DNA of 60,413 nucleotides, counting the filler. It is 6 parts of 6 records of this genome, joined end to end, with 100 filler letters (N's around TTAATTAATTAA, not from the genome) between each part and the next. Parts side by side here need not be neighbours in the genome. Positions count along the whole stretch, not along the records: positions 34,568 to 52,388 come from SRR20825006_3047; 5 more parts are not named here. One strand, given 5' to 3'. Within the stretch, counting starts at the first letter, position 1, and each line of letters begins with the position of its first letter. The notes under the pieces were generated by a model. The model saw only the letters and a program-made list of their open reading frames with translations. It did no database searches and was not told the origin of the DNA. A program made the position numbers and the translations under genes. Shown here one piece after another: positions 1-60,413 of the stretch.

Positions 1-829
1 TTTCGTCGGTGAAATAATCGCGCGGCGGCAGGCTTGCACGGAAGCTCTCGTAATCACCGTTTTGCACCGATTTGATCGGTTTTTCCCGCGCCGTTTCGTA
101 GTCCGCCTGGCTCAAATAGCCGTTTTCATACATCTCGCGCAAAACGAAATTGCGCCGTTTGAGCGCCGCGTCATAGTTTTTCACCGGGTGATAGGAATAG
201 GGCGCTTTCGGATGAATCGCCAAAAATGCCGCCTCTTCCGGGGACAGCTCCGAGAGCGATTTGTTGAAATAAGACTGCGCCGCAGCCGTCACCCCAAAGG
301 AGCGCACGCCAAGGTCGATCTCGTTGAGATAGAGCCCAAGGATTTGATCCTTGGTCAGGGTCTGTTCCAACCGGGTGGCCAGAATCAACTCTTTGATTTT
401 ACGTTCAGCGGAGCGATCCGAGGAAAGCAAAAAGTTTTTCATCACCTGTTGCGTGATGGTCGATGCGCCGCGCAGGGTGCCGCCTTTGGCCGCCTCAAGC
501 GCCGCCGCCGCCATGCCGCGCAGATCATAGCCGTGATGGGTGTAGAAATTTTTATCCTCTGCCGACACAAACGCATATTTCACCAGATCGGGGATTTCTT
601 CGGGCGGGGTATACAGGCGGCGTTCCTTGGCAAATTCGTCGATGATTTTGCCTTCGCCGGAATAAATCCGTGAAATCGTCGGCGGCGTGTATTGCGCCAA
701 GGCTTCGTGATTGGGCAAATCGCGCCCATACATCCAAAAAATCCCGCCGATGACCAAAGCCAACAGAAAGGCCCCCGTGGTCACCCACGAGAAAATTGTG
801 CCGAAAAAAGAGAGGATAAATCGAAGCAC
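1..829 (-). CDS. mrcA: Penicillin-binding protein 1A, N-terminal transglycosylase part (3' truncated)
   Basis: Manual minus-strand translation from GTG at 829: VLRFILSFFG... TM helix, then GT51 motifs AEDKNFYTHHG, GASTITQQVMKN, RKIKE and YLNEI. Open to the window edge; not in the ORF track. Confidence 0.93.
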   Translation of the reverse strand, partial: MLRFILSFFGTIFSWVTTGAFLLALVIGGIFWMYGRDLPNHEALAQYTPPTISRIYSGEGKIIDEFAKERRLYTPPEEIPDLVKYAFVSAEDKNFYTHHGYDLRGMAAAALEAAKGGTLRGASTITQQVMKNFLLSSDRSAERKIKELILATRLEQTLTKDQILGLYLNEIDLGVRSFGVTAAAQSYFNKSLSELSPEEAAFLAIHPKAPYSYHPVKNYDAALKRRNFVLREMYENGYLSQADYETAREKPIKSVQNGDYESFRASLPPRDYFTDE

Positions 830-1022
830 GCGTTTGCCTTTCCCACCACCTGACCCGGCCCTGACTCGCATCAACGCCCGATCTTTGCTCCTCCTTATAC
901 AGGCACGACCTCCGGGTCAAAACATCCCCCGCGCAAATGTGAGCAGAAAGACGCCGCTTGTGATCGCGCCCGATACAGTTAGGCTTGCCCTGCCCCGTCT
1001 GCCCCCCTATCTGCTGGTCACC

Positions 1023-1631
1023 ATGACACCCGAAAATATCTTGCCCACCTACGAACGCCAAGCCAAAGGCTTTGATCGCAACCGCAGCAAGGCCCTGTTT
1101 GAACGGGTCTGGCTGGACCGGCTTTTGGCCCACGCCCCGCAAAGCACCGGCAAACGCCGGGTGCTTGACCTTGGCTGTGGCGCAGGTCGTCCGATCGCAC
1201 AATATCTGGTGGATCGCCGGGTAGAGGTCACAGGCGTCGACGGCGCGGCGGCCATGGTCGCCTTGTTCCAAGAGAACCTGCCCAATGTGCGGGTGTTTCA
1301 CGAGGACATGCGCGGGCTCGACCTGCAAGAGACCTTTGATGCGGTGATCGCATGGGACAGCTTCTTTCACCTCTCGAAAGACGACCAGCGGGCGATGTTC
1401 AAAACCTTCGCCCACCACCTCGCGCCCCGTGGCGTGTTGCTGTTCACTTCGGGTCCTGAGGACAGCGAAGTCATCGGCAATGTCGAAGGCGAAGAGGTCT
1501 ACCACGCCTCGCTTGGACCCGACGAATACCGCGCCCTGATGACCGAGCAAGGCTTGGAGGTGCTGCGCTATGTGCCCGAAGACCCCGAATGCGATTTCCA
1601 CACAGTATGGATGGCGCGTTTGGCGGGGTGA
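1023..1631 (+). CDS. Class I SAM-dependent methyltransferase
   Basis: VLDLGCGAG motif I, GVDGA and FDAVIAWDSFFHL. ATG at 1023 preferred over the longer ORF, which overlaps PBP1A. Confidence 0.9.
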   Translation: MTPENILPTYERQAKGFDRNRSKALFERVWLDRLLAHAPQSTGKRRVLDLGCGAGRPIAQYLVDRRVEVTGVDGAAAMVALFQENLPNVRVFHEDMRGLDLQETFDAVIAWDSFFHLSKDDQRAMFKTFAHHLAPRGVLLFTSGPEDSEVIGNVEGEEVYHASLGPDEYRALMTEQGLEVLRYVPEDPECDFHTVWMARLAG

Positions 1632-1678
1632 CGGGGCTGTCAGGTCTTGCCAGCCAATACCGCGGCGGACATCCCAAT

Positions 1679-2548
1679 TCACATCCGAACTGTCACCTCA
1701 TAGCCAAACTCCACTACCGCCTCGGGCGCGAGTGCGATGCTGTTCGGGCGCTGCGATATTTGCGGGCCATCCCCGGTGTAAGAGGCCGTGCCATGCCATG
1801 GTTCAATGCACAAAAAAGGCGCGCCTTTCGGGCGCCAGAGCGCCAGATCGGGAAGATTATGGAACTGAAATTCCAAAGTCAGTCCTTTGGCGGGACCATA
1901 ACGCAACGCCTCTGATCCATTCGGAAAAACCAGCGCCCCTTCGGTGAACAGATCCTCATCAATCGCAAGTTTACCCTCGAGGAATGGGCTGGGAAGCGGC
2001 TGCGGATCGAGCAATCCGTCATCGAGTTTATGCATATCAGGGGCGCTGTGCGTGGCAAGTGTGACGTAATGCGCCGCCCGCCCGGCATTGGGCAGCGGCC
2101 AACAAAATGCAGGATGGAAACCAAAGCCAAAAGGCATGGTCTGGGCGCTGTTGTTTTGCACCTGCGCTGTGACCTGTACCGTGTTTCTCTCCAGTCGGTG
2201 CGTCACTTTTAGCGTAAAGTCAAAGGGATAGACCGCCATGCTTTTAGAATTCTGTGTAAGGATATGGCTGCACGACACATCTGTTTGGTCTTGAAGCGCA
2301 AAGAGACTTCGCCGGGCAAATCCGTGTTGGGACATCGGCGCTTTATGATCGGCAACCGCAATCACATCATCCACCGCCCGCCCAACGATTGGAAACAAAA
2401 CGGGCGCGCGGCCAGACCAAAAAGTGGCATCCCCGTTCCAAAGCAGATCGTCCCCGGCCGAGGTCCGCAAACTTTGCATCTCCGCGCCCAAAGGCGCGAC
2501 CTCAAGACTGAGGAAATCATTCTGCAACACGCAGCACGGGGCAGTCAT
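1679..2548 (-). CDS. Aldose 1-epimerase family protein (LacX-like)
   Basis: Motifs WSGRAPVLFPIVG, QHGFAR, FGFHPAF and FLCIEPW. Confidence 0.9.
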   Translation of the reverse strand: MTAPCCVLQNDFLSLEVAPLGAEMQSLRTSAGDDLLWNGDATFWSGRAPVLFPIVGRAVDDVIAVADHKAPMSQHGFARRSLFALQDQTDVSCSHILTQNSKSMAVYPFDFTLKVTHRLERNTVQVTAQVQNNSAQTMPFGFGFHPAFCWPLPNAGRAAHYVTLATHSAPDMHKLDDGLLDPQPLPSPFLEGKLAIDEDLFTEGALVFPNGSEALRYGPAKGLTLEFQFHNLPDLALWRPKGAPFLCIEPWHGTASYTGDGPQISQRPNSIALAPEAVVEFGYEVTVRM

Positions 2549-2768
2549 AGCGCCGCTCCCTGAGCGTTCAACACCGTGCGCATCACGACAGGCCCTGACC
2601 GCAGTTCAACTCTGTTCAAAAAATGGAGGTTTGCCATCATTTCCTCACCCAAGATATGACACCACAAAATAGATTTTTGATCCAAAGTCACCCCTTATTT
2701 CCGCAACATCCCCATCACAACGCGCGCTCTACCCCGCCTCTTCAATCTCGGACACCTCGTCCAAACAC

Positions 2769-3257
2769 CTAGCGATGTTCAAGGAACGCGTGCGCCTGCA
2801 AAAGGCTTGTGGCGAGACCGCCGAAAAAGCCCGGAACGCCAATATCAATCAGGTCTGACGGCGCGTTTTCGTCTTGCGTCGTTGCGCCTTTGGTGGGCTT
2901 CACATGGACAAGCGCGGTGGGAGTGTCGAGCAATTCCCGGTAGCTTGCGCCTTTTCCGTGTTTGAGCACGTTGATGGCGAGGTAATAGATGTGGATGCGC
3001 TCGGCGAGGTCGCCGCGTCCGGCCTCTTTGAGGGCGGCGGTGAGTTTGCGTGAAAACGGGCCGCGTTTGAAATGGTGCTGCATCCGCGCCTCGAACAGGG
3101 TGAAAGCATCGACGGCGGCCAGTTCAAGCGCACCCTGTGCGGCGCGCAGGTCTTGCGCGCTGGACGCGGCCTGCCCTGCCAAAATGATGTCTTCGAATGT
3201 CTTTGCTTTGGCCTGTACCGCTGCAATCAGCTCCGGCACGCTCTGTGACGCTGTCAT
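2769..3257 (-). CDS. Hypothetical helical protein
   Basis: 162-aa ORF with GGAG upstream that fills the gap between two minus-strand genes; contains AINVLKHGKG. Confidence 0.7.
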   Translation of the reverse strand: MTASQSVPELIAAVQAKAKTFEDIILAGQAASSAQDLRAAQGALELAAVDAFTLFEARMQHHFKRGPFSRKLTAALKEAGRGDLAERIHIYYLAINVLKHGKGASYRELLDTPTALVHVKPTKGATTQDENAPSDLIDIGVPGFFGGLATSLLQAHAFLEHR

Positions 3258-3378
3258 CGTTCAGTTCTCCGTATGGGTCCCCCCTCCCATACGCGAAGCG
3301 GCGCGGAATGATAGGGCGAAACGGTTCATCTGAGCCGCGTCACCTCAGTCACGAGGGCGCAAGGCGCATAAAGCGGCC

Positions 3379-4590
3379 TTATTTTCGCAATTTGCCCATC
3401 GCCACCCGTTCCTCATCCTGCCAAGCATAAAGCGCATCGCGGATGGCCCAGGCGGCGCGGGTGCGCCAGGCCGGGTCATTGAGTTTGGCGCGATCTTTGG
3501 GCGAGGACAGAAAGCCCAATTCCAACAACACGGAGGGCATATCGGGGGCTTTGAGCACGGAAAACCCAGCTTCCAAACGCGGGCGTTTGTGCATCCCGAC
3601 GCTGGCCTGCAACTGCGTCACCAGCGCATCGGCCAAACGGTCCGTGCGCGGTGTGGTCTCATTACGGGCCATGTCCATCAACACGCCGGCGATGACATCG
3701 TCCTGATCGCTCAAATCCACGCCCGCCAACAAATCGGCGCGATCATGGCGTTCGGCCAGTTTTTGCGACGCGGTATCCGAGGCGCGATCGGCCAAAGTAT
3801 AAAGCGTCGCCCCCTCGGCCCGGCCTTCGGAAATCGCATCGGCGTGGAGCGAGATAAACACCTCCGCCCCCGCCTCCCGTGCCAAGGTCAGGCGGGTTTC
3901 GAGTGGCACGAATGTGTCATCTGTGCGGGTCAAGGTAACGTCAAACCCACCGGCACGGACCAGCACATCTTGCAATTCACGCGCAAAACTCAACATCAAA
4001 TCCGCCTCGCGCACACCATCGCGTTCGGCACCCGGATCAATGCCGCCATGGCCGGGATCGAGCACGACCTTCAACGGCCCCTCGCCAAATTTTTTGCGTG
4101 GGATCGCCGCTTCGTCCGGCTGAGAGCGGCGGACAAGCTGCGCCTCCAACGGCGTCCCGGCCCCCAAAGCAAACTCATCGGCGGCCATCGGATCAAGGTT
4201 GAGCCGCAACACCGCCCCCGCCTCATCGCGCGACATTTCGGCATGGACCAGCCCGTAAGGCGCGGCCAAATCCATCACCATGCGCGACCAGCCGGGGACA
4301 AACCCGCCGACCCGCAGGTCGGTGACGCCCTCAGCCGTATCAAAGGCCTGCGCGTCAAACCCGGTCCAATCGACCTCGGAAAAATCCACGACGATGCGTC
4401 TGGGATCATCGAGAGAGAAAATCCGAAACGGCACAGGTTGGGACAGGCGCAGCATCATCTCAAGGCTGTCGCCCTGATCGACCAGCGCCGAGGCCGAACT
4501 GTCGGCGCGGGCCAAGGCGGTCAGCCCGTCTTGCGCCTGCAACGGCAGAGCGGAAAGGCATAGAAAAAGGAGCGCTTTGAAAACCTGCAT
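3379..4590 (-). CDS. amiC: N-acetylmuramoyl-L-alanine amidase (AMIN + Amidase_3)
   Basis: Signal peptide MQVFKALLFLCLSALPLQA, AMIN motif LDDPRRIVVDF, and catalytic motifs VVLDPGHGGIDPGA, FISLHAD and SVLLELGFLS. Confidence 0.9.
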   Translation of the reverse strand: MQVFKALLFLCLSALPLQAQDGLTALARADSSASALVDQGDSLEMMLRLSQPVPFRIFSLDDPRRIVVDFSEVDWTGFDAQAFDTAEGVTDLRVGGFVPGWSRMVMDLAAPYGLVHAEMSRDEAGAVLRLNLDPMAADEFALGAGTPLEAQLVRRSQPDEAAIPRKKFGEGPLKVVLDPGHGGIDPGAERDGVREADLMLSFARELQDVLVRAGGFDVTLTRTDDTFVPLETRLTLAREAGAEVFISLHADAISEGRAEGATLYTLADRASDTASQKLAERHDRADLLAGVDLSDQDDVIAGVLMDMARNETTPRTDRLADALVTQLQASVGMHKRPRLEAGFSVLKAPDMPSVLLELGFLSSPKDRAKLNDPAWRTRAAWAIRDALYAWQDEERVAMGKLRK

Positions 4591-4684
4591 CGAAACCTCA
4601 TAAAACCGGCCGCGTGTCCGGCCTTTGGCGCAGTGTAGCCGGACAGGCGCGGCCTGAACAGCCATCAGAGCGGCCAAAGCGCTC

Positions 4685-5836
4685 TCACTTTTGCGCCATT
4701 TCGGCGGCCATAAACGCAGACAGGCGGCGCAGGCCTTCGCGGATGTCCTCGGTCGAGCGGGCATAGGAAAACCGCATCGTCTGATGGCCGCGTTTGGGGT
4801 CAAAATCCAATCCCGGCGTTACGGCCACCCCGGCCTCGTCCAAAATGCGGGCACAAAAGGCGCGGCTGTCCTCGGTCAGCTCCGACACATCGGCATAGAT
4901 GTAAAACGCCCCGTCTGGTGGCGCGATCCGGTCAAAACCGATTTTTGGCAGCTCGTCCAACATCAAACGGCGGTTCTCGGTGTAGACATCGACTAAGGCC
5001 TGACACTCATCGCGACCTTCCAGCGCGCCCAAGGCGGCGACCTGTGCGGCATGCGGCGGGCAGATGAAAAAGTTCTGCGCGAGGCGTTCAATCACCCGCA
5101 CATGATCTTCGGGCACCACCATCCAGCCGACGCGCCAGCCGGTCATCGAAAAGAATTTCGAAAACGAATTGATCACATAGACATCGTCCGAGAGTTCCAA
5201 CGCCGTCACCGGACGCGTGCCGTATTGAATGCCGTGGTAAATCTCGTCGGAAATGAACGACACGCCCCGGTCCTGACAGGTCTGGATCAAGGCGCCCATG
5301 GCCTCCCGATCCAACATCGTGCCCGAGGGGTTGCCGGGGCTGGCGACGATCAACCCGTCCAGCCCCTCGGGAATCTCGCTTGGCACCGGCTGTAGGCGGT
5401 TCTCCATCTGGGTCTGAATGCCCACCGGCGTGATGTCGAGGCCCGACAGGATTTGCCGATAAGACGGATAACCCGGCTCGCCCAATCCCACCTTGGCCCC
5501 CGCGTCAAACAGCGCGGTAAACGCCAAAATGAACGCCCCCGAGGAGCCCGGCGTGATCACCACCCGCCGCCAATCCAAACGCACCCCGTACCAATCCTGA
5601 TAGAGCGCCGCGATGGCTTTGCGCAGCTCCGGCAGGCCAAGGGCGACGGTGTAGCCCAAAGGCCCCTGCTCCATCTCTTGCGCCAATTTGGCCCGTGCCG
5701 CGTTGGGCGCGCCTGTGGCGGGCTGGCCGACCTCCATATGGATGATGTGCCGCCCGGCCTCCTCATGCGCGCGCGCCGCCTCCATCACATCCATCACGAT
5801 AAAAGGATCGACTTCAGAGCGGCGGGAGGTTTTCAT
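4685..5836 (-). CDS. PLP-dependent aminotransferase class I/II
   Basis: Motifs SPGNPSG, ISDEIYH and NSFSKFFSMTGWRVGW (PLP lysine). Confidence 0.93.
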   Translation of the reverse strand: MKTSRRSEVDPFIVMDVMEAARAHEEAGRHIIHMEVGQPATGAPNAARAKLAQEMEQGPLGYTVALGLPELRKAIAALYQDWYGVRLDWRRVVITPGSSGAFILAFTALFDAGAKVGLGEPGYPSYRQILSGLDITPVGIQTQMENRLQPVPSEIPEGLDGLIVASPGNPSGTMLDREAMGALIQTCQDRGVSFISDEIYHGIQYGTRPVTALELSDDVYVINSFSKFFSMTGWRVGWMVVPEDHVRVIERLAQNFFICPPHAAQVAALGALEGRDECQALVDVYTENRRLMLDELPKIGFDRIAPPDGAFYIYADVSELTEDSRAFCARILDEAGVAVTPGLDFDPKRGHQTMRFSYARSTEDIREGLRRLSAFMAAEMAQK

Positions 5837-5893
5837 CGGGCATATCCTGTGGTTGTTTGGGGCCTGAAATGCCAGCGCCCGGGAGGAATTGCA

Positions 5894-7240
5894 ATGCGGC
5901 AGATGCGAGTACGCGCCATGCGCCCTTTGATGACCTTCGCGCTAATGCTTTGCCTGCCGCTTTCGGCCTGGGCCAAGGGGATTTTGCGCGACCCGGACAT
6001 TGAATATGCGTTAGGCCGTCTGGCCGGACCGATCTTTGACGCGGCGGGCCTGTCGGCCACGCGGATGAAAATCGTCGTCATCCATGACGACCAACCGAAT
6101 GCCTTTGTTGCTGATACCTCCCATGTGTTCCTCCATTCCGGCCTGCTTTTGCGCCTCGATACGGCGGCCGAAGTACAGGCGGTGATCGCCCATGAGGTCG
6201 CCCATATCACTGGCGGCCATATCATCAGGCGTCAGGCCAATATGAAAAATGCCTCGACGGCGGCGGCTCTTGGCCTGTTGCTGTCGGGGGCGGTGGTAGC
6301 CGCCACGGGCAATGGCGAGGCGGCGGCGGGCATCGCCATGGGCGTCACCGGATCAGCGCAGCGGGTGCTGTTTGGCCACACCCGCGCCGAGGAAGCCTCC
6401 GCGGACCAGGCCGGCATCCGCTACATGGCGCGCGCGGGCGTCCCACCACAGGCGATGCTGGATGTACTTGAAATGTTTCGTGGCCAGGAGGTCTTGTCCG
6501 AGAGCCGCCAGGACCCCTACGCGCGCACCCATCCTTTGACCCGCGAGCGTCTGCGCGCGCTCAAAGGCTATGCAGCCGCATCGAAACTCACCGCCAATCC
6601 CGACCCGGAGGCCAACTATTGGTACGCCCGTGCGCGCGGCAAGTTGGAGGCGTTCATCCGCCCGCCCGCCTATACGCTGCGCCGGGTGCCCGCCTCTGAT
6701 GGCTCCGACATCGCGCTGATGCGCCGCGCCGTGGCACTGCACCGCGTGCCCAAGCCGAAAGAGGCGATGGCCACCATGGCCCGCCTCGTCGCGCTACGCC
6801 CAAACGACCCCTATTACGCCGAGCTTCAGGGGCAGATTCTATTGGAAAGTCGCCAATTTGATGCCGCTGTCACCGCCTATCGCCGGGCGGCCCAATTGGC
6901 ACCAAATGAGGCGCAAATTCAGGCCGGGCTTGGCCGCGCGCTTTTGGCGACGACCAATAAGGCCAACCTCCCCGCCGCGATCGAGGCGCTGGAGGCGGCG
7001 CGGGCGCGCGATGGCTATGACCCAAATCTGTTGCGTCATTTGGCCTCCGCCTATGCCCAATCGGGTCAGGACGCCATGGCCGCACTCAACGCCTCAGAGG
7101 CCCATATCATGCGTGGCGATTGCAAAGCCGCGATGCCTTTGGCCCAACGTGCCGCAGCAGCGCTGGGTCACGGAAGTGTTGGGTGGAACCGGGCGCAAGA
7201 TGTGGTAAACGCGTGCGAAACCGCTCTCAAACGGAGATAG
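5894..7240 (+). CDS. M48 metalloprotease with TPR repeats (BepA/YfgC-like)
   Basis: GGAGG RBS, signal peptide, PNAF, HEVAH zinc motif, EASAD and THP, followed by TPR helices. Exact start Met uncertain. Confidence 0.88.
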   Translation: MRQMRVRAMRPLMTFALMLCLPLSAWAKGILRDPDIEYALGRLAGPIFDAAGLSATRMKIVVIHDDQPNAFVADTSHVFLHSGLLLRLDTAAEVQAVIAHEVAHITGGHIIRRQANMKNASTAAALGLLLSGAVVAATGNGEAAAGIAMGVTGSAQRVLFGHTRAEEASADQAGIRYMARAGVPPQAMLDVLEMFRGQEVLSESRQDPYARTHPLTRERLRALKGYAAASKLTANPDPEANYWYARARGKLEAFIRPPAYTLRRVPASDGSDIALMRRAVALHRVPKPKEAMATMARLVALRPNDPYYAELQGQILLESRQFDAAVTAYRRAAQLAPNEAQIQAGLGRALLATTNKANLPAAIEALEAARARDGYDPNLLRHLASAYAQSGQDAMAALNASEAHIMRGDCKAAMPLAQRAAAALGHGSVGWNRAQDVVNACETALKRR

Positions 7241-7244
7241 AGAT

Positions 7245-8006
7245 ATGCCTTTTGCCAAAGCCTGCGCCCGACTCGGTGCCGCGGCCCTTTTGACCGCTTC
7301 CACCGCGCTTGGCGCCTTTGCTTTTGACATCGGTGACATGTCCGATGCCGAGCGCGCGGCGTTTCGCGCCGAAGTGCGCGCCTATCTTTTGGACAATCCC
7401 GAAGTGTTGATGGAGGCGGTGGACGTCTATCAAGCGCGTCAGGCCGAGGCTCAGGTCTCCAGCGATGCCGACATGATCGCCGCCAATATGGACGCGATTT
7501 ACAACACCGCCTTCGATGGCATCTACGGCAATCCCGAAGGCGATATCGTGATGGTCGAATTCACCGACTACCGCTGTGGCTATTGCAAAAAAGCCTTTCC
7601 AGATGTGAAAGCACTTTTGGAAAAAGACGGCAATATCAAACTGATCGTCAAAGAATTCCCGATCTTGGGCGAGGCCTCCGTTTTGGCGTCCCGCTTTGCC
7701 GTTGCGACCAAAATGGTGGCCGGTGACGACGCGTATTTGACCTTCCATGACGCGCTGATGGAAGCGCGCGGCGATGTCACAGTTGGCGCGCTGCGCCGTT
7801 TGGCCACCGACCTTGGCATCGACGCCGATGCGGTTGTCGCCAAAATGGACAGCGAAGAGGTCACCACGGTGATCGCGAAAAATCACCAACTGGCGGCGGA
7901 GTTGCAAATCTCGGGCACGCCGACCTTTGTGATGGGCGACCAGATGCTGCGCGGCTATGTGCCCTATGATGCGATGGTTGAAATCGTGGCGGAGCTGCGT
8001 GGGTGA
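7245..8006 (+). CDS. DsbA family protein (Com1/ScsC-like)
   Basis: VRAYLLDNPEV N-domain, EFTDYRCGYC (CxxC) and cis-Pro loop GTPTF. Confidence 0.92.
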   Translation: MPFAKACARLGAAALLTASTALGAFAFDIGDMSDAERAAFRAEVRAYLLDNPEVLMEAVDVYQARQAEAQVSSDADMIAANMDAIYNTAFDGIYGNPEGDIVMVEFTDYRCGYCKKAFPDVKALLEKDGNIKLIVKEFPILGEASVLASRFAVATKMVAGDDAYLTFHDALMEARGDVTVGALRRLATDLGIDADAVVAKMDSEEVTTVIAKNHQLAAELQISGTPTFVMGDQMLRGYVPYDAMVEIVAELRG

Positions 8007-8055
8007 ACATGCGGCAGGACGCGGGTCACAGCGCCGGTTTATACCTGGAAATGAC

Positions 8056-8080
8056 AAAACCCCGCCATTGGCGGGGTTTT
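8056..8080. terminator. Bidirectional Rho-independent terminator
   Basis: AAAACCCCGCC-ATT-GGCGGGGTTTT hairpin between the convergent DsbA and ispG genes. Confidence 0.85.
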
Positions 8081-8119
8081 TATTTGAGTATTTGAGCTGC
8101 GCTGAAGCGGTTGTGGTGC

Positions 8120-9247
8120 TTATTCAGCGGCCTCGGACGCGGTCTGAGCCTCGATCTCGGCGGCTTTGGCTTCGACCTGTTCAACGATATGGTCAACCAT
8201 ATTGTCATTGGACATTTTATGGCTCTGCGCCCCGCCGAGATAGACCATGCCATGGCCAGCTCCACCGCCGGTCCAACCGACATCGGTCATCAACGCCTCG
8301 CCGGGACCGTTGACCACACAGCCGATGATCGACAGGCTCATCGGCGTTTTGATATGTTCCAACCGCTTTTCCAGCGCCTCAACAGTTTTGATCACGTCAA
8401 AGCCCTGACGCGCGCAGGACGGGCAGGAGATGATATTCACGCCGCGGTGGCGCAGGCCGAGAGATTTGAGGATTTCATAGCCAACCTTGACCTCTTCGAC
8501 CGGATCGGCAGACAAGCTGACGCGGATCGTGTCGCCGATGCCCATCCACAAAAGCTGACCCAGCCCGATGGCCGATTTGATCGTGCCGGACATAAGCCCA
8601 CCCGCCTCGGTGATGCCCAAATGGATCGGCGCATCGGTGGCCTCGGCCAATTGTTGATAGGCGGCGGCGGCGAGGAAGACATCAGAGGCTTTGACCGAGA
8701 TTTTGAAATTGTGAAAATCGTTGTCTTCCAGAATTTTGATATGATCCATGCCGGATTCGACCATCGCGTCGGGACAGGGTTCGGCGTATTTGTCCAACAG
8801 GTGCTTTTCCAAAGAGCCGGCGTTGACGCCAATGCGGATCGAGCAATTGTGATCCTTGGCAGCTTTGATCACCTCACGCACCCGCTTTTCATCACCAATA
8901 TTGCCCGGATTGATCCGCAGACAGGCGGCCCCGGCTTCGGCGGCCTCGATGGCGCGTTTGTAATGGAAATGGATGTCAGCGACGATCGGCACCGGGCTTT
9001 CACGGCAGATCTCTTTGAGCGCCAAAGCCGAGTCGCGGTCGGGGGCGGAGACGCGCACGATGTCGGCCCCGGCCTCTGCGGCGCGCAGCACCTGATCCAA
9101 GGTCGCTTTGACATCGGTGGTCAGCGTGTTGGTCATGGTCTGCACGGTGATCGGCGCATCGCCCCCCACCGGCACATTGCCCACCCAAATCTTGCGGCTC
9201 ACGCGTCGGTCAATGTTGCGCCAAGGGCGAATGGAATTGTGCGACAT
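8120..9247 (-). CDS. ispG: 4-hydroxy-3-methylbut-2-en-1-yl diphosphate synthase
   Basis: Motifs [34 protein letters not shown] and GCVVNGPGE. Confidence 0.97.
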
Positions 9248-9260
9248 GGGAACGGGCCTC

Positions 9261-9290
9261 TTTTGGGACGGTTTTGGGACGGTTTTGGGA
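9261..9290. repeat. Tandem repeat (TTTTGGGACGG) x2.7 in the ispG leader
   Basis: Units at 9261-9271 and 9272-9282, plus a partial unit at 9283-9290. Confidence 0.85.
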
Positions 9291-9375
9291 ACGTCAATTC
9301 AGCCCCCCTTAGATAAGGCGGCACACCGCAAGTGACAAGCGGCGGAAGCGGCAGAGTGATCAGATGAAAGCCGGT

Positions 9376-10587
9376 TTATTGGCCGTTTTGGGCGACCTGA
9401 AAGGCCTCGGCGACCGTGTCATTGGCGGCCAGATCGACCTGGGCAAAACTGTCCGACACATCCGCGACCGAGAGGGCGATGTTTTTCACCACAGACCCAG
9501 AGGCACCGACCGGGCCATAGGCCTGACCATTGACGTCGAAATAGACGCCACCGGCATTGCCCGTGCGCAGAATCGGCGCTTTGTCCATCGCCGGAACGAT
9601 GTAACGTTCACCGGCATCAAGAATCTTCTCAAACAAAACGGACCCATCGGCGGCCTGGACGCGCACCCATGACGGGCGCACGGCGACCAGCGCCAATTCG
9701 GGCGCGCCCTCTTCGACCACGCGCACATCCCCCTCGTCCGTGTCGGAAAGCGCCGCCAAGGCAATGTCAGACGACATGGCGTTCAGGCGCTCTTCGCGCT
9801 CGGCGGCAAGTCCTTCGCCCGCCAAAGCCCCAACAGAGCGCGGATCAAGCGCCGCGATAGGCCCGTCACGCGGCACCAAAACCGGCACATCCAGCGCCTG
9901 CGGACGATACAACCGATCCAGCGCCTCGGCGGAGGGGGTCGCAAGGCCGACGCTCTCGTCCATCTGCGCCAAACGGGTCTCGGAGCCTGCACCACCAAGG
10001 GGGGCAACTTCGGCGATCACGGCCGGGGCCTGATCGACCGGGGCCATTTTGACCTTTTGGATTTCTTGCAACACCGACCAGCCGCCATAGCCGATCACGC
10101 CCAAAAGCGCGAGCAACACAGCGGTTGATCCCAGCGCGCCGGGTTCGATCCGGGACATAAACCCCTGTCCGCGCGGGACAAAGCTGGCGTTGGGATCGGA
10201 GAATGGATCTTTCTTGACAGGTGCCGCCGCCGCCTTGGCCGGTTTGCGTTTGGTTGAGGCCTCGGGGGACATGCCGTGGGCAACCGTAAAGCCGCTTTCA
10301 GAGCAAAACCGTGCAAAAGCCCAATCGGGATCAAGATTCAGATAGCGGGCATAGGAGCGCACATACCCCGCGATGAAACCCTGGGTTTCAAACACAGAGG
10401 GGTCAGAGTTCTCAATGGCGGCAATATAGGTTGCTTTGATCTTCAACTCGCGCTGAACATCCAAGAGCGATTTGCCAAGGGTGGCGCGTTCCCCACGCAT
10501 GACGTCGCCGAGCTGAAGCTCGTAATCGTCAAAACCGCGAGGATGTTCCTGCTCCTCGACGTGTGGCTTCGTCCACCGCCTGATCAT
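9376..10587 (-). CDS. rodZ: RodZ-family protein (HTH + TM + DUF4115)
   Basis: HTH_25 (LKIKATYIAAIEN, GYVRSYARYL), one TM helix and C-terminal SWVRV...LRTGNAGG; lies upstream of ispG as usual. Confidence 0.85.
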   Translation of the reverse strand: MIRRWTKPHVEEQEHPRGFDDYELQLGDVMRGERATLGKSLLDVQRELKIKATYIAAIENSDPSVFETQGFIAGYVRSYARYLNLDPDWAFARFCSESGFTVAHGMSPEASTKRKPAKAAAAPVKKDPFSDPNASFVPRGQGFMSRIEPGALGSTAVLLALLGVIGYGGWSVLQEIQKVKMAPVDQAPAVIAEVAPLGGAGSETRLAQMDESVGLATPSAEALDRLYRPQALDVPVLVPRDGPIAALDPRSVGALAGEGLAAEREERLNAMSSDIALAALSDTDEGDVRVVEEGAPELALVAVRPSWVRVQAADGSVLFEKILDAGERYIVPAMDKAPILRTGNAGGVYFDVNGQAYGPVGASGSVVKNIALSVADVSDSFAQVDLAANDTVAEAFQVAQNGQ

Positions 10588-10693
10588 GCATTCGCCCCAA
10601 ATTAACCTGCCCGCCCTTTAGGCGTCGATTCGTCGCCTAAAGTTGATAAACTGTTACCATATGCTCAACGGGGCCGCCCAGCGTATATCTTGA

Positions 10694-11923
10694 TTAACCC
10701 GCCATTTCGGCGCGATTCAGCGCACAATGGCTCCAAAGCGCGTCCAAAGCATGAACCAGAGCATCCATTTCGCGCGGCCCGTGAACCGGTGAGGGCGTAA
10801 AGCGCAACCGCTCTGTGCCGCGCGGCACGGTCGGGAAATTCACCGGCTGAACGTAAATGCCATAATGTTCGAGCATCATGTCGGACATGAGTTTGGTGTG
10901 TTTCGGATCTCCCACAATCAACGGCACGATATGCGAGCCATTGTCGGTGATCGGCAGGCCAAGGCCTTTGAGCCGCAGTTTGAGGATTTTCGCCTGAGTC
11001 TGATGCTCTTCACGCAGCTTTACACCGCCCTCGCCTTTGAGGAAGGCGATCGATGTCGCCGCCCCTGCCGCCACAGCGGGCGGGATCGAGGTGGTGAAGA
11101 TAAAGCCCGGCGCATAAGAACGCACCGCGTCACACATTTTGGCCGAAGCAGCGATATAGCCGCCAAAGACGCCAAAGGCCTTGCCGAGTGTACCGTTGAC
11201 AATGTCGATCCGATCCAAAAGACCGTCGCGTTCGGCCACACCGCCCCCGCGCGGGCCGTACATGCCAACCGCGTGAACCTCGTCGAGATAGGTGAGCGCA
11301 TTGAATTCTTCGGCCAGATCACACAGCTCTTTGAGCGGACCAAAATCGCCATCCATCGAATAGATCGATTCAAAGGCGATGAGTTTCGGCGTTTCGGGAT
11401 CATCCGCCGCCAAAAGGGCGCGCAGGTGATCCAGATCGTTGTGACGGAAAATGCGTTTCGCGCCACCGTTGCGACGAATGCCCTCAATCATCGACGCATG
11501 ATTGAGCGAGTCGGAATAGATGATGAGACCGGGGAACAGCGTCGGCAGGGTCGAAAGCGTGGCATCATTGGCAATATAGGCCGAGGAGAACACCAAAGCC
11601 GCCTCTTTTTGATGCAGATCGGCAATCTCGGCTTCAAGACGTTTGTGATAAACCGTGGTGCCGGAAATATTGCGCGTGCCACCAGAACCCGCGCCCGTTG
11701 CATCCACCGCCTCTTTCATGGACGCGAGAACGGACGGGTGTTGACCCATGCCAAGATAATCGTTGCCGCACCACACGGTTACGGGTTGCTCTGAGCCATC
11801 CGGTTTGGTCCATGTGGCGTGCGGAAACTGCCCGCGCTTGCGTTCAATATCGATAAAGGTGCGGTAACGCCCTTCGTCGTGCAACCGTTGAAGTGCTTCG
11901 TCAAGCTTCGCCGTATAGTCCAC
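10694..11923 (-). CDS. hemA: 5-aminolevulinate synthase
   Basis: Motifs [37 protein letters not shown] and [11 protein letters not shown] start with AAAGGA RBS. Confidence 0.95.
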
Positions 11924-12090
11924 TGTTCGTCCTTTCGCGCGTCTCAGGTCTGCCTCTTTTAGCGGCATCAAGCGAAAATTGCGACTCATATTCACATTTC
12001 GCAAGATAATACCGCAACAGCCCCCTATGAGCCTCTTCTGCTCCGCCTTGTCAGCTTCACCTTCTTATGACGTATCCATTCCCTTTCAGA

Positions 12091-12104
12091 ATGATCTATG
12101 TCAA
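12091..12104 (-). promoter_or_regulatory. FNR/FnrL-like box upstream of hemA
   Basis: Minus strand TTGAC-ATAG-ATCAT matches 8/10 positions of TTGAT-N4-ATCAA. hemA is FnrL-regulated in Rhodobacter. Confidence 0.6.
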
Positions 12105-12186
12105 CCCGCCCGCCCCCTCTGGACACCATTTTTCAGAGGCGTAAGCTGCGGCAAAATATCCCGAGCATGATAAAAGGTTTCCCATA

Positions 12187-12577
12187 ATGAACTCTCGCCT
12201 CGCTCCGGTGCTTGAACGCATCGACACTGATCTCGACGCTACCCTTGATCGCTTGATGACATTTTTACGCATTCCGTCGATTTCGACCGACCCGGCCAAC
12301 AAGGCCGATTGCCAGGCGGCGGCGGAGTGGCTTGCCGCGGAATTGACTTCGTTGGGGGCGGATGCCGAAGTCTGCGCCACGCCCGGTCACCCGATGGTGA
12401 TGGGTAAAATCGGCTCCGGTGGGCCGCATTTGCTGTTTTACGGTCACTATGATGTGCAGCCGGTGGACCCGCTCACCCTCTGGGATCACGACCCGTTTGC
12501 GCCCTTTATCGAAGAGCGCGCGCAGGGCAAAGTGATCCGGGGCCGCGGCGCATCCGACGACAAGGGCCAGTTGATGA
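12187..12577 (+). CDS. M20/M25/M40 family dipeptidase (3' truncated)
   Basis: Motifs RIPSISTDP, YGHYDVQP and GRGASDDKGQ. Confidence 0.9.
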
Positions 12578-12677
12578 NNNNNNNNNNNNNNNNNNNNNNN
12601 NNNNNNNNNNNNNNNNNNNNNTTAATTAATTAANNNNNNNNNNNNNNNNNNNNNNNNNNNNNNNNNNNNNNNNNNNN
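12578..12677. other. Artificial contig spacer
   Basis: N-run containing TTAATTAATTAA, which gives stops in all six frames. Confidence 0.98.
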
Positions 12678-12766
12678 CCCCGCCGGGCGTTACCCGGCAC
12701 CGTGTCTCCGTGGAGCCCGGACTTTCCTCCAGCGGCTTGCGCCGCCAGCGGCCATCCAACCGCCTG
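12678..12766 (-). ncRNA. rnpB: RNase P RNA class A, 5' portion (truncated by contig end)
   Basis: Minus strand reads GGATGGCCGCT...GGAGGAAAGTCCGGGCTCCACGG...GGGTAACGCCC, including the conserved GAGGAAAGUCC motif. Confidence 0.92.
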
Positions 12767-12960
12767 ATCGGCGCAACAGATAGAGCCGGGGAGGGGGGCG
12801 GTCAAGCGGCGCCGTCGCCGTTGCGAAAATAGTGTCGCCTCCGGGGGATCGCGCCGGGCCGTGCATTCCTAGACTGGCCGGCATTGATTCAGACGGCGAG
12901 GGGCTGCATACCTTGAGCCGGGTCGCCGCATTCGTTCATCGAAAGGTCGAGGTTATCGCC

Positions 12961-13389
12961 ATGTCCGCCAGCAGCCAGTCCGCCGCCGAAGCTCTCGTGC
13001 AGCGTTATTACGATGCTTTCAATGCCGCTGACATGCCGGGAATGCTCGCCTGTCTTTCCGAAGATGTGGTGCATGATGTCAACCAGGGGCCGCGCCGGGT
13101 GGGCAAGGCCCTGTTCGGGGAATTCTGCGCCCATATGTCCCGCTGTTACCGGGAGCAGTTGTCGGACATTGTCATCATGGCGTCGGCCGATGGCAGCCGG
13201 GCCGCCGCCGAATTCACGGTGAGCGGCACCTATCTCGCGGATGACGAGGGGCTGCCACCCGCGACGGGGCAGACCTATAGGCTGCCCGGCGGCACCTTTC
13301 TCGACATCACGGACGGCAAGATCTCGCGAGTGACCACCTACTACAACCTCGAGGACTGGATCGCACAGGTGACCGGGAAGACGGCATGA
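12961..13389 (+). CDS. Ketosteroid isomerase-related / SnoaL (NTF2-fold) protein
   Basis: Motifs YYDAFNA, VVHDVNQG, RAAAEF and RVTTYYNL. Confidence 0.85.
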   Translation: MSASSQSAAEALVQRYYDAFNAADMPGMLACLSEDVVHDVNQGPRRVGKALFGEFCAHMSRCYREQLSDIVIMASADGSRAAAEFTVSGTYLADDEGLPPATGQTYRLPGGTFLDITDGKISRVTTYYNLEDWIAQVTGKTA

Positions 13390-13982
13390 GTATCGCGCTG
13401 TCCGTCCTGACCCCCGGTGCACCGGGCTACGAGCAAGCGGTCGAGCAGGTCGCGGCGTTGCGTATCACCGTGTTCCGCGAATGGCCCTATCTCTATGACG
13501 GGACAGTCGATTTCGAGCGCTGGTACATCGCCAAGCTGGCCGAGGCGGAGGGGGCGATCATTGTCGCCGCGAAGGACGGCGATGCCGTTATCGGTGTTTC
13601 CACCGGAATGCCGCTGTTGTCCGAGCATGAAGAGCTGATCGGCCCGTTCAGCGACTACGGGTTCGAGCCGGCCGAAGTGTTCTATGGCGCGGAAACGGTG
13701 ACGCTGCCGGAATATCGGGGCCGTGGCCTCTACCGGGAGTTCCTGGAACGCCGCCGCGAGCATGCGAAGCGTCTCGGCGGTTTCCGCTGGGAAACGTTCT
13801 GCGGCGTTGTCCGGCCCGCCGATCACCCGCTTCGGAACCATGCGGCCCGCCCGGTGGAAGCGGTCTGGGAACGGCTGGGTTATCGGCGCATCGAGGGGCT
13901 GACGACGGGCTTCTGCTGGAAAGACCTCGATGAAGACGCACAGAGCGAGAAGCTGATGCAGTTCTGGGTGCGGGAGCTTTGA
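13386..13982 (+). CDS. GNAT family N-acetyltransferase
   Basis: LRITVFREWPYLYDG and acetyl-CoA motif LPEYRGRGL; ATGA overlap with the upstream gene. Confidence 0.88.
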   Translation: MSIALSVLTPGAPGYEQAVEQVAALRITVFREWPYLYDGTVDFERWYIAKLAEAEGAIIVAAKDGDAVIGVSTGMPLLSEHEELIGPFSDYGFEPAEVFYGAETVTLPEYRGRGLYREFLERRREHAKRLGGFRWETFCGVVRPADHPLRNHAARPVEAVWERLGYRRIEGLTTGFCWKDLDEDAQSEKLMQFWVREL

Positions 13983-14911
13983 TGCGCCGGGCACGGAAAT
14001 TCACCGTCACCTCCGCCCAATACGCCATCGGCCGGCCAAAGAGCTTCGACGATTATGCCGCGCGGATTGCCGCGAAGGCGGAAGAGGCGGCCGGGGGCGG
14101 GGCGTCCCTGCTGATGTTTCCGGAATATGGCGCGATGGAACTGGCGTCACTCTTTGGCGAGGAGGTAGAGGCGGATCTGCAGGGGCAGATCGGCGCGTTA
14201 GACGGCCTGGCGCCAAAAGTCGATGCCCTGCATCTGGACCTTGCCGCGAAGCATGGCCTGCATATCCTCGCCGCGTCCCTGCCGTTACGCGTGCCGGGGC
14301 GGGAGTTGCCGGTGAACCGGGCGCGCCTGTTCGCACCGAACGGCCGGCACGGGCATCAGGACAAGATCATCATGACCCGTTTCGAACGGGAGGAGTGGGT
14401 GATCGGCGGCGGTGACGGTCTGTCGGTCTTCGAGACCGATCTCGGCTGTATCGGCGTTGCCATCTGCTACGACTGCGAATTCCCGCTGCTGGTCCGGACC
14501 ATGGTCGAGGCCGGGGCTGAGCTGATCCTGATCCCGAGCTGCACGGACACCTTGCGCGGCCATGGCCGTGTCCGTGTCGGCGCTATGGCCCGGGCGCTGG
14601 AAAGCCAGTGTTACGCCGTCGTCAGCCCGACCGTCGGCAAGGCGCCCTGGTCGCCATCCGTCGATATCAATCGCGGCGTCGCCGGTGTCTATGGCCCGCC
14701 CGATATCGGCTTTCCCGAAACAGGGATTGTCGCTGAAGGCCGATTTGACGAGGACATGCTGCTCTTCGCCGAAATCAACCTCGATCTGGTCGCCGAAGCG
14801 CGGCAGTCGGGTCAGGTACTGAACCACCAGCACTGGAACGAGCAACCCGGCGCCGACCTCTGGCCAATCCCGCCGGTCCGGACTTTCGATCTGCTCTCTG
14901 ACGAAGAGTAA
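13982..14911 (+). CDS. Carbon-nitrogen hydrolase (nitrilase superfamily)
   Basis: Catalytic triad in FPEY, QDK and ICYDCEF; TGATG overlap with the GNAT gene. Confidence 0.9.
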   Translation: MRRARKFTVTSAQYAIGRPKSFDDYAARIAAKAEEAAGGGASLLMFPEYGAMELASLFGEEVEADLQGQIGALDGLAPKVDALHLDLAAKHGLHILAASLPLRVPGRELPVNRARLFAPNGRHGHQDKIIMTRFEREEWVIGGGDGLSVFETDLGCIGVAICYDCEFPLLVRTMVEAGAELILIPSCTDTLRGHGRVRVGAMARALESQCYAVVSPTVGKAPWSPSVDINRGVAGVYGPPDIGFPETGIVAEGRFDEDMLLFAEINLDLVAEARQSGQVLNHQHWNEQPGADLWPIPPVRTFDLLSDEE

Positions 14912-15098
14912 GGCGCGCAGTCATGAGTGGATGCGTGTTGATGGCTCTTAAGGGTGGCAAGCGGTCGTTCGCCTATTTAGTTTAGTCTACGAACCTAGCT
15001 TCGCCCAGGTGCCTGCATTCAATAGAATCTGCACCGTCAATTTGGCGGACAGGATGCCAGCAGTGATACTAATATCCAGAGAAATTTCTTACTCAACA

Positions 15099-15112
15099 TT
15101 GAGGTGGAACAA
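15099..15112 (+). promoter_or_regulatory. Putative NnrR box upstream of nirK
   Basis: TTGAG-GTGG-AACAA (TTG-N8-CAA), about 65 nt before the nirK ATG. Confidence 0.55.
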
Positions 15113-15177
15113 CGTACCCTTGGGCACAACTCGCTAAACCTTCCTTGAACAGTGTTTCAACTCGAAAGGAAAAAGCG

Positions 15178-16326
15178 ATGTTGACGCGTAGAGCCGCATT
15201 GATTGGCGCCGCAGGCCTTGCTGTAACGCCACTGGCCATTAAAGCCGCACAAGGCGAAGAAATCATGGACACGTCGATGGCTCCCCCGGCCGACGTGTCG
15301 TCCCTCAAGCGCATCAAGCACAAGCTGGTGAAACCGCCGTTCGTGCATGCGCATGAGCAAATCGCGCCCGCCGAGCCGCGTATTGTCGAGTTTGAAATGC
15401 AGATCGTCGAGAAAGAGATGCAGATCGCCGACGATGCCTACCTGCAGGCGATGACATTCAATGGATCAGTCCCGGGCCCGATGATGGTGGTTCATGAGGG
15501 CGATTACGTTGAACTCACGCTGTACAACAGCCCGAACAACATGATGCAGCACAACATCGACTTTCACTCGGCAACCGGCGCATTGGGTGGCGGGTCACTG
15601 ACCCTGATCAATCCAGGGGAAAAGACGACGCTGCGCTGGAAGGCAACGCGTCCCGGCACGTTTGTCTATCACTGTGCACCCGGCGGCCCGATGATCCCAT
15701 GGCATGTTGTCTCCGGCATGTCGGGCGCCGTCATGGTGCTGCCGCGCAAGGGTCTGACGGATCACAATGGCAAACCGGTCAGCTACGACCGCGTCTATTA
15801 TATCGGCGAGAATGATTTCTACGTCCCGAAGGATGAGAACGGCGATTACAAGCGCTTCGCCGATGTCGGTGACAGCTATTCCGATACCCTCGAAGTGATG
15901 AACGGCCTGATCCCGAGCCATGTCGTGTTCAATGGCAGGGTCGGCGCTCTAACCGGCGACAATGCGCTGACGGCGGTCCAGGGCGAGCGGGTTCTGTTCG
16001 TTCACAGCCAGGCCAACCGGGACAGCCGCCCGCACCTCATCGGCGGGCATGGCGATCTGGTCTGGGAGCAGGGCAAGTTCAACAATGCTCCCGATCGGGA
16101 CCTGGAAACCTGGTTCATCCGGGGCGGCTCGGCAGGCGCCGCGCTCTATGAGTTCCTGCAGCCGGGTGTCTATGCCTATGTGAACCACAATTTGATCGAA
16201 GCCGTGAATCTCGGCGCAACCGCTCACGTGCTGGTCGAAGGGAAATGGAACAATGACCTGATGGAGCAGGTTGTTCCTCCGACGGAATACAATGCCGCAC
16301 ATGAAGGCAGGACGGCGCTGCCCTGA
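15178..16326 (+). CDS. nirK: Copper-containing nitrite reductase
   Basis: Tat signal TRRAAL; motifs HNIDFH, YHCAP...WHVVSGM, PHLIGGH and YVNHNL. Confidence 0.97.
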
Positions 16327-16404
16327 GTTCGGTCGATCATTTCATCTTAAACGAGGGGCGGCTGGAAACGGTTGCCCCTTTCTATCTTGTCGAGGGATAC
16401 CGAA

Positions 16405-17229
16405 ATGCGCTCCCTGACCCTATCGCTCTCCGCTCTTGCCTTGACCGTATCCGTTGCCGCAGTGATCGGCTGGCATATGTCTGCGCCGACAATTACCGAA
16501 CTCCCAGAGACCGTCGTGATCGGGCCGGGTCCGTACACCTACCGCCCCGCCGGGAATTACCGGTATTACGGCAAGCTCGTTGAGGCCCCGCTGGAATTGC
16601 ATGAGGCGGAAACGCCGCTTGAGATCATGAAGTTTCAGGTCAGCCGCGCCGAGTATGCGGCCTGTGTCGCTGACGGTGCCTGCAAGGCTTCGGTCGTTTC
16701 CCGAGGCGGCAGCCCGACAAGTGCGGAAATGCCTCAAACCGAGGTCAACTGGTACGATGCAACGGCATATGCCGCCTGGTTCTCGCGCCAGACGGGTCTG
16801 CACTGGCGCCTTCCCGATGACAGGGAATGGCAGCGCGCCGCCGCCGAGCGGTTTGTCGAGGAAGCCATCGTCGAGGAAGCGAAGGACGACCCGGCACAGC
16901 GCTGGCTGGAAGCCTATGCCCGTAATGTCGCGGCCCGCGACGGCACGGAAACGGAACTCAGGCCGCGCGGGGCGTTTGGCGAGAACTCGCATGGCCTGTC
17001 CGACCTTGCCGGCAATGTCTGGGAGTGGACCAGCACTTGTGTCGCCAACACCTATCTGGCCGCTGACGGGGAGAAATCCGAGACGCAGCAGGAATATTGC
17101 GGCGCTCATATCGCAGAAGGAAAACACCGGGCGATCGTAATCGATCTGGTCCGCGATCCGAAGGTCGGCGGCTGTGCCGCCGGCCTGCCCGCGGATTATG
17201 TCGGCTTTCGGCTGGTGCTGGTCAGATAA
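16405..17229 (+). CDS. nirV: NirV-like FGE-sulfatase domain protein
   Basis: Motifs VNWYDA, RLPDDREW, DLAGNVWEW and VGFRLV; directly downstream of nirK. Confidence 0.85.
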   Translation: MRSLTLSLSALALTVSVAAVIGWHMSAPTITELPETVVIGPGPYTYRPAGNYRYYGKLVEAPLELHEAETPLEIMKFQVSRAEYAACVADGACKASVVSRGGSPTSAEMPQTEVNWYDATAYAAWFSRQTGLHWRLPDDREWQRAAAERFVEEAIVEEAKDDPAQRWLEAYARNVAARDGTETELRPRGAFGENSHGLSDLAGNVWEWTSTCVANTYLAADGEKSETQQEYCGAHIAEGKHRAIVIDLVRDPKVGGCAAGLPADYVGFRLVLVR

Positions 17230-18377
17230 GGCCCGATCTTCAGTGTGAAGATCGCAAAGCCCGCAATCCAGAGGCCTGCGGCGATCCAGAGCCCGGAGAT
17301 GCCTCCGACATGAATCTCAGGAAAGCACGCCCGGACAAGGGCGGCGCAAAAAATCATGCCTGCGGCACCGGTGATAAAAGGACCGGCCTCGAGCTTGCGG
17401 CCGGTATGTCCGAGAGATGCCCTGATCATAACTGCCATTGTCATTCCGCCTATGGCACCAATACCGAGCAGATGAGCCCCGGCCGCGGGAGGGAGCCAGC
17501 CGGCCGAAGCGGCGCCGGCGGCAGCCAGCCCGAGCGGCACGAAGGCATAGGCTATATGCAGCATGACAAGCAGCGGCGACCTCCAGGTTCTTGCCCCCTG
17601 CCACCGGCTCAGGCGCACGCCCTGCAATCCGGCTGCGCCCAGCATTGCCCCCGCTGTGATCCGGCTCTCCGGGAAGAATGACCAGCCGAGAAGAGCGCCC
17701 GCGCTGGTAAGCAGGCAAACCGCGTCGAGCCGGTTGAACGGGGCGGGAAGCTTGTCGTTGTTGCGCTTGACCAGCCAGTTCCGGGTAAAGCTCGGGATGA
17801 TCCGGCCGCCAATCAGCGTAATCAGAAAGACGATGACACTGATCCCCAGCCGCCGGCCAATGTCCGAGGCTCCGAAAAACCGGACCTCGAGATGAAAGAC
17901 CAGATTGGCGCCGAGCAGAAGGAACACCGGGATCACAACCATCAGATTGCGCCAGTTCCGGCCGGCAACGATCTCCATGATGGTCGTGGCGACGATGACA
18001 GCCAGGAACGCCAGATCGACAAGCATGACGCCAAGCGGATCCATTCCGAAGGCCCCGCCGCAGGCCAGCCTGCCGGCAAGCCACAGGATAAGCAGGAAGA
18101 TCAGTGGCCAGCCGCGCTTGGGTGAACGTCCGGTCCAGTTCGGAATTGCCGTAAACAGGAACCCGGCGATGACTGCCGATGTATATCCGAACAGCATTTC
18201 ATGGATATGCCAGTCGGTGGGCGTAAAGGGCCCTGCAAGATCGTGCACTCCGTCCAGCAACAGCATCCAGCAAAAGATCGCAATGCCCGCGAAAATGGCT
18301 GCGGACAGGAAAAACGGCCGAAATCCATAGCTGAACAATGCCAGTTCACGGCCGGGTACCCGTGTCTCGTTGGTCAT
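17196..18377 (-). CDS. nnrS: NnrS membrane protein
   Basis: Motifs GFRPFFL, WHIHEMLFGY, TAIPNWTG, GGRIIPSFT and RASLGHTGR. Confidence 0.93.
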   Translation of the reverse strand: MTNETRVPGRELALFSYGFRPFFLSAAIFAGIAIFCWMLLLDGVHDLAGPFTPTDWHIHEMLFGYTSAVIAGFLFTAIPNWTGRSPKRGWPLIFLLILWLAGRLACGGAFGMDPLGVMLVDLAFLAVIVATTIMEIVAGRNWRNLMVVIPVFLLLGANLVFHLEVRFFGASDIGRRLGISVIVFLITLIGGRIIPSFTRNWLVKRNNDKLPAPFNRLDAVCLLTSAGALLGWSFFPESRITAGAMLGAAGLQGVRLSRWQGARTWRSPLLVMLHIAYAFVPLGLAAAGAASAGWLPPAAGAHLLGIGAIGGMTMAVMIRASLGHTGRKLEAGPFITGAAGMIFCAALVRACFPEIHVGGISGLWIAAGLWIAGFAIFTLKIGPYLTSTSRKPT

Positions 18378-18464
18378 CTCTGTGGTTTCCGCGTTGAAAA
18401 TGACAAAAGGACGATGCACATGCGTGGCATCGCCCTCTCAGGACCGGTCAGTTCGAGGTCCGGA

Positions 18465-18896
18465 TCACTTGACCTGGGCGAAGGCGGCATCAAACCGTTT
18501 CTTGGCCTTGCCCCGCTGTTTGACAGCCAGCACGTCATCAAGATTTGTGGCCTTGCCGACCTGGATCAGGGCAACCATCCCCATCCCGTAGTGAGGGGTG
18601 CACTTGAGCCCGTAAAGACCTTCGGTCTTCACGACGAGATCGAAATCCTTGTTCATCTTGCTCTTGAAATCTTCGACCCCGGCCGGAAGCATTCCCTTGA
18701 TCGATTCCACGTTATGGCCCTTGTCGGTCGCAACGAAGTAAATGGTGTCTCCCGGCTGGGCGGCAACAAAGTCAGGCTCGAAGACCATGGAGCCAGCTTC
18801 GCCCTTGTTGAGCATCTTGACTTCGTAGGTTTCTGCAAAAGCGGATCCCGCCATCATGGCAAGAGCTGCGGTCGCCATTACTATTTTGCTGAACAT
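18465..18896 (-). CDS. paz: Pseudoazurin
   Basis: Signal peptide, EVKMLN, GHNV and type-1 Cu ligands CTPHYGMGM. Confidence 0.93.
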
Positions 18897-18966
18897 CGAA
18901 AATTCCGTTCTTTGTTTTCGGTATTTTTGCCTGACAGCGTTATGCTTTAGTGCGGCGAAAGGCTCT

Positions 18967-18980
18967 TTGTGCTGCAACAA
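18967..18980. promoter_or_regulatory. Putative NnrR box between divergent paz and nnrR
   Basis: TTGTG-CTGC-AACAA. Confidence 0.65.
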
Positions 18981-18995
18981 ACTTCGGGACGGGTT

Positions 18996-19694
18996 TTGAA
19001 TAAATTAGATGAAAGCCTTCTCGTCGGGCTTCCTCCGTTCCGGCAGCTTGAGCGCGCACAAATCCGTGAAATCCTTGATCAGGCCGTCTCCAGACGGGTG
19101 GAAGAAGGCGCGGCGGTCTTTTCCGAGGGCATGCATGCCGCGCATTTTTACCTGCTGCTGGACGGCTATATCCGGGTTGTGAAATCCACGCCCGGGGGAG
19201 AGCACATCATCGCGATGCATATCGCTCCGGGGCAGCTTTTCGGCATTGCCCCGGCCCTCGGGCGCGATACCTATCCCGCGACAGCAATTGCCGCGGCGGA
19301 GACGATCGCCTTGTCATGGCCGGTCCGTTTGTGGGCCGAGTTCACAGCGAAATATGACGGCTTCGCGACCGAGACCTACAAAATCGTGGGCGAGCGTATG
19401 GGAGAATTGCACTCCCAGTTGATGGAGCTGGCGACCCAGGCCGTGGAACAGCGTTTGGCCGCGGCCCTTCTCAGGATGGTCAACCAGTCCGGCCGGAAGG
19501 TCGAGAACGGCATTGAAATAGCCTTCCCCATCACCCGGCAGAATATCTCGGAAATGACAGGCACGACACTTCATACGGTCAGCCGGCTGCTCAGTGCCTG
19601 GCAGAAACAGGGGATTGTGGAGAGCACGCGGCGTCATATTGTCGTGACGGACCCGCATCGCCTGGTTCTGCTGAGCGGCGTCACCGGCTCGTAG
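18996..19694 (+). CDS. nnrR: Crp/Fnr family regulator NnrR
   Basis: cNMP-like domain and HTH motif [19 protein letters not shown], within the nir/nor cluster. TTG start inferred. Confidence 0.9.
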
Positions 19695-19701
19695 TTTCCG
19701 A

Positions 19702-19911
19702 TTACAGGCCAGCGGCTTCGCGCAACTCCGCCCGAAACGCCTCTTCATCCAGTTTGTATTCCGCGCAGGCATCGACAATCGTGTGAAATGGCGCAATGGG
19801 GCAGCCAAAGCACAACATCCGATGTCTTATGAACACAGCAGGCGTTTCGGGCCATTCCTTGAACAGCGTGGCCAGAGGTAAGTCGGGATCGTCAATGTCA
19901 GGCGATGTCAT
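19702..19911 (-). CDS. DUF1858 (hybrid-cluster-associated redox) small protein
   Basis: WPETPAVF...MLCFGCPIAPFHTIVDAC. Confidence 0.8.
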   Translation of the reverse strand: MTSPDIDDPDLPLATLFKEWPETPAVFIRHRMLCFGCPIAPFHTIVDACAEYKLDEEAFRAELREAAGL

Positions 19912-20038
19912 GGCATTATTGCCCCTGAAACGCGAAGCTCCCAGCCCGTGCCCCCAAGCCCATGATCGTCATGTGATCACAGCGGGCGATCACCGATCCT
20001 GTGCGATCCCGTTCTGACACGGAAAATCGTCACGTTCT

Positions 20039-20052
20039 TTGCGCTGCGACAA
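20039..20052 (+). promoter_or_regulatory. Putative NnrR box upstream of norC
   Basis: TTGCG-CTGC-GACAA, about 60 nt before the norC ATG. Confidence 0.7.
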
Positions 20053-20113
20053 CATTGCCCTGTCCGTCCCCCGGTATTTTGCCTGATCCGCAACAGTGAT
20101 CAGGTCCGGCACA

Positions 20114-20566
20114 ATGTCAGAGATCCTTACAAAATCGCGGGCCAGGAACATTTTTTATGGAGGATCCCTGTTCTTCATAGCCGTGTTCGTGGTCATGACC
20201 TTCCACAGTCATCGCTATGTCGTTGAAACATCCACGGCAGGCATGCCGCTGACCGACGCGGTCAAACTCGGCAAGGAAGTCTGGGAACAGCACAGCTGCA
20301 TCAACTGTCACACGCTGCATGGCGAAGGCGCGTATTTCGCGCCGGAAGTCGGCAACGTGATGACCCGCTGGGGCGTGCTCGACGATCCCGAAGGGGCCTT
20401 CGAGATCCTCGATGCATGGATGAAGGCACAGCCTTCCGGAACGCCCGGCCGGCGGCAGATGCCGCACTTCGAAATCACCGAGGAAGAAATGCGCGGGCTG
20501 GCCGAATTCCTCCGCTGGGCCGATCAGACCGACACCCAGAACTGGCCGCCGAACGACGCGGGTTAA
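20114..20566 (+). CDS. norC: Nitric oxide reductase cytochrome c subunit
   Basis: ARNIFYGGSLFF, heme motif CINCH, GRRQMP and WPPNDAG. Confidence 0.96.
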   Translation: MSEILTKSRARNIFYGGSLFFIAVFVVMTFHSHRYVVETSTAGMPLTDAVKLGKEVWEQHSCINCHTLHGEGAYFAPEVGNVMTRWGVLDDPEGAFEILDAWMKAQPSGTPGRRQMPHFEITEEEMRGLAEFLRWADQTDTQNWPPNDAG

Positions 20567-20579
20567 GGGAGAAAAATTC

Positions 20580-20738
20580 ATGAAATACGCATCACAAAAA
20601 GTGGCCTACGCCTACTTCATCGTTGCGATGGGGCTGTTTGCCATTCAAGTGCTGGGTGGCCTGCTGGCCGGCTGGATCTATGTCTCTCCGAACACATTGT
20701 CCGAGCTGCTGCCGTTCAACATCATCCGCATGATCCAC
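20580..20738 (+). CDS. norB: Nitric oxide reductase large subunit (3' truncated)
   Basis: MKYASQKVAYAYF...LPFNIIRMIH, immediately after norC. Confidence 0.92.
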
Positions 20739-20838
20739 NNNNNNNNNNNNNNNNNNNNNNNNNNNNNNNNNNNNNNNNNNNNTTAATTAATTAANNNNNN
20801 NNNNNNNNNNNNNNNNNNNNNNNNNNNNNNNNNNNNNN
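20739..20838. other. Artificial contig spacer
   Basis: N-run containing TTAATTAATTAA. Confidence 0.98.
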
Positions 20839-21443
20839 CCTTCTAGCAGTGCTAACAAGCGAGCGGTGACGGCATTAATTTCCATAAATCGCACCGCGTC
20901 GCTGCGGTCCCGGTACACCACCAAATATGTCATGTCTCCCGGCGGGTGGAGAGGTTGATAGGCCTTGGAAATACGATGCACCGGGTATGGGTAACTCAAG
21001 CTCCAGGCGAGGGGCGACTTCCGCAAACAGGTATCGACCAAGGGCGTAGACACAGACAGTTTCGCCGGCAGCGTGGCCGTATCTGTATCGAGAGCAAGTT
21101 CCACCCACTCATAGTGCGCCAGCGCCCGTAAAAATGGCGGATCATCGGGGTGGTCGCGCGCACCGCTAAGGTAGTGAAGAAACTCCTCAGCAATTTGCAA
21201 AAAATACGGGCTCTGGCAGTGATGGATTTTCATAAAGTCCCGCACCATGGCGTGCCACTGATCATCGGGAAAAATACTGCGACAAACCGGAAAGCCACCG
21301 CTGATGAAGCCCTCTATGTTCTTGTAGAACAAGTCTCGATACACGGCCAGGCGACGAGGCTCGATGCCCTGAGGCGCTGGGCAAGACTCCGGATCGCGCA
21401 AATAGGCGGTTAAGGCCTGCTGCTGTTGCTGAAAGGGGTCCAT
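20839..21443 (-). CDS. DUF2063 family MNIO partner protein (HvfC/BufC-like; 3' truncated)
   Basis: Motifs RRLAVYRDLFYKN, HHCQSPYF and LAHYEWVEL; coupled to the DUF692 gene. Confidence 0.85.
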
Positions 21444-22309
21444 TACTGCCCTACCTCCCCTGTCGCCTGCACATCGCGAATTCGCGATACCTCATCGAGC
21501 AACTCGGCCATTGGTGGAAAGTTAAAATCTCGCTCCAACAATGTCGGCAAAGACCCGCAATGCCCATAGCACTCGCCAAGCAGCTGCCACACGGACTCGA
21601 TAACGGGCGCACCATGCGTATCCACTTTGAGGTCATCAGCCTCGTCAAAATGACCGGCGATGTGCATATAAGCGGCGCGCTCCAGCGGTAGCTCGCGCAG
21701 GAATTGCCGGGCATCGTAGCCGTGGTTCACACTGTTAACGTAAACATTATTCACATCTAACAATAGGCCACAATCGGCCTCTTCCAGCACGCCAGTAATG
21801 AACTGCGATTCGGTCATCTGGCTATCAAGCGCGGCGTAGTAGGAGGCATTTTCCAGTAAAATTTTTCGACCGAGACGCCGCTGCACCTCAATTACGCGCT
21901 CGGCAACATGCGCAACCGCCTCATCGGTAAAGGGGATCGGCATCAGGTCATAGAGGTGGCCGCTATCGCCGCAGTAGGTAAGGTGCTCGCTGTAGAGGCG
22001 ACAATCGAAGCGGTCGATGAATGCCGCGATATCGTCGATCAACGCGTAGTCGAGCGGCGCAAAGCCACCAATGTTTAAGCTCAGACCATGCAGGGTGACC
22101 GGGAATTTTTCAGCCAGCGCTTCAAATGCCTTGCCAAACCGTCCGCCGAGGTCAATCCAGTTTTCGGGGGCGACCTCGAAGAAGTCGATATCGCCGGGCT
22201 GCAACTCGCTGAAGGCATCGAGCATGCCGCGTCGCAAGCCCAGTCCCACGGCATCTGCCGCTAAGCCCGGTTGAATTGCTGACTGTTGCTGAACGTGATG
22301 TTGAGGCAA
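21443..22309 (-). CDS. DUF692 multinuclear non-heme iron oxidative enzyme (MNIO, HvfB/BufB-like)
   Basis: Motifs GLGLRR, EVAPENW, HGLSL, SEHL, LLEN, LLDVNN, HIAGH, DTHG and LERD. TTG start with GAGGAG RBS. Confidence 0.93.
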
Positions 22310-22354
22310 GGCCCTCTCCTCTTCGCCCGTTATTGTTGTGTTAGGACGTATGAC

Positions 22355-25300
22355 TCAGCGAATTGTTACATCGTTCTTTAACGCTTGCCAAAGCTGCTTT
22401 AGGCGTTTCTCCGATACGGTTTGCGCCGTGCCCAAGCGCTGGGCGAACAACGACACGCGAAATTCTTCCAACAGCCAGCGGTATTCTCTGAGCTTTTCTG
22501 ATTTCTGCCACAACTTGGGATCGCGAGCCAGTGCGTTTTCCAGCTGCTCCTGTAGCGGTTCAATGGCAAGTGTCGACTGGCGATCCCGCTGATAGTGGCC
22601 GTCAAGTTTACTGACCCGCTCCTCTATCGCAGCAAGGTATCGCGGGTAGTGGCCAAGCGCCTCGGCAGACACCTGAAAAATAAAGTCGTCGACAAATAGG
22701 CCGTCTAACTGGCGCTGAATATCATTAATACTGTGTATCCAGCTCAAGCTGTTTAGCTTCTTCAGCTGCTTTCGGATTCGCGCCTGCGACGCGAGAATAT
22801 CGCCTAGCAACGCTGCAACCTCTTCGGCACAAGGCACAAATTCCGCACGACCCGACTCCCAAAGGGCATCAAAGGCCTGTTGATCGCGCGGCAGATTATC
22901 CGTAGTAACTGCAAAAGCTCGACGCGCTGCCACCAATAGACAGGCCTCTATCCACGCTTTGCGTTGTTGTCCGCAGGCGGCGAACTGTAGCTGTTGGGCA
23001 TTCCCCTTAAACAACTTAGCGCGCAGACTCTTGCACTGGGCCGGCAAACGCAGAAGTAACAGCCGCAAACAGCCGCGCAAGGACTTGTTCTGCGCCTCCT
23101 CCAGCGTTTCGGCCAAGCTGAGCTCCACATCCTGCCCCGAATCCGTCAAGCAGGGAAACGCAGTCAAGGTCGCGCCCGCCTGTTTGAAGCGATGCTCGAC
23201 AGGCAGTTCGCCAAACTCCCATTGTTGATAGCGGCGCACCTCAAAACCACCCTGGCTCTCTTCAGCGATACTTTTTTGCACCTCTGAAGCAAGCTGCGCC
23301 CTCAATGCAACAATATCCCGCCCCGACGCCAGCCGCTTGCCGCCGTCGTCGAGTACCACCACATTCATTTTGTAGTAGTCATCTATGGTCGCCGATGACC
23401 ATGCTGCTAAATCAATATTGGCGTCGCTAAGCTGCTCCAGCCGGGCAGCTAATGCCGGTAGTAGAGGCTCGTCACTCGGCGTTAGCCGGGCCAATGCCCG
23501 ATCTACGTAGTCAGGAACCGGCACCAATTGCTTGCGCTGGGCCTTTGGCAACGCCTTAACCAAGGCGATACATTTTTCTCGCAATAACCCTGGCACAAGC
23601 CATTCGAAGCGCCCCTCCGGCAGCTTGTGCAACAATACTAGCGGAACGGAAACACTGACGCCGTCATCGCGATGCCCCGGCTCAAAGTGGTAAGACAAGG
23701 CCAGCTGTTTACCCCCACAACTCAACTGGGTGGGAAATTGCGCCTCGTCAACACCACCCTCGCTGCGCATCATCTGCGAGCGAGCCATCTTAAGAGTGGC
23801 ATCCGCCGATGATTTTTTCAGCCAGGACTCCAGTTGCCTGGCGGTCGTTATGCCCTCGGGCAGGCGCTCATCATAGAACGCATAGATCTCCTCATCTGAG
23901 ATCAAAATATCACGCCGGCGCGCCTTGTCTTCCAAGTCGAGTATCTCGCGACGCAAGGCCTGGTTGTGGGCAAAAAATGCCGCCGCACCTCGGTAACGCC
24001 CCTCAACCAAGCCCTGGCGGATAAAGACCTCCCTGGCCAGCTTGGCGTCAATAGGGCCAAAGTGAATGCGATGACGGTCGCGCAGGGTCAAGCCGAAAAG
24101 CAGGGTTTGTTCATAGGCCATTACCCGCCCGCTACGGGCGTGGAAATGCGGTTCGGCGTAATTGCGCTTCAACAAACTGTCGTTGATACCAAACACCCAC
24201 TCGGGCTCGATCTTTGCCACACAGCGAGCAAAGAGCTGACTGGTCTCTGCCAGTTCAGCGGCAACAATCCACTTGGGTGTTTTCTTTCGCAGCGACGACC
24301 CCGGAAAAATCATCAGTTTACGATTGCGCGCGCCGAGGTATTCCCTGCCTTCGTCATGGTTCGCAATTTGACTGAGAAAGCCCGGCAACAGTGCCCGATG
24401 AATGTTTTGGTAATCGGCTGGCTGCTTATTTTGCTCGAGCTTTAACTGCCGGCACATCAGTAGTAGCTGGTGGTGCACCTCTCGCCATTCACGCATGCGA
24501 GTCCAGCTGAGAAACTCCTTCTTACACAGTTTGCGCCATTGATTCGCACTGAGTTGTTGGCGCTGCTCCTCCGCGTATTCCCACAGTGCTACAAAGGCGA
24601 GGAAATCCGACCCCTCCTGCCAAAAGCGCCGGTGCTTTTCGTCCGCGGCCTGCTGTTTGTCCGCCGGGCGGTCGCGTGGGTCCTGAATACTCAAGGCACT
24701 GGCAATCACCAGCATTTCACGCAGGCACTGCTGTTCTGCCCCGGCGATAATCAGCCGAGCTATACGCGGATCTACCGGAAAACGCGCCAGCATCTTGCCC
24801 TGTGCCGTCATCCGCTCCCCGTCGACGACCCCGAGCTCCCTCAGCAAGGCAAAGCCATCGCGAATTAAGCGGTTATCCGGCGCGTCGACAAAGGGAAACT
24901 TGCGGATATCACCCAGACCCAACTGCAACATCTGGAGGATAACGGCCGCCAGGTTAGTACGTTGAATCTCCGGCTCGGTAAACAGCGGGCGGCGCTCAAA
25001 GTCTTCCTTGCTGTACAGACGATAAGCGATGCCTTCTGCCACGCGCCCGCAGCGCCCCGCGCGCTGATTTGCACTGGCTTGAGACACTGGTTCAATGGGC
25101 AGGCGTTGTACCTTACTGCGAACGCTGTAGCGACTCACGCGCGCCGTACCTGCGTCGATCACATAGCGAATGCCTGGCACCGTCAGCGAGGTTTCTGCCA
25201 CGTTTGTCGCCAACACCACGCGCCAGCCACGCCGCCCTTTAAGGTCGAAAATGCGCTGTTGTTCCGCCGCGCTCAGCCGCGCATACAGCGGCAACACCTC

Positions 25301-26251
25301 CGCACCCGGCAGTTGCGCTTGACGCAATTGTTTGGCGACGTCCCGTATCTCCCGTTCTCCACTCAAAAAAACCAGAGTATCGCCATGGCGTTGCGCGCCC
25401 TCGGCGATCATCTCCCGCAATACCTGTTCTACCCCTTCTCCCAGGTCTTGCTCTGCGCTGATGTCCTCCAAAGGGCGATAGCGAAATTCAACCGGGTAGC
25501 TGCGACCGGACACCTCGACGACGGGGGCATTGTCGAAGTGGCGAGAAAAGCGCTCCACATCAATGGTTGCAGAGGTAATAATCAGTTTGAGCTCTGGGCG
25601 CTTAGGCAACAGGGTTTTCAGGTAACCCAGCAAAAAATCGATATTGAGGCTGCGTTCATGGGCCTCATCGATGATGATCGTGTCGTAATCGCTCAAATAA
25701 CGGTCGTTGGCGATTGCAGCGAGCAGGATCCCGTCGGTCATCAGCTTTATGTAGGTGTTCGGGGTGCTTTGCTCCTGAAAACGCACCTGATAACCCACGG
25801 CACCACCCAACGGCGTATTCAATTCATCTGCAATTCGCTGAGCCACCGTGCGCGCCGCAAGACGACGAGGTTGGGTGTGGGCGATCTGCCCATTGACCCC
25901 GCGGCCCATTTCCAGACACAACTTCGGCAGCTGCGTGGTTTTACCCGAACCCGTCTCGCCGGCTATCACCACAACCTGGTGTTTATCGATTGCTGCTCGA
26001 ATATCGTCAATGCGCTGACTGACCGGCAATCCCTCGGGGAAGCTCACTGCCGGTACGGCGCGCTGCCGGAAGAGCAGCCGCTCAGCGGAGGCATTGATGC
26101 TCTCCTCAAGTTTGACATAGGCGTCGCCGACAGCTTGACCGTCTCGCTCTCGACGCTGCAGTTGTTGCAAACGACGTCGCAATCGATAGTGATCGGGGCG
26201 GTAGCTGTCGCCGAGCTTGTCAGCGAGGAGATTCCAATTATGGCCGGACAT
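22355..26251 (-). CDS. hrpA: ATP-dependent RNA helicase HrpA
   Basis: Motifs GETGSGKTTQ, DEAH, SAT and QRAGRCGR; C-terminal EEFRVSLFAQ (DUF3418). Confidence 0.96.
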   Translation of the reverse strand: MSGHNWNLLADKLGDSYRPDHYRLRRRLQQLQRRERDGQAVGDAYVKLEESINASAERLLFRQRAVPAVSFPEGLPVSQRIDDIRAAIDKHQVVVIAGETGSGKTTQLPKLCLEMGRGVNGQIAHTQPRRLAARTVAQRIADELNTPLGGAVGYQVRFQEQSTPNTYIKLMTDGILLAAIANDRYLSDYDTIIIDEAHERSLNIDFLLGYLKTLLPKRPELKLIITSATIDVERFSRHFDNAPVVEVSGRSYPVEFRYRPLEDISAEQDLGEGVEQVLREMIAEGAQRHGDTLVFLSGEREIRDVAKQLRQAQLPGAEVLPLYARLSAAEQQRIFDLKGRRGWRVVLATNVAETSLTVPGIRYVIDAGTARVSRYSVRSKVQRLPIEPVSQASANQRAGRCGRVAEGIAYRLYSKEDFERRPLFTEPEIQRTNLAAVILQMLQLGLGDIRKFPFVDAPDNRLIRDGFALLRELGVVDGERMTAQGKMLARFPVDPRIARLIIAGAEQQCLREMLVIASALSIQDPRDRPADKQQAADEKHRRFWQEGSDFLAFVALWEYAEEQRQQLSANQWRKLCKKEFLSWTRMREWREVHHQLLLMCRQLKLEQNKQPADYQNIHRALLPGFLSQIANHDEGREYLGARNRKLMIFPGSSLRKKTPKWIVAAELAETSQLFARCVAKIEPEWVFGINDSLLKRNYAEPHFHARSGRVMAYEQTLLFGLTLRDRHRIHFGPIDAKLAREVFIRQGLVEGRYRGAAAFFAHNQALRREILDLEDKARRRDILISDEEIYAFYDERLPEGITTARQLESWLKKSSADATLKMARSQMMRSEGGVDEAQFPTQLSCGGKQLALSYHFEPGHRDDGVSVSVPLVLLHKLPEGRFEWLVPGLLREKCIALVKALPKAQRKQLVPVPDYVDRALARLTPSDEPLLPALAARLEQLSDANIDLAAWSSATIDDYYKMNVVVLDDGGKRLASGRDIVALRAQLASEVQKSIAEESQGGFEVRRYQQWEFGELPVEHRFKQAGATLTAFPCLTDSGQDVELSLAETLEEAQNKSLRGCLRLLLLRLPAQCKSLRAKLFKGNAQQLQFAACGQQRKAWIEACLLVAARRAFAVTTDNLPRDQQAFDALWESGRAEFVPCAEEVAALLGDILASQARIRKQLKKLNSLSWIHSINDIQRQLDGLFVDDFIFQVSAEALGHYPRYLAAIEERVSKLDGHYQRDRQSTLAIEPLQEQLENALARDPKLWQKSEKLREYRWLLEEFRVSLFAQRLGTAQTVSEKRLKQLWQALKNDVTIR

Positions 26252-26271
26252 GAGCGCTAGACTAGGACCTT

Positions 26272-26302
26272 AAAATAAAAAGGGCGCCACATGGGCGCCC
26301 TT
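26272..26302 (-). terminator. Rho-independent terminator after fadD
   Basis: AAGGGCGCC-ACATG-GGCGCCCTT stem with a T-tract on the minus strand. Confidence 0.8.
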
Positions 26303-26321
26303 GCGTTTTCCAGCGTAAAAA

Positions 26322-28022
26322 TCAGCTGGCGCGCTTGGCAAGCTCTTCGTCTCGCAGAGTGCGGCGAAGTACTTTACCAACGTTCGTTTTGGGCAGTTCG
26401 TCACGAACTTCGATATAGCGCGGCATTTTATAGCCGGTAAGACGCTCGCGCAAAAAGTCCTTCAACTCTTTCTCGTCAAGTTCGCCATGCTTGGGCGCAA
26501 CGAAAATCTTAACGGCTTCACCGGATTTTTCATCAGGCACGCCAATCGCCGCACACTCAGCAATATTTGGATGCGAGCTAAGCACATCCTCGATCTCGTT
26601 GGGGTAAACGTTGAAACCCGATACCAAGATCATGTCTTTCTTGCGATCGACAATTTTCAGGTAGCCATCTTCCTTCACCACCGCGACATCGCCAGTCAGC
26701 AGCCAGCCGTCTTTAATGGTCTTCTCAGTTTCGTCCGGGCGCTGCCAGTAACCCATCATGACCTGCGGGCCACGCACGCAAAGTTCGCCGCGCTCGCCGA
26801 TACCCACGTCGTTGCCGTCGTCGTCAACCAAACGCACTTCGGTACCCGGCAGCGGCAGGCCGATGGTACCAATTTGGTTGGCACCACCCGGGTTGATCGA
26901 TACCACTGGTGAGGTTTCGGTCAAACCGTAACCCTCGTAGATCTCCGCGCCGGTCATTTCCTTCCAGGTTTTCGCGGCACCGGCAGTCAGCGCCATCCCG
27001 CCAGACAGGGTGACCTTGAGGCCGGAGAAGTCCAAGCTGGCAAATTCCGGGTGTTTACAAAGCTGAACAAACAGCGTGTTGATACCGCTCATTCCCGTCC
27101 ATTTCCAGCGTTTCATCTCTTTAATAACGCTGTCCAGCTCACGCGGATTGGGAATCAAAATTGAGTGGTTACCCTGCATCATGACAACAAACGTCAGCAT
27201 GAAGGAGTAGATGTGGTACAGCGGCAGCGGCGCGATAAAGGTTTCGCCGCCACTCACCAAGCCATAACTGGAGAAGTTCTCTCGGCTCTGCAATACGTTA
27301 GCCATCAGGTTTCTGTGGCTAATCATTGCGCCTTTAGATACCCCGGTGGTACCGCCGGTATATTGCAGCAGCGCCAATGCTTCCAGGTCCGGCGCAGCCT
27401 TTTGATATTGCTTGCTACTGCCTTTGGCCAGGGCTTTACGGAAGCTAATGGAGTTCTTGAATTTAACCGAGGGGACTTCTTTGCGTACATACTTAAGTAC
27501 GCTGTTAATCAACGTCCGCTTCACTGGTGGATGAAGGTCGGCCACTTCAGTAACGATAACTGTACCCACGCCAGTATCACCAACTACTGCGGCCGCTGTT
27601 TCGGCAATGTTTGCCAATACTACGATGGCCTTTGCACCGGAGTCGTTCAATTGGTGCTTGAGTTCGCGCTCGCTGTAAAGGGGATTGGTATTCACCACGA
27701 TCATGCCGGCACGCAGCGCACCGAACAGTACAACCGGGTACTGCAAAATATTAGGCATTTGAATCGCAATGCGATCGCCTGCTTGCAAACCGCTGTGCTC
27801 TTGCAGGTAACAGGCAAACTGCGCAGACAAGCGATCGAGATCTGCGTAGCTTAATGTGTGCCCCAAGCAGCTGACAGCCGGGTTCGCCGCGTATTGATTG
27901 ACGCAGTGGTCAAACATACCGACCAAATTCGGGAACTCTTGCAGATCGACGTCATTGGATAGGCCAATGCGTGATCTCGCCGCGTTAATCGTTTCTGCAA
28001 TTTGCTGTTGCTGCTCAGACAA
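26322..28022 (-). CDS. fadD: Long-chain fatty acid-CoA ligase
   Basis: Motifs LQYTGGTTGVSKG, EGYGLTETSP, TGD, DRKKDMILVSGFNVYP and PKTNVGK. Confidence 0.92.
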   Translation of the reverse strand: MSEQQQQIAETINAARSRIGLSNDVDLQEFPNLVGMFDHCVNQYAANPAVSCLGHTLSYADLDRLSAQFACYLQEHSGLQAGDRIAIQMPNILQYPVVLFGALRAGMIVVNTNPLYSERELKHQLNDSGAKAIVVLANIAETAAAVVGDTGVGTVIVTEVADLHPPVKRTLINSVLKYVRKEVPSVKFKNSISFRKALAKGSSKQYQKAAPDLEALALLQYTGGTTGVSKGAMISHRNLMANVLQSRENFSSYGLVSGGETFIAPLPLYHIYSFMLTFVVMMQGNHSILIPNPRELDSVIKEMKRWKWTGMSGINTLFVQLCKHPEFASLDFSGLKVTLSGGMALTAGAAKTWKEMTGAEIYEGYGLTETSPVVSINPGGANQIGTIGLPLPGTEVRLVDDDGNDVGIGERGELCVRGPQVMMGYWQRPDETEKTIKDGWLLTGDVAVVKEDGYLKIVDRKKDMILVSGFNVYPNEIEDVLSSHPNIAECAAIGVPDEKSGEAVKIFVAPKHGELDEKELKDFLRERLTGYKMPRYIEVRDELPKTNVGKVLRRTLRDEELAKRAS

Positions 28023-28114
28023 GGTCGCCCCCTAGCTATATTTTTGTTATCGACGTGCCTCCCCATGCCGGTTGGCACAAGGGCTCGGACGCCTATTCAA
28101 GTGAATTTGGCAAG

Positions 28115-28609
28115 CTAACCAGATTTGTGTTCACTGTCAACACCAGTCGACTCGCCAGCCGCAAACTGATCCGGGTCCACAAACATCAGGCGAAAGCGCA
28201 AATTTCCCGCCTGGCGCTGGTCTACACCCAGTACCAGCGCATTCATCTGCCCTTTTGTTTCACTGATGACAGGCACAAAAATAACATGTTCTTGCCCCTC
28301 TTGATCACTCATCACCCTGGGAGCATTGCCTGTTTTTAGAAAGCGGGCGTAGCTATCCACGAGCATGATCAATTGATTGCGAAATGCACTAAAGTTTAAC
28401 TGTCCGCGGAACTCATCATAGTTCATATCAAGACTGACGCGCAGGACCGACCCGTCTTCAAGTTTCACATCGTTCAGCAATACCGCCTTACCCGCCTCCA
28501 AGGCGCGAAAGAAACGCTTTCCGTCGCTGCGCTGCCCGTCAATGATGCACTGTTTAATCAGCGAGGATGCCAATAACATCAGCGCGGGGGTCTCAATATT
28601 TACATTCAT
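28115..28609 (-). CDS. Hypothetical protein
   Basis: Clean 164-aa ORF co-oriented with its neighbours; no family recognised. Confidence 0.75.
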   Translation of the reverse strand: MNVNIETPALMLLASSLIKQCIIDGQRSDGKRFFRALEAGKAVLLNDVKLEDGSVLRVSLDMNYDEFRGQLNFSAFRNQLIMLVDSYARFLKTGNAPRVMSDQEGQEHVIFVPVISETKGQMNALVLGVDQRQAGNLRFRLMFVDPDQFAAGESTGVDSEHKSG

Positions 28610-28637
28610 TGTTGTTATTCCTGATACGTCATTTTCT

Positions 28638-28737
28638 NNNNNNNNNNNNNNNNNNNNNNNNNNNNNNNNNNNNNNNNNNNNTTAATTAATTAANNNNNNN
28701 NNNNNNNNNNNNNNNNNNNNNNNNNNNNNNNNNNNNN
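28638..28737. other. Artificial contig spacer
   Basis: N-run containing TTAATTAATTAA. Confidence 0.98.
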
Positions 28738-30654
28738 GAATCTCATCTCATCAGCCGTTACGTCGGTCTGAGCAAAACGCGTCCACAACTCGGCAAAATC
28801 GGTTCCGGTCGCTGGGAAAAAGCCCGTAAGGCGGCCGAACGTTCGACCCTCGATCTGGCTGCTGAACTCCTGCGGATTCACGCCACCCGTGAAGCCCAGC
28901 CCGGGTTCGCATTTCCGGAGGACAACACGTGGCAGAAGGAATTCGAAGCCTCATTCCCCTACACCGAAACCCGCGATCAACATCGGGCCATCGAAGAATC
29001 GAAGAGCGACATGGAACTCACCCGCCCGATGGATCGATTGATCTGTGGCGATGTGGGCTTTGGCAAAACCGAAGTGGCGATCCGTGCTGCGTTCAAAGCC
29101 GTGCAAGGTGGCAAGCAAGTCGCCGTCCTCGTGCCGACCACGGTGCTCGCACAACAACACCTCAATTCTTTTCGTGAACGCATGGCCGGTTATCCGCTGG
29201 CCATCGAAATGGTCAGCCGTTTCCGCACGCGACAGGAGCAGAAGAAGATCCTCGCCGCCTTGGCGGCCGGACAAGTGGACATCCTGATCGGCACTCACCG
29301 TCTGCTGCAAAAGGATGTGGTCTTCAAAGAACTGGGATTGGTCGTCGTCGATGAGGAACAGCGCTTCGGGGTAAAACACAAGGAGCGCCTCAAGGCCATG
29401 CGCTCGATGATTGATGTGCTCTCGATGAGCGCGACGCCGATTCCCCGCACCCTTTACATGGCACTGACTGGGGCCCGCGATCTCAGTGTGATTGAAACCG
29501 CGCCGACCAATCGCCACCCCATCCAAACCATCGTCAAAACCTACGACGAGAAGATCGTCACCGATGCGATCTCCCACGAAATCCGTCGCGGCGGACAAGT
29601 ATTCTATCTGCACAATCGGGTCATGACGATCGAGGCGGTCGCCGCCCGTTTACGGGAACTCCTTCCCCATGTGACCATCGGCGTTGGCCACGGCCAAATG
29701 GAAGCGGATGAGCTCGAACGCGTGATGACCGATTTCGTCGCGGGAAATCAACAGGTGCTCGTGTGCACGACGATTATTGAGAGCGGTCTCGATATCCCCA
29801 ATTGCAACACGATCATTATCGAGGGTGCGGATCGGTTTGGTCTCTCGCAGCTCTATCAGCTTCGGGGTCGTGTGGGCCGCTTCAAACACCAGGCTTATGC
29901 CTATCTGCTGCTGCACCGTCACACCCGGTTGATGGAGGTCGCGCGACACCGGCTGACCGCGATGCGGCAACATAATCAGTTGGGTGCGGGTTTCCGGATC
30001 GCGATGCGCGATCTGGAATTACGCGGTGCCGGCAATCTCCTCGGTTCCCAGCAGAGCGGGCATATCGTCGGCGTTGGCTTCGAGCTCTACTGCCAGTTAT
30101 TGCGTCAATCCGTAGCCCGGTTGAAGGGTGACAAACAGGCTGCCACCGTCCGCGCTTCCGTTAAAATCGACTTCGTGCACGTAGGCGAAGGCGCTTCCGA
30201 GCAAGGTGCCCGACGCAATCGTTACGAAGACGGCTACACCGTGCTCAAGGATCTTGAGGACGACGCCGCGAAAAAACTCCCCGTCATCCAAGCCCGTATT
30301 CCTACCAACTACCTCAGTGAGACAAGATTACGCATCGATTGCTACCGGCGGCTCGCACTCGCGGATTCCCCGGAAGCGTTGTGCGAGATCACCGAAGATC
30401 TCCGCGACCGGTTCGGAGCGTATGGCCAGGAACTCGAAGCCCTCCTCACCATTACCGAAATTCGGATCCGGGCGGAACAAAAGGGGCTCGTTTCAGTCGA
30501 AACACAGGCTAACCGCCTGAAGTGCTTGAGAAACAGTGGCCGTCGGGATGACTGGGTGCAGATTGGCTCCCGCTTTCCAAGGTTGACCGCCCCCAAGCCA
30601 CTCCTACGGTTGCGCGAGATCATCTCCTTTTTAAACAACCTACCCAATCCATGA
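28738..30654 (+). CDS. mfd: Transcription-repair coupling factor (5' truncated)
   Basis: Frame open from the contig edge (ISRYVG...FPYTET); motifs [33 protein letters not shown] and [12 protein letters not shown]. Confidence 0.96.
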
Positions 30655-31649
30655 CGTTTCGTCGTTGCGCCACCTTCGCACTCGCCCTCCTCGGATTTTC
30701 CTCCACCGGATTCTCCCAAACCACCGATAGCCCGGACGACGGACTCAACATGCGCTTCGCCAATGGCATCGCCGCTGTGGTCGAAAACAAAGTCATCACG
30801 GTTGATGATATCCGTCGGGAAATCGCACCCATGTTGCCCCAATTGCAACGCGAAGCCCGCAACGAGGAAGATTTCAACAAGCGTCTGGAAGGGATGCAGG
30901 ATAGCATCATTCAGGAGCTGATTGATCGCGTGCTCATCATCAAAGAATTCCGCAAGGACGAGAAAAAGCAGATTCCTCCCGGCTTCATTGATAGCCGCAT
31001 TTCGGATATTCAGGCCGAGCAATTCGACAATGATCGCTCCAAGTTCCTCGCTTATCTGCGTAGCCGCGGCACCACGTTGCGTGATTACCGCACCGAAGTC
31101 GAAGACGACATCATCTACTCCTATATGCGCCAACAACAGCGCAAGTCACAAAGCATCGTCAGCCCGGTGCGCATTGAGACCTATTACGAAGAAAATAAAG
31201 AGCGCTTCCATCAGGAAGACAGTGTTCATCTGCGCCTCATTCAACTGAACCAATCTGCAGATGAATCGGAAGCGCAGCTCCTCACACGGGCAATGGAAGT
31301 CACCGGCCGATTCCAACGCGGGGAATCATTTGCCGATCTCGCCAAGGAATACAGCCAGGATTCCCGCCGCAGCAAAGGTGGTGACTGGGGATGGCAGAAG
31401 CGTTCCGACCTGAAAAAGGAATTCAGCACCCCCTTGTTTAATCTTGATAAGGGAGAAGTGACCGCTCCGGTCGTCACCCCTGAAGGGTGTTTCATTCTCT
31501 ACGCCGAGGATCGCAAATACGCTGGCATTCAACCGATCGACGAAGTGCGCGATACCATCGAACGCATTCTGATCCAACAGATGGGTCGCGTCAGTGAAGA
31601 ACGTTGGCTCGAACGTCTCCGTCGCAACGGCTACGTGAAGCACTACTGA
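30651..31649 (+). CDS. SurA-like PpiC peptidyl-prolyl isomerase/chaperone
   Basis: Signal peptide, [11 protein letters not shown], and [11 protein letters not shown]...GGDWGW; overlaps the mfd stop. Confidence 0.88.
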
Positions 31650-32212
31650 ATCGAAGGGAATCCCGGTGTCGCGGTCAGACTGGCCACCTGAATCCCTTTT
31701 TCAATATCCTGCGTGATCGGCGAAGCACCGCGATCGTTCGGCGAATAAGCGCGCACTGCGGTCCCAATGTAATTATCGGGAGTAACCCGCGTCCGATCCA
31801 AGTAGCCATTCCCCACTCCCGCCGCGGTCCAGCCGCGCTTGGTCTTGGCGACCAGATTGTGCGCGACCGGAAATCCTAGATCTCCGAAGAAAATCACGGT
31901 CATCCCTGCCCGCAGTTCCTCAAAAGCCTGCTCTTGAATCACGAGCACCGTGCGGTGTTTGTAGAGCGGCTGCATCGAATCACCGCTCCCGACGACCACA
32001 TCTCCACCGGGAAGTGATTTCGCTTCAGCCAAGGCGCGATGCCAGGCCGCTCTGAGCGGCATATACTCCGGTTTAGGCGAATGAGTCGTATCCACCGGTC
32101 CCGTCAATTTCGGCGCGGGTGTGGTTCCGCATCCCGTTCCCAAAACCATCAGCACAAGCACGAGCAAGAGCCCGGCCGTTTTGGCTATTGAACTGGAAGA
32201 GGGTGTTGCCAC
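31643..32212 (-). CDS. Lipoprotein with S24/S26 peptidase-like domain
   Basis: Lipobox LGTGC, SGDSMQPLY and VAHNLV. Confidence 0.65.
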   Translation of the reverse strand: MATPSSSSIAKTAGLLLVLVLMVLGTGCGTTPAPKLTGPVDTTHSPKPEYMPLRAAWHRALAEAKSLPGGDVVVGSGDSMQPLYKHRTVLVIQEQAFEELRAGMTVIFFGDLGFPVAHNLVAKTKRGWTAAGVGNGYLDRTRVTPDNYIGTAVRAYSPNDRGASPITQDIEKGIQVASLTATPGFPSIQ

Positions 32213-32520
32213 CCCTTCATATTGCCTTCAAATCGCGAAATTGCCCATAGGGGCGAACGAGGTATCGCTCCTCCTTAAAAATCTTATATTAGCTCAATTT
32301 TCCTCCCATCCCATTAAAGGGAAATTCCTCATCGCATCCGCGTATCCCGAATACCACTGAGGGATTTTCCCAATGTATCTCAGATCAATTCCTCCGATAC
32401 GCGTGGGTCATGCAAAGATAATGAAGCCTGATTGGCACTCCATCCCTCGGTAATCCTGGGGAATTGTAAATACGCTGTAAACAAGCCCTGAGGACTTATC
32501 CGACGCCACTGAAGCAAAAA

Positions 32521-33270
32521 TTAGACGTCCGTGGGCGTCACTTCTTCGAGCGGCTCCCGAACATTCTCACATTCCGCGACATCACCCCAATGACCTTGCG
32601 GGCGTGCCCATTCGGCCGCGTTCGCAATGACTCGACGCACATTTTTATCGAAATAGGTCGGATACGTTTCATGGCCTGGACGGAAGTAAAAAATTCTGCC
32701 GTTGCCACGATGCCAGCAGCATCCGCTGCGAAACACTTCGCCTCCTTCAAACCAGGAAATAAACACCTGTTCATCAGGTGTCGGAATCGCGAATGGCTCC
32801 CCATACATTTCCTCTTGTGCGAGTTCGAAATACTTCCCGACACCCTGAGCAATCGGATGGCCGGGATTACAGACCCAGAGTCGTTCCCGTTCTCCGATCT
32901 CCCGCCATGTTAGCGAACACGCGGTGCCGAGCAGTCGCTTGAATATCTTCGCGAAATGTCCCGAGTGTAAGACGATCAGGCCCATGCCTTGCAGCACGCG
33001 CTGCTGCACCCGATCAACGATCCTATCCTCTACCTGATCGTGAGCGCAATGTCCCCACCACACCAGGACATCGGTATTGGCCAAGCGTTCTTCGGTGAGA
33101 CCATGATCAGGTTCCTGTAAAGTCGCGGTCGACACTTCAGCGTGGGCCAGCAACTCGCTAATTCCCTGGCCGATGACCGTGTGCATCCCATCAGGATAAA
33201 TCTCCGCCACCGCAGGCATTTTGTGCTCATGCACATTTTCTCCCCAAACAATTACGCGTAATGGTTCCAT
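32521..33270 (-). CDS. ThuA domain (trehalose utilization) protein
   Basis: Motifs [23 protein letters not shown] and [10 protein letters not shown]. Confidence 0.92.
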
Positions 33271-33321
33271 GGAGAGAAGGATTTGCAGTTTTAGGAAAGC
33301 AGGGCCAGAAACAAAGGCCTT

Positions 33322-34044
33322 ATGACACAACCTGTCATTTACCCCGAGAACCGTCTTCAGAGCACGATCCTCTCCGAACGTCCTCAGGAACGGATGCTCA
33401 GACTCGGGGCCAGCAGCCTGAGCGACACCGAATTACTTGCCATGCTGCTTCGGAGCGGAACCCGTGGAATGGATGTTCTTTCACTCGCCGGTAAACTCAT
33501 CAAAGAGGCTGGCTCACTGGCAGGACTGATCAGTTGGCAGGTCGGAGATTATCGACGACTCAAAGGGATTGGCCCCATCAAGGCGCTCCAACTCGTGACC
33601 GTGATGGAAGTCGCGCGGCGCGTTCTCGTGCAGGAAAAAGGAGAGTCTCCCCTCCTCAATCAAGCTGATCGCGTGGCCGCCTATCTTCAACCCATTGCCC
33701 AAGGCCTGACGGTCGAGAAATTCTGGGTGCTCTCCTTAAACCGCCGCAATCGGTTGATCAAATGCACCGAGATCACCTCCGGCACGGCCACCGCAACATT
33801 AGCACATCCGCGCGAAGTTTTCAGGGTCGCGATCAATCACTCAGCCACCGCAATCATCTGCGCCCACAACCATCCCTCCGGGGATCCCAGCCCCAGTTCG
33901 GCCGACATCAAAATCACCCGACAACTCCGGGATGCCGCCAGCACCGTTGATATCGAATTTCTCGATCACATTATTCTTGGGCGCACCGCAAACGATCCCA
34001 CCGCACAGGGTTACTATAGCTTCCGTGAAGCGGGGGTAATATAG
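33322..34044 (+). CDS. radC: RadC/UPF0758 JAB-domain protein
   Basis: Motifs [31 protein letters not shown] and LDHII. Confidence 0.93.
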
Positions 34045-34102
34045 GATCGCGTAGATCGTGTTACCGGTTGAATAAACATGGTTTGGATATTAATTTCGCG
34101 AC

Positions 34103-34467
34103 ATGCCTTCCTCCCCGGATACAGCTCAACGCAGCCGAGCGATTGTTTCACGTTTGAAACAGTCTCAGGTCTATCGCGACTACGAGAAGGCATTTGGGAA
34201 CACGATCGGGCTACCGTTGAATCTCCGTCCTTTGGCAGCGTTTGATCTGCCTCATCACGGCTCGACGCAGGAAAATCCATTTTGCGCGCTGATGGCCAAG
34301 ACCAATCAGACTTGTTCGGCCTGCCTCCAACTCCAGAGCAAAATCGAGCAGGAAGCCCAAATGGAGCCCAAGACCCTCAAATGTTTTGCCGGACTCTGCG
34401 ATTCATCAGTTCCGATAAGAGTCGGAGATGGCCTCGTCGCGTTTCTGCAAACCGGCCAAATTCTGCT
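34103..34467 (+). CDS. PocR ligand-binding domain regulator, probably AraC type (3' truncated)
   Basis: Cys pattern NPFCAL...CSAC...CFAGLCD..VPI...LQTGQ. Confidence 0.75.
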
Positions 34468-34567
34468 NNNNNNNNNNNNNNNNNNNNNNNNNNNNNNNNN
34501 NNNNNNNNNNNTTAATTAATTAANNNNNNNNNNNNNNNNNNNNNNNNNNNNNNNNNNNNNNNNNNNN
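34468..34567. other. Artificial contig spacer
   Basis: N-run containing TTAATTAATTAA. Confidence 0.98.
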
Positions 34568-34771
34568 TTGGGGATACTGGCCATTTGTTCAGTTTGTCAA
34601 TGGTTTTGCGTAAAGGTTGACGTCAGGCGCCGTCTTTGGCCAGGCTCGTTCCATCGAGAGAGCGCCGGGGAACTCGACGTCAAGAAGCGAGAGCGTGCGG
34701 CTCTTTAACCACTCCGTCAGGTGATCGCCCCTCTCATTAGAGAGCCTTGGCGGAGAGTGTGAGCGAGGTAT

Positions 34772-35107
34772 CTAGCGTCTCATCCACGGATTATCACGCA
34801 AGCGATAGGCGATGATGATCGCGTCCACAAACGCGATGAGGTGGATGATCCACCCGAGCAAGACGAACCATGCGATAAGCGCTGCGATAAAGAGCAGGAA
34901 AGCTTTTCCAAACTGATGATTGTAAAACTGACCAGCGCCGACAAAGGCGAGGCTCAAAACACCTGCGGCGAGGCAATGAAGCATCGTCTTGCCATCAGCG
35001 GGCCTTGCTGGCGCGCTGATCGGTTCACGAGTGGCGCGCACGATCATCCCGACCACACCTGCGAGGATGCAAAGCAGTAGGATGCCAAGGGTGATGTTCG
35101 CGTCCAT
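34772..35107 (-). CDS. Small membrane protein
   Basis: AAGGAG RBS, three hydrophobic segments and GAGQFYN motif. Confidence 0.75.
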   Translation of the reverse strand: MDANITLGILLLCILAGVVGMIVRATREPISAPARPADGKTMLHCLAAGVLSLAFVGAGQFYNHQFGKAFLLFIAALIAWFVLLGWIIHLIAFVDAIIIAYRLRDNPWMRR

Positions 35108-35126
35108 GGATTCTTCTCCTTTTTAA

Positions 35127-35566
35127 GAGGCTATTTCAAAACGGGGTTAGCAGAATCTGAGAAGCTGCTTCCAAGCGATGCAGAAAGCGGCGATTTGATG
35201 AAGAGCGTTCCAGGTTAAGAACTGGCGAGCATCTCGAATGCGAATCTTGCGATAGCCATCAAACCAGGCAAAGGTGCGTTCGACAGGCCAGCGCCTCTTC
35301 CCCAGGTGCTCCCCTGCGCGGCTCTTGGTGACAAACCTGGCTTCCATGTTCCTCTCGTTGACCGCCTTGTAGCAGGGCGTCACGGCATAAGCACTGTCGG
35401 CATACAGCTCCTCGAACTTGCGCTTTGGTCTCCCTCGCTTGTAACGCACTCCGCCCTCGCGCATCCTGCGCCAGCATGTGACGCCGCTGACGCCGAAGGC
35501 ATCGCTGGGGAGCATGTTCCACTGCATGCCTGTTCCGCGATGGAAGCTAAACAGTTCGAGCCCCAA
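35127..35566 (-). mobile_element. IS5-family remnant (internally deleted transposase plus right end)
   Basis: N-terminal motif GMQWNMLPSDAFGVSGVTCWRRMRE is fused to the C-terminal LYADSAY and KRRWPVERTFAWF. IS5-like end TTTTGAAATAGCCTC-TTA at 35141-35124. Confidence 0.8.
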
Positions 35567-35605
35567 GCGAACCTTCCCAGCAAGAATGTTGGTTACATGA
35601 GGCGC

Positions 35606-38600
35606 TTATCGACGACGAAAACCCAGGAGCGTTGCAAAAAATCCAAGTAGAACAATCAAAAAGGAATTGGAGTTGTGATGTGGTGCAAAACCAACGCTCG
35701 AACACGAGCGGCTTTCTAGCCCTGATTGTTCTTTCTCGGGGACTCTCCAATCCGGAAAGTCCTCGACGTACTCGATGTCTGCATCACAGGCATCATCTAT
35801 CCCATCCCTGTCGATATCTGTGGGACGCGGAGAGGCAACGGTACGACAAGAGTCGACTCCATCTTCCAGGCCATCATCATCGGAATCCGTGTCAAGCAAG
35901 TCAGGCGTGCCATCACCATCGGTATCTACAGGCATCTCCCAATCGCCGACCTCCTCCTCATCGAGGATACCATCGCCGTCATCATCATCATGGAAGGGAT
36001 CGAAACCTCGCGCCTGATCCTCGTCATCGGCTATACCGTTGCCATCCACATCACCTGCGAGTACACGGATCGTGAGTGTTCCGCTCGTGCTTTGTGAGCC
36101 ATCTGATGCCTCGAAGACCAGCTCGTGCTCCCCGAGTTGCTCGTAGGTTGGTTTCCATACCAACTCCCCTCCAAGGAATGTCACGCCTTCAGGAGGCGAC
36201 GAGACCAACCTCAGCGAGGTTGCCTCTCCGTCGACCTCGACCACCATCACGCGGTAGGACAGATGCTCCCCGGAAATCACCTCGAGTGTCTCGGGCAGGT
36301 CAGGCAATCTCGGCGCATCAGGGATCGCATCGATGGTCACATTGATCTTTGCAGGGACGGAAGCGAGGTTGGCGACCGCGCGAAACTCGAACACATCCTC
36401 GCCGTTGTAATCGGGCGAGGGCGTGTACGTGACCTGGTCACCATCGAGGATGACTTCGCCATGAAGAGGAGGTGAGGCAATTTCGAAGCGGATGGCCTGA
36501 CGTTCCTCATCGGACAAGCTCGCCGAGAGTGTGGTCGTGATTGGAGTGTCTTCGTTTGTTGTGAGCTCTTTAGCCATGACCACAGGTCGGTCTTCAACCG
36601 AAAGTACCTCGATGGTGACTACAGCGCTTTGTGAGGGCTCAAAGCCATCCAGCGCCTGGTAGGAGAATCCATCGATGCCGTGAAAATTCTCATCTGGCGT
36701 GTAGCGGAACCCGTCGGCTGTCTTTTCGAGCTTCCCGTGACCTACGTTCGAGGCGATACGAAATTCGAGAGAATCGCCATCTGCATCGCTCGCAGTGGGC
36801 ACAATCGCGAGCGATGTATCCTCGGGTGTCTCGAGACGTTCATCTTCCGTGATCGGTGCTTGGTTGGTGTTAAACAGGTAGAGTCGACCATCTTCGTCAG
36901 GATCGGATGCATCCGTCTCCCGGGTCGTCGTGATGGCGACCATACGCTTTGACACCTCGAGCGCATCAGCAATCGGACCTGCCGTACGAGGATAACTAAA
37001 CGTGAGCACCTCGCCGACATCCTCCCATCCTTCCGGCGCACCAGCATCCTCGTACAAAACATGCACGCCACCAGCCATACCCTCAAATTGGGTTTGCTGC
37101 GGTAGCAGTGGGGTTCTCGACGCGCTGGCATAAAGCGTATTTTCATCATGGACGATCCTGCGACCAAACCGAGCCATGGATAAAGGGACAGAGGAAGAAA
37201 TCCGACCAGTGTAAACCCAGGGGAAGTTGGGTGGGCCTGTTTTCTTGTAGACCTCGATATCCCCTGCAAAAAGGTCCGCGACACCCGTCGGGAATGTGCT
37301 CACATAAAGCGTATCCCCAACGAGGTGGACATCCTGTGCGAAGTAACCATCACTTTGGGGCTCCAGGATTTGTTCGAGCTGCCAACCTGCGTTGTGGCGT
37401 GCGTAGACATAGACTCTTCCAATACGATTGGTTCCATTTTGATAGTCGCCTGCCGCAACTGCGAGTTGATTCTTGGCAAGTGAAAGCCGCTTTCCAAACG
37501 ATTGCCCTGCGCGGACATCATTGGGAGTAAGCTTTGTAGATAATCCCCACGATTCTGGACCTCCTGCATCACGCTCGTAGACATAAACAGCACCCGTGGA
37601 GCTGCTGAGTTCCGAACCAACTGCGAGGACTCCGTTTTGCATTTGCAGCGCAGAAGTGCCGTAGAACCGCTCTTTTTCAAACAACTCGAGCATGGTGGAA
37701 GTGCCAGGGGAGTGGACAAGATGAAGCAGCCACTGCGCATTGACCTGCCTGTAAATCCAGACGCTCCGTGACACCGGGTCTTTGTGTACAGAGAGCGCGA
37801 GCCAATCTCCCTCTCTGGTGATGTTGTAAGCATAGATCGAGTTGGCGTGCACGAATGTGGAGGGAGGTCTGAGTTCTCCAGTTTTACCCCAGGCATTGGT
37901 TCCGCCAGCGTGACGCTCGTGGAAAAACAAAGCACCGTAACGTGGTGCGTTGGTGGCCTCTTTGTGGGCTCCGATCAGAAGCGTATCGCCATCGAGCAGG
38001 AAAGGATGACGCGACGCACGATCCCCCCACTCGGGAACCTCGATAGAAACTTGCTCGAACTGGAAAGTCGGGTCGATTTTGATGGGAAACGTTGCTCCTC
38101 GAGCATCCACCTCCAAGGTGTAGCTCACGCCCTCCGTGCATTGCATGTGCTCACGCAATGAAAACGCTGTGGGCAAGGGCCGCCCTGTATCGTCCCAAGC
38201 CTCGAGTCGATCGATCCTCAGCTTGACCCCCTGATCGTTCACCAAACGCACGACGCTTGCCGCATCCAACAGTTCTGCTGATGCAATGCCCTTGAGGCAC
38301 CAAGTCCAAGTCAGCGTTCTCCCATCGCCAACAGGCTCTTCGATGGTCAAACCGTGCTCGATCCCTCTCGAGGTGGTCTTGTACCACTCGAGCGTTTTGT
38401 CCCTCTCATAAACAACCTGTTCCCTGGAGAACACAGGCTCTACGGCACTGGATTTCTCGCCCTCCGACCCACCGATCCAGCGCGCGAAAAACAGTGGTCC
38501 GTCAGCGCTCCAAAGCCCCCAACCATCACGCCGAAAATGTGCTGACAACGCCGCATCTTCCGACGTCAACACTGGCCCATTGTATTGATCTTGCGTGGCG

Positions 38601-38680
38601 AACGTTGCTGGCTGAGACCCATCACAGGCAAACAGGCACAACGCAATGTAGGCAAATAAAGTCGTCCTCAAACATCTCAC
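35606..38680 (-). CDS. Surface protein: FG-GAP propeller, tandem Ig/cadherin-like repeats, TSP3-like Ca-binding repeats and MYXO-CTERM-like tail
   Basis: Possible lipobox LFAC; FPIKIDP; GAVYVYER/GRVYVY repeats; YTPDENFHGIDGFSY and YTPSPDYNGEDVFEF; DTDGDG/DSDDDG; tail SCSSVG...FLIVLLGFFATLLGFRRR. Confidence 0.8.
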   Translation of the reverse strand: MRCLRTTLFAYIALCLFACDGSQPATFATQDQYNGPVLTSEDAALSAHFRRDGWGLWSADGPLFFARWIGGSEGEKSSAVEPVFSREQVVYERDKTLEWYKTTSRGIEHGLTIEEPVGDGRTLTWTWCLKGIASAELLDAASVVRLVNDQGVKLRIDRLEAWDDTGRPLPTAFSLREHMQCTEGVSYTLEVDARGATFPIKIDPTFQFEQVSIEVPEWGDRASRHPFLLDGDTLLIGAHKEATNAPRYGALFFHERHAGGTNAWGKTGELRPPSTFVHANSIYAYNITREGDWLALSVHKDPVSRSVWIYRQVNAQWLLHLVHSPGTSTMLELFEKERFYGTSALQMQNGVLAVGSELSSSTGAVYVYERDAGGPESWGLSTKLTPNDVRAGQSFGKRLSLAKNQLAVAAGDYQNGTNRIGRVYVYARHNAGWQLEQILEPQSDGYFAQDVHLVGDTLYVSTFPTGVADLFAGDIEVYKKTGPPNFPWVYTGRISSSVPLSMARFGRRIVHDENTLYASASRTPLLPQQTQFEGMAGGVHVLYEDAGAPEGWEDVGEVLTFSYPRTAGPIADALEVSKRMVAITTTRETDASDPDEDGRLYLFNTNQAPITEDERLETPEDTSLAIVPTASDADGDSLEFRIASNVGHGKLEKTADGFRYTPDENFHGIDGFSYQALDGFEPSQSAVVTIEVLSVEDRPVVMAKELTTNEDTPITTTLSASLSDEERQAIRFEIASPPLHGEVILDGDQVTYTPSPDYNGEDVFEFRAVANLASVPAKINVTIDAIPDAPRLPDLPETLEVISGEHLSYRVMVVEVDGEATSLRLVSSPPEGVTFLGGELVWKPTYEQLGEHELVFEASDGSQSTSGTLTIRVLAGDVDGNGIADDEDQARGFDPFHDDDDGDGILDEEEVGDWEMPVDTDGDGTPDLLDTDSDDDGLEDGVDSCRTVASPRPTDIDRDGIDDACDADIEYVEDFPDWRVPEKEQSGLESRSCSSVGFAPHHNSNSFLIVLLGFFATLLGFRRR

Positions 38681-38719
38681 GAATTCTTCCCCGATACTTG
38701 TTTGGGAAAAGGCAGCGCA

Positions 38720-39808
38720 TCACTCGAGCAAGTCTTCGTTCGAGGAGCGCCCACAGGCGTTTTCAGGGGTGTGATACTGGCAGATGCCGTCGGTGCACGC
38801 CCTGCCTTGTTTGCAATCCGCGCTATACTCGCAAACCTCGCCATCTTCGAACGGTTGGGTGCAATAACGAGCCGAGCCACAGACGAGGTCGAGGCGGCAC
38901 TTTGATGTCTGGAAAGCACAGCCATCGAACTCTTGCAGACGCGTTTCTTCGGTCAGCCTCACACAGACAAACTCGTCTACACCTGGCTCGACGCGCTCAC
39001 AATCCAAGCCATCTGGTGCGCAACCGAAACCCTTGGAGGCATAACAAGACTCTCCCTCCAACGCACGTCTTACACAAACGCTGTCGACGCAATCCAAACC
39101 ACCACGACACGCGGGATCTGGAACATCACACGCTTCTCCGAGCTCGCGATAACGAATGCATGTGCCCAAGCGACAGTATTGGCCCCGGCCACACTCGCCA
39201 GGCGTACACGAGTCACCTGGCTTCAGCGGATCGATACAGTGGTGTTCGCAACGACTACTTCCTAACTCGGTGACCTGGTTATCGCAGTGGCCGCTCTTAC
39301 AGGCAAAGTCATGCCAACACGCTTGGCCATTCTCTCTCGAGCCGCGAATGTCACAACCTGGGGGAAGAACGCGTTGGGCATCGTAGACATCAAGGCAGCC
39401 TGCCTCTTCCCACGCCATCGTGCATTTCTGAATCGTGGCAGTATCAGTAGCAACCGCGCCGACCTCGGGTTTGACAAAGCCCCACTGGCTCAGGCGTTCG
39501 AGGCACGTCGGGATGTCCCCAAACAACAGCGTGAATCCATCAGCGTAGCACTCCTTGTAGCGCTCACACCGCGTGGTGAAGAACTCGAGCAATGCCTCGG
39601 TCTTGAGCTCTTCTTCGCTTGGTGGAGCGCCCTGATCCATATCGAGGGCCATGTCCATGGGCATATCTGGTGTGGAGGAGGACGCCATATCCGATGCTCC
39701 TGACATGTCGCTGTGAGTCGTGTCGCCATCGGAACATCCGGCCAAAACTAGCGGGAGTAAAATGAGAAACCACGAAAATATGAATTCTTCGGTATATGCA
39801 TTGCTCAA
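38720..39808 (-). CDS. Cys-rich lipoprotein (Dickkopf/EB-like repeats)
   Basis: TTG start after AGGAG, lipobox VLAGC, DM-rich linker and many GxxC...C..GLxC repeats. Confidence 0.78.
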   Translation of the reverse strand: MSNAYTEEFIFSWFLILLPLVLAGCSDGDTTHSDMSGASDMASSSTPDMPMDMALDMDQGAPPSEEELKTEALLEFFTTRCERYKECYADGFTLLFGDIPTCLERLSQWGFVKPEVGAVATDTATIQKCTMAWEEAGCLDVYDAQRVLPPGCDIRGSRENGQACWHDFACKSGHCDNQVTELGSSRCEHHCIDPLKPGDSCTPGECGRGQYCRLGTCIRYRELGEACDVPDPACRGGLDCVDSVCVRRALEGESCYASKGFGCAPDGLDCERVEPGVDEFVCVRLTEETRLQEFDGCAFQTSKCRLDLVCGSARYCTQPFEDGEVCEYSADCKQGRACTDGICQYHTPENACGRSSNEDLLE

Positions 39809-39903
39809 AACAAACTCCTGGAACCTCTTCGTAATGGGAGCGGGAGCATGAAACCGAAAAACTAAGGATTTTGCAAGAATATCATTTTCCAACCGTATCA
39901 ATT

Positions 39904-39917
39904 TTGATACTAATCAA
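39904..39917. promoter_or_regulatory. Perfect FNR-consensus palindrome in a divergent promoter
   Basis: TTGAT-ACTA-ATCAA. Confidence 0.5.
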
Positions 39918-39932
39918 GTGCATGACTTCAAG

Positions 39933-39967
39933 ATCTTCCAGTTAATTATCGCATCTTCCAGTTAATT
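39933..39967. repeat. 15-bp direct repeat ATCTTCCAGTTAATT x2 (20-bp period)
   Basis: Copies at 39933-39947 and 39953-39967. Confidence 0.85.
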
Positions 39968-39995
39968 TTTACTCTATCCATCAAGAAAAAAGTCA

Positions 39996-42900
39996 ATGAA
40001 GCAAAACATTTTTGCCCTCTGTACACTTTCACTTGTTCTCCTCGGGACATCCTGTACCGAACAACCTCAAACCAACCTAAAGACGTCAAACTCCCCCACT
40101 ACTATGGTCACGCCCACGACAATGACTCAAGCCGTTGTGGGTTCTTCATGTGAGGCCAACCTTTTTGAGCCCATCGAAGACGGATGTGAAGGAAGGTGGT
40201 CATACCGCAATCCTTCTGAATGCTATGAAGAAGCGCGTCACCCAGCGTGTGGTTATGAGCTTCTCCCTGGCAGCGGGCTCGAATGCGACGAAACCAGGGG
40301 AGTCTTTGTATCTTATGAAGATTGTTCCTCAAATATGCTTGGGGATCCCTACATTCTCTCAAATACAACCGAACTTGTCGAAGTACGGTTGGTTTCAGAG
40401 TACATGCAGGTGCTCTATGGCTCCGACTCCAACGCTGCACTCACAGATATCCAAAATATCCTCGGAGATGCCTGTGGTGCTTATGGCATAAAGGAAATCG
40501 GTGAAATCGCCAAACAATGTGCTCCTCTTGCAAGGGGGGTAGGAGAGCAGGATGAACTGGACGATTTGCTTACTTCGCTTGGGGTAATCACCAAAACACT
40601 CGATCACATCCGCGCCTGCCCTCAAGTCAGTGGAAACCCACTAAAATCACTCGAGTTCCGAGGCACAAGTGCCTACCTCGGACTTGAATGTCGTCGGCAA
40701 GAAGACGACTTCAACCGTTTGGCAAGTTGGTTGGAGCAACTTCGAGGGTGCCCGAGCAACGCTACGGAAAATCTGGTCGCTACGCTCATGAGCACTTTCT
40801 ATCAACACGTTGCTTCCAACCTCGAGGAGGTTGTCGGGCAGTATTGCACACCAGAAGCGCAACAGGGCGTGTACATCGAAATCATGGAGGCCATCGAACG
40901 TTATCTGGGTGGCGCTGGTTGGGAAGAATACATCCAGGATCAACTCGAGCTTCAATGTGAGCAAAAGTGCAGAGAGCGACTGAAATACACCAACTCGGAT
41001 GGTGAAGAAGTCTACATGCTCGATGCCGAATGTGAAACGTCAGTGGCCAATGTTACTGAGGCGAGCTCAGAAAGTGGTGCGATCTTTGCTGGCGAATGTC
41101 AGATGACGATCCGGGTGCCCGAAGAATACCAAAGCTACCTCAGTGAGAAGACGTGCCGAACGAAGGAGAATGGAGTTACGGACCCATCTGAATGTGGCGT
41201 GGACCATGCTGGAGAAGAAGTCCATTACACGGGCTTGGGTCTCGAGCGGGAGCAGGTCCTGCGCATGTATGAGGGAGAAGTTGTTCCACAGACATTGCAA
41301 TGCCTTACAGGCGACGATATCGCGGTCGACTGGACGAATGTCTCTCCCCTCGAACTTTCCGCACTGAAGTCACGTGTTCTCACCGGTTACCTTGACAGGG
41401 ATGCAACCTCCGGTGCGGACGGCGAGTCGATGAAGGACATGCTTGCTGCTCGCCTGATGCTGCTGTCAGAGTTGTACGGAGATGGCCCTCTTCACAAGGG
41501 AGAAAGCCAGGCAGACAGCAAGAACAGGGCATTCATCCTCAACACCGCTGAACTCTATGAAAGGCATCCAAATGCTCGCCCGAGTTGCGGTCCTGAGCTT
41601 GATGAGAGTGGAAATTGTAACCAGGATGGTTCGGCAACCGTCAATGTGACGGAACTATCCAACAGTTTTGCCGTTGGTCATGGGCTCAGCGAAAATTCTC
41701 TGTTTGCCTACCCGCTCGGGATCGTCTCCATCCCCTTTGGATTCCATGGATATGATTTCCTGATGCTCGATCCAACAGCTCCTTCACCAGATACACAATC
41801 AGCAGGATACGCAGAATTCGCCGTGGATCGTCCCACCACAGTGACAATCCTGTTCGACCGTGCAGGGGCAAACTACAGATCTTACCTCATCGATCAGGGT
41901 TGGGAAGTTCAGGAAGTCGCCGATCTGATCATCTTCGATATTAGCGACGGTTCCAAGGCGGCCTATTACGCAGCGACAAAGGATTTTGCCGAGTCCGCGT
42001 CTGTCATGCGAACAATCAGGGTTCCGGGACATGAAATCTCCTTCAATGGCAACCGAGATACAGACACAAAACGACCCATCATTCTCTTCCGGGCCATGGA
42101 TATCGAAGCTGTTGTCGACATGTGTCATCGCTATACCGACGAGCAGATTCTCGCTGGAATGGACTCCAATTTCCATCATCCCATTGTGGCGCGCTGTGCA
42201 TCGAGGTTCGATACGGGGCTTGATGCCTCGAGCGAGATGGATGCTCGAGCGGGGGTAACCGCTTGTACGGACTTTGCAGCTCAACATGCTGCTGAAGATG
42301 TTTCGGAGATACTTGCGTTTGATGTTCCACTCCGATCGAATGTCATCGTTCCTGCCGACAGCAATATCCCTCCAGGAAATGCCGCAAAACTCGACCAGCA
42401 AGTTTTGCGTTTGAACAATTGGGTCAAGAGTGTTGAAGGACATGCAACGCCAACGGAAGTTTACCTGGGGGCAACTGAGGTAACCGGTGCAATTCACGGA
42501 AGCCTAGGAAGCGTGCTTCCTTTTGCTAGTGATGTGATGGATCCTACAGATCCTCAAAAATCGACGCGAGATGCTCTGCAAATGCGTTATAGAGGCATTA
42601 TTGATTCTGCCCAAGATATGGACCTCACAATTTTGTTAAGTAAGTGGCAATATGATATCCATGCCGAACTACTTAAATCTACGCAACGCATTAATTCATC
42701 GGATTACCTAAGGACCATGGTAACGCAAGATGCAATTGAAATTCTTGTGTCCAAAATCGATTCTTATTCAGACTTGTTTGATATAGGATGTGCCTTGTCC
42801 CCAACCTGTGGTCGTGACTCTAATACAGGTTACCTTCACGAAACCTCTATAACTAAAGTCTGGAGACTCTTTCAGACGTTACTTGATGACAGCGCAGATA

Positions 42901-45629
42901 ACACCTACTGGAATTCATCAGATTCCGATTCGATTTTCAGTATAGCTAATGACAACAGTTTTAAGTCCAAAAACAAGGAAGCAATAAACTTACTCGTTTT
43001 GATTGGAAGCGAGCGTGATAATTTAAAAAGTTATGTGTCCTTGAAAACAGGAATCAGTGCAGCTCAACTGAGTGATGGAGAAAGTTCTTTCATTTTTCAA
43101 AATGCTCCAGAGATTCAAAAAATCTATGCAGCGATTAAACGCGCCGACATGAGGCGTTCAAATTATGCTCTAAACAACGCAATGAAGAGCAAAGATATTG
43201 AAGTTCGTACAGGACTCGACCATTATAATATATTTGCTCCTGACGATGGTATTGTTGATGTAATGTTACAAGAAGCCAATGATGCAGAAGTTGAACTCAA
43301 CATATACATGTCAGAAAGAATTCAACATCAACGAGAACGTTTGCAATACTACGACAACAATCAACAGATTACTATATTAGAAAACCAGGTCAAAAATACA
43401 GCGGATGAGATTGGTTATCAGTTAGAAAGATTAACAACATTAAGGCGTTTATTGCTTTCACCTCAAGAGAGGAAATCTGAATATCTTGCTGAGATTGCTG
43501 ACTTATCAACGAACTCGACTTTCATCAATCATTTGGGATTTTTAACAACCCGATCAGCACCTTTGATCGCTGAAATTAGTAGCGACTCAGCTAAACTTGT
43601 TGGAGATGTAAATGCTTTAACTAGCCTTTCGACTCTTGGTGTGGATTGGGATCAAACCCAAGGCTCTGAACTATCAGTAACTAAAGGCTCATTTGTTACA
43701 CTTGACATTTCGGGTGAGTATGCTCCTGATTGTGCCATTAGAGTATTTGAGTCCGACCTGAATTTGAATCCTAATATAACTTATCCTTTGGTCACAGATG
43801 CACAAGGTTTTCGTACAACAACAAACTCAGGTTATTATGAAGTCGAAAGCGTTTCTAAGTCAGAATCTTCAGGGGTCAATAACTCTGGCTCTCAGCAGGC
43901 GTGTGCTGGTGTTGGAGCAGAGATCAATGTTTTGAAACTGGGTATCGATTTTTGCCTCAACTCAGCTGTATATAATAACAATGACACAACGACTTCAAAT
44001 AACACAGGAAATGAGTTTAGATACTCTGCATCGTTTGTTGAAGGTCTACGTGTTGAGAGTCATGTGCCCTTCCCGGAGTTTCCAGTTGGTAGCTTGATCC
44101 TGGTTGGCGCTGAATCAGACATATCTTCTCCTAATCTTAGTAACGTGTCTTTCAAACGTGTTCTTTCAAACGGACAAACAGCTTTCATTGCTCCGAAGAA
44201 CCTTCGTCTTTATCTTGTTCTAAACGACCAATCTCATAGCCATCAGCTTTGTGGTAATACCTCTTCCTCGAATGGATATGTGCTAAATGTAAATACGAAT
44301 TATTTTGAAAATATCAGCGGAGATGGTAGCAAAGTTGTTGCAGATGAAATGATAGCTTCTTTTGCGGATGCCCATGAGTTAATGGATAACATTGCAGAAA
44401 CAGACACTATTTTGTCAACACAGTTAAATTCGCTTAGGCTTTCTATTCGTAACAGGTTTTACAATCGTTTCGGTGGAGAAAGTTCAGTACCAGAGGGTCT
44501 TCGCCTTCTCTTTGTAGATTGGCTTGAACAAGAGCTAGCATCTATCGAATTGAGGGTTCTTATCGAACAACAAATAAAAGCAATTCTCGTAACAAAGCAA
44601 GAACTTGACCTTTTAGAGTTGCAGATTTCAGGAAAAAGTGATCGCAATGGTTATCTTGAGAAAATCCTATCCTTAAGTGAAGAGAGATTTTTTCAACGGG
44701 GCTTTTTCTCGAAGGTTCAACATTTAGCTTTTCATATCAACTACTATGTCATGCCATTGTTATGGTTGAAATTCGGAGAAGACATTCATGGTTTTAGTAA
44801 CGTTGATTTGCAGTACTTGGAGGCTTTAACCAACACACCAAATAGTATTTCATCAGTTGAACTGACGAATGTCCTTACAACGCTTTTTGGCAGTAATTCT
44901 CGTCTTTATAATAGGATCAATGATCTTAAAAACAACAATTCCGGACCCTCTACAAACTGGGTTGCTCTTTACTACCCTAAATCTGAACTTTCTGTTACCA
45001 GTCAAGTAGCAAGTGTTAAGGATAGTATTAGAACATCTAATCCTTGGAGTAGTTTGGGTGACTTTTCAAATCATGACGAAATGATAAAACTGGAAGTTGC
45101 CCCGGAAGATTTGTATTTAGGAGATAGCAACATGGGGTACCATTTTGTACTTTCGTGTAACAAGGTTGAACCGATTTTGTTAGACATGGCCATACTCTTT
45201 GTTGCAGAAGGCGTTCAGTACACAGAGATTGGAACTCCGGCTAATCAAGAACTTCCGATCAGCTTTGAAAGTCAAATGACATTTGCTAGAGCAAATGAAC
45301 CACGCGATTATTTTATGAATAATTCCACCTATCAAGGTGCACTGGTTAAGACTGGTTTTATTCGAGATATAAATATAAGTAGTGCAAACCCGGATTCTTG
45401 GATGCCGGTACGAGAACCGGGCGATTTTCCTCCGGGTCGAGGTCTTTCACCGTTTATGACGGTGATGCTTAGTGAATCTTTTATTTATAGTAATCTTTTT
45501 CAGGGTAGTGCAGATCAAGCTGCATTAGACTTTTATAATGATATAGATGGGATTCTGTTGTTCCTGAAAATTCAGGGTGAGACAACTCCCCTAAATGCGG
45601 GGATTTCGTGGATTCCTGAGTGCCTATGA
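39996..45629 (+). CDS. 1877-aa lipoprotein of unknown family; putative TcA-analogous translocator
   Basis: Lipobox LLGTSC, Cys-rich N-terminus, two coiled-coil tracts flanking a Ser/Thr-rich hairpin, and C-terminal PGRGLSPF. The CDS is secure; the function is inferred. Confidence 0.8.
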   Translation: MKQNIFALCTLSLVLLGTSCTEQPQTNLKTSNSPTTMVTPTTMTQAVVGSSCEANLFEPIEDGCEGRWSYRNPSECYEEARHPACGYELLPGSGLECDETRGVFVSYEDCSSNMLGDPYILSNTTELVEVRLVSEYMQVLYGSDSNAALTDIQNILGDACGAYGIKEIGEIAKQCAPLARGVGEQDELDDLLTSLGVITKTLDHIRACPQVSGNPLKSLEFRGTSAYLGLECRRQEDDFNRLASWLEQLRGCPSNATENLVATLMSTFYQHVASNLEEVVGQYCTPEAQQGVYIEIMEAIERYLGGAGWEEYIQDQLELQCEQKCRERLKYTNSDGEEVYMLDAECETSVANVTEASSESGAIFAGECQMTIRVPEEYQSYLSEKTCRTKENGVTDPSECGVDHAGEEVHYTGLGLEREQVLRMYEGEVVPQTLQCLTGDDIAVDWTNVSPLELSALKSRVLTGYLDRDATSGADGESMKDMLAARLMLLSELYGDGPLHKGESQADSKNRAFILNTAELYERHPNARPSCGPELDESGNCNQDGSATVNVTELSNSFAVGHGLSENSLFAYPLGIVSIPFGFHGYDFLMLDPTAPSPDTQSAGYAEFAVDRPTTVTILFDRAGANYRSYLIDQGWEVQEVADLIIFDISDGSKAAYYAATKDFAESASVMRTIRVPGHEISFNGNRDTDTKRPIILFRAMDIEAVVDMCHRYTDEQILAGMDSNFHHPIVARCASRFDTGLDASSEMDARAGVTACTDFAAQHAAEDVSEILAFDVPLRSNVIVPADSNIPPGNAAKLDQQVLRLNNWVKSVEGHATPTEVYLGATEVTGAIHGSLGSVLPFASDVMDPTDPQKSTRDALQMRYRGIIDSAQDMDLTILLSKWQYDIHAELLKSTQRINSSDYLRTMVTQDAIEILVSKIDSYSDLFDIGCALSPTCGRDSNTGYLHETSITKVWRLFQTLLDDSADNTYWNSSDSDSIFSIANDNSFKSKNKEAINLLVLIGSERDNLKSYVSLKTGISAAQLSDGESSFIFQNAPEIQKIYAAIKRADMRRSNYALNNAMKSKDIEVRTGLDHYNIFAPDDGIVDVMLQEANDAEVELNIYMSERIQHQRERLQYYDNNQQITILENQVKNTADEIGYQLERLTTLRRLLLSPQERKSEYLAEIADLSTNSTFINHLGFLTTRSAPLIAEISSDSAKLVGDVNALTSLSTLGVDWDQTQGSELSVTKGSFVTLDISGEYAPDCAIRVFESDLNLNPNITYPLVTDAQGFRTTTNSGYYEVESVSKSESSGVNNSGSQQACAGVGAEINVLKLGIDFCLNSAVYNNNDTTTSNNTGNEFRYSASFVEGLRVESHVPFPEFPVGSLILVGAESDISSPNLSNVSFKRVLSNGQTAFIAPKNLRLYLVLNDQSHSHQLCGNTSSSNGYVLNVNTNYFENISGDGSKVVADEMIASFADAHELMDNIAETDTILSTQLNSLRLSIRNRFYNRFGGESSVPEGLRLLFVDWLEQELASIELRVLIEQQIKAILVTKQELDLLELQISGKSDRNGYLEKILSLSEERFFQRGFFSKVQHLAFHINYYVMPLLWLKFGEDIHGFSNVDLQYLEALTNTPNSISSVELTNVLTTLFGSNSRLYNRINDLKNNNSGPSTNWVALYYPKSELSVTSQVASVKDSIRTSNPWSSLGDFSNHDEMIKLEVAPEDLYLGDSNMGYHFVLSCNKVEPILLDMAILFVAEGVQYTEIGTPANQELPISFESQMTFARANEPRDYFMNNSTYQGALVKTGFIRDINISSANPDSWMPVREPGDFPPGRGLSPFMTVMLSESFIYSNLFQGSADQAALDFYNDIDGILLFLKIQGETTPLNAGISWIPECL

Positions 45630-45696
45630 CTAATTAATTCCTTTTTCAACAAAAACAGATAGCCTTAAAACCAATTAAACACGGCCGAGAGTTATT

Positions 45697-48600
45697 ATGA
45701 AAAAGAACGAGATAATTTTAAGCAAAATCATTGCTTTTTTATCATTCAGCAGTCCAACTTTAGTTTTTGCACAGACCGCATCAGATATGTTGATCCAGCC
45801 TCCCGAGCTTTCTGCACCAGAGCGGGGTTCAGTAGCGGGCCAATATTCAGGATTGGTATTCGAGCCGGGCCAGATGAGCCGCGGTGACTTCTCACTCTCA
45901 CTCCCCATAAATGTCCCACAAGATCGGGGGACACTTATGGCATCTATTTTCCCCTCTTATTCACCTGGTTCAGGCCTGAGTGAATGGGGGATTGGCTGGC
46001 AAGCGCCTCTCGAGATCAAACGGGCAACGTTTGACGGTCAAATTGACTACGTTACTGATCATTTCGTTTCTCCCTGGGGTCGTCTGATCGAAGGCTCAAA
46101 TGGTGACTATTACCCTGCGGGAATGACCTCATCCATACGCATTTCTCCTGTGGGAGATGAATTTCATGCGTACATGCCAGATGGCTCGGTTGCTATCTTT
46201 GGACGAACAAGTCAAAACAACTCAACGCGTATCGAAACCTCGCAAGGGATCTACGCCTGGTATCTGACGTCAATAGAGGACATTCATGGAGCACGGACCG
46301 AACTGAAATACACCGCGAACACCTCGGGAAGGCCTTTTCTAGAAGAGGTTTTCTATGGCGGGCATGGTCAGGATTTTCAGTACAGAGTGCGGTTCCATTA
46401 TGACGCATTGACGGTTGCCATCCCTGACTATTCATCAGGAAAAAAGTTAGATCTCGATCAACGCATTAGCAGCGTCTCGGTTGACACAAAAGACTCTGGA
46501 GCTTTTTCAAATCGTTGGCACTATCCCATTGCCCACGCATTCTTCACCGAAAGTCCCTCATTCTTCCTCACTTCGATTGAAAGGCATGTAGAGTCATCTG
46601 GGGAGTTCGAGATACTTGCCACCTATGAATACGATGATGTTACGCAGTACTGGCAAAATGCCGTTGCCGTCCCCAGTACCAAGGCCAAGCAACTAATCGA
46701 TAACTGGGGAGACTCTGTATATGAGCCAGATCAATCCACTCCGCTGGATGGGAACGATGATGGAATGATCGATCTGGAGTACAAGGCTAGCTTCTCCCTC
46801 ATCAAACAAACCTCATCCGGGTTTGTCGAAGAACCTCTCGGTCCAGTCACAGCTGCGCTTCATGAGGAGTGTCGTCCAGACAATGCCCCCATCAGTTCAC
46901 GAGATCCTCGTCTACTCGTGAAGGTGCGTGGCAGTGATTTTGAAACCGAAGTGCTCGTTGTCGAACCCAACGCTATGGGAGGTGAATCGGGGAAGATCGT
47001 TGTCTGTAAGCGAAATGGCGATCTGGTGGAAATGACCGACGAGCTGGATTGGATCGATGGTTTTGACAGACACACGCGAGTTGTTGACCTGAACAATGAC
47101 AACCGACCCGATATCGTACATTTGAAAGGCGATGGTGAGCTGGTCATTTATGAGAACCTGAGCACACCAACCACCATCGATTTCCAAGCACTCGGAACCA
47201 ATCAGGATCTCGGGTCGATCAATGCCCTCTTCTCAGGTGGTTTTTGGGGCCGTGATATCAACGGCGATGGTATCGTCGATATTGTCACTCGCGAATCGAA
47301 CCGCATTTTCGTCTGGTACGGAAAGGGAAACCTGACGTTCGAAGCTTCACCTGAACAAATCGATTTCAACAGTTTCGCAACACCGCCAATTTTGACCAAT
47401 ATGGAGGTGTTGTTCATCGATGCAAACAAAGACGGTTTGCCTGATGCTCTTGTAAAAGATCCCACCGCGTATGCTGGCGCGAGGATGTTCATCAACGGGC
47501 TTTCAGAATTCAGCGAAATCGACATCCCCAATCTTTATTCTGCGACCAGCCAAGTCATGCCATCAACCCTCGACCTGATTGGCTCAGGGAACGCCCAGGT
47601 TGTTTTCCTGGAACAAGCGGCAGGCTCCTCAGGAGGGGCCGTAGTCAAGGTATTTGAACTCCATCAAGCGTCTACAGGCTTGATGCGCCAAACCTATGAC
47701 GCGCGAGGAACAACCTTACAGTTTGACTATGGCCGGGCTCCTGCCGTCGATGGTGTCGAGCAACGCCATGCTGTTCTCACCGGGATGCAACACGAATCTC
47801 AGGGCTATGACACCGTTGCATACACCTATGACTACTCACAACCTATCCTTCACAATGAGGGGCATCTGCTTGGTTACCGAGAGGTCTCCCGCGTCGGGCC
47901 ACGAGAGACACACTTGGCGAGCTTCATTATCGAGCATGATATTCCACCGGTATTGGAAGATTCGGTCACTCAAGATCACGAGATTCCAGATCTCTTCAAG
48001 CTCAACGCTACTTCCTACAGCCACGAAACCTACAACGGTGTTTCATGGTTCAGGCCCGCCACCGAAATTTCTGGAATCTATCATGCATCGCTGACAGACC
48101 AGCAAACAACCACAACAGAATACCTCGCCTATGATGACCTCTGTCCGGTCGAGACAAGGACCATCAAATCCTCTGGCGAACTCAGAACGCAAATCGAGCT
48201 GGCCTCACCTTCCGAACTCGCATCATCACTGCACTGTCTACCTGACGAAATCGTAACGATCGGTACACATCCCGGAAATTCGTCTTACGATTTCGAATAC
48301 ACCGCTCTGGTTTCAAGGAACTCCAAGGGACAAACCACACAAATCACAGCTTACGATCCGGGCACGAGTTACGTTCTACAGGAAATCACCTACGACACCC
48401 TGGGTCGTCTCGCTACCGTGTCCTCTCCTGGTAAGGGAACATCGAGCATGTTCTACGATGGAGATTACAATATCTCGGAAATCGAGGGCCCCAATGGGGT
48501 CATCGTCGAGGCGACACGAGAATCTGTCAGCGATCTGCTAGTAAGCCTGGATGAACATCGCCCGGGCATGACCTACAGCATCGAATCCGGTTTCGACGGT

Positions 48601-51600
48601 CTCGAGCGACTTGAACGCCGCTGGGACAGCCTCGGTCTCTCCAGTGAGTTGGATCCTTTGATCCGATTCCAATACCAGTACGCCACAGAAACCGATCCTG
48701 CAGTGGTCGAGACGTGGACCAAGGCCGATAATGGTGGTGCCCAGATGCACACGTCCGAACTCTTCACGGCGGGTGGAGATCCGTTGCTCTCGGCCGTGAA
48801 GCTCGGAACGGAGTTTCGATATGGGACGTCTCACTCTTACAACCGCAACGATGGTTCGAGCACGAGCTATCGAGTCACCGATGATAACGGTATCAACCCT
48901 GCAGATCTCGCAAACATGAACATCGTGGCAGAGCGTGCGTTGGCATTCGAGAAGAGCTCCGCTTTCGGGGAAGTGATCGACTCGTGGTCCGAACACCACG
49001 ATAACGTTCAAACCCACATGTCGACAGATTTGCAACTCTCCGGGGGAAGACTTCTTGTCAGGGCTCACGAAAACGGGATCCATGAAAAAGTAAATGTCGT
49101 GGATGACAGTGGCAACACTGTCATGCTCCAGGACGAGATCGGAACGCGATTCTCGTACACCTATGACACTCTGGATCGAATGCGCCGTGCCGATTACCCG
49201 GATCGTCGTTTTCAAACCGTGACCTATGACAGCCTTGGACGCTTACAAGAGGTCTACCGAGACAACTATGGACGTCAAGTCCACGAGTATGACAGCTCTG
49301 TGTTCGAGCAAATCACGAGAACTACACTCTTTGATCGAAACGATGTTGCTCGCTATCAAATTGATTTTTCATACGACGCGATCGGTCGCATGACCCAACG
49401 GGTCCATGAAGATTTGCAAACGGGTGATCTGGCGACATACACATTTTATTACGATGGCGCCACACCTGATAACCCCACCGCAAGCGTGGGCGCATACCTG
49501 GGAAGGCAGACAGGTATCGAAGGACCTGGCTATCAGAAAACAGTGGAGTACCGAGATGATGGTTCGATCCTGTCCAACACCACAACATTTCCAAATATCC
49601 TGAGTTTCACGACTCTGTTCGATTATGCGCCCGATGGCTCGATCCAAAGCACAGCGGTGCTCTGGCAAGATGCTCAGGGTCAGACTGTTTTCAAGCAAAG
49701 TGTCTCGAACGAAGTCGATGCTGATGGGTTCTCGAGCAACGTTTATCTCGGCCGCCAACACCTCGCTCGTGTCTACTACGATGATGAGGGCTTGCTGCGT
49801 CGCGTGGGTTTTGCTGACGATCCAAACCAAACAGCCAACAACGGTTCAACTGATATCAGTGACATCATTCATGACCAACTCGATACCAATGATGTTCTCA
49901 ACGAGTATGGGTACGTTTGGGATCGCGAACAAGAGGTGCTCTTCCACTACGATTCAGACACTCACAAGCCGTTGGGTCTCACGCAACGTTGGGCAGGTTG
50001 GGAGAGGAGCAACACACGTCGCTTCAACGACAGAGGTTCAGTGGACTACGAGGACTTTGGTCTCTCCACATCAACCACCAAACGACGACACTACACCTAT
50101 GGCCCAAGAAACTTCCTGAGCGCGGCCTGGGATCCTCAAGAGGATTGGATTTATGAATACGATGCTTTTGGTCTTATCGAAGAAGCGAGCGTCAATGGTC
50201 AGTCCGAAGGTACTAGCCGAGTACCCGGTGAGTATTGGCAAACTAACCAGGTCGAATATGACTTTGACGCTTTGGGCCGCGTGATCGAGCGTTCGAACTC
50301 TCACCCCATGATCTTTGCATATGGCCCACACGGCCACCTGTCTACGGCTGAAGATCAGCAGACGGGTGATGAGTGGACGTTTGTCTACGATGAGCAGGGT
50401 CAACGCATCATGAAGTTCGAGAATGGGCAGCCTGACAAAGCCTACCTTGGCGATCTTTACCTCGATGTAGCAGGTCAGGATCTTATACAACCGTTCGAGA
50501 TCAACGAACGTATCGTCGGGATGATTTACAACGGTAACTTTGAAATGTTGCCACTGGGAGAAACTGAATCACTGTTGGGGGACTCATACGGCAACGAAAG
50601 TCTTGTTGCTCCGTATGGAGCTCGTGATCGAAGTACAACCGTTGCTCAAAATCTCCAATATGTCGAAGAAGCCATCGCATTTGTCGCCAGAGGTTACGAT
50701 GCGGACACAGGACTTGTCCGAATGGGAGTTCGTGATTTTGCTCCCGACATTCGAACCTTCACCACCCCAGATCCTCTTTTCCTTGGTAACATAAGCTCTA
50801 ACTTGAGTTCATACGATGCAAACCTCTACACATACGCCCGAAATAATCCCATCACAGTCGTTGATCCCCTGGGCCTGTGTGACTGCCAGTTCACATCTAT
50901 AGAAGGCAGAGAATATCAGGGCAGCGTCGGCGCGACCAAAAAGAACTACTCAGAAGAAGAACTCGGTCAACAAAACATGGCTCTTGCAGGAGGGGCCATG
51001 GTTACTCCTTATGCTGGAGACTACGTCGTCGCCGCACATTCCTGGTATGTCTACGCAAACTATCCAAACGGGATAAATCTGGCGGCGGCAATGGCGGATT
51101 CGGGTGCAGCTGTTTTGCCTATACTACCTGCTGGCGCTGCTGCTGCTGCCGGTGCCGCCAGGACGGTGAAGTCGGCGGGTAAGAGCACCGCGACAACCGC
51201 AGCATCCAAAACCGCGAAAAATACAGTTGCAAAGAAATCGTCCACGAAAACGGCCAGTAAAGTCTCCAAAACCTGCAGTTTCACTGCAGGAACTGTCGTG
51301 CTCATGTGTGATGGCACTTACAAAAACATCGAGGACGTGGAAGAAGGAGACTGGGTTCTCTCACGTGATGAACATGGGGATGAGTATGCTTGCAAGCAAG
51401 CCGTAAAACCGTATTCGAATCCTGATCGTTCGATCATCATACTGGAATTTGAAGACGAAGACGGTCAGATCGAGTTCATTGAAACTACCGACAATCATCC
51501 TTTCTATGTTTCAGGACGTGGTTGGACCAGAGTTGATGAGCTCAACCTCCTCGATCAAGTGCCAAGCTCTGATGGTCGGACGCTTACTGTCAAAAGCGCA

Positions 51601-52026
51601 TTATGGACTCAACGCATCGCAGTTGTTTATAACTTTGGTGTTGAAGACTTTCATACCTACTTTGTGGGTGAGATTGGCGCTTGGGTTCACAATTGCGACT
51701 TTAACTGGGACCATATATTTGACAGACACACCCCGGGTGGCAGCACTGCCTCGCAACGCGCTCGAGGTGGTGGTCCACAAAATTCGCTTTTTGTAGGTTT
51801 CTCCCAAGAGCAAATCAAAAAAATAGTTAAGGATGCTTGGAAACATGCCGAAAAAAAAGGTGGCAAACAAATAGATTTTGCAACAGGTCATGAGACCCAA
51901 AAATTTAGAGGTTTTAATGAGAAGTATAATATGGAAATTGAATTTTGGTATAATCACACCACAAAAAGGGTGGACAGTGCATATCCGGCAGATAGTCAAG
52001 TCTTGGTGAATCCTTATCCAAAATAA
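45697..52026 (+). CDS. SpvB/TcB-like + FG-GAP + RHS/YD + HINT polymorphic toxin (TcB-TcC fusion type) with signal peptide
   Basis: Signal-like LVFA|QT; SpvB motif SLPINVPQDRG...YSPGSGLSEWGIGW; DLNNDNRPD/DINGDGIVD/DANKDGLPD; YDxLGR repeats; RHS end YARNNPITVVDPLGL; HINT CSFTAGT...VHNC. Confidence 0.9.
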   Translation: MKKNEIILSKIIAFLSFSSPTLVFAQTASDMLIQPPELSAPERGSVAGQYSGLVFEPGQMSRGDFSLSLPINVPQDRGTLMASIFPSYSPGSGLSEWGIGWQAPLEIKRATFDGQIDYVTDHFVSPWGRLIEGSNGDYYPAGMTSSIRISPVGDEFHAYMPDGSVAIFGRTSQNNSTRIETSQGIYAWYLTSIEDIHGARTELKYTANTSGRPFLEEVFYGGHGQDFQYRVRFHYDALTVAIPDYSSGKKLDLDQRISSVSVDTKDSGAFSNRWHYPIAHAFFTESPSFFLTSIERHVESSGEFEILATYEYDDVTQYWQNAVAVPSTKAKQLIDNWGDSVYEPDQSTPLDGNDDGMIDLEYKASFSLIKQTSSGFVEEPLGPVTAALHEECRPDNAPISSRDPRLLVKVRGSDFETEVLVVEPNAMGGESGKIVVCKRNGDLVEMTDELDWIDGFDRHTRVVDLNNDNRPDIVHLKGDGELVIYENLSTPTTIDFQALGTNQDLGSINALFSGGFWGRDINGDGIVDIVTRESNRIFVWYGKGNLTFEASPEQIDFNSFATPPILTNMEVLFIDANKDGLPDALVKDPTAYAGARMFINGLSEFSEIDIPNLYSATSQVMPSTLDLIGSGNAQVVFLEQAAGSSGGAVVKVFELHQASTGLMRQTYDARGTTLQFDYGRAPAVDGVEQRHAVLTGMQHESQGYDTVAYTYDYSQPILHNEGHLLGYREVSRVGPRETHLASFIIEHDIPPVLEDSVTQDHEIPDLFKLNATSYSHETYNGVSWFRPATEISGIYHASLTDQQTTTTEYLAYDDLCPVETRTIKSSGELRTQIELASPSELASSLHCLPDEIVTIGTHPGNSSYDFEYTALVSRNSKGQTTQITAYDPGTSYVLQEITYDTLGRLATVSSPGKGTSSMFYDGDYNISEIEGPNGVIVEATRESVSDLLVSLDEHRPGMTYSIESGFDGLERLERRWDSLGLSSELDPLIRFQYQYATETDPAVVETWTKADNGGAQMHTSELFTAGGDPLLSAVKLGTEFRYGTSHSYNRNDGSSTSYRVTDDNGINPADLANMNIVAERALAFEKSSAFGEVIDSWSEHHDNVQTHMSTDLQLSGGRLLVRAHENGIHEKVNVVDDSGNTVMLQDEIGTRFSYTYDTLDRMRRADYPDRRFQTVTYDSLGRLQEVYRDNYGRQVHEYDSSVFEQITRTTLFDRNDVARYQIDFSYDAIGRMTQRVHEDLQTGDLATYTFYYDGATPDNPTASVGAYLGRQTGIEGPGYQKTVEYRDDGSILSNTTTFPNILSFTTLFDYAPDGSIQSTAVLWQDAQGQTVFKQSVSNEVDADGFSSNVYLGRQHLARVYYDDEGLLRRVGFADDPNQTANNGSTDISDIIHDQLDTNDVLNEYGYVWDREQEVLFHYDSDTHKPLGLTQRWAGWERSNTRRFNDRGSVDYEDFGLSTSTTKRRHYTYGPRNFLSAAWDPQEDWIYEYDAFGLIEEASVNGQSEGTSRVPGEYWQTNQVEYDFDALGRVIERSNSHPMIFAYGPHGHLSTAEDQQTGDEWTFVYDEQGQRIMKFENGQPDKAYLGDLYLDVAGQDLIQPFEINERIVGMIYNGNFEMLPLGETESLLGDSYGNESLVAPYGARDRSTTVAQNLQYVEEAIAFVARGYDADTGLVRMGVRDFAPDIRTFTTPDPLFLGNISSNLSSYDANLYTYARNNPITVVDPLGLCDCQFTSIEGREYQGSVGATKKNYSEEELGQQNMALAGGAMVTPYAGDYVVAAHSWYVYANYPNGINLAAAMADSGAAVLPILPAGAAAAAGAARTVKSAGKSTATTAASKTAKNTVAKKSSTKTASKVSKTCSFTAGTVVLMCDGTYKNIEDVEEGDWVLSRDEHGDEYACKQAVKPYSNPDRSIIILEFEDEDGQIEFIETTDNHPFYVSGRGWTRVDELNLLDQVPSSDGRTLTVKSALWTQRIAVVYNFGVEDFHTYFVGEIGAWVHNCDFNWDHIFDRHTPGGSTASQRARGGGPQNSLFVGFSQEQIKKIVKDAWKHAEKKGGKQIDFATGHETQKFRGFNEKYNMEIEFWYNHTTKRVDSAYPADSQVLVNPYPK
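51274..51693 (+). other. Pretoxin HINT autoprocessing domain
   Basis: Motifs CSFTAGTVV, IEDVEEGDWV, TTDNHPFYV and VYNFGVEDFHTYFVG..WVHN. Confidence 0.9.
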
Positions 52027-52032
52027 GCAATG

Positions 52033-52064
52033 TAGGAAGAATTGTAATAATTCAAGTCTTCCTA
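52033..52064 (+). terminator. Hairpin immediately after the toxin gene (possible terminator)
   Basis: TAGGAAGA...TCTTCCTA inverted repeat with an inner TTG/CAA pairing; no T-tract. Confidence 0.4.
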
Positions 52065-52154
52065 GTCCCTGAAGAAGAAGCCAGCAAGAAGACGTGTGGT
52101 GCGAGAGGAGGGAGAAGGTGTGAGAATGGAGGAGAATACAGGCCCCTTATCCAC

Positions 52155-52388
52155 TGTCCGGGGCCTGATTCTCCTTCATTCGAGACAACTTCGAGCCCTC
52201 GAGCACGACGCCAACGCTGGAGACAGACATGAGCACGGATTTACCTGACGAGATCAAGCGATGGACGGCAAAGAGGCGCACCGCCCTGGTCCTCGAACTT
52301 CTGCGCGGAGAGACCACGGTCCATGAGGCCGCGCAAGCACGACCTCAAGCCCGCGGACATCGAGCACTGGAAGGAGACCTTCCTGGCC
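52155..52388 (+). mobile_element. IS3-family element left end with frameshifted orfA (truncated)
   Basis: Begins TGTCCGGGG; orfA from 52229 reads IKRWTAKRRTALVLELLRGETTVHEAA and continues KHDLKPADIEHWKETFLA in another frame. Confidence 0.75.
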
Positions 52389-52488
52389 NNNNNNNNNNNN
52401 NNNNNNNNNNNNNNNNNNNNNNNNNNNNNNNNTTAATTAATTAANNNNNNNNNNNNNNNNNNNNNNNNNNNNNNNNNNNNNNNNNNNN
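52389..52488. other. Artificial contig spacer
   Basis: N-run containing TTAATTAATTAA. Confidence 0.98.
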
Positions 52489-55400
52489 GCGGCCATGGCC
52501 GCCTCCAGAGCCAGGCCGGATGAACTCATCCACTGGCTCGCCGTCGAGCGGCTCGCGCGCCGCGTCGGCGACATGGACGCGCTGATCGAGTCATTCCAGG
52601 CTCAGATCCGGCTTATCGATGACGCGACCATCCGCGCCCTCGTGCGCGAGCAATTCGCGCACACCCTGATCCTCTTCGAGGGAGAGGATGGCGAGCAGGA
52701 GGCTCGCCAGCAACTCGAGCGCGCGCTCCAGGACTCGGGTGATTGTCTTCCGGTCTTGCTCACGCTGGGGCAGGCGCGCGTTCGCAATGAGGATTGGGAT
52801 GGTGTGATGCGGTTGCGCTCCGCGCCATCTGTCGGAGAATCACAGGCGATCAACCCCGCGTGGCGCCGCGCGGACCTGCTCGAACGCATCGGCGGCGATC
52901 CTCGCGAGGTGCTCGCGCTCTATCGCTCCGCTCGCCACGAACACCCCGAGAGCGTGCACCTGTTTATGAGCATCGAGCGCTCGCTCGCCAGATTGGGGCA
53001 GTGGAGGGGGCTCGTGAACCTGTTCGATGGGACGCTTCGCGAGCAGCCCGAGTTCGCCGCGCGCCTCGAAGAGAATGGCATCGAACTCGCCGCCTCCAGG
53101 CTCGCCGTCGAGTCCTACCTGGAAGAGGTTCACAGGCCCAGCCTGGAGAGCCTGGAGCAGTACGCCGAGCGTCATGGCGTGATCGAAACCACGATGGACG
53201 AGCACGGCGCACATATCGATCCTCCTCGCGTGCTCGACGAACCGATCCTCTGGAAGCTCGTCGCCGCGCGCGTGCACAGAAAGCAGTGGGAGGAGGTCGA
53301 GGAGTTGCTCGAGCTCGTGGTCGCCTCTGGGCGCTCGCGCGGACTGCCCGAGCTCGAGGCGCGCGGTCAGCTCTGGATGATCTATCTCCTGGGGATCAAG
53401 CTTCGACAACCGCGACGCTGCAAGCCCGCGCTTCGGCGCCTCTTCGAAGTCGCCGCCTCTCCAACGCTTCGCCGCTTTGCCTTTCATGGGATGCTCAGGT
53501 TGGGCGACGAGGCATGGCTCGCGCAGCAGATCCTCGATCAACCCGAGCAACTCGACTCGTTGCTCGATGCATTGCGAACACACGAGGACGCGCGCGAAGG
53601 CATCGCGCCGATGCTCGCCGCCGAGCTGTTCGCGCGCGCTGGCGAATCCACCCGCGCGAGCAAGATGCTCAGGGATTGCCCCGCCGAGGACGAGGCAACG
53701 CGGGTTTACCTGAGCCAGCGTTCGCTAACCTGCGCGCTTCGCGCTCGCGACTGGGGCCTGGTCCACGAGCTGCTCGCCGCGCGAGAGCTCAACCAGGGAA
53801 TCCACGCCACACCGATCCGGCATCAGCTCAACGTGTGCCAGGATAACCCCGCCATCCCCGAGGATGTCGAGCCGGAGATCCTCGAGATCCTGGGCGCTGA
53901 TCCCTTACACGCCATCTCGCTGCTCGAGGCCGCGATCCGCACGAACTCCTGGGAGTTCGCGCGCGGGATGACTATCTCGATCACGCGCGCGTTCGCTCCC
54001 AGTCATGCTCCGATCGCCTCGTTCGCGCGTGTGCTCACCGTCATCATCTCGGAGTGGTTGCTTAAAGACCACGAGGGGACCTTGCGGCACGTGCGCGATT
54101 GGTCGGACATGGGCGGCGAGGGTGGGGGAGAGCTCGGCATCCTGCTCATGCTCTCGGCCTGGTACAGGGCCGCGCGCAGGTTGGGGAGAGAGGTCGATTC
54201 GGACACCATCGCCGAGACCATCCGCGATCTGTTCAATGACGCCACCGTCGCGCTCTTCGAGCAAGAGCTCCCCTTGAACAAGCGACCTCCCGAGGAGGTC
54301 GCCGCCTGGTATCGCTCGCGCGCAGATCACGCCACGGGCACCACGCGCGTGTACCTGCGCGTGAGCGGGGCATTGATTCCCTGGTTGCTTGGCCGAAGAG
54401 ATCGGAACGCCGCCGCTGATATCGCCGATGCCGTCGGGCTCGCTGATGATGTGCTCCATCTGATGACCTTCTTCGGCGTGCTGTCTCATCGCGAGATCGC
54501 GCAGCACGCCTCGGCGGAGCGCTACCTCGGCGCGCTGGCGCAGCAGCGCGATGTGTTGGGGTTGGCTCAGTGGGCTGGTGTGCGCGCGTTGTTCCACCTG
54601 GCGACGACGCAGAATTGCCCGGAAGATGCCGTGCGTCAGCTCAGAGAGGCGAGCGTGGATGCTGCCGAGGCGGCGCCCTGGCTCGCCGACTTTGGCGGGT
54701 TGCTCGTGCGCGCGCTCAGGCGGCCAGACGCGCTCGGTCCGCTCGAGGTGCTCGAGCGCCAGAGCGAGGGGGCCGCGCGCGCCGCACAGCTCGAGATCGC
54801 CGAGCTCACAAACGATCACGAGACCATCACGAACCTCGCCAACAGCCAGCTCCCCGCCGCCATGATCTTGGCGGAGGTGCGCGCGGCCAACGAGCGCAAG
54901 GATTGGCGACAGCGCAGCAACCTCGAGCTTCGCTACGCGGGGTTGCGTCAATCCTTGGTCAATGACTCCCAGGATATCATTCGCTTGCGGTTCCTCGATT
55001 TCATCTCCGAGATCGAGCCCGCGATCTTTGGCTCTCCCTGGGGGCCGATGCGGCTGATCGACGATGACCTCGGACGCCTCGGGTTGCCTTCCAAGGCGCT
55101 CGACACGTTGTGCGAGACGCTCGGTGAGGAGCCTTCGACGGGGATGATGTCCGTCTTGCGCCTGGGGATCGCGCAGCAACTCTTGCGCCTGGGGCGCGTG
55201 GACCGAGCGCGGGAGTTGTTTCCGAGCGAGCTCGGCGTCGACCTCATCTCGAGAGCGTGGTTCTGGTTCGGTTATCTCTTGCTCGATCCTCACGAGGAGG
55301 GCGCGCAGGTGACACCCGAAGGTGTCGCGCTCCAGCGTCGCTTCATGGAGCTCTGGCGAGCGCGCGCTCGGCGCGCGAGCGGTGAAACGCGCGCCGAGAT

Positions 55401-58400
55401 CCTCTACGAGGTCGCGCGCCTCGCCGAGGTCAGCAACGACGAGCAGATCGCTCGTGACCTGTATGAAGAGATCCTCGATTTACACCCGGCGTTTACTCCC
55501 GCCGAGATCGCCTGCTCTCGCTTGCTGCTGCTCGATGGGGATTGGAAAGGCGTGGCAGCGATCTGGGAGCGTTCGCTCGCGCGCACCGAATCCGAGATCG
55601 AGCAGATCGGGATCTCGTTCCGGCTCGGGTTTATCTACGAGCGTCGGCTCTCTCACCTGCCAAACGCGCTCCAACGCGCGCTCGATCACTACGCGCGTGT
55701 TGCATCACTGAGGTCGTCGAGCGCCGCAGCCCTGCATGCGATGGTTCGTATCGCGCAACAGCTCGGGCGCTATGATCTCGTGGCGGATTCGATCTCGAGT
55801 CTCATCCCGCTCTGCCTCGATCGCGATCTCAAGGCATCCTTCCACCTGGAGCTCGCGGCGCTCTACGAACAGGAGCTCGGCGCGCCGCAAGAGGCGCTAA
55901 GGCATTACCTCGACGCGCACTTCCTCGATCCTCACTCGCACGTGTCGCTCTATGGCACCTTGCGCACGGACGCGGATGGAGAGCGAGAGCACGCCGTCGA
56001 GGCGCTCTCGGAGCGCCTCGACGTGGCCACGGCGCGCGAGGCCGAGGAGCTCGGAGACCTGCTCTTCCTGCTCGGAGAGACGAGCCCTCGCGCTGAATAT
56101 CTGATGCGCCAACGGTTTGGCGAACACCTCGTCTGGCGATTGGTTCAGTTTGTCGATGGCATCGAACGCGGCGAGGTTCACGAGGAGGCGTTGCTCGTGA
56201 CCGTTGGCGCCGTGATGGAGCCACAGCTCAAGGAGATCTTTATCGCCATCGAGCGGGCGCACACATCATCGCGCCAACCGATGCTGGCTCGCGATGATCT
56301 CGCGCGCGACATCGGCACGAGGCCGACCTCGGAAGGAATGCTCGTGAGCACGATCGCGCGCGCATGGCGCGAGCGCGACATGGAGTCACTCGCGCAGCTC
56401 GCTTACCTCCAGGCAAGGCGCGCCAGAGGATCGCTCGAGGTGGGCACCGAGATGACGCGCGCGGCGATGATGATCCGATGGCTCGGGACCATCGAGGATT
56501 CGCTAGATTTGTGCGAGCGAGCGCTCGAGCGCTCGCACGACTTTTTGCCCGCCGTCAAGCTCGCCCGTCTGCTCGCCAGTGAGATCCCGAACTGGCCAGC
56601 GGTGGCCAGGTGGTGCGCTCGCGAGGCGGACTTGACGCGCGTGTCCTCGATCGCGCTCCGCGCTCGCGTCGAAGCGAGCGAGGTGCAACGTCGTCACATC
56701 GGTGACCTCGACGCGGCCATCGACCAGCTCGAGATCGTGGTCGCCAACGAACCTCATCACAGCGAGGCGTTCGAGAACCTGAAGACCTTGCTCATCCAGG
56801 CGCATCGCATCCCAGAGGCGCTCGAGATGTGCGAGCAACGCCTGACGCAGATCAAGGACAGGAACGTTCGCCTCGCCCAGCTCAACGAAATGGCAGACCT
56901 CGCGCTCAGCCACGGCCAGATGCCCGAGGCCGCGATCCGCTACCTCGCCGCGTCGATCTCGATCGAGCCCAGGCAGCTTCGCCGCCTGCGCATTCTCGCC
57001 GAACTCTACGACGCGCAAAGCCAGTATCAACAGGCGCTCGCCTGCTATGATGCTGCCACGCGCATCTCGCGCGACGAGCGCCTCAACGCGCGCATGTTGC
57101 TCCAGATGGGGCATATCCTCGAGCTCAAGCTCGGAGAGTTCGAGCCCGCAGCTCGCGCCTACGCGCGCGTCGTAGAGCTCGATCCTGATAACGCGCAGGC
57201 GCTCCAGGCGCTCGTGCGCGTGCGTCGCAATCGCGGTGATTTTCGCGGCGCGATGGAGGGCCTCGCGCGCATGGAGCGCCTTGCCAGGTCACCCGAAGAG
57301 CTACGCAAGGTGCGCACGTTGCGCCTCGAGGTCGCCGAGCAAGGGAACCTCCCCACGGATGTGATCCTCTCGGCGGCTTGTGATCTGATGGTTTATCACC
57401 CCACGCAGCTCCAGGCTGCGGATATCTTCCGCGAGCGCCTCATGAGCGCGAACCGCGCCGAGGAGCTCGACCTTCGCTTTCGCCAACTGCTCGACGCCAG
57501 CCTTCGAGAGCACACGACGCCCCCGTTGGGGGCTTACTTCGCGCTCGCGAGGCGTCTCGGATTGGATGACCTCTCGTATATGATCGCCGCCAGCGGCAGG
57601 TGGTTGAGGATGGCGAGCAGGGATATGCTCTCGTTCCACGACTCCGCTCGCCAGACCTACAGGTGGCCGCGAGAACCGATCCCCCTCGAGCTCACCACAG
57701 GGGTCTTGCCTCAAACCCTCTCGGTGGCGTTCTTCGAGATCATCCGGCGCACCCAGGAGGGATTGCTCGAAGCGTGCGAGCCGATCCCGTACTCGCAGTT
57801 CATCAAGCGTCGCTCGAGGCTCCAACAACCGACCTCTCCGGCTCAGGAACTCGCGTGGCGCTGGCCAAAGCTCTTCGGGCTGGAGCTGCGCGATGTCTAC
57901 AGCGTCAGTCAACTCCCCATGGGCAGCGCGATCGTCTGGGATGATGGCGTCAGGCTCCTGCTCGATCGATCCTGGGATAAGCAAGAGGATGCCTACAAGC
58001 TGCTCGTCAGATTGGGGATCCAGATGGCGGCCTGGTCGATGGGCATCGGTTACTGGAGCGCGCTCGGTCGCGAGGCGCAGGTGTCGCTCTTTGCCGAGAC
58101 GGTCGCGTCCGTGTCACCGAGTTGGTCGCCTCCTCCAAGGCCAAAGTTCCCATCGTGGTTCTCGCGAGAGAAGTGGAAGCGCTGGATGCAACGCACAGGA
58201 AGCGATCGGGTGGCACCCTATGCGTTGGAGCTCGCCAGCAGGATGGGGCCACGCGCCTTGCCATCGCAGTTCCTCTCACTGGAGCTGGCCATGGAGCGAC
58301 TCGCCTGCGTGATCCTCCCCGATCCTGCTCAGTACCTGAATCACACCGTGCGCTTTGGCGTCGAAAACGGCCCGGAGCATCGGCCATGGACGTTTGTCTT

Positions 58401-58449
58401 CGACCCGAGCGTCGCCAGCCTGCGCCGCGCCCTCGATATCTCGCTCTAA
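52489..58449 (+). CDS. Giant TPR-rich protein (probably 5' truncated)
   Basis: ORF of at least 1984 aa, open at the contig edge; all-helical with TPR units such as AARAYARVVELDPDNAQALQAL. Confidence 0.82.
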   Translation, partial: AAMAASRARPDELIHWLAVERLARRVGDMDALIESFQAQIRLIDDATIRALVREQFAHTLILFEGEDGEQEARQQLERALQDSGDCLPVLLTLGQARVRNEDWDGVMRLRSAPSVGESQAINPAWRRADLLERIGGDPREVLALYRSARHEHPESVHLFMSIERSLARLGQWRGLVNLFDGTLREQPEFAARLEENGIELAASRLAVESYLEEVHRPSLESLEQYAERHGVIETTMDEHGAHIDPPRVLDEPILWKLVAARVHRKQWEEVEELLELVVASGRSRGLPELEARGQLWMIYLLGIKLRQPRRCKPALRRLFEVAASPTLRRFAFHGMLRLGDEAWLAQQILDQPEQLDSLLDALRTHEDAREGIAPMLAAELFARAGESTRASKMLRDCPAEDEATRVYLSQRSLTCALRARDWGLVHELLAARELNQGIHATPIRHQLNVCQDNPAIPEDVEPEILEILGADPLHAISLLEAAIRTNSWEFARGMTISITRAFAPSHAPIASFARVLTVIISEWLLKDHEGTLRHVRDWSDMGGEGGGELGILLMLSAWYRAARRLGREVDSDTIAETIRDLFNDATVALFEQELPLNKRPPEEVAAWYRSRADHATGTTRVYLRVSGALIPWLLGRRDRNAAADIADAVGLADDVLHLMTFFGVLSHREIAQHASAERYLGALAQQRDVLGLAQWAGVRALFHLATTQNCPEDAVRQLREASVDAAEAAPWLADFGGLLVRALRRPDALGPLEVLERQSEGAARAAQLEIAELTNDHETITNLANSQLPAAMILAEVRAANERKDWRQRSNLELRYAGLRQSLVNDSQDIIRLRFLDFISEIEPAIFGSPWGPMRLIDDDLGRLGLPSKALDTLCETLGEEPSTGMMSVLRLGIAQQLLRLGRVDRARELFPSELGVDLISRAWFWFGYLLLDPHEEGAQVTPEGVALQRRFMELWRARARRASGETRAEILYEVARLAEVSNDEQIARDLYEEILDLHPAFTPAEIACSRLLLLDGDWKGVAAIWERSLARTESEIEQIGISFRLGFIYERRLSHLPNALQRALDHYARVASLRSSSAAALHAMVRIAQQLGRYDLVADSISSLIPLCLDRDLKASFHLELAALYEQELGAPQEALRHYLDAHFLDPHSHVSLYGTLRTDADGEREHAVEALSERLDVATAREAEELGDLLFLLGETSPRAEYLMRQRFGEHLVWRLVQFVDGIERGEVHEEALLVTVGAVMEPQLKEIFIAIERAHTSSRQPMLARDDLARDIGTRPTSEGMLVSTIARAWRERDMESLAQLAYLQARRARGSLEVGTEMTRAAMMIRWLGTIEDSLDLCERALERSHDFLPAVKLARLLASEIPNWPAVARWCAREADLTRVSSIALRARVEASEVQRRHIGDLDAAIDQLEIVVANEPHHSEAFENLKTLLIQAHRIPEALEMCEQRLTQIKDRNVRLAQLNEMADLALSHGQMPEAAIRYLAASISIEPRQLRRLRILAELYDAQSQYQQALACYDAATRISRDERLNARMLLQMGHILELKLGEFEPAARAYARVVELDPDNAQALQALVRVRRNRGDFRGAMEGLARMERLARSPEELRKVRTLRLEVAEQGNLPTDVILSAACDLMVYHPTQLQAADIFRERLMSANRAEELDLRFRQLLDASLREHTTPPLGAYFALARRLGLDDLSYMIAASGRWLRMASRDMLSFHDSARQTYRWPREPIPLELTTGVLPQTLSVAFFEIIRRTQEGLLEACEPIPYSQFIKRRSRLQQPTSPAQELAWRWPKLFGLELRDVYSVSQLPMGSAIVWDDGVRLLLDRSWDKQEDAYKLLVRLGIQMAAWSMGIGYWSALGREAQVSLFAETVASVSPSWSPPPRPKFPSWFSREKWKRWMQRTGSDRVAPYALELASRMGPRALPSQFLSLELAMERLACVILPDPAQYLNHTVRFGVENGPEHRPWTFVFDPSVASLRRALDISL

Positions 58450-58606
58450 ATATAGGTGTGCCCCTCGAACTTGCCGCGAATCTCGGGCTTCAGATGTGCA
58501 GCGTTCCTCGTCCTCGTCAAAGGATGTCTTCAGCAGCGTCCAGAGCCTCTCGCGTCGATGTTTGTCGAGGACCTCGTCATTCATCAGGCTTCGGAGCTCG
58601 CCGAAG

Positions 58607-59791
<1,185 letters not shown>

Positions 59792-59911
59792 CTACCTTGG
59801 CGTTTGCAGGCGCGGAGGGATGAGCCTCGACGGTGAGTTGTGGAGTGCTCGAAATTGTATCAACGAGTTCTTTCTTTTTGCACAAGAAAGAGACGGTGGA
59901 GAGGAGGCTAT

Positions 59912-60413
59912 ATGAAAACGCTCGAGGAGCTGCTCCGTTTGGACAAGACAATTCGCGTCATCGGGTTCGATGACGCTCCCTTCGAGAAGCGGCGAGGCGC
60001 GCCGGTGAACCTGGCGGGGATCGTCTGCGCGCAGGTTCGGTTCGAGGGGATGCTCTGGGGAGAGATCAAGCGGGATGGAGATGGCGCGACCGACGCCATC
60101 ATCGAGCTGCTCGGCAACAGCAAGTTCGCCGACCAGGTGCACATCATCCTCACCGACGGGCTCGCCTTCGGAGGCTTTAACCTGATCGACTTGCCCAGGC
60201 TCGCCGAGGCGCTCGGGCGCCCCTGCGTCGCGGTGATGCGCAAGCTCCCTGACATGGACGCGATCGATCGCGCGCTCGAGAACTTCGAGGACGCCGAGCG
60301 CCGCCGCGAGCTCATCGCGCGCGCTGGCGAGATCTATCACCACGAGCCCTTCTACTTCCAGGTCGCTGGCGCCAACCCCGAGGTGGTCGGTCAGGCGCTC
60401 GAGCGCCTGACCG
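59912..60413 (+). CDS. DUF99 family (endonuclease V-like) protein (3' truncated)
   Basis: GAGGAG RBS; manual translation shows RVIGFDDAPF, DGDGATD and DGLAFGGFNLIDL. Not in the ORF track. Confidence 0.88.
   Translation, partial: MKTLEELLRLDKTIRVIGFDDAPFEKRRGAPVNLAGIVCAQVRFEGMLWGEIKRDGDGATDAIIELLGNSKFADQVHIILTDGLAFGGFNLIDLPRLAEALGRPCVAVMRKLPDMDAIDRALENFEDAERRRELIARAGEIYHHEPFYFQVAGANPEVVGQALERLT

Follow-up and report, generated by a model that had tools for sequence, protein, structure and literature searches.

The window, that is the whole stretch of DNA that was analysed, is 60,413 nucleotides long. Five linkers of the form N44-TTAATTAATTAA-N44 were found in it and, because of their presence, the window has to be considered as six concatenated contigs. 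The original prediction had treated it as one contig; this view had to be abandoned, although the two genes of interest do lie together on a single piece of 17.8 kb (34568..52388), delimited by the artificial N44-TTAATTAATTAA-N44 linkers at 34468-34567 and 52389-52488, as seen from the N runs and linker motifs and, at the 3' junction, from the sequence. The giant TPR gene at 52495-58449 belongs to a different contig. As the reported absence of T6SS and holin/endolysin genes spans only these 17.8 kb, it carries little weight. As had been claimed, the contig carries two giant co-oriented ORFs 67 nt apart: gene 1 (39996..45629, + strand), encoding a lipoprotein of 1877 aa from an unnamed family with a putatively TcA-like C-terminal module, and gene 2 (45697..52026, + strand), encoding a 2109-aa TcB-TcC-type RHS polymorphic toxin with a Sec signal. 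The pair sits on a low-GC island flanked by IS fragments. A 53-codon ORF fragment truncated by the contig end (52229..52388, + strand) had no family match and presumably resembles the N-terminus of an IS3-type OrfA, and the other side of the island carries an IS5-family transposase fragment (35147..35566, - strand; NF033580, E 9e-17, positions 168-258 of 258). No immunity-like ORF was seen between gene 2 and the 53-codon ORF.

Gene 2 has, from one end to the other, the architecture that had been proposed for it (all features on the + strand). It starts with a signal-peptide-like N-terminus (residues 1-25, 45697..45771; hydrophobic window 5-25, ...LVFA/QT), and the family consensus likewise has a hydrophobic start followed by AQ. 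The SpvB/TcB N-terminal motif (residues 62-118, 45880..46050) scores 25.9 bits with PF03534 for a cut-off of 22, and the N-terminal matches of the gene 2 family profile include YenB (E 1.4e-9), TcdB1 (E 5.6e-7) and SpvB (E 3.5e-4). An FG-GAP beta-propeller (residues ~345-655, 46729..47661), the borders of which were deduced from DxDxDG-like repeats, contains a match to PF13517 (FG-GAP_3) at 520-586 (E 6e-12) and matches a PVL propeller lectin (E 7.7e-6). It is followed by an RHS/YD shell (47662..50877) that matches teneurin-like and Rhs shells with E down to 5e-30, contains a YD repeat and runs up to the Rhs core (TIGR03696, residues 1639-1727, E 9e-14) and the DPLGL autoproteolysis motif (residues 1723-1727, nt 50863-50877). 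Beyond this motif are found a hydrophobic Ala/Gly-rich linker (residues 1792-1821, 51070..51159), a PT-HINT (pretoxin HINT) domain (residues 1870-1999, 51304..51693; PF07591, E 1e-23) and a toxin tip of ~110 aa (residues 2000-2109, 51694..52023; GC 0.43). The tip has no Pfam or PDB sequence match; comparison with the Atlas pointed to EndoU_bacteria clusters (score 0.94, 195 shared features), which is a lead only, and the tip is possibly an EndoU-type RNase. A relative, P0005, is 90% identical to gene 2 across residues 408-1725 and diverges from the DPLG motif on.

Gene 1 starts with a lipoprotein signal peptide (residues 1-20, 39996..40055, + strand), read directly from the sequence, its N-terminus being MKQNIFALCTLSLVLLGTSC. 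The canonical lipobox is L-[AS]-[GA]-C, and the predicted lipobox is present here in a looser form, ending in LLGTSC with Cys20. A hydrophobic run up to a Cys was recognised in ~38 of the 47 full-length relatives when the N-termini were judged by eye, but strict regular expressions retrieved a lipobox in only 21/47 and 17/47 of them, depending on the pattern. The N-terminal half (40143..42500, + strand), defined by its identity profile, motif and GC, is Cys-rich and lineage-variable: 34 cysteines occur in gene 1, chiefly within the first 760 residues, and the motif CEGRWSY corresponds to a family pattern, CxGxWxY, found in 31 of the 47 relatives. This half, which probably binds a ligand, has a GC content of ~0.49-0.55 and shares >90% identity with P0004, a metagenomic relative. 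The conserved C-terminal module (residues 860-1877, 42573..45626, + strand) is the core of the family, as delimited by a family profile spanning 804-1876 and by the AlphaFold model; its GC content is ~0.37-0.40 and its identity to P0004 only ~45%. If P0004 and P0005 share one locus, this ~45%, set against 96-98% for the gene 2 propeller, would be a poor fit to tight co-adaptation. Neither the whole of gene 1 nor any of five pieces of it matched a Pfam or NCBIfam family, TcA shell, neuraminidase-like and RBD families of Pfam included, and no match was obtained against PDB sequences.

Residues 860-1877 were modelled with AlphaFold from 83 sequences (pLDDT 80.5, pTM 0.61). The model has two very long helices on either side of a beta domain and, at the end, an alpha/beta domain, in line with the layout of coiled-coil, hairpin, coiled-coil and terminal domain described beforehand. 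Long helix 1 (residues 1086-1172, 87 residues, 43251..43511, + strand; H227-313 of the model) aligns to the first TcA channel helix (model 208.. with TcdA1 2011..), and long helix 2 (residues 1500-1565, 66 residues, 44493..44690, + strand; H641-706) is antiparallel to it. The tip of this helical hairpin carries a beta-sandwich with a LecA/PA-IL-like lectin fold (residues 1182-1439, 43539..44312, + strand), in which a Ser/Thr-rich loop (1276-1348) between the conserved Cys1303 and Cys1320 is modelled with low confidence. The C-terminal alpha/beta domain (residues 1652-1863, 44949..45584, + strand; model 793-1004) is placed like the TcB-binding domain of TcA, the alignments reaching TcdA1 residue 2516 of 2516. 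In a Foldseek search of this model against the PDB, all matches at E<=1e-3, 17 counted, were TcA chains (TcdA1, XptA2, YenA2), the best being 6l7e_A (E 6e-5, probability 1.00, ~480-510 aligned columns), and the last ~800 modelled residues align to TcdA1 2011-2516, the pore-forming and TcB-binding region. The match is moderate (TM-scores 0.12-0.19, rmsd >20 A), and the only single-domain match, 6l7i_A, a 179-aa piece of TcdA1, is weak (TM 0.41, E 0.23, in the search with the full 860-1877 model).

By contrast, every sequence-based comparison with TcA was negative. The gene 1 family profile retrieved only coiled-coil noise from PDB sequences, an hhalign comparison of the family with the C-terminal regions of seven canonical myxobacterial TcA proteins reached a probability of 0.9%, and no TcA family was matched in 24 gene 1 relatives; PF18276 (TcA_TcB_BD) was above cut-off in 10 of 201 Myxococcota genomes, never at gene 1 relatives. 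The likeness of the predicted gene 1 structure to TcA is therefore at the level of the fold only. On this ground, and on that of the gene linkage described below, the proposal of the original prediction that gene 1 is a divergent or non-homologous TcA equivalent is supported, and the Foldseek search brought up no unrelated known family at E<=1e-3.

The same model also bears on another explanation, namely that gene 1 serves as a tether and adhesin at the cell surface and forms no channel. It would hold the RHS cocoon at the producer outer membrane and bind the target with its lectin-like and variable domains, the toxin entering in some other way, for instance through the hydrophobic linker and HINT region of gene 2 or through target proteins, as in CDI/WapA-type delivery. 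Many adhesins and Smc-type proteins are likewise built as a long coiled-coil stalk bearing a globular head, and gene 1 combines a lipobox with a lectin-like domain at the hairpin tip, PA14 or FG-GAP inserts being present in its relatives. Where TcA has a short hydrophobic loop that enters the membrane, the gene 1 model carries a 260-aa beta domain absent from TcA, and gene 2 has a hydrophobic stretch of its own. Surface display with CDI-like delivery has moreover been proposed for myxobacterial Rhs proteins, in the portion of the review available to us (PMC10433427). However, no adhesin was found among the Foldseek matches at E<=1e-3, the TcA alignment extends beyond the stalk and takes in the C-terminal domain to its last residue, and conservation within the family is highest in the hairpin and C-terminal domain and not in ligand-binding parts. 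We consequently regard a tether without a channel as rather unlikely, and gene 1 is best read, on the predicted model, as a TcA-like subunit for docking and translocation, anchored as a lipoprotein and partnered by a cocoon of the TcB-TcC type.

The gene pair is widespread yet unannotated and is not peculiar to the window. At E<=1e-3 a search with the C-terminal half of gene 1 gave 272 representative clusters, of which 184 remained at E<=1e-10; they are mostly proteins of 1400-1900 aa (family range 1100-2100 aa) matched over their last ~1000 residues. The relatives that bear a name in public databases are entered as "hypothetical protein" or "PA14 domain-containing protein". Using gene 2 as the seed, 68 loci were collected, 6 of which could not be assessed; at 53 of the remaining 62 a co-oriented gene 1 relative lies directly upstream, ending within 379 nt, while two loci have it farther upstream, three have another arrangement and four have none. 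Using gene 1 as the seed in 201 Myxococcota genomes, we obtained 34 matches in 27 genomes, and behind 29 of these lies a gene 2 relative in the same orientation (in four cases only after an intervening ORF or at a distance of up to 3.3 kb); of the other five, one has a gene 2 fragment only, one is divergent and three have no partner. Within the phylum to which the Oligoflexus locus belongs, 6 of 131 genomes likewise contain the gene 1 family. The expectation that gene 1 homologues precede SpvB-RHS genes is thus borne out from both directions, and comparison of the tips confirmed that these vary: NucA/NucB DNase, Tox-REase-7, glutamine deamidase and PT-HINT forms could be named, and 19 of 27 gene 2 relatives have a tip matching no toxin, HINT or adhesin family. 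As the pairing is kept at 20-45% protein identity across Myxococcota orders and Oligoflexia-type genomes, it points to a joint function and not to chance neighbourhood. A coincidence of coiled coils in two merely co-operonic genes, whose products would not interact physically, agrees with the negative sequence and profile tests against TcA, but is very improbable in the face of this retained pairing. The tether without a channel would fit the pairing equally well.

Strict co-orientation and short intergenic gaps would also be expected if gene 1 were a dedicated export or assembly helper of gene 2, outside the delivered weapon; such a helper might transport the 230-kDa cocoon, keep it at the outer membrane or serve as its chaperone in the periplasm. 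Both proteins carry Sec-type signals, and we know of no route by which a Sec-exported RHS cocoon crosses the Gram-negative outer membrane. We nevertheless consider such a helper improbable, as Pfam, NCBIfam, PDB sequence and fold searches gave no likeness to a known secretin, two-partner-secretion (TpsB) transporter, Slam-type lipoprotein exporter or chaperone, and as the front halves, variable and receptor-like (PA14, FG-GAP), are more in keeping with a protein that faces the target than with a housekeeping exporter.

Our preferred reading, to which we give slightly better than even credence, is that genes 1 and 2 form an unannotated two-gene Tc-toxin-like delivery system, widespread in Myxococcota and some Oligoflexia-type predators. 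Gene 2 would be a fused TcB-TcC-type cocoon with a self-cleaving PT-HINT module and a small exchangeable toxin at its end, and the rear of gene 1, a long antiparallel helical hairpin with an alpha/beta domain, would correspond to the domains of TcA that form the pore and bind TcB. Both proteins would be exported by Sec, the gene 1 protein would be anchored by its lipid in the outer membrane, and its C-terminal domains would oligomerise into a funnel to which the gene 2 cocoon docks with its propeller. On contact with a neighbouring bacterium, or after delivery by vesicles or outer-membrane exchange, the tip domain of gene 1 would engage the target envelope and the unfolded toxin could pass through the helical conduit across one membrane. 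The analysis itself shows the domain content, the family, the conserved pairing, the likeness to TcA in fold and the variability of the tips; that the two proteins bind, how they oligomerise, whether a pore forms, where they are located in the cell and what they target is inferred. The system is probably used against bacteria: at 26 of 27 loci a small co-oriented ORF starts where the gene 2 relative stops or directly behind it, several with a 4-nt overlap, and these ORFs, together with nuclease and deamidase tips, suggest bacterial targets, in kin discrimination or predation. A pair recurring in predatory soil bacteria may account for the delivery of such toxins.

The Tc (ABC) toxins of Photorhabdus, Xenorhabdus and Yersinia (TcdA1/TcdB2-TccC3; YenA/YenB/YenC) have the same gene order, A before B/C, and share with gene 2 the TcB N-terminal motif, propeller, RHS cocoon, DPxGL autoprotease and exchangeable C-terminal toxin, while the modelled fold of gene 1 can be aligned, over its last 800 residues, with the pore-forming and TcB-binding region of TcA. 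The differences are that gene 1 could not be related to TcA by sequence or profile, is shorter (1877 aa, family 1100-2100, for ~2500 in TcA) and has a lectin-like beta domain in place of the hydrophobic loop at the hairpin tip, and that TcB and TcC are here fused, with a PT-HINT before the toxin. Both proteins here start with a signal, of lipoprotein type in gene 1 and of Sec type in gene 2, whereas canonical Tc subunits, which are released by lysis, have to our knowledge neither. The immunity-like ORFs and nuclease-type tips of the relatives suggest bacterial rather than insect targets.

Myxobacteria offer further points of comparison. SitA, of the outer-membrane exchange system, is, according to the accessible part of its description, the lipid-anchored part of a polymorphic toxin system, as gene 1 may be, and with this precedent a transfer of lipoproteins from cell to cell becomes a plausible route; there the toxin itself is the lipoprotein, described without RHS cocoon or TcA-like module (PMC5562445), and we found no homology between SitA and the present system. 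The available text of a 2023 review reports that large signal-peptide Rhs proteins drive myxobacterial kin discrimination without T6SS or outer-membrane exchange, their delivery being only presumed, from the cell surface and CDI-like, with no partner protein named in that text (PMC10433427). Rhs4 and Rhs5 of Myxococcus xanthus (~4000 aa) resemble gene 2 by description in their signal peptide and polymorphic C-terminal toxin, and are often on mobile elements, as the present pair is on an island between IS fragments; unlike for gene 2, no TcA-like partner is mentioned for them in these passages (PMC10433427). The closest shell is that of the bacterial teneurin-like proteins (TLPs), whose structures are the best match of the gene 2 shell profile (9pt5_A, E 5e-30). 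In the sections available to us, TLPs are Myxococcota-enriched, Sec or SPII-targeted RHS/YD shells around a variable toxin, as in gene 2, with an immunity gene downstream, and are single polypeptides that combine an FN-plug and an NHL propeller with adhesion domains and a lipid anchor of their own (Raoelijaona et al. 2026, PMC13018210). Compared with TLPs as described there, gene 2 has a TcB-like plug side, with SpvB motif and FG-GAP propeller, and anchor and adhesion would reside on a separate conserved partner, gene 1, with its predicted TcA-like rear module (PMC13018210).

A scan for N-runs and linker motifs found five linkers of the form N44-TTAATTAATTAA-N44, with stops in all six frames, at positions 12578-12677, 20739-20838, 28638-28737, 34468-34567 and 52389-52488, which split the window into six contigs. 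The window is a pseudomolecule whose six contigs are unrelated or unordered, and gene neighbourhood across the linkers is therefore meaningless. The pair lies on a 17.8-kb piece (34568-52388) between linkers. This piece carries, all on the minus strand, an IS5-family transposase fragment (35147-35566; NF033580, E 9e-17), a gene whose family matches identify a 1024-aa FG-GAP/cadherin/Big_9 surface protein (35606-38680) and an ORF called at 38720-39901, divergent from gene 1, for a Cys-rich protein of 393 aa. The tail of the 1024-aa protein consists of a Cys, a hydrophobic run and RRR, and weak NCBIfam matches to MYXO-CTERM proteins were obtained; both resemble myxosortase (MYXO-CTERM) substrates and suggest a Myxococcota origin of the contig. 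The Cys-rich ORF matches nothing beyond a faint likeness to the Cys-rich repeats of TraA, the receptor for outer-membrane exchange (E 6e-4, well short of the cut-off). On the plus strand, gene 1 (39996-45629), for a lipoprotein of 1877 aa, is followed after 67 nt by gene 2 (45697-52026) and then by an ORF fragment of 53 codons, truncated at the contig end, which has no family match and looks IS3-OrfA-like. No immunity-like ORF lies in the window between gene 2 and this IS fragment or the contig end. A TPR-rich ORF of 1984 aa (52495-58449, plus strand, GC 0.65) belongs to another contig and is not a neighbour of the pair.

From 0.52-0.59 in the flank, the GC content goes down to 0.49-0.55 across the front half of gene 1 and, past a break near nt 42500, to 0.37-0.40 across the rear half; gene 2 has 0.48-0.56, its toxin tip 0.43 and the next contig 0.65. 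With these shifts and with IS remnants on either side, the pair looks, from its composition, like an acquired island. A promoter and terminator scan returned fewer sites than in shuffled controls and was uninformative.

Every feature that had been proposed for the 2109-aa product of gene 2 (N-terminus, SpvB, FG-GAP, RHS, DPLGL, linker, HINT and tip) could be found. Residues 5-25 are hydrophobic and form a signal-like N-terminus, and the SpvB motif PF03534 follows at 62-118 (25.9 bits against a Pfam cut-off of 22), so that the N-terminal TcB/SpvB motif of the TcB-TcC cocoon, the toxin-enclosing part of Tc toxins, is present. A profile built from 15 members of the gene 2 family matched, at its N-terminus, the TcB proteins YenB (E 1.4e-9) and TcdB1 (E 5.6e-7). 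The Pfam family FG-GAP_3 is found at 520-586 (E 6e-12), and over the FG-GAP part the family profile matches the propeller lectin PVL (E 7.7e-6), which places a putative beta-propeller gate after the N-terminal region and ahead of the RHS shell. The rest of the profile matches teneurin-like and Rhs shells. Pfam finds SpvB and FG-GAP, no NHL and no FN-plug in gene 2, and by sequence comparison its N-terminus matches TcB rather than the teneurin-like proteins. In the latter, a distinct single-chain class described recently (PMC13018210), an FN-plug and an NHL propeller precede the YD shell on the same chain as the anchor. The Rhs core TIGR03696 (1639-1727, E 9e-14) ends in the DPLGL motif (1723-1727), giving an RHS/YD shell with Rhs core and DPxGL aspartyl autoprotease motif ahead of a hypervariable toxin. 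An Ala/Gly hydrophobic stretch (1792-1821) and a PT-HINT domain (PF07591 at 1870-1999, E 1e-23; 2lwy_A, E 1.8e-13) come next, the latter directly before the toxin as in PT-HINT polymorphic toxins.

The tip itself, the 110 residues past HINT, has no match in Pfam or among PDB sequences, and the family EndoU_bacteria (PF14436) gave no hmmscan match there even at E ≤ 10. In an Atlas feature search with the tip, EndoU_bacteria clusters rank highest (0.94, 195 shared features, 21 of 30 matches), which is a lead and not a test; an H-x4-R-H stretch is visible by eye in the tip sequence, and the catalytic residues of EndoU are His/His/Lys. P0005, a relative of gene 2, shares 90% identity with it between residue 408 and the DPLG motif; past the motif the two are unrelated, a pattern that marks polymorphic toxins. 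Among the last 450 residues of 27 gene 2 relatives we recognised a NucA/NucB DNase, a Tox-REase-7 and a glutamine deamidase (one each), PT-HINT in two, a Stv adhesin domain in one and shell-only matches in four, while 15 of the 27 tips contained nothing recognisable. At 26 of 27 loci the gene 2 relative is followed, at its stop codon or just past it, by a small co-oriented ORF, in several cases with an overlap of 4 nt; an immunity gene would be expected in this layout, although spurious ORFs are common in high-GC DNA.

Gene 1, searched whole or in five pieces, has no match in Pfam, NCBIfam or the PDB sequences, and Pfam searches of the pieces at E ≤ 10 returned noise alone. A word-index search with the whole of gene 1 gave a single relative, the metagenomic protein P0004, among 7998 scored candidates, and an alignment of these two sequences found no related loci in metagenome and genome contigs. 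The word-index result was misleading, because an exhaustive search with a profile of the two rear halves, of gene 1 and of P0004, found 272 representative clusters at E ≤ 1e-3, 184 of them at E ≤ 1e-10. Most members are 1400-1900 aa long and are matched across their last ~1000 residues; where a public record gives a name, it is 'hypothetical protein' or 'PA14 domain-containing protein'. In the phylum to which the Oligoflexus locus belongs, the open frames of the relatives span 1084-1161 codons, barely beyond the core module. The front halves differ among relatives, with PA14 in three and FG-GAP in one of the 24 scanned. The N-terminus of gene 1 is a lipoprotein-type signal; reading the N-termini of 47 relatives by eye, we counted about 38 of lipoprotein type, three ordinary signal peptides and six unresolved (strict regular expressions for a lipoprotein signal matched 21 and 17 of the 47). 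Past the signal, 31 of the 47 carry a CxGxWxY motif, which in gene 1 reads CEGRWSY. The family occurs in 27 of 201 sampled Myxococcota genomes, roughly one in seven.

Using gene 2 as seed and one genome per species, we collected 68 loci, nearly all from Myxococcota, with three from Oligoflexia and one partial actinobacterial match; Myxococcus, Corallococcus, Pyxidicoccus, Archangium and Sorangium offer many culturable strains with the pair. A profile made by iteration on the gene 1 core recovered a gene 1 relative at 58 of the 68. Six loci were left out as non-assessable, having no upstream DNA or a match to the rear of gene 2 alone, and at 53 of the 62 others the gene 1 relative lies upstream on the same strand and ends at most 379 nt from the gene 2 match. 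In two loci it is farther upstream (at 7.6 kb in L020; at 1.9 kb in L041, behind an FGE-sulfatase-like ORF), in three the arrangement is different (downstream in L012, a fragment in L016, divergent in L046), and four have no gene 1 relative. Of these four, L024 and L032 are preceded by unrelated genes; L059 and L063 each have an upstream ORF of 1.1-1.2 kaa without a family, which was considered as a gene 1 relative and gave no hhalign match to the gene 1 profile.

The reverse survey, seeded with gene 1, gave 34 matches in the 27 Myxococcota genomes, 29 of them with a co-oriented gene 2 relative downstream. Its N-terminus falls inside the 1.5-kb downstream flank in 23 of the 34; six more have a full co-oriented relative in longer flanks, in four cases after an additional ORF or as much as 3.3 kb of intervening DNA. 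One remaining match is followed by a fragment alone, one is divergent, and three have no gene 2 relative in the flanks, a 2662-aa subtilase taking its place in one of them. In the five genomes reached through the loci, a gene 2 relative comes after six of seven gene 1 matches, and the seventh is the first of a tandem pair of gene 1 copies. The expectation that gene 1 homologues are linked to SpvB-RHS genes with variable tips was thus borne out in both directions, and gene 1, like TcA, the pore and translocation component of Tc toxins, is encoded next to a TcB/TcC-type gene. As this adjacency is kept in different orders and in two phyla, at an identity of 20-45%, a joint function of the two genes is very likely.

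Several loci depart from the simple pair. In L033, tandem gene 1 relatives (50-4555 and 4833-9854) precede one gene 2 relative, and L016 and L012 hold back-to-back cassettes; these arrangements suggest local duplication and cassette turnover. In L105 (genome G188), a gene 1 relative is followed by the gene of a 2662-aa subtilase/MAM/Ig-domain protein (1021-9006, minus strand), which is not an RHS gene. The most divergent pairs, in the small-genome relatives G128 and G059, have an ORF of ~520 aa between both genes (L107:4298-5872 and L109:9034-10587), whose product matches a GTPase-like P-loop (MMR_HSR1) and ends in a coiled-coil tail, and this ORF could encode a third component.

An AlphaFold model built from two sequences was unusable (pLDDT 29.8), and one of gene 1 residues 860-1877 from 83 sequences reached pLDDT 80.5 and pTM 0.61. 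In the latter model a helical region (860-1080) leads into a long helix of 87 residues (1086-1172), a lectin-like beta sandwich of ~260 residues (1182-1439, with a low-confidence loop at 1276-1348), two shorter helices, a helix of 66 residues running back (1500-1565), further helices and an alpha/beta domain (1652-1863). Compared with the PDB by Foldseek, as the original prediction had proposed for gene 1 and TcA, all 17 matches at E ≤ 1e-3 were TcA chains (TcdA1, XptA2, YenA2), with TcdA4, XptA1 and TcaA-TcaB just below this threshold; the best match had E 6e-5, probability 1.00 and about 480-510 aligned columns. TM-scores are only 0.12-0.19, and the rmsd is above 20 A. The model thus presents what appears to be the TcA combination of a long antiparallel helix pair and a C-terminal domain of the TcB-binding type. 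The short hydrophobic tip loop of TcA is absent from it, the lectin-like sandwich and the two helices standing between the long helices. Loop 1276-1348 was considered as the amphipathic beta-hairpin of beta-pore formers, and its period-2 hydrophobic moment ranks only seventh among windows of the module; a Vip4Da1 match at the same loop has E 7.8, and the hairpin reading was dropped as unsupported. A complex prediction of three copies of gene 1 1649-1877 with gene 2 345-655 scored 0.00 against a mark of 0.34 and, made from single sequences and a partial ring, is weightless either way.

At the level of sequence no relation to TcA was detected. The TcB-binding family PF18276 (TcA_TcB_BD) has no match in gene 1 or 24 relatives, the gene 1 family profile retrieved no TcA from the PDB sequences, and when the family was compared by hhalign with the C-terminal regions of seven canonical myxobacterial TcA proteins, the probability was 0.9%. 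Pfam families of the TcA shell, the Ig-like receptor-binding domains or the neuraminidase-like domain are likewise missing from gene 1, and its relatives carry PA14 or FG-GAP inserts. An Atlas lead to a Myxococcota cluster (score 0.82; TcA_TcB_BD in 13% of members) was rejected, direct tests with that Pfam family being negative. PF18276 does occur in giant ORFs of 10 of the 201 Myxococcota genomes, everywhere distinct in place from gene 1 relatives; bona fide TcA homologues therefore coexist with the gene 1 family and are distinct from it. The open frames with the canonical domain span 1100-4000 codons, with E-values down to 1e-119 (L116-L123, in genomes G189, G192, G088, G199, G110, G017, G073 and G157), and G157 and G189 contain both the canonical domain and, elsewhere, the gene 1 family. 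With these tests negative, the likeness of gene 1 to TcA is thus one of architecture and fold, compatible with either very remote homology or convergence.

P0004 is more than 90% identical to gene 1 over residues 43-800 and only about 45% from 850 on, and at the same point (about 42400-42600, residues about 800-870) the GC content drops from 0.51 to 0.40 and below. As the two breaks coincide, gene 1 is a mosaic, and recombination with a low-GC allele seems to have exchanged its TcA-like rear module, the gene 2 relative staying 90% identical.

Since the module combines a helical hairpin with a C-terminal domain and stands beside a protein with a TcB-type front end, the predicted fold points to a TcA-like role for gene 1 in docking the cocoon and conducting the toxin. 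The lipid anchor and Sec signals, the lack of a recognisable TcA shell, the lectin-like tip, PT-HINT, the immunity-like ORFs and the nuclease-type tips suggest that the targets are bacteria and that delivery is by contact, vesicles or outer-membrane exchange, which would leave one membrane alone to cross. Binding and oligomer state, pore formation, the place in the cell and the target are all inferred. According to a 2023 review, large Rhs proteins with signal peptides mediate kin discrimination in myxobacteria without T6SS or outer-membrane exchange; it presumes only surface display and CDI-like delivery for them (PMC10433427). A literature search found no description of a lipoprotein resembling TcA that accompanies SpvB-RHS genes in myxobacteria, loci which the supplementary tables of PMC7861908 and PMC13018210 might list; 'Myxococc' and 'lipoprotein' are both absent from the main text of Song et al. 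2021 (PMC7861908). We tentatively propose, at somewhat less than an even chance, that the pair represents a second branch of Tc-type injection machines, not recognised before, in bacteria that are predatory and social (Myxococcota, Oligoflexia). A lipid-anchored outer-membrane A component, forming a helical conduit with a lectin-like end, and a Sec-exported B-C cocoon would move to a neighbour by contact, vesicles or outer-membrane exchange, and the toxin would be injected from the periplasmic side across the target inner membrane. This would be the missing delivery route of the Rhs toxins that need neither T6SS nor outer-membrane exchange in myxobacterial kin discrimination, and possibly in predation. 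If so, the question of how myxobacteria deliver these large signal-peptide toxins (PMC10433427) would become testable, a family of 'hypothetical' or 'PA14 domain-containing' proteins of about 1500 residues would gain a function, and a Tc relative that is aimed at bacteria, lipid-anchored and Sec-dependent would widen the range of the injection principle. The tip domain in place of the TcA membrane loop raises a mechanistic question of its own.

Tc toxins are known from pathogens of insects and humans as pentameric syringes that are soluble and set free by lysis, and their canonical subunits are not known to carry a signal peptide. TcA is a homopentamer with a central translocation channel, and its N-terminal part consists of an alpha-helical shell, Ig-like receptor-binding domains and a neuraminidase-like domain. 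Unlike canonical TcA, gene 1 (as most of its relatives) has a lipoprotein-type signal and no recognisable shell, and where TcA has a short hydrophobic membrane-entering loop at the channel tip, the gene 1 model has a lectin-like domain. Gene 2, for its part, is a single ORF of 2109 aa with a signal-like N-terminus, whereas TcB and TcC are two polypeptides without signal peptides, and it differs further from the Tc toxins by the PT-HINT before its toxin and, among its relatives, by downstream immunity-like ORFs and nuclease-type tips.
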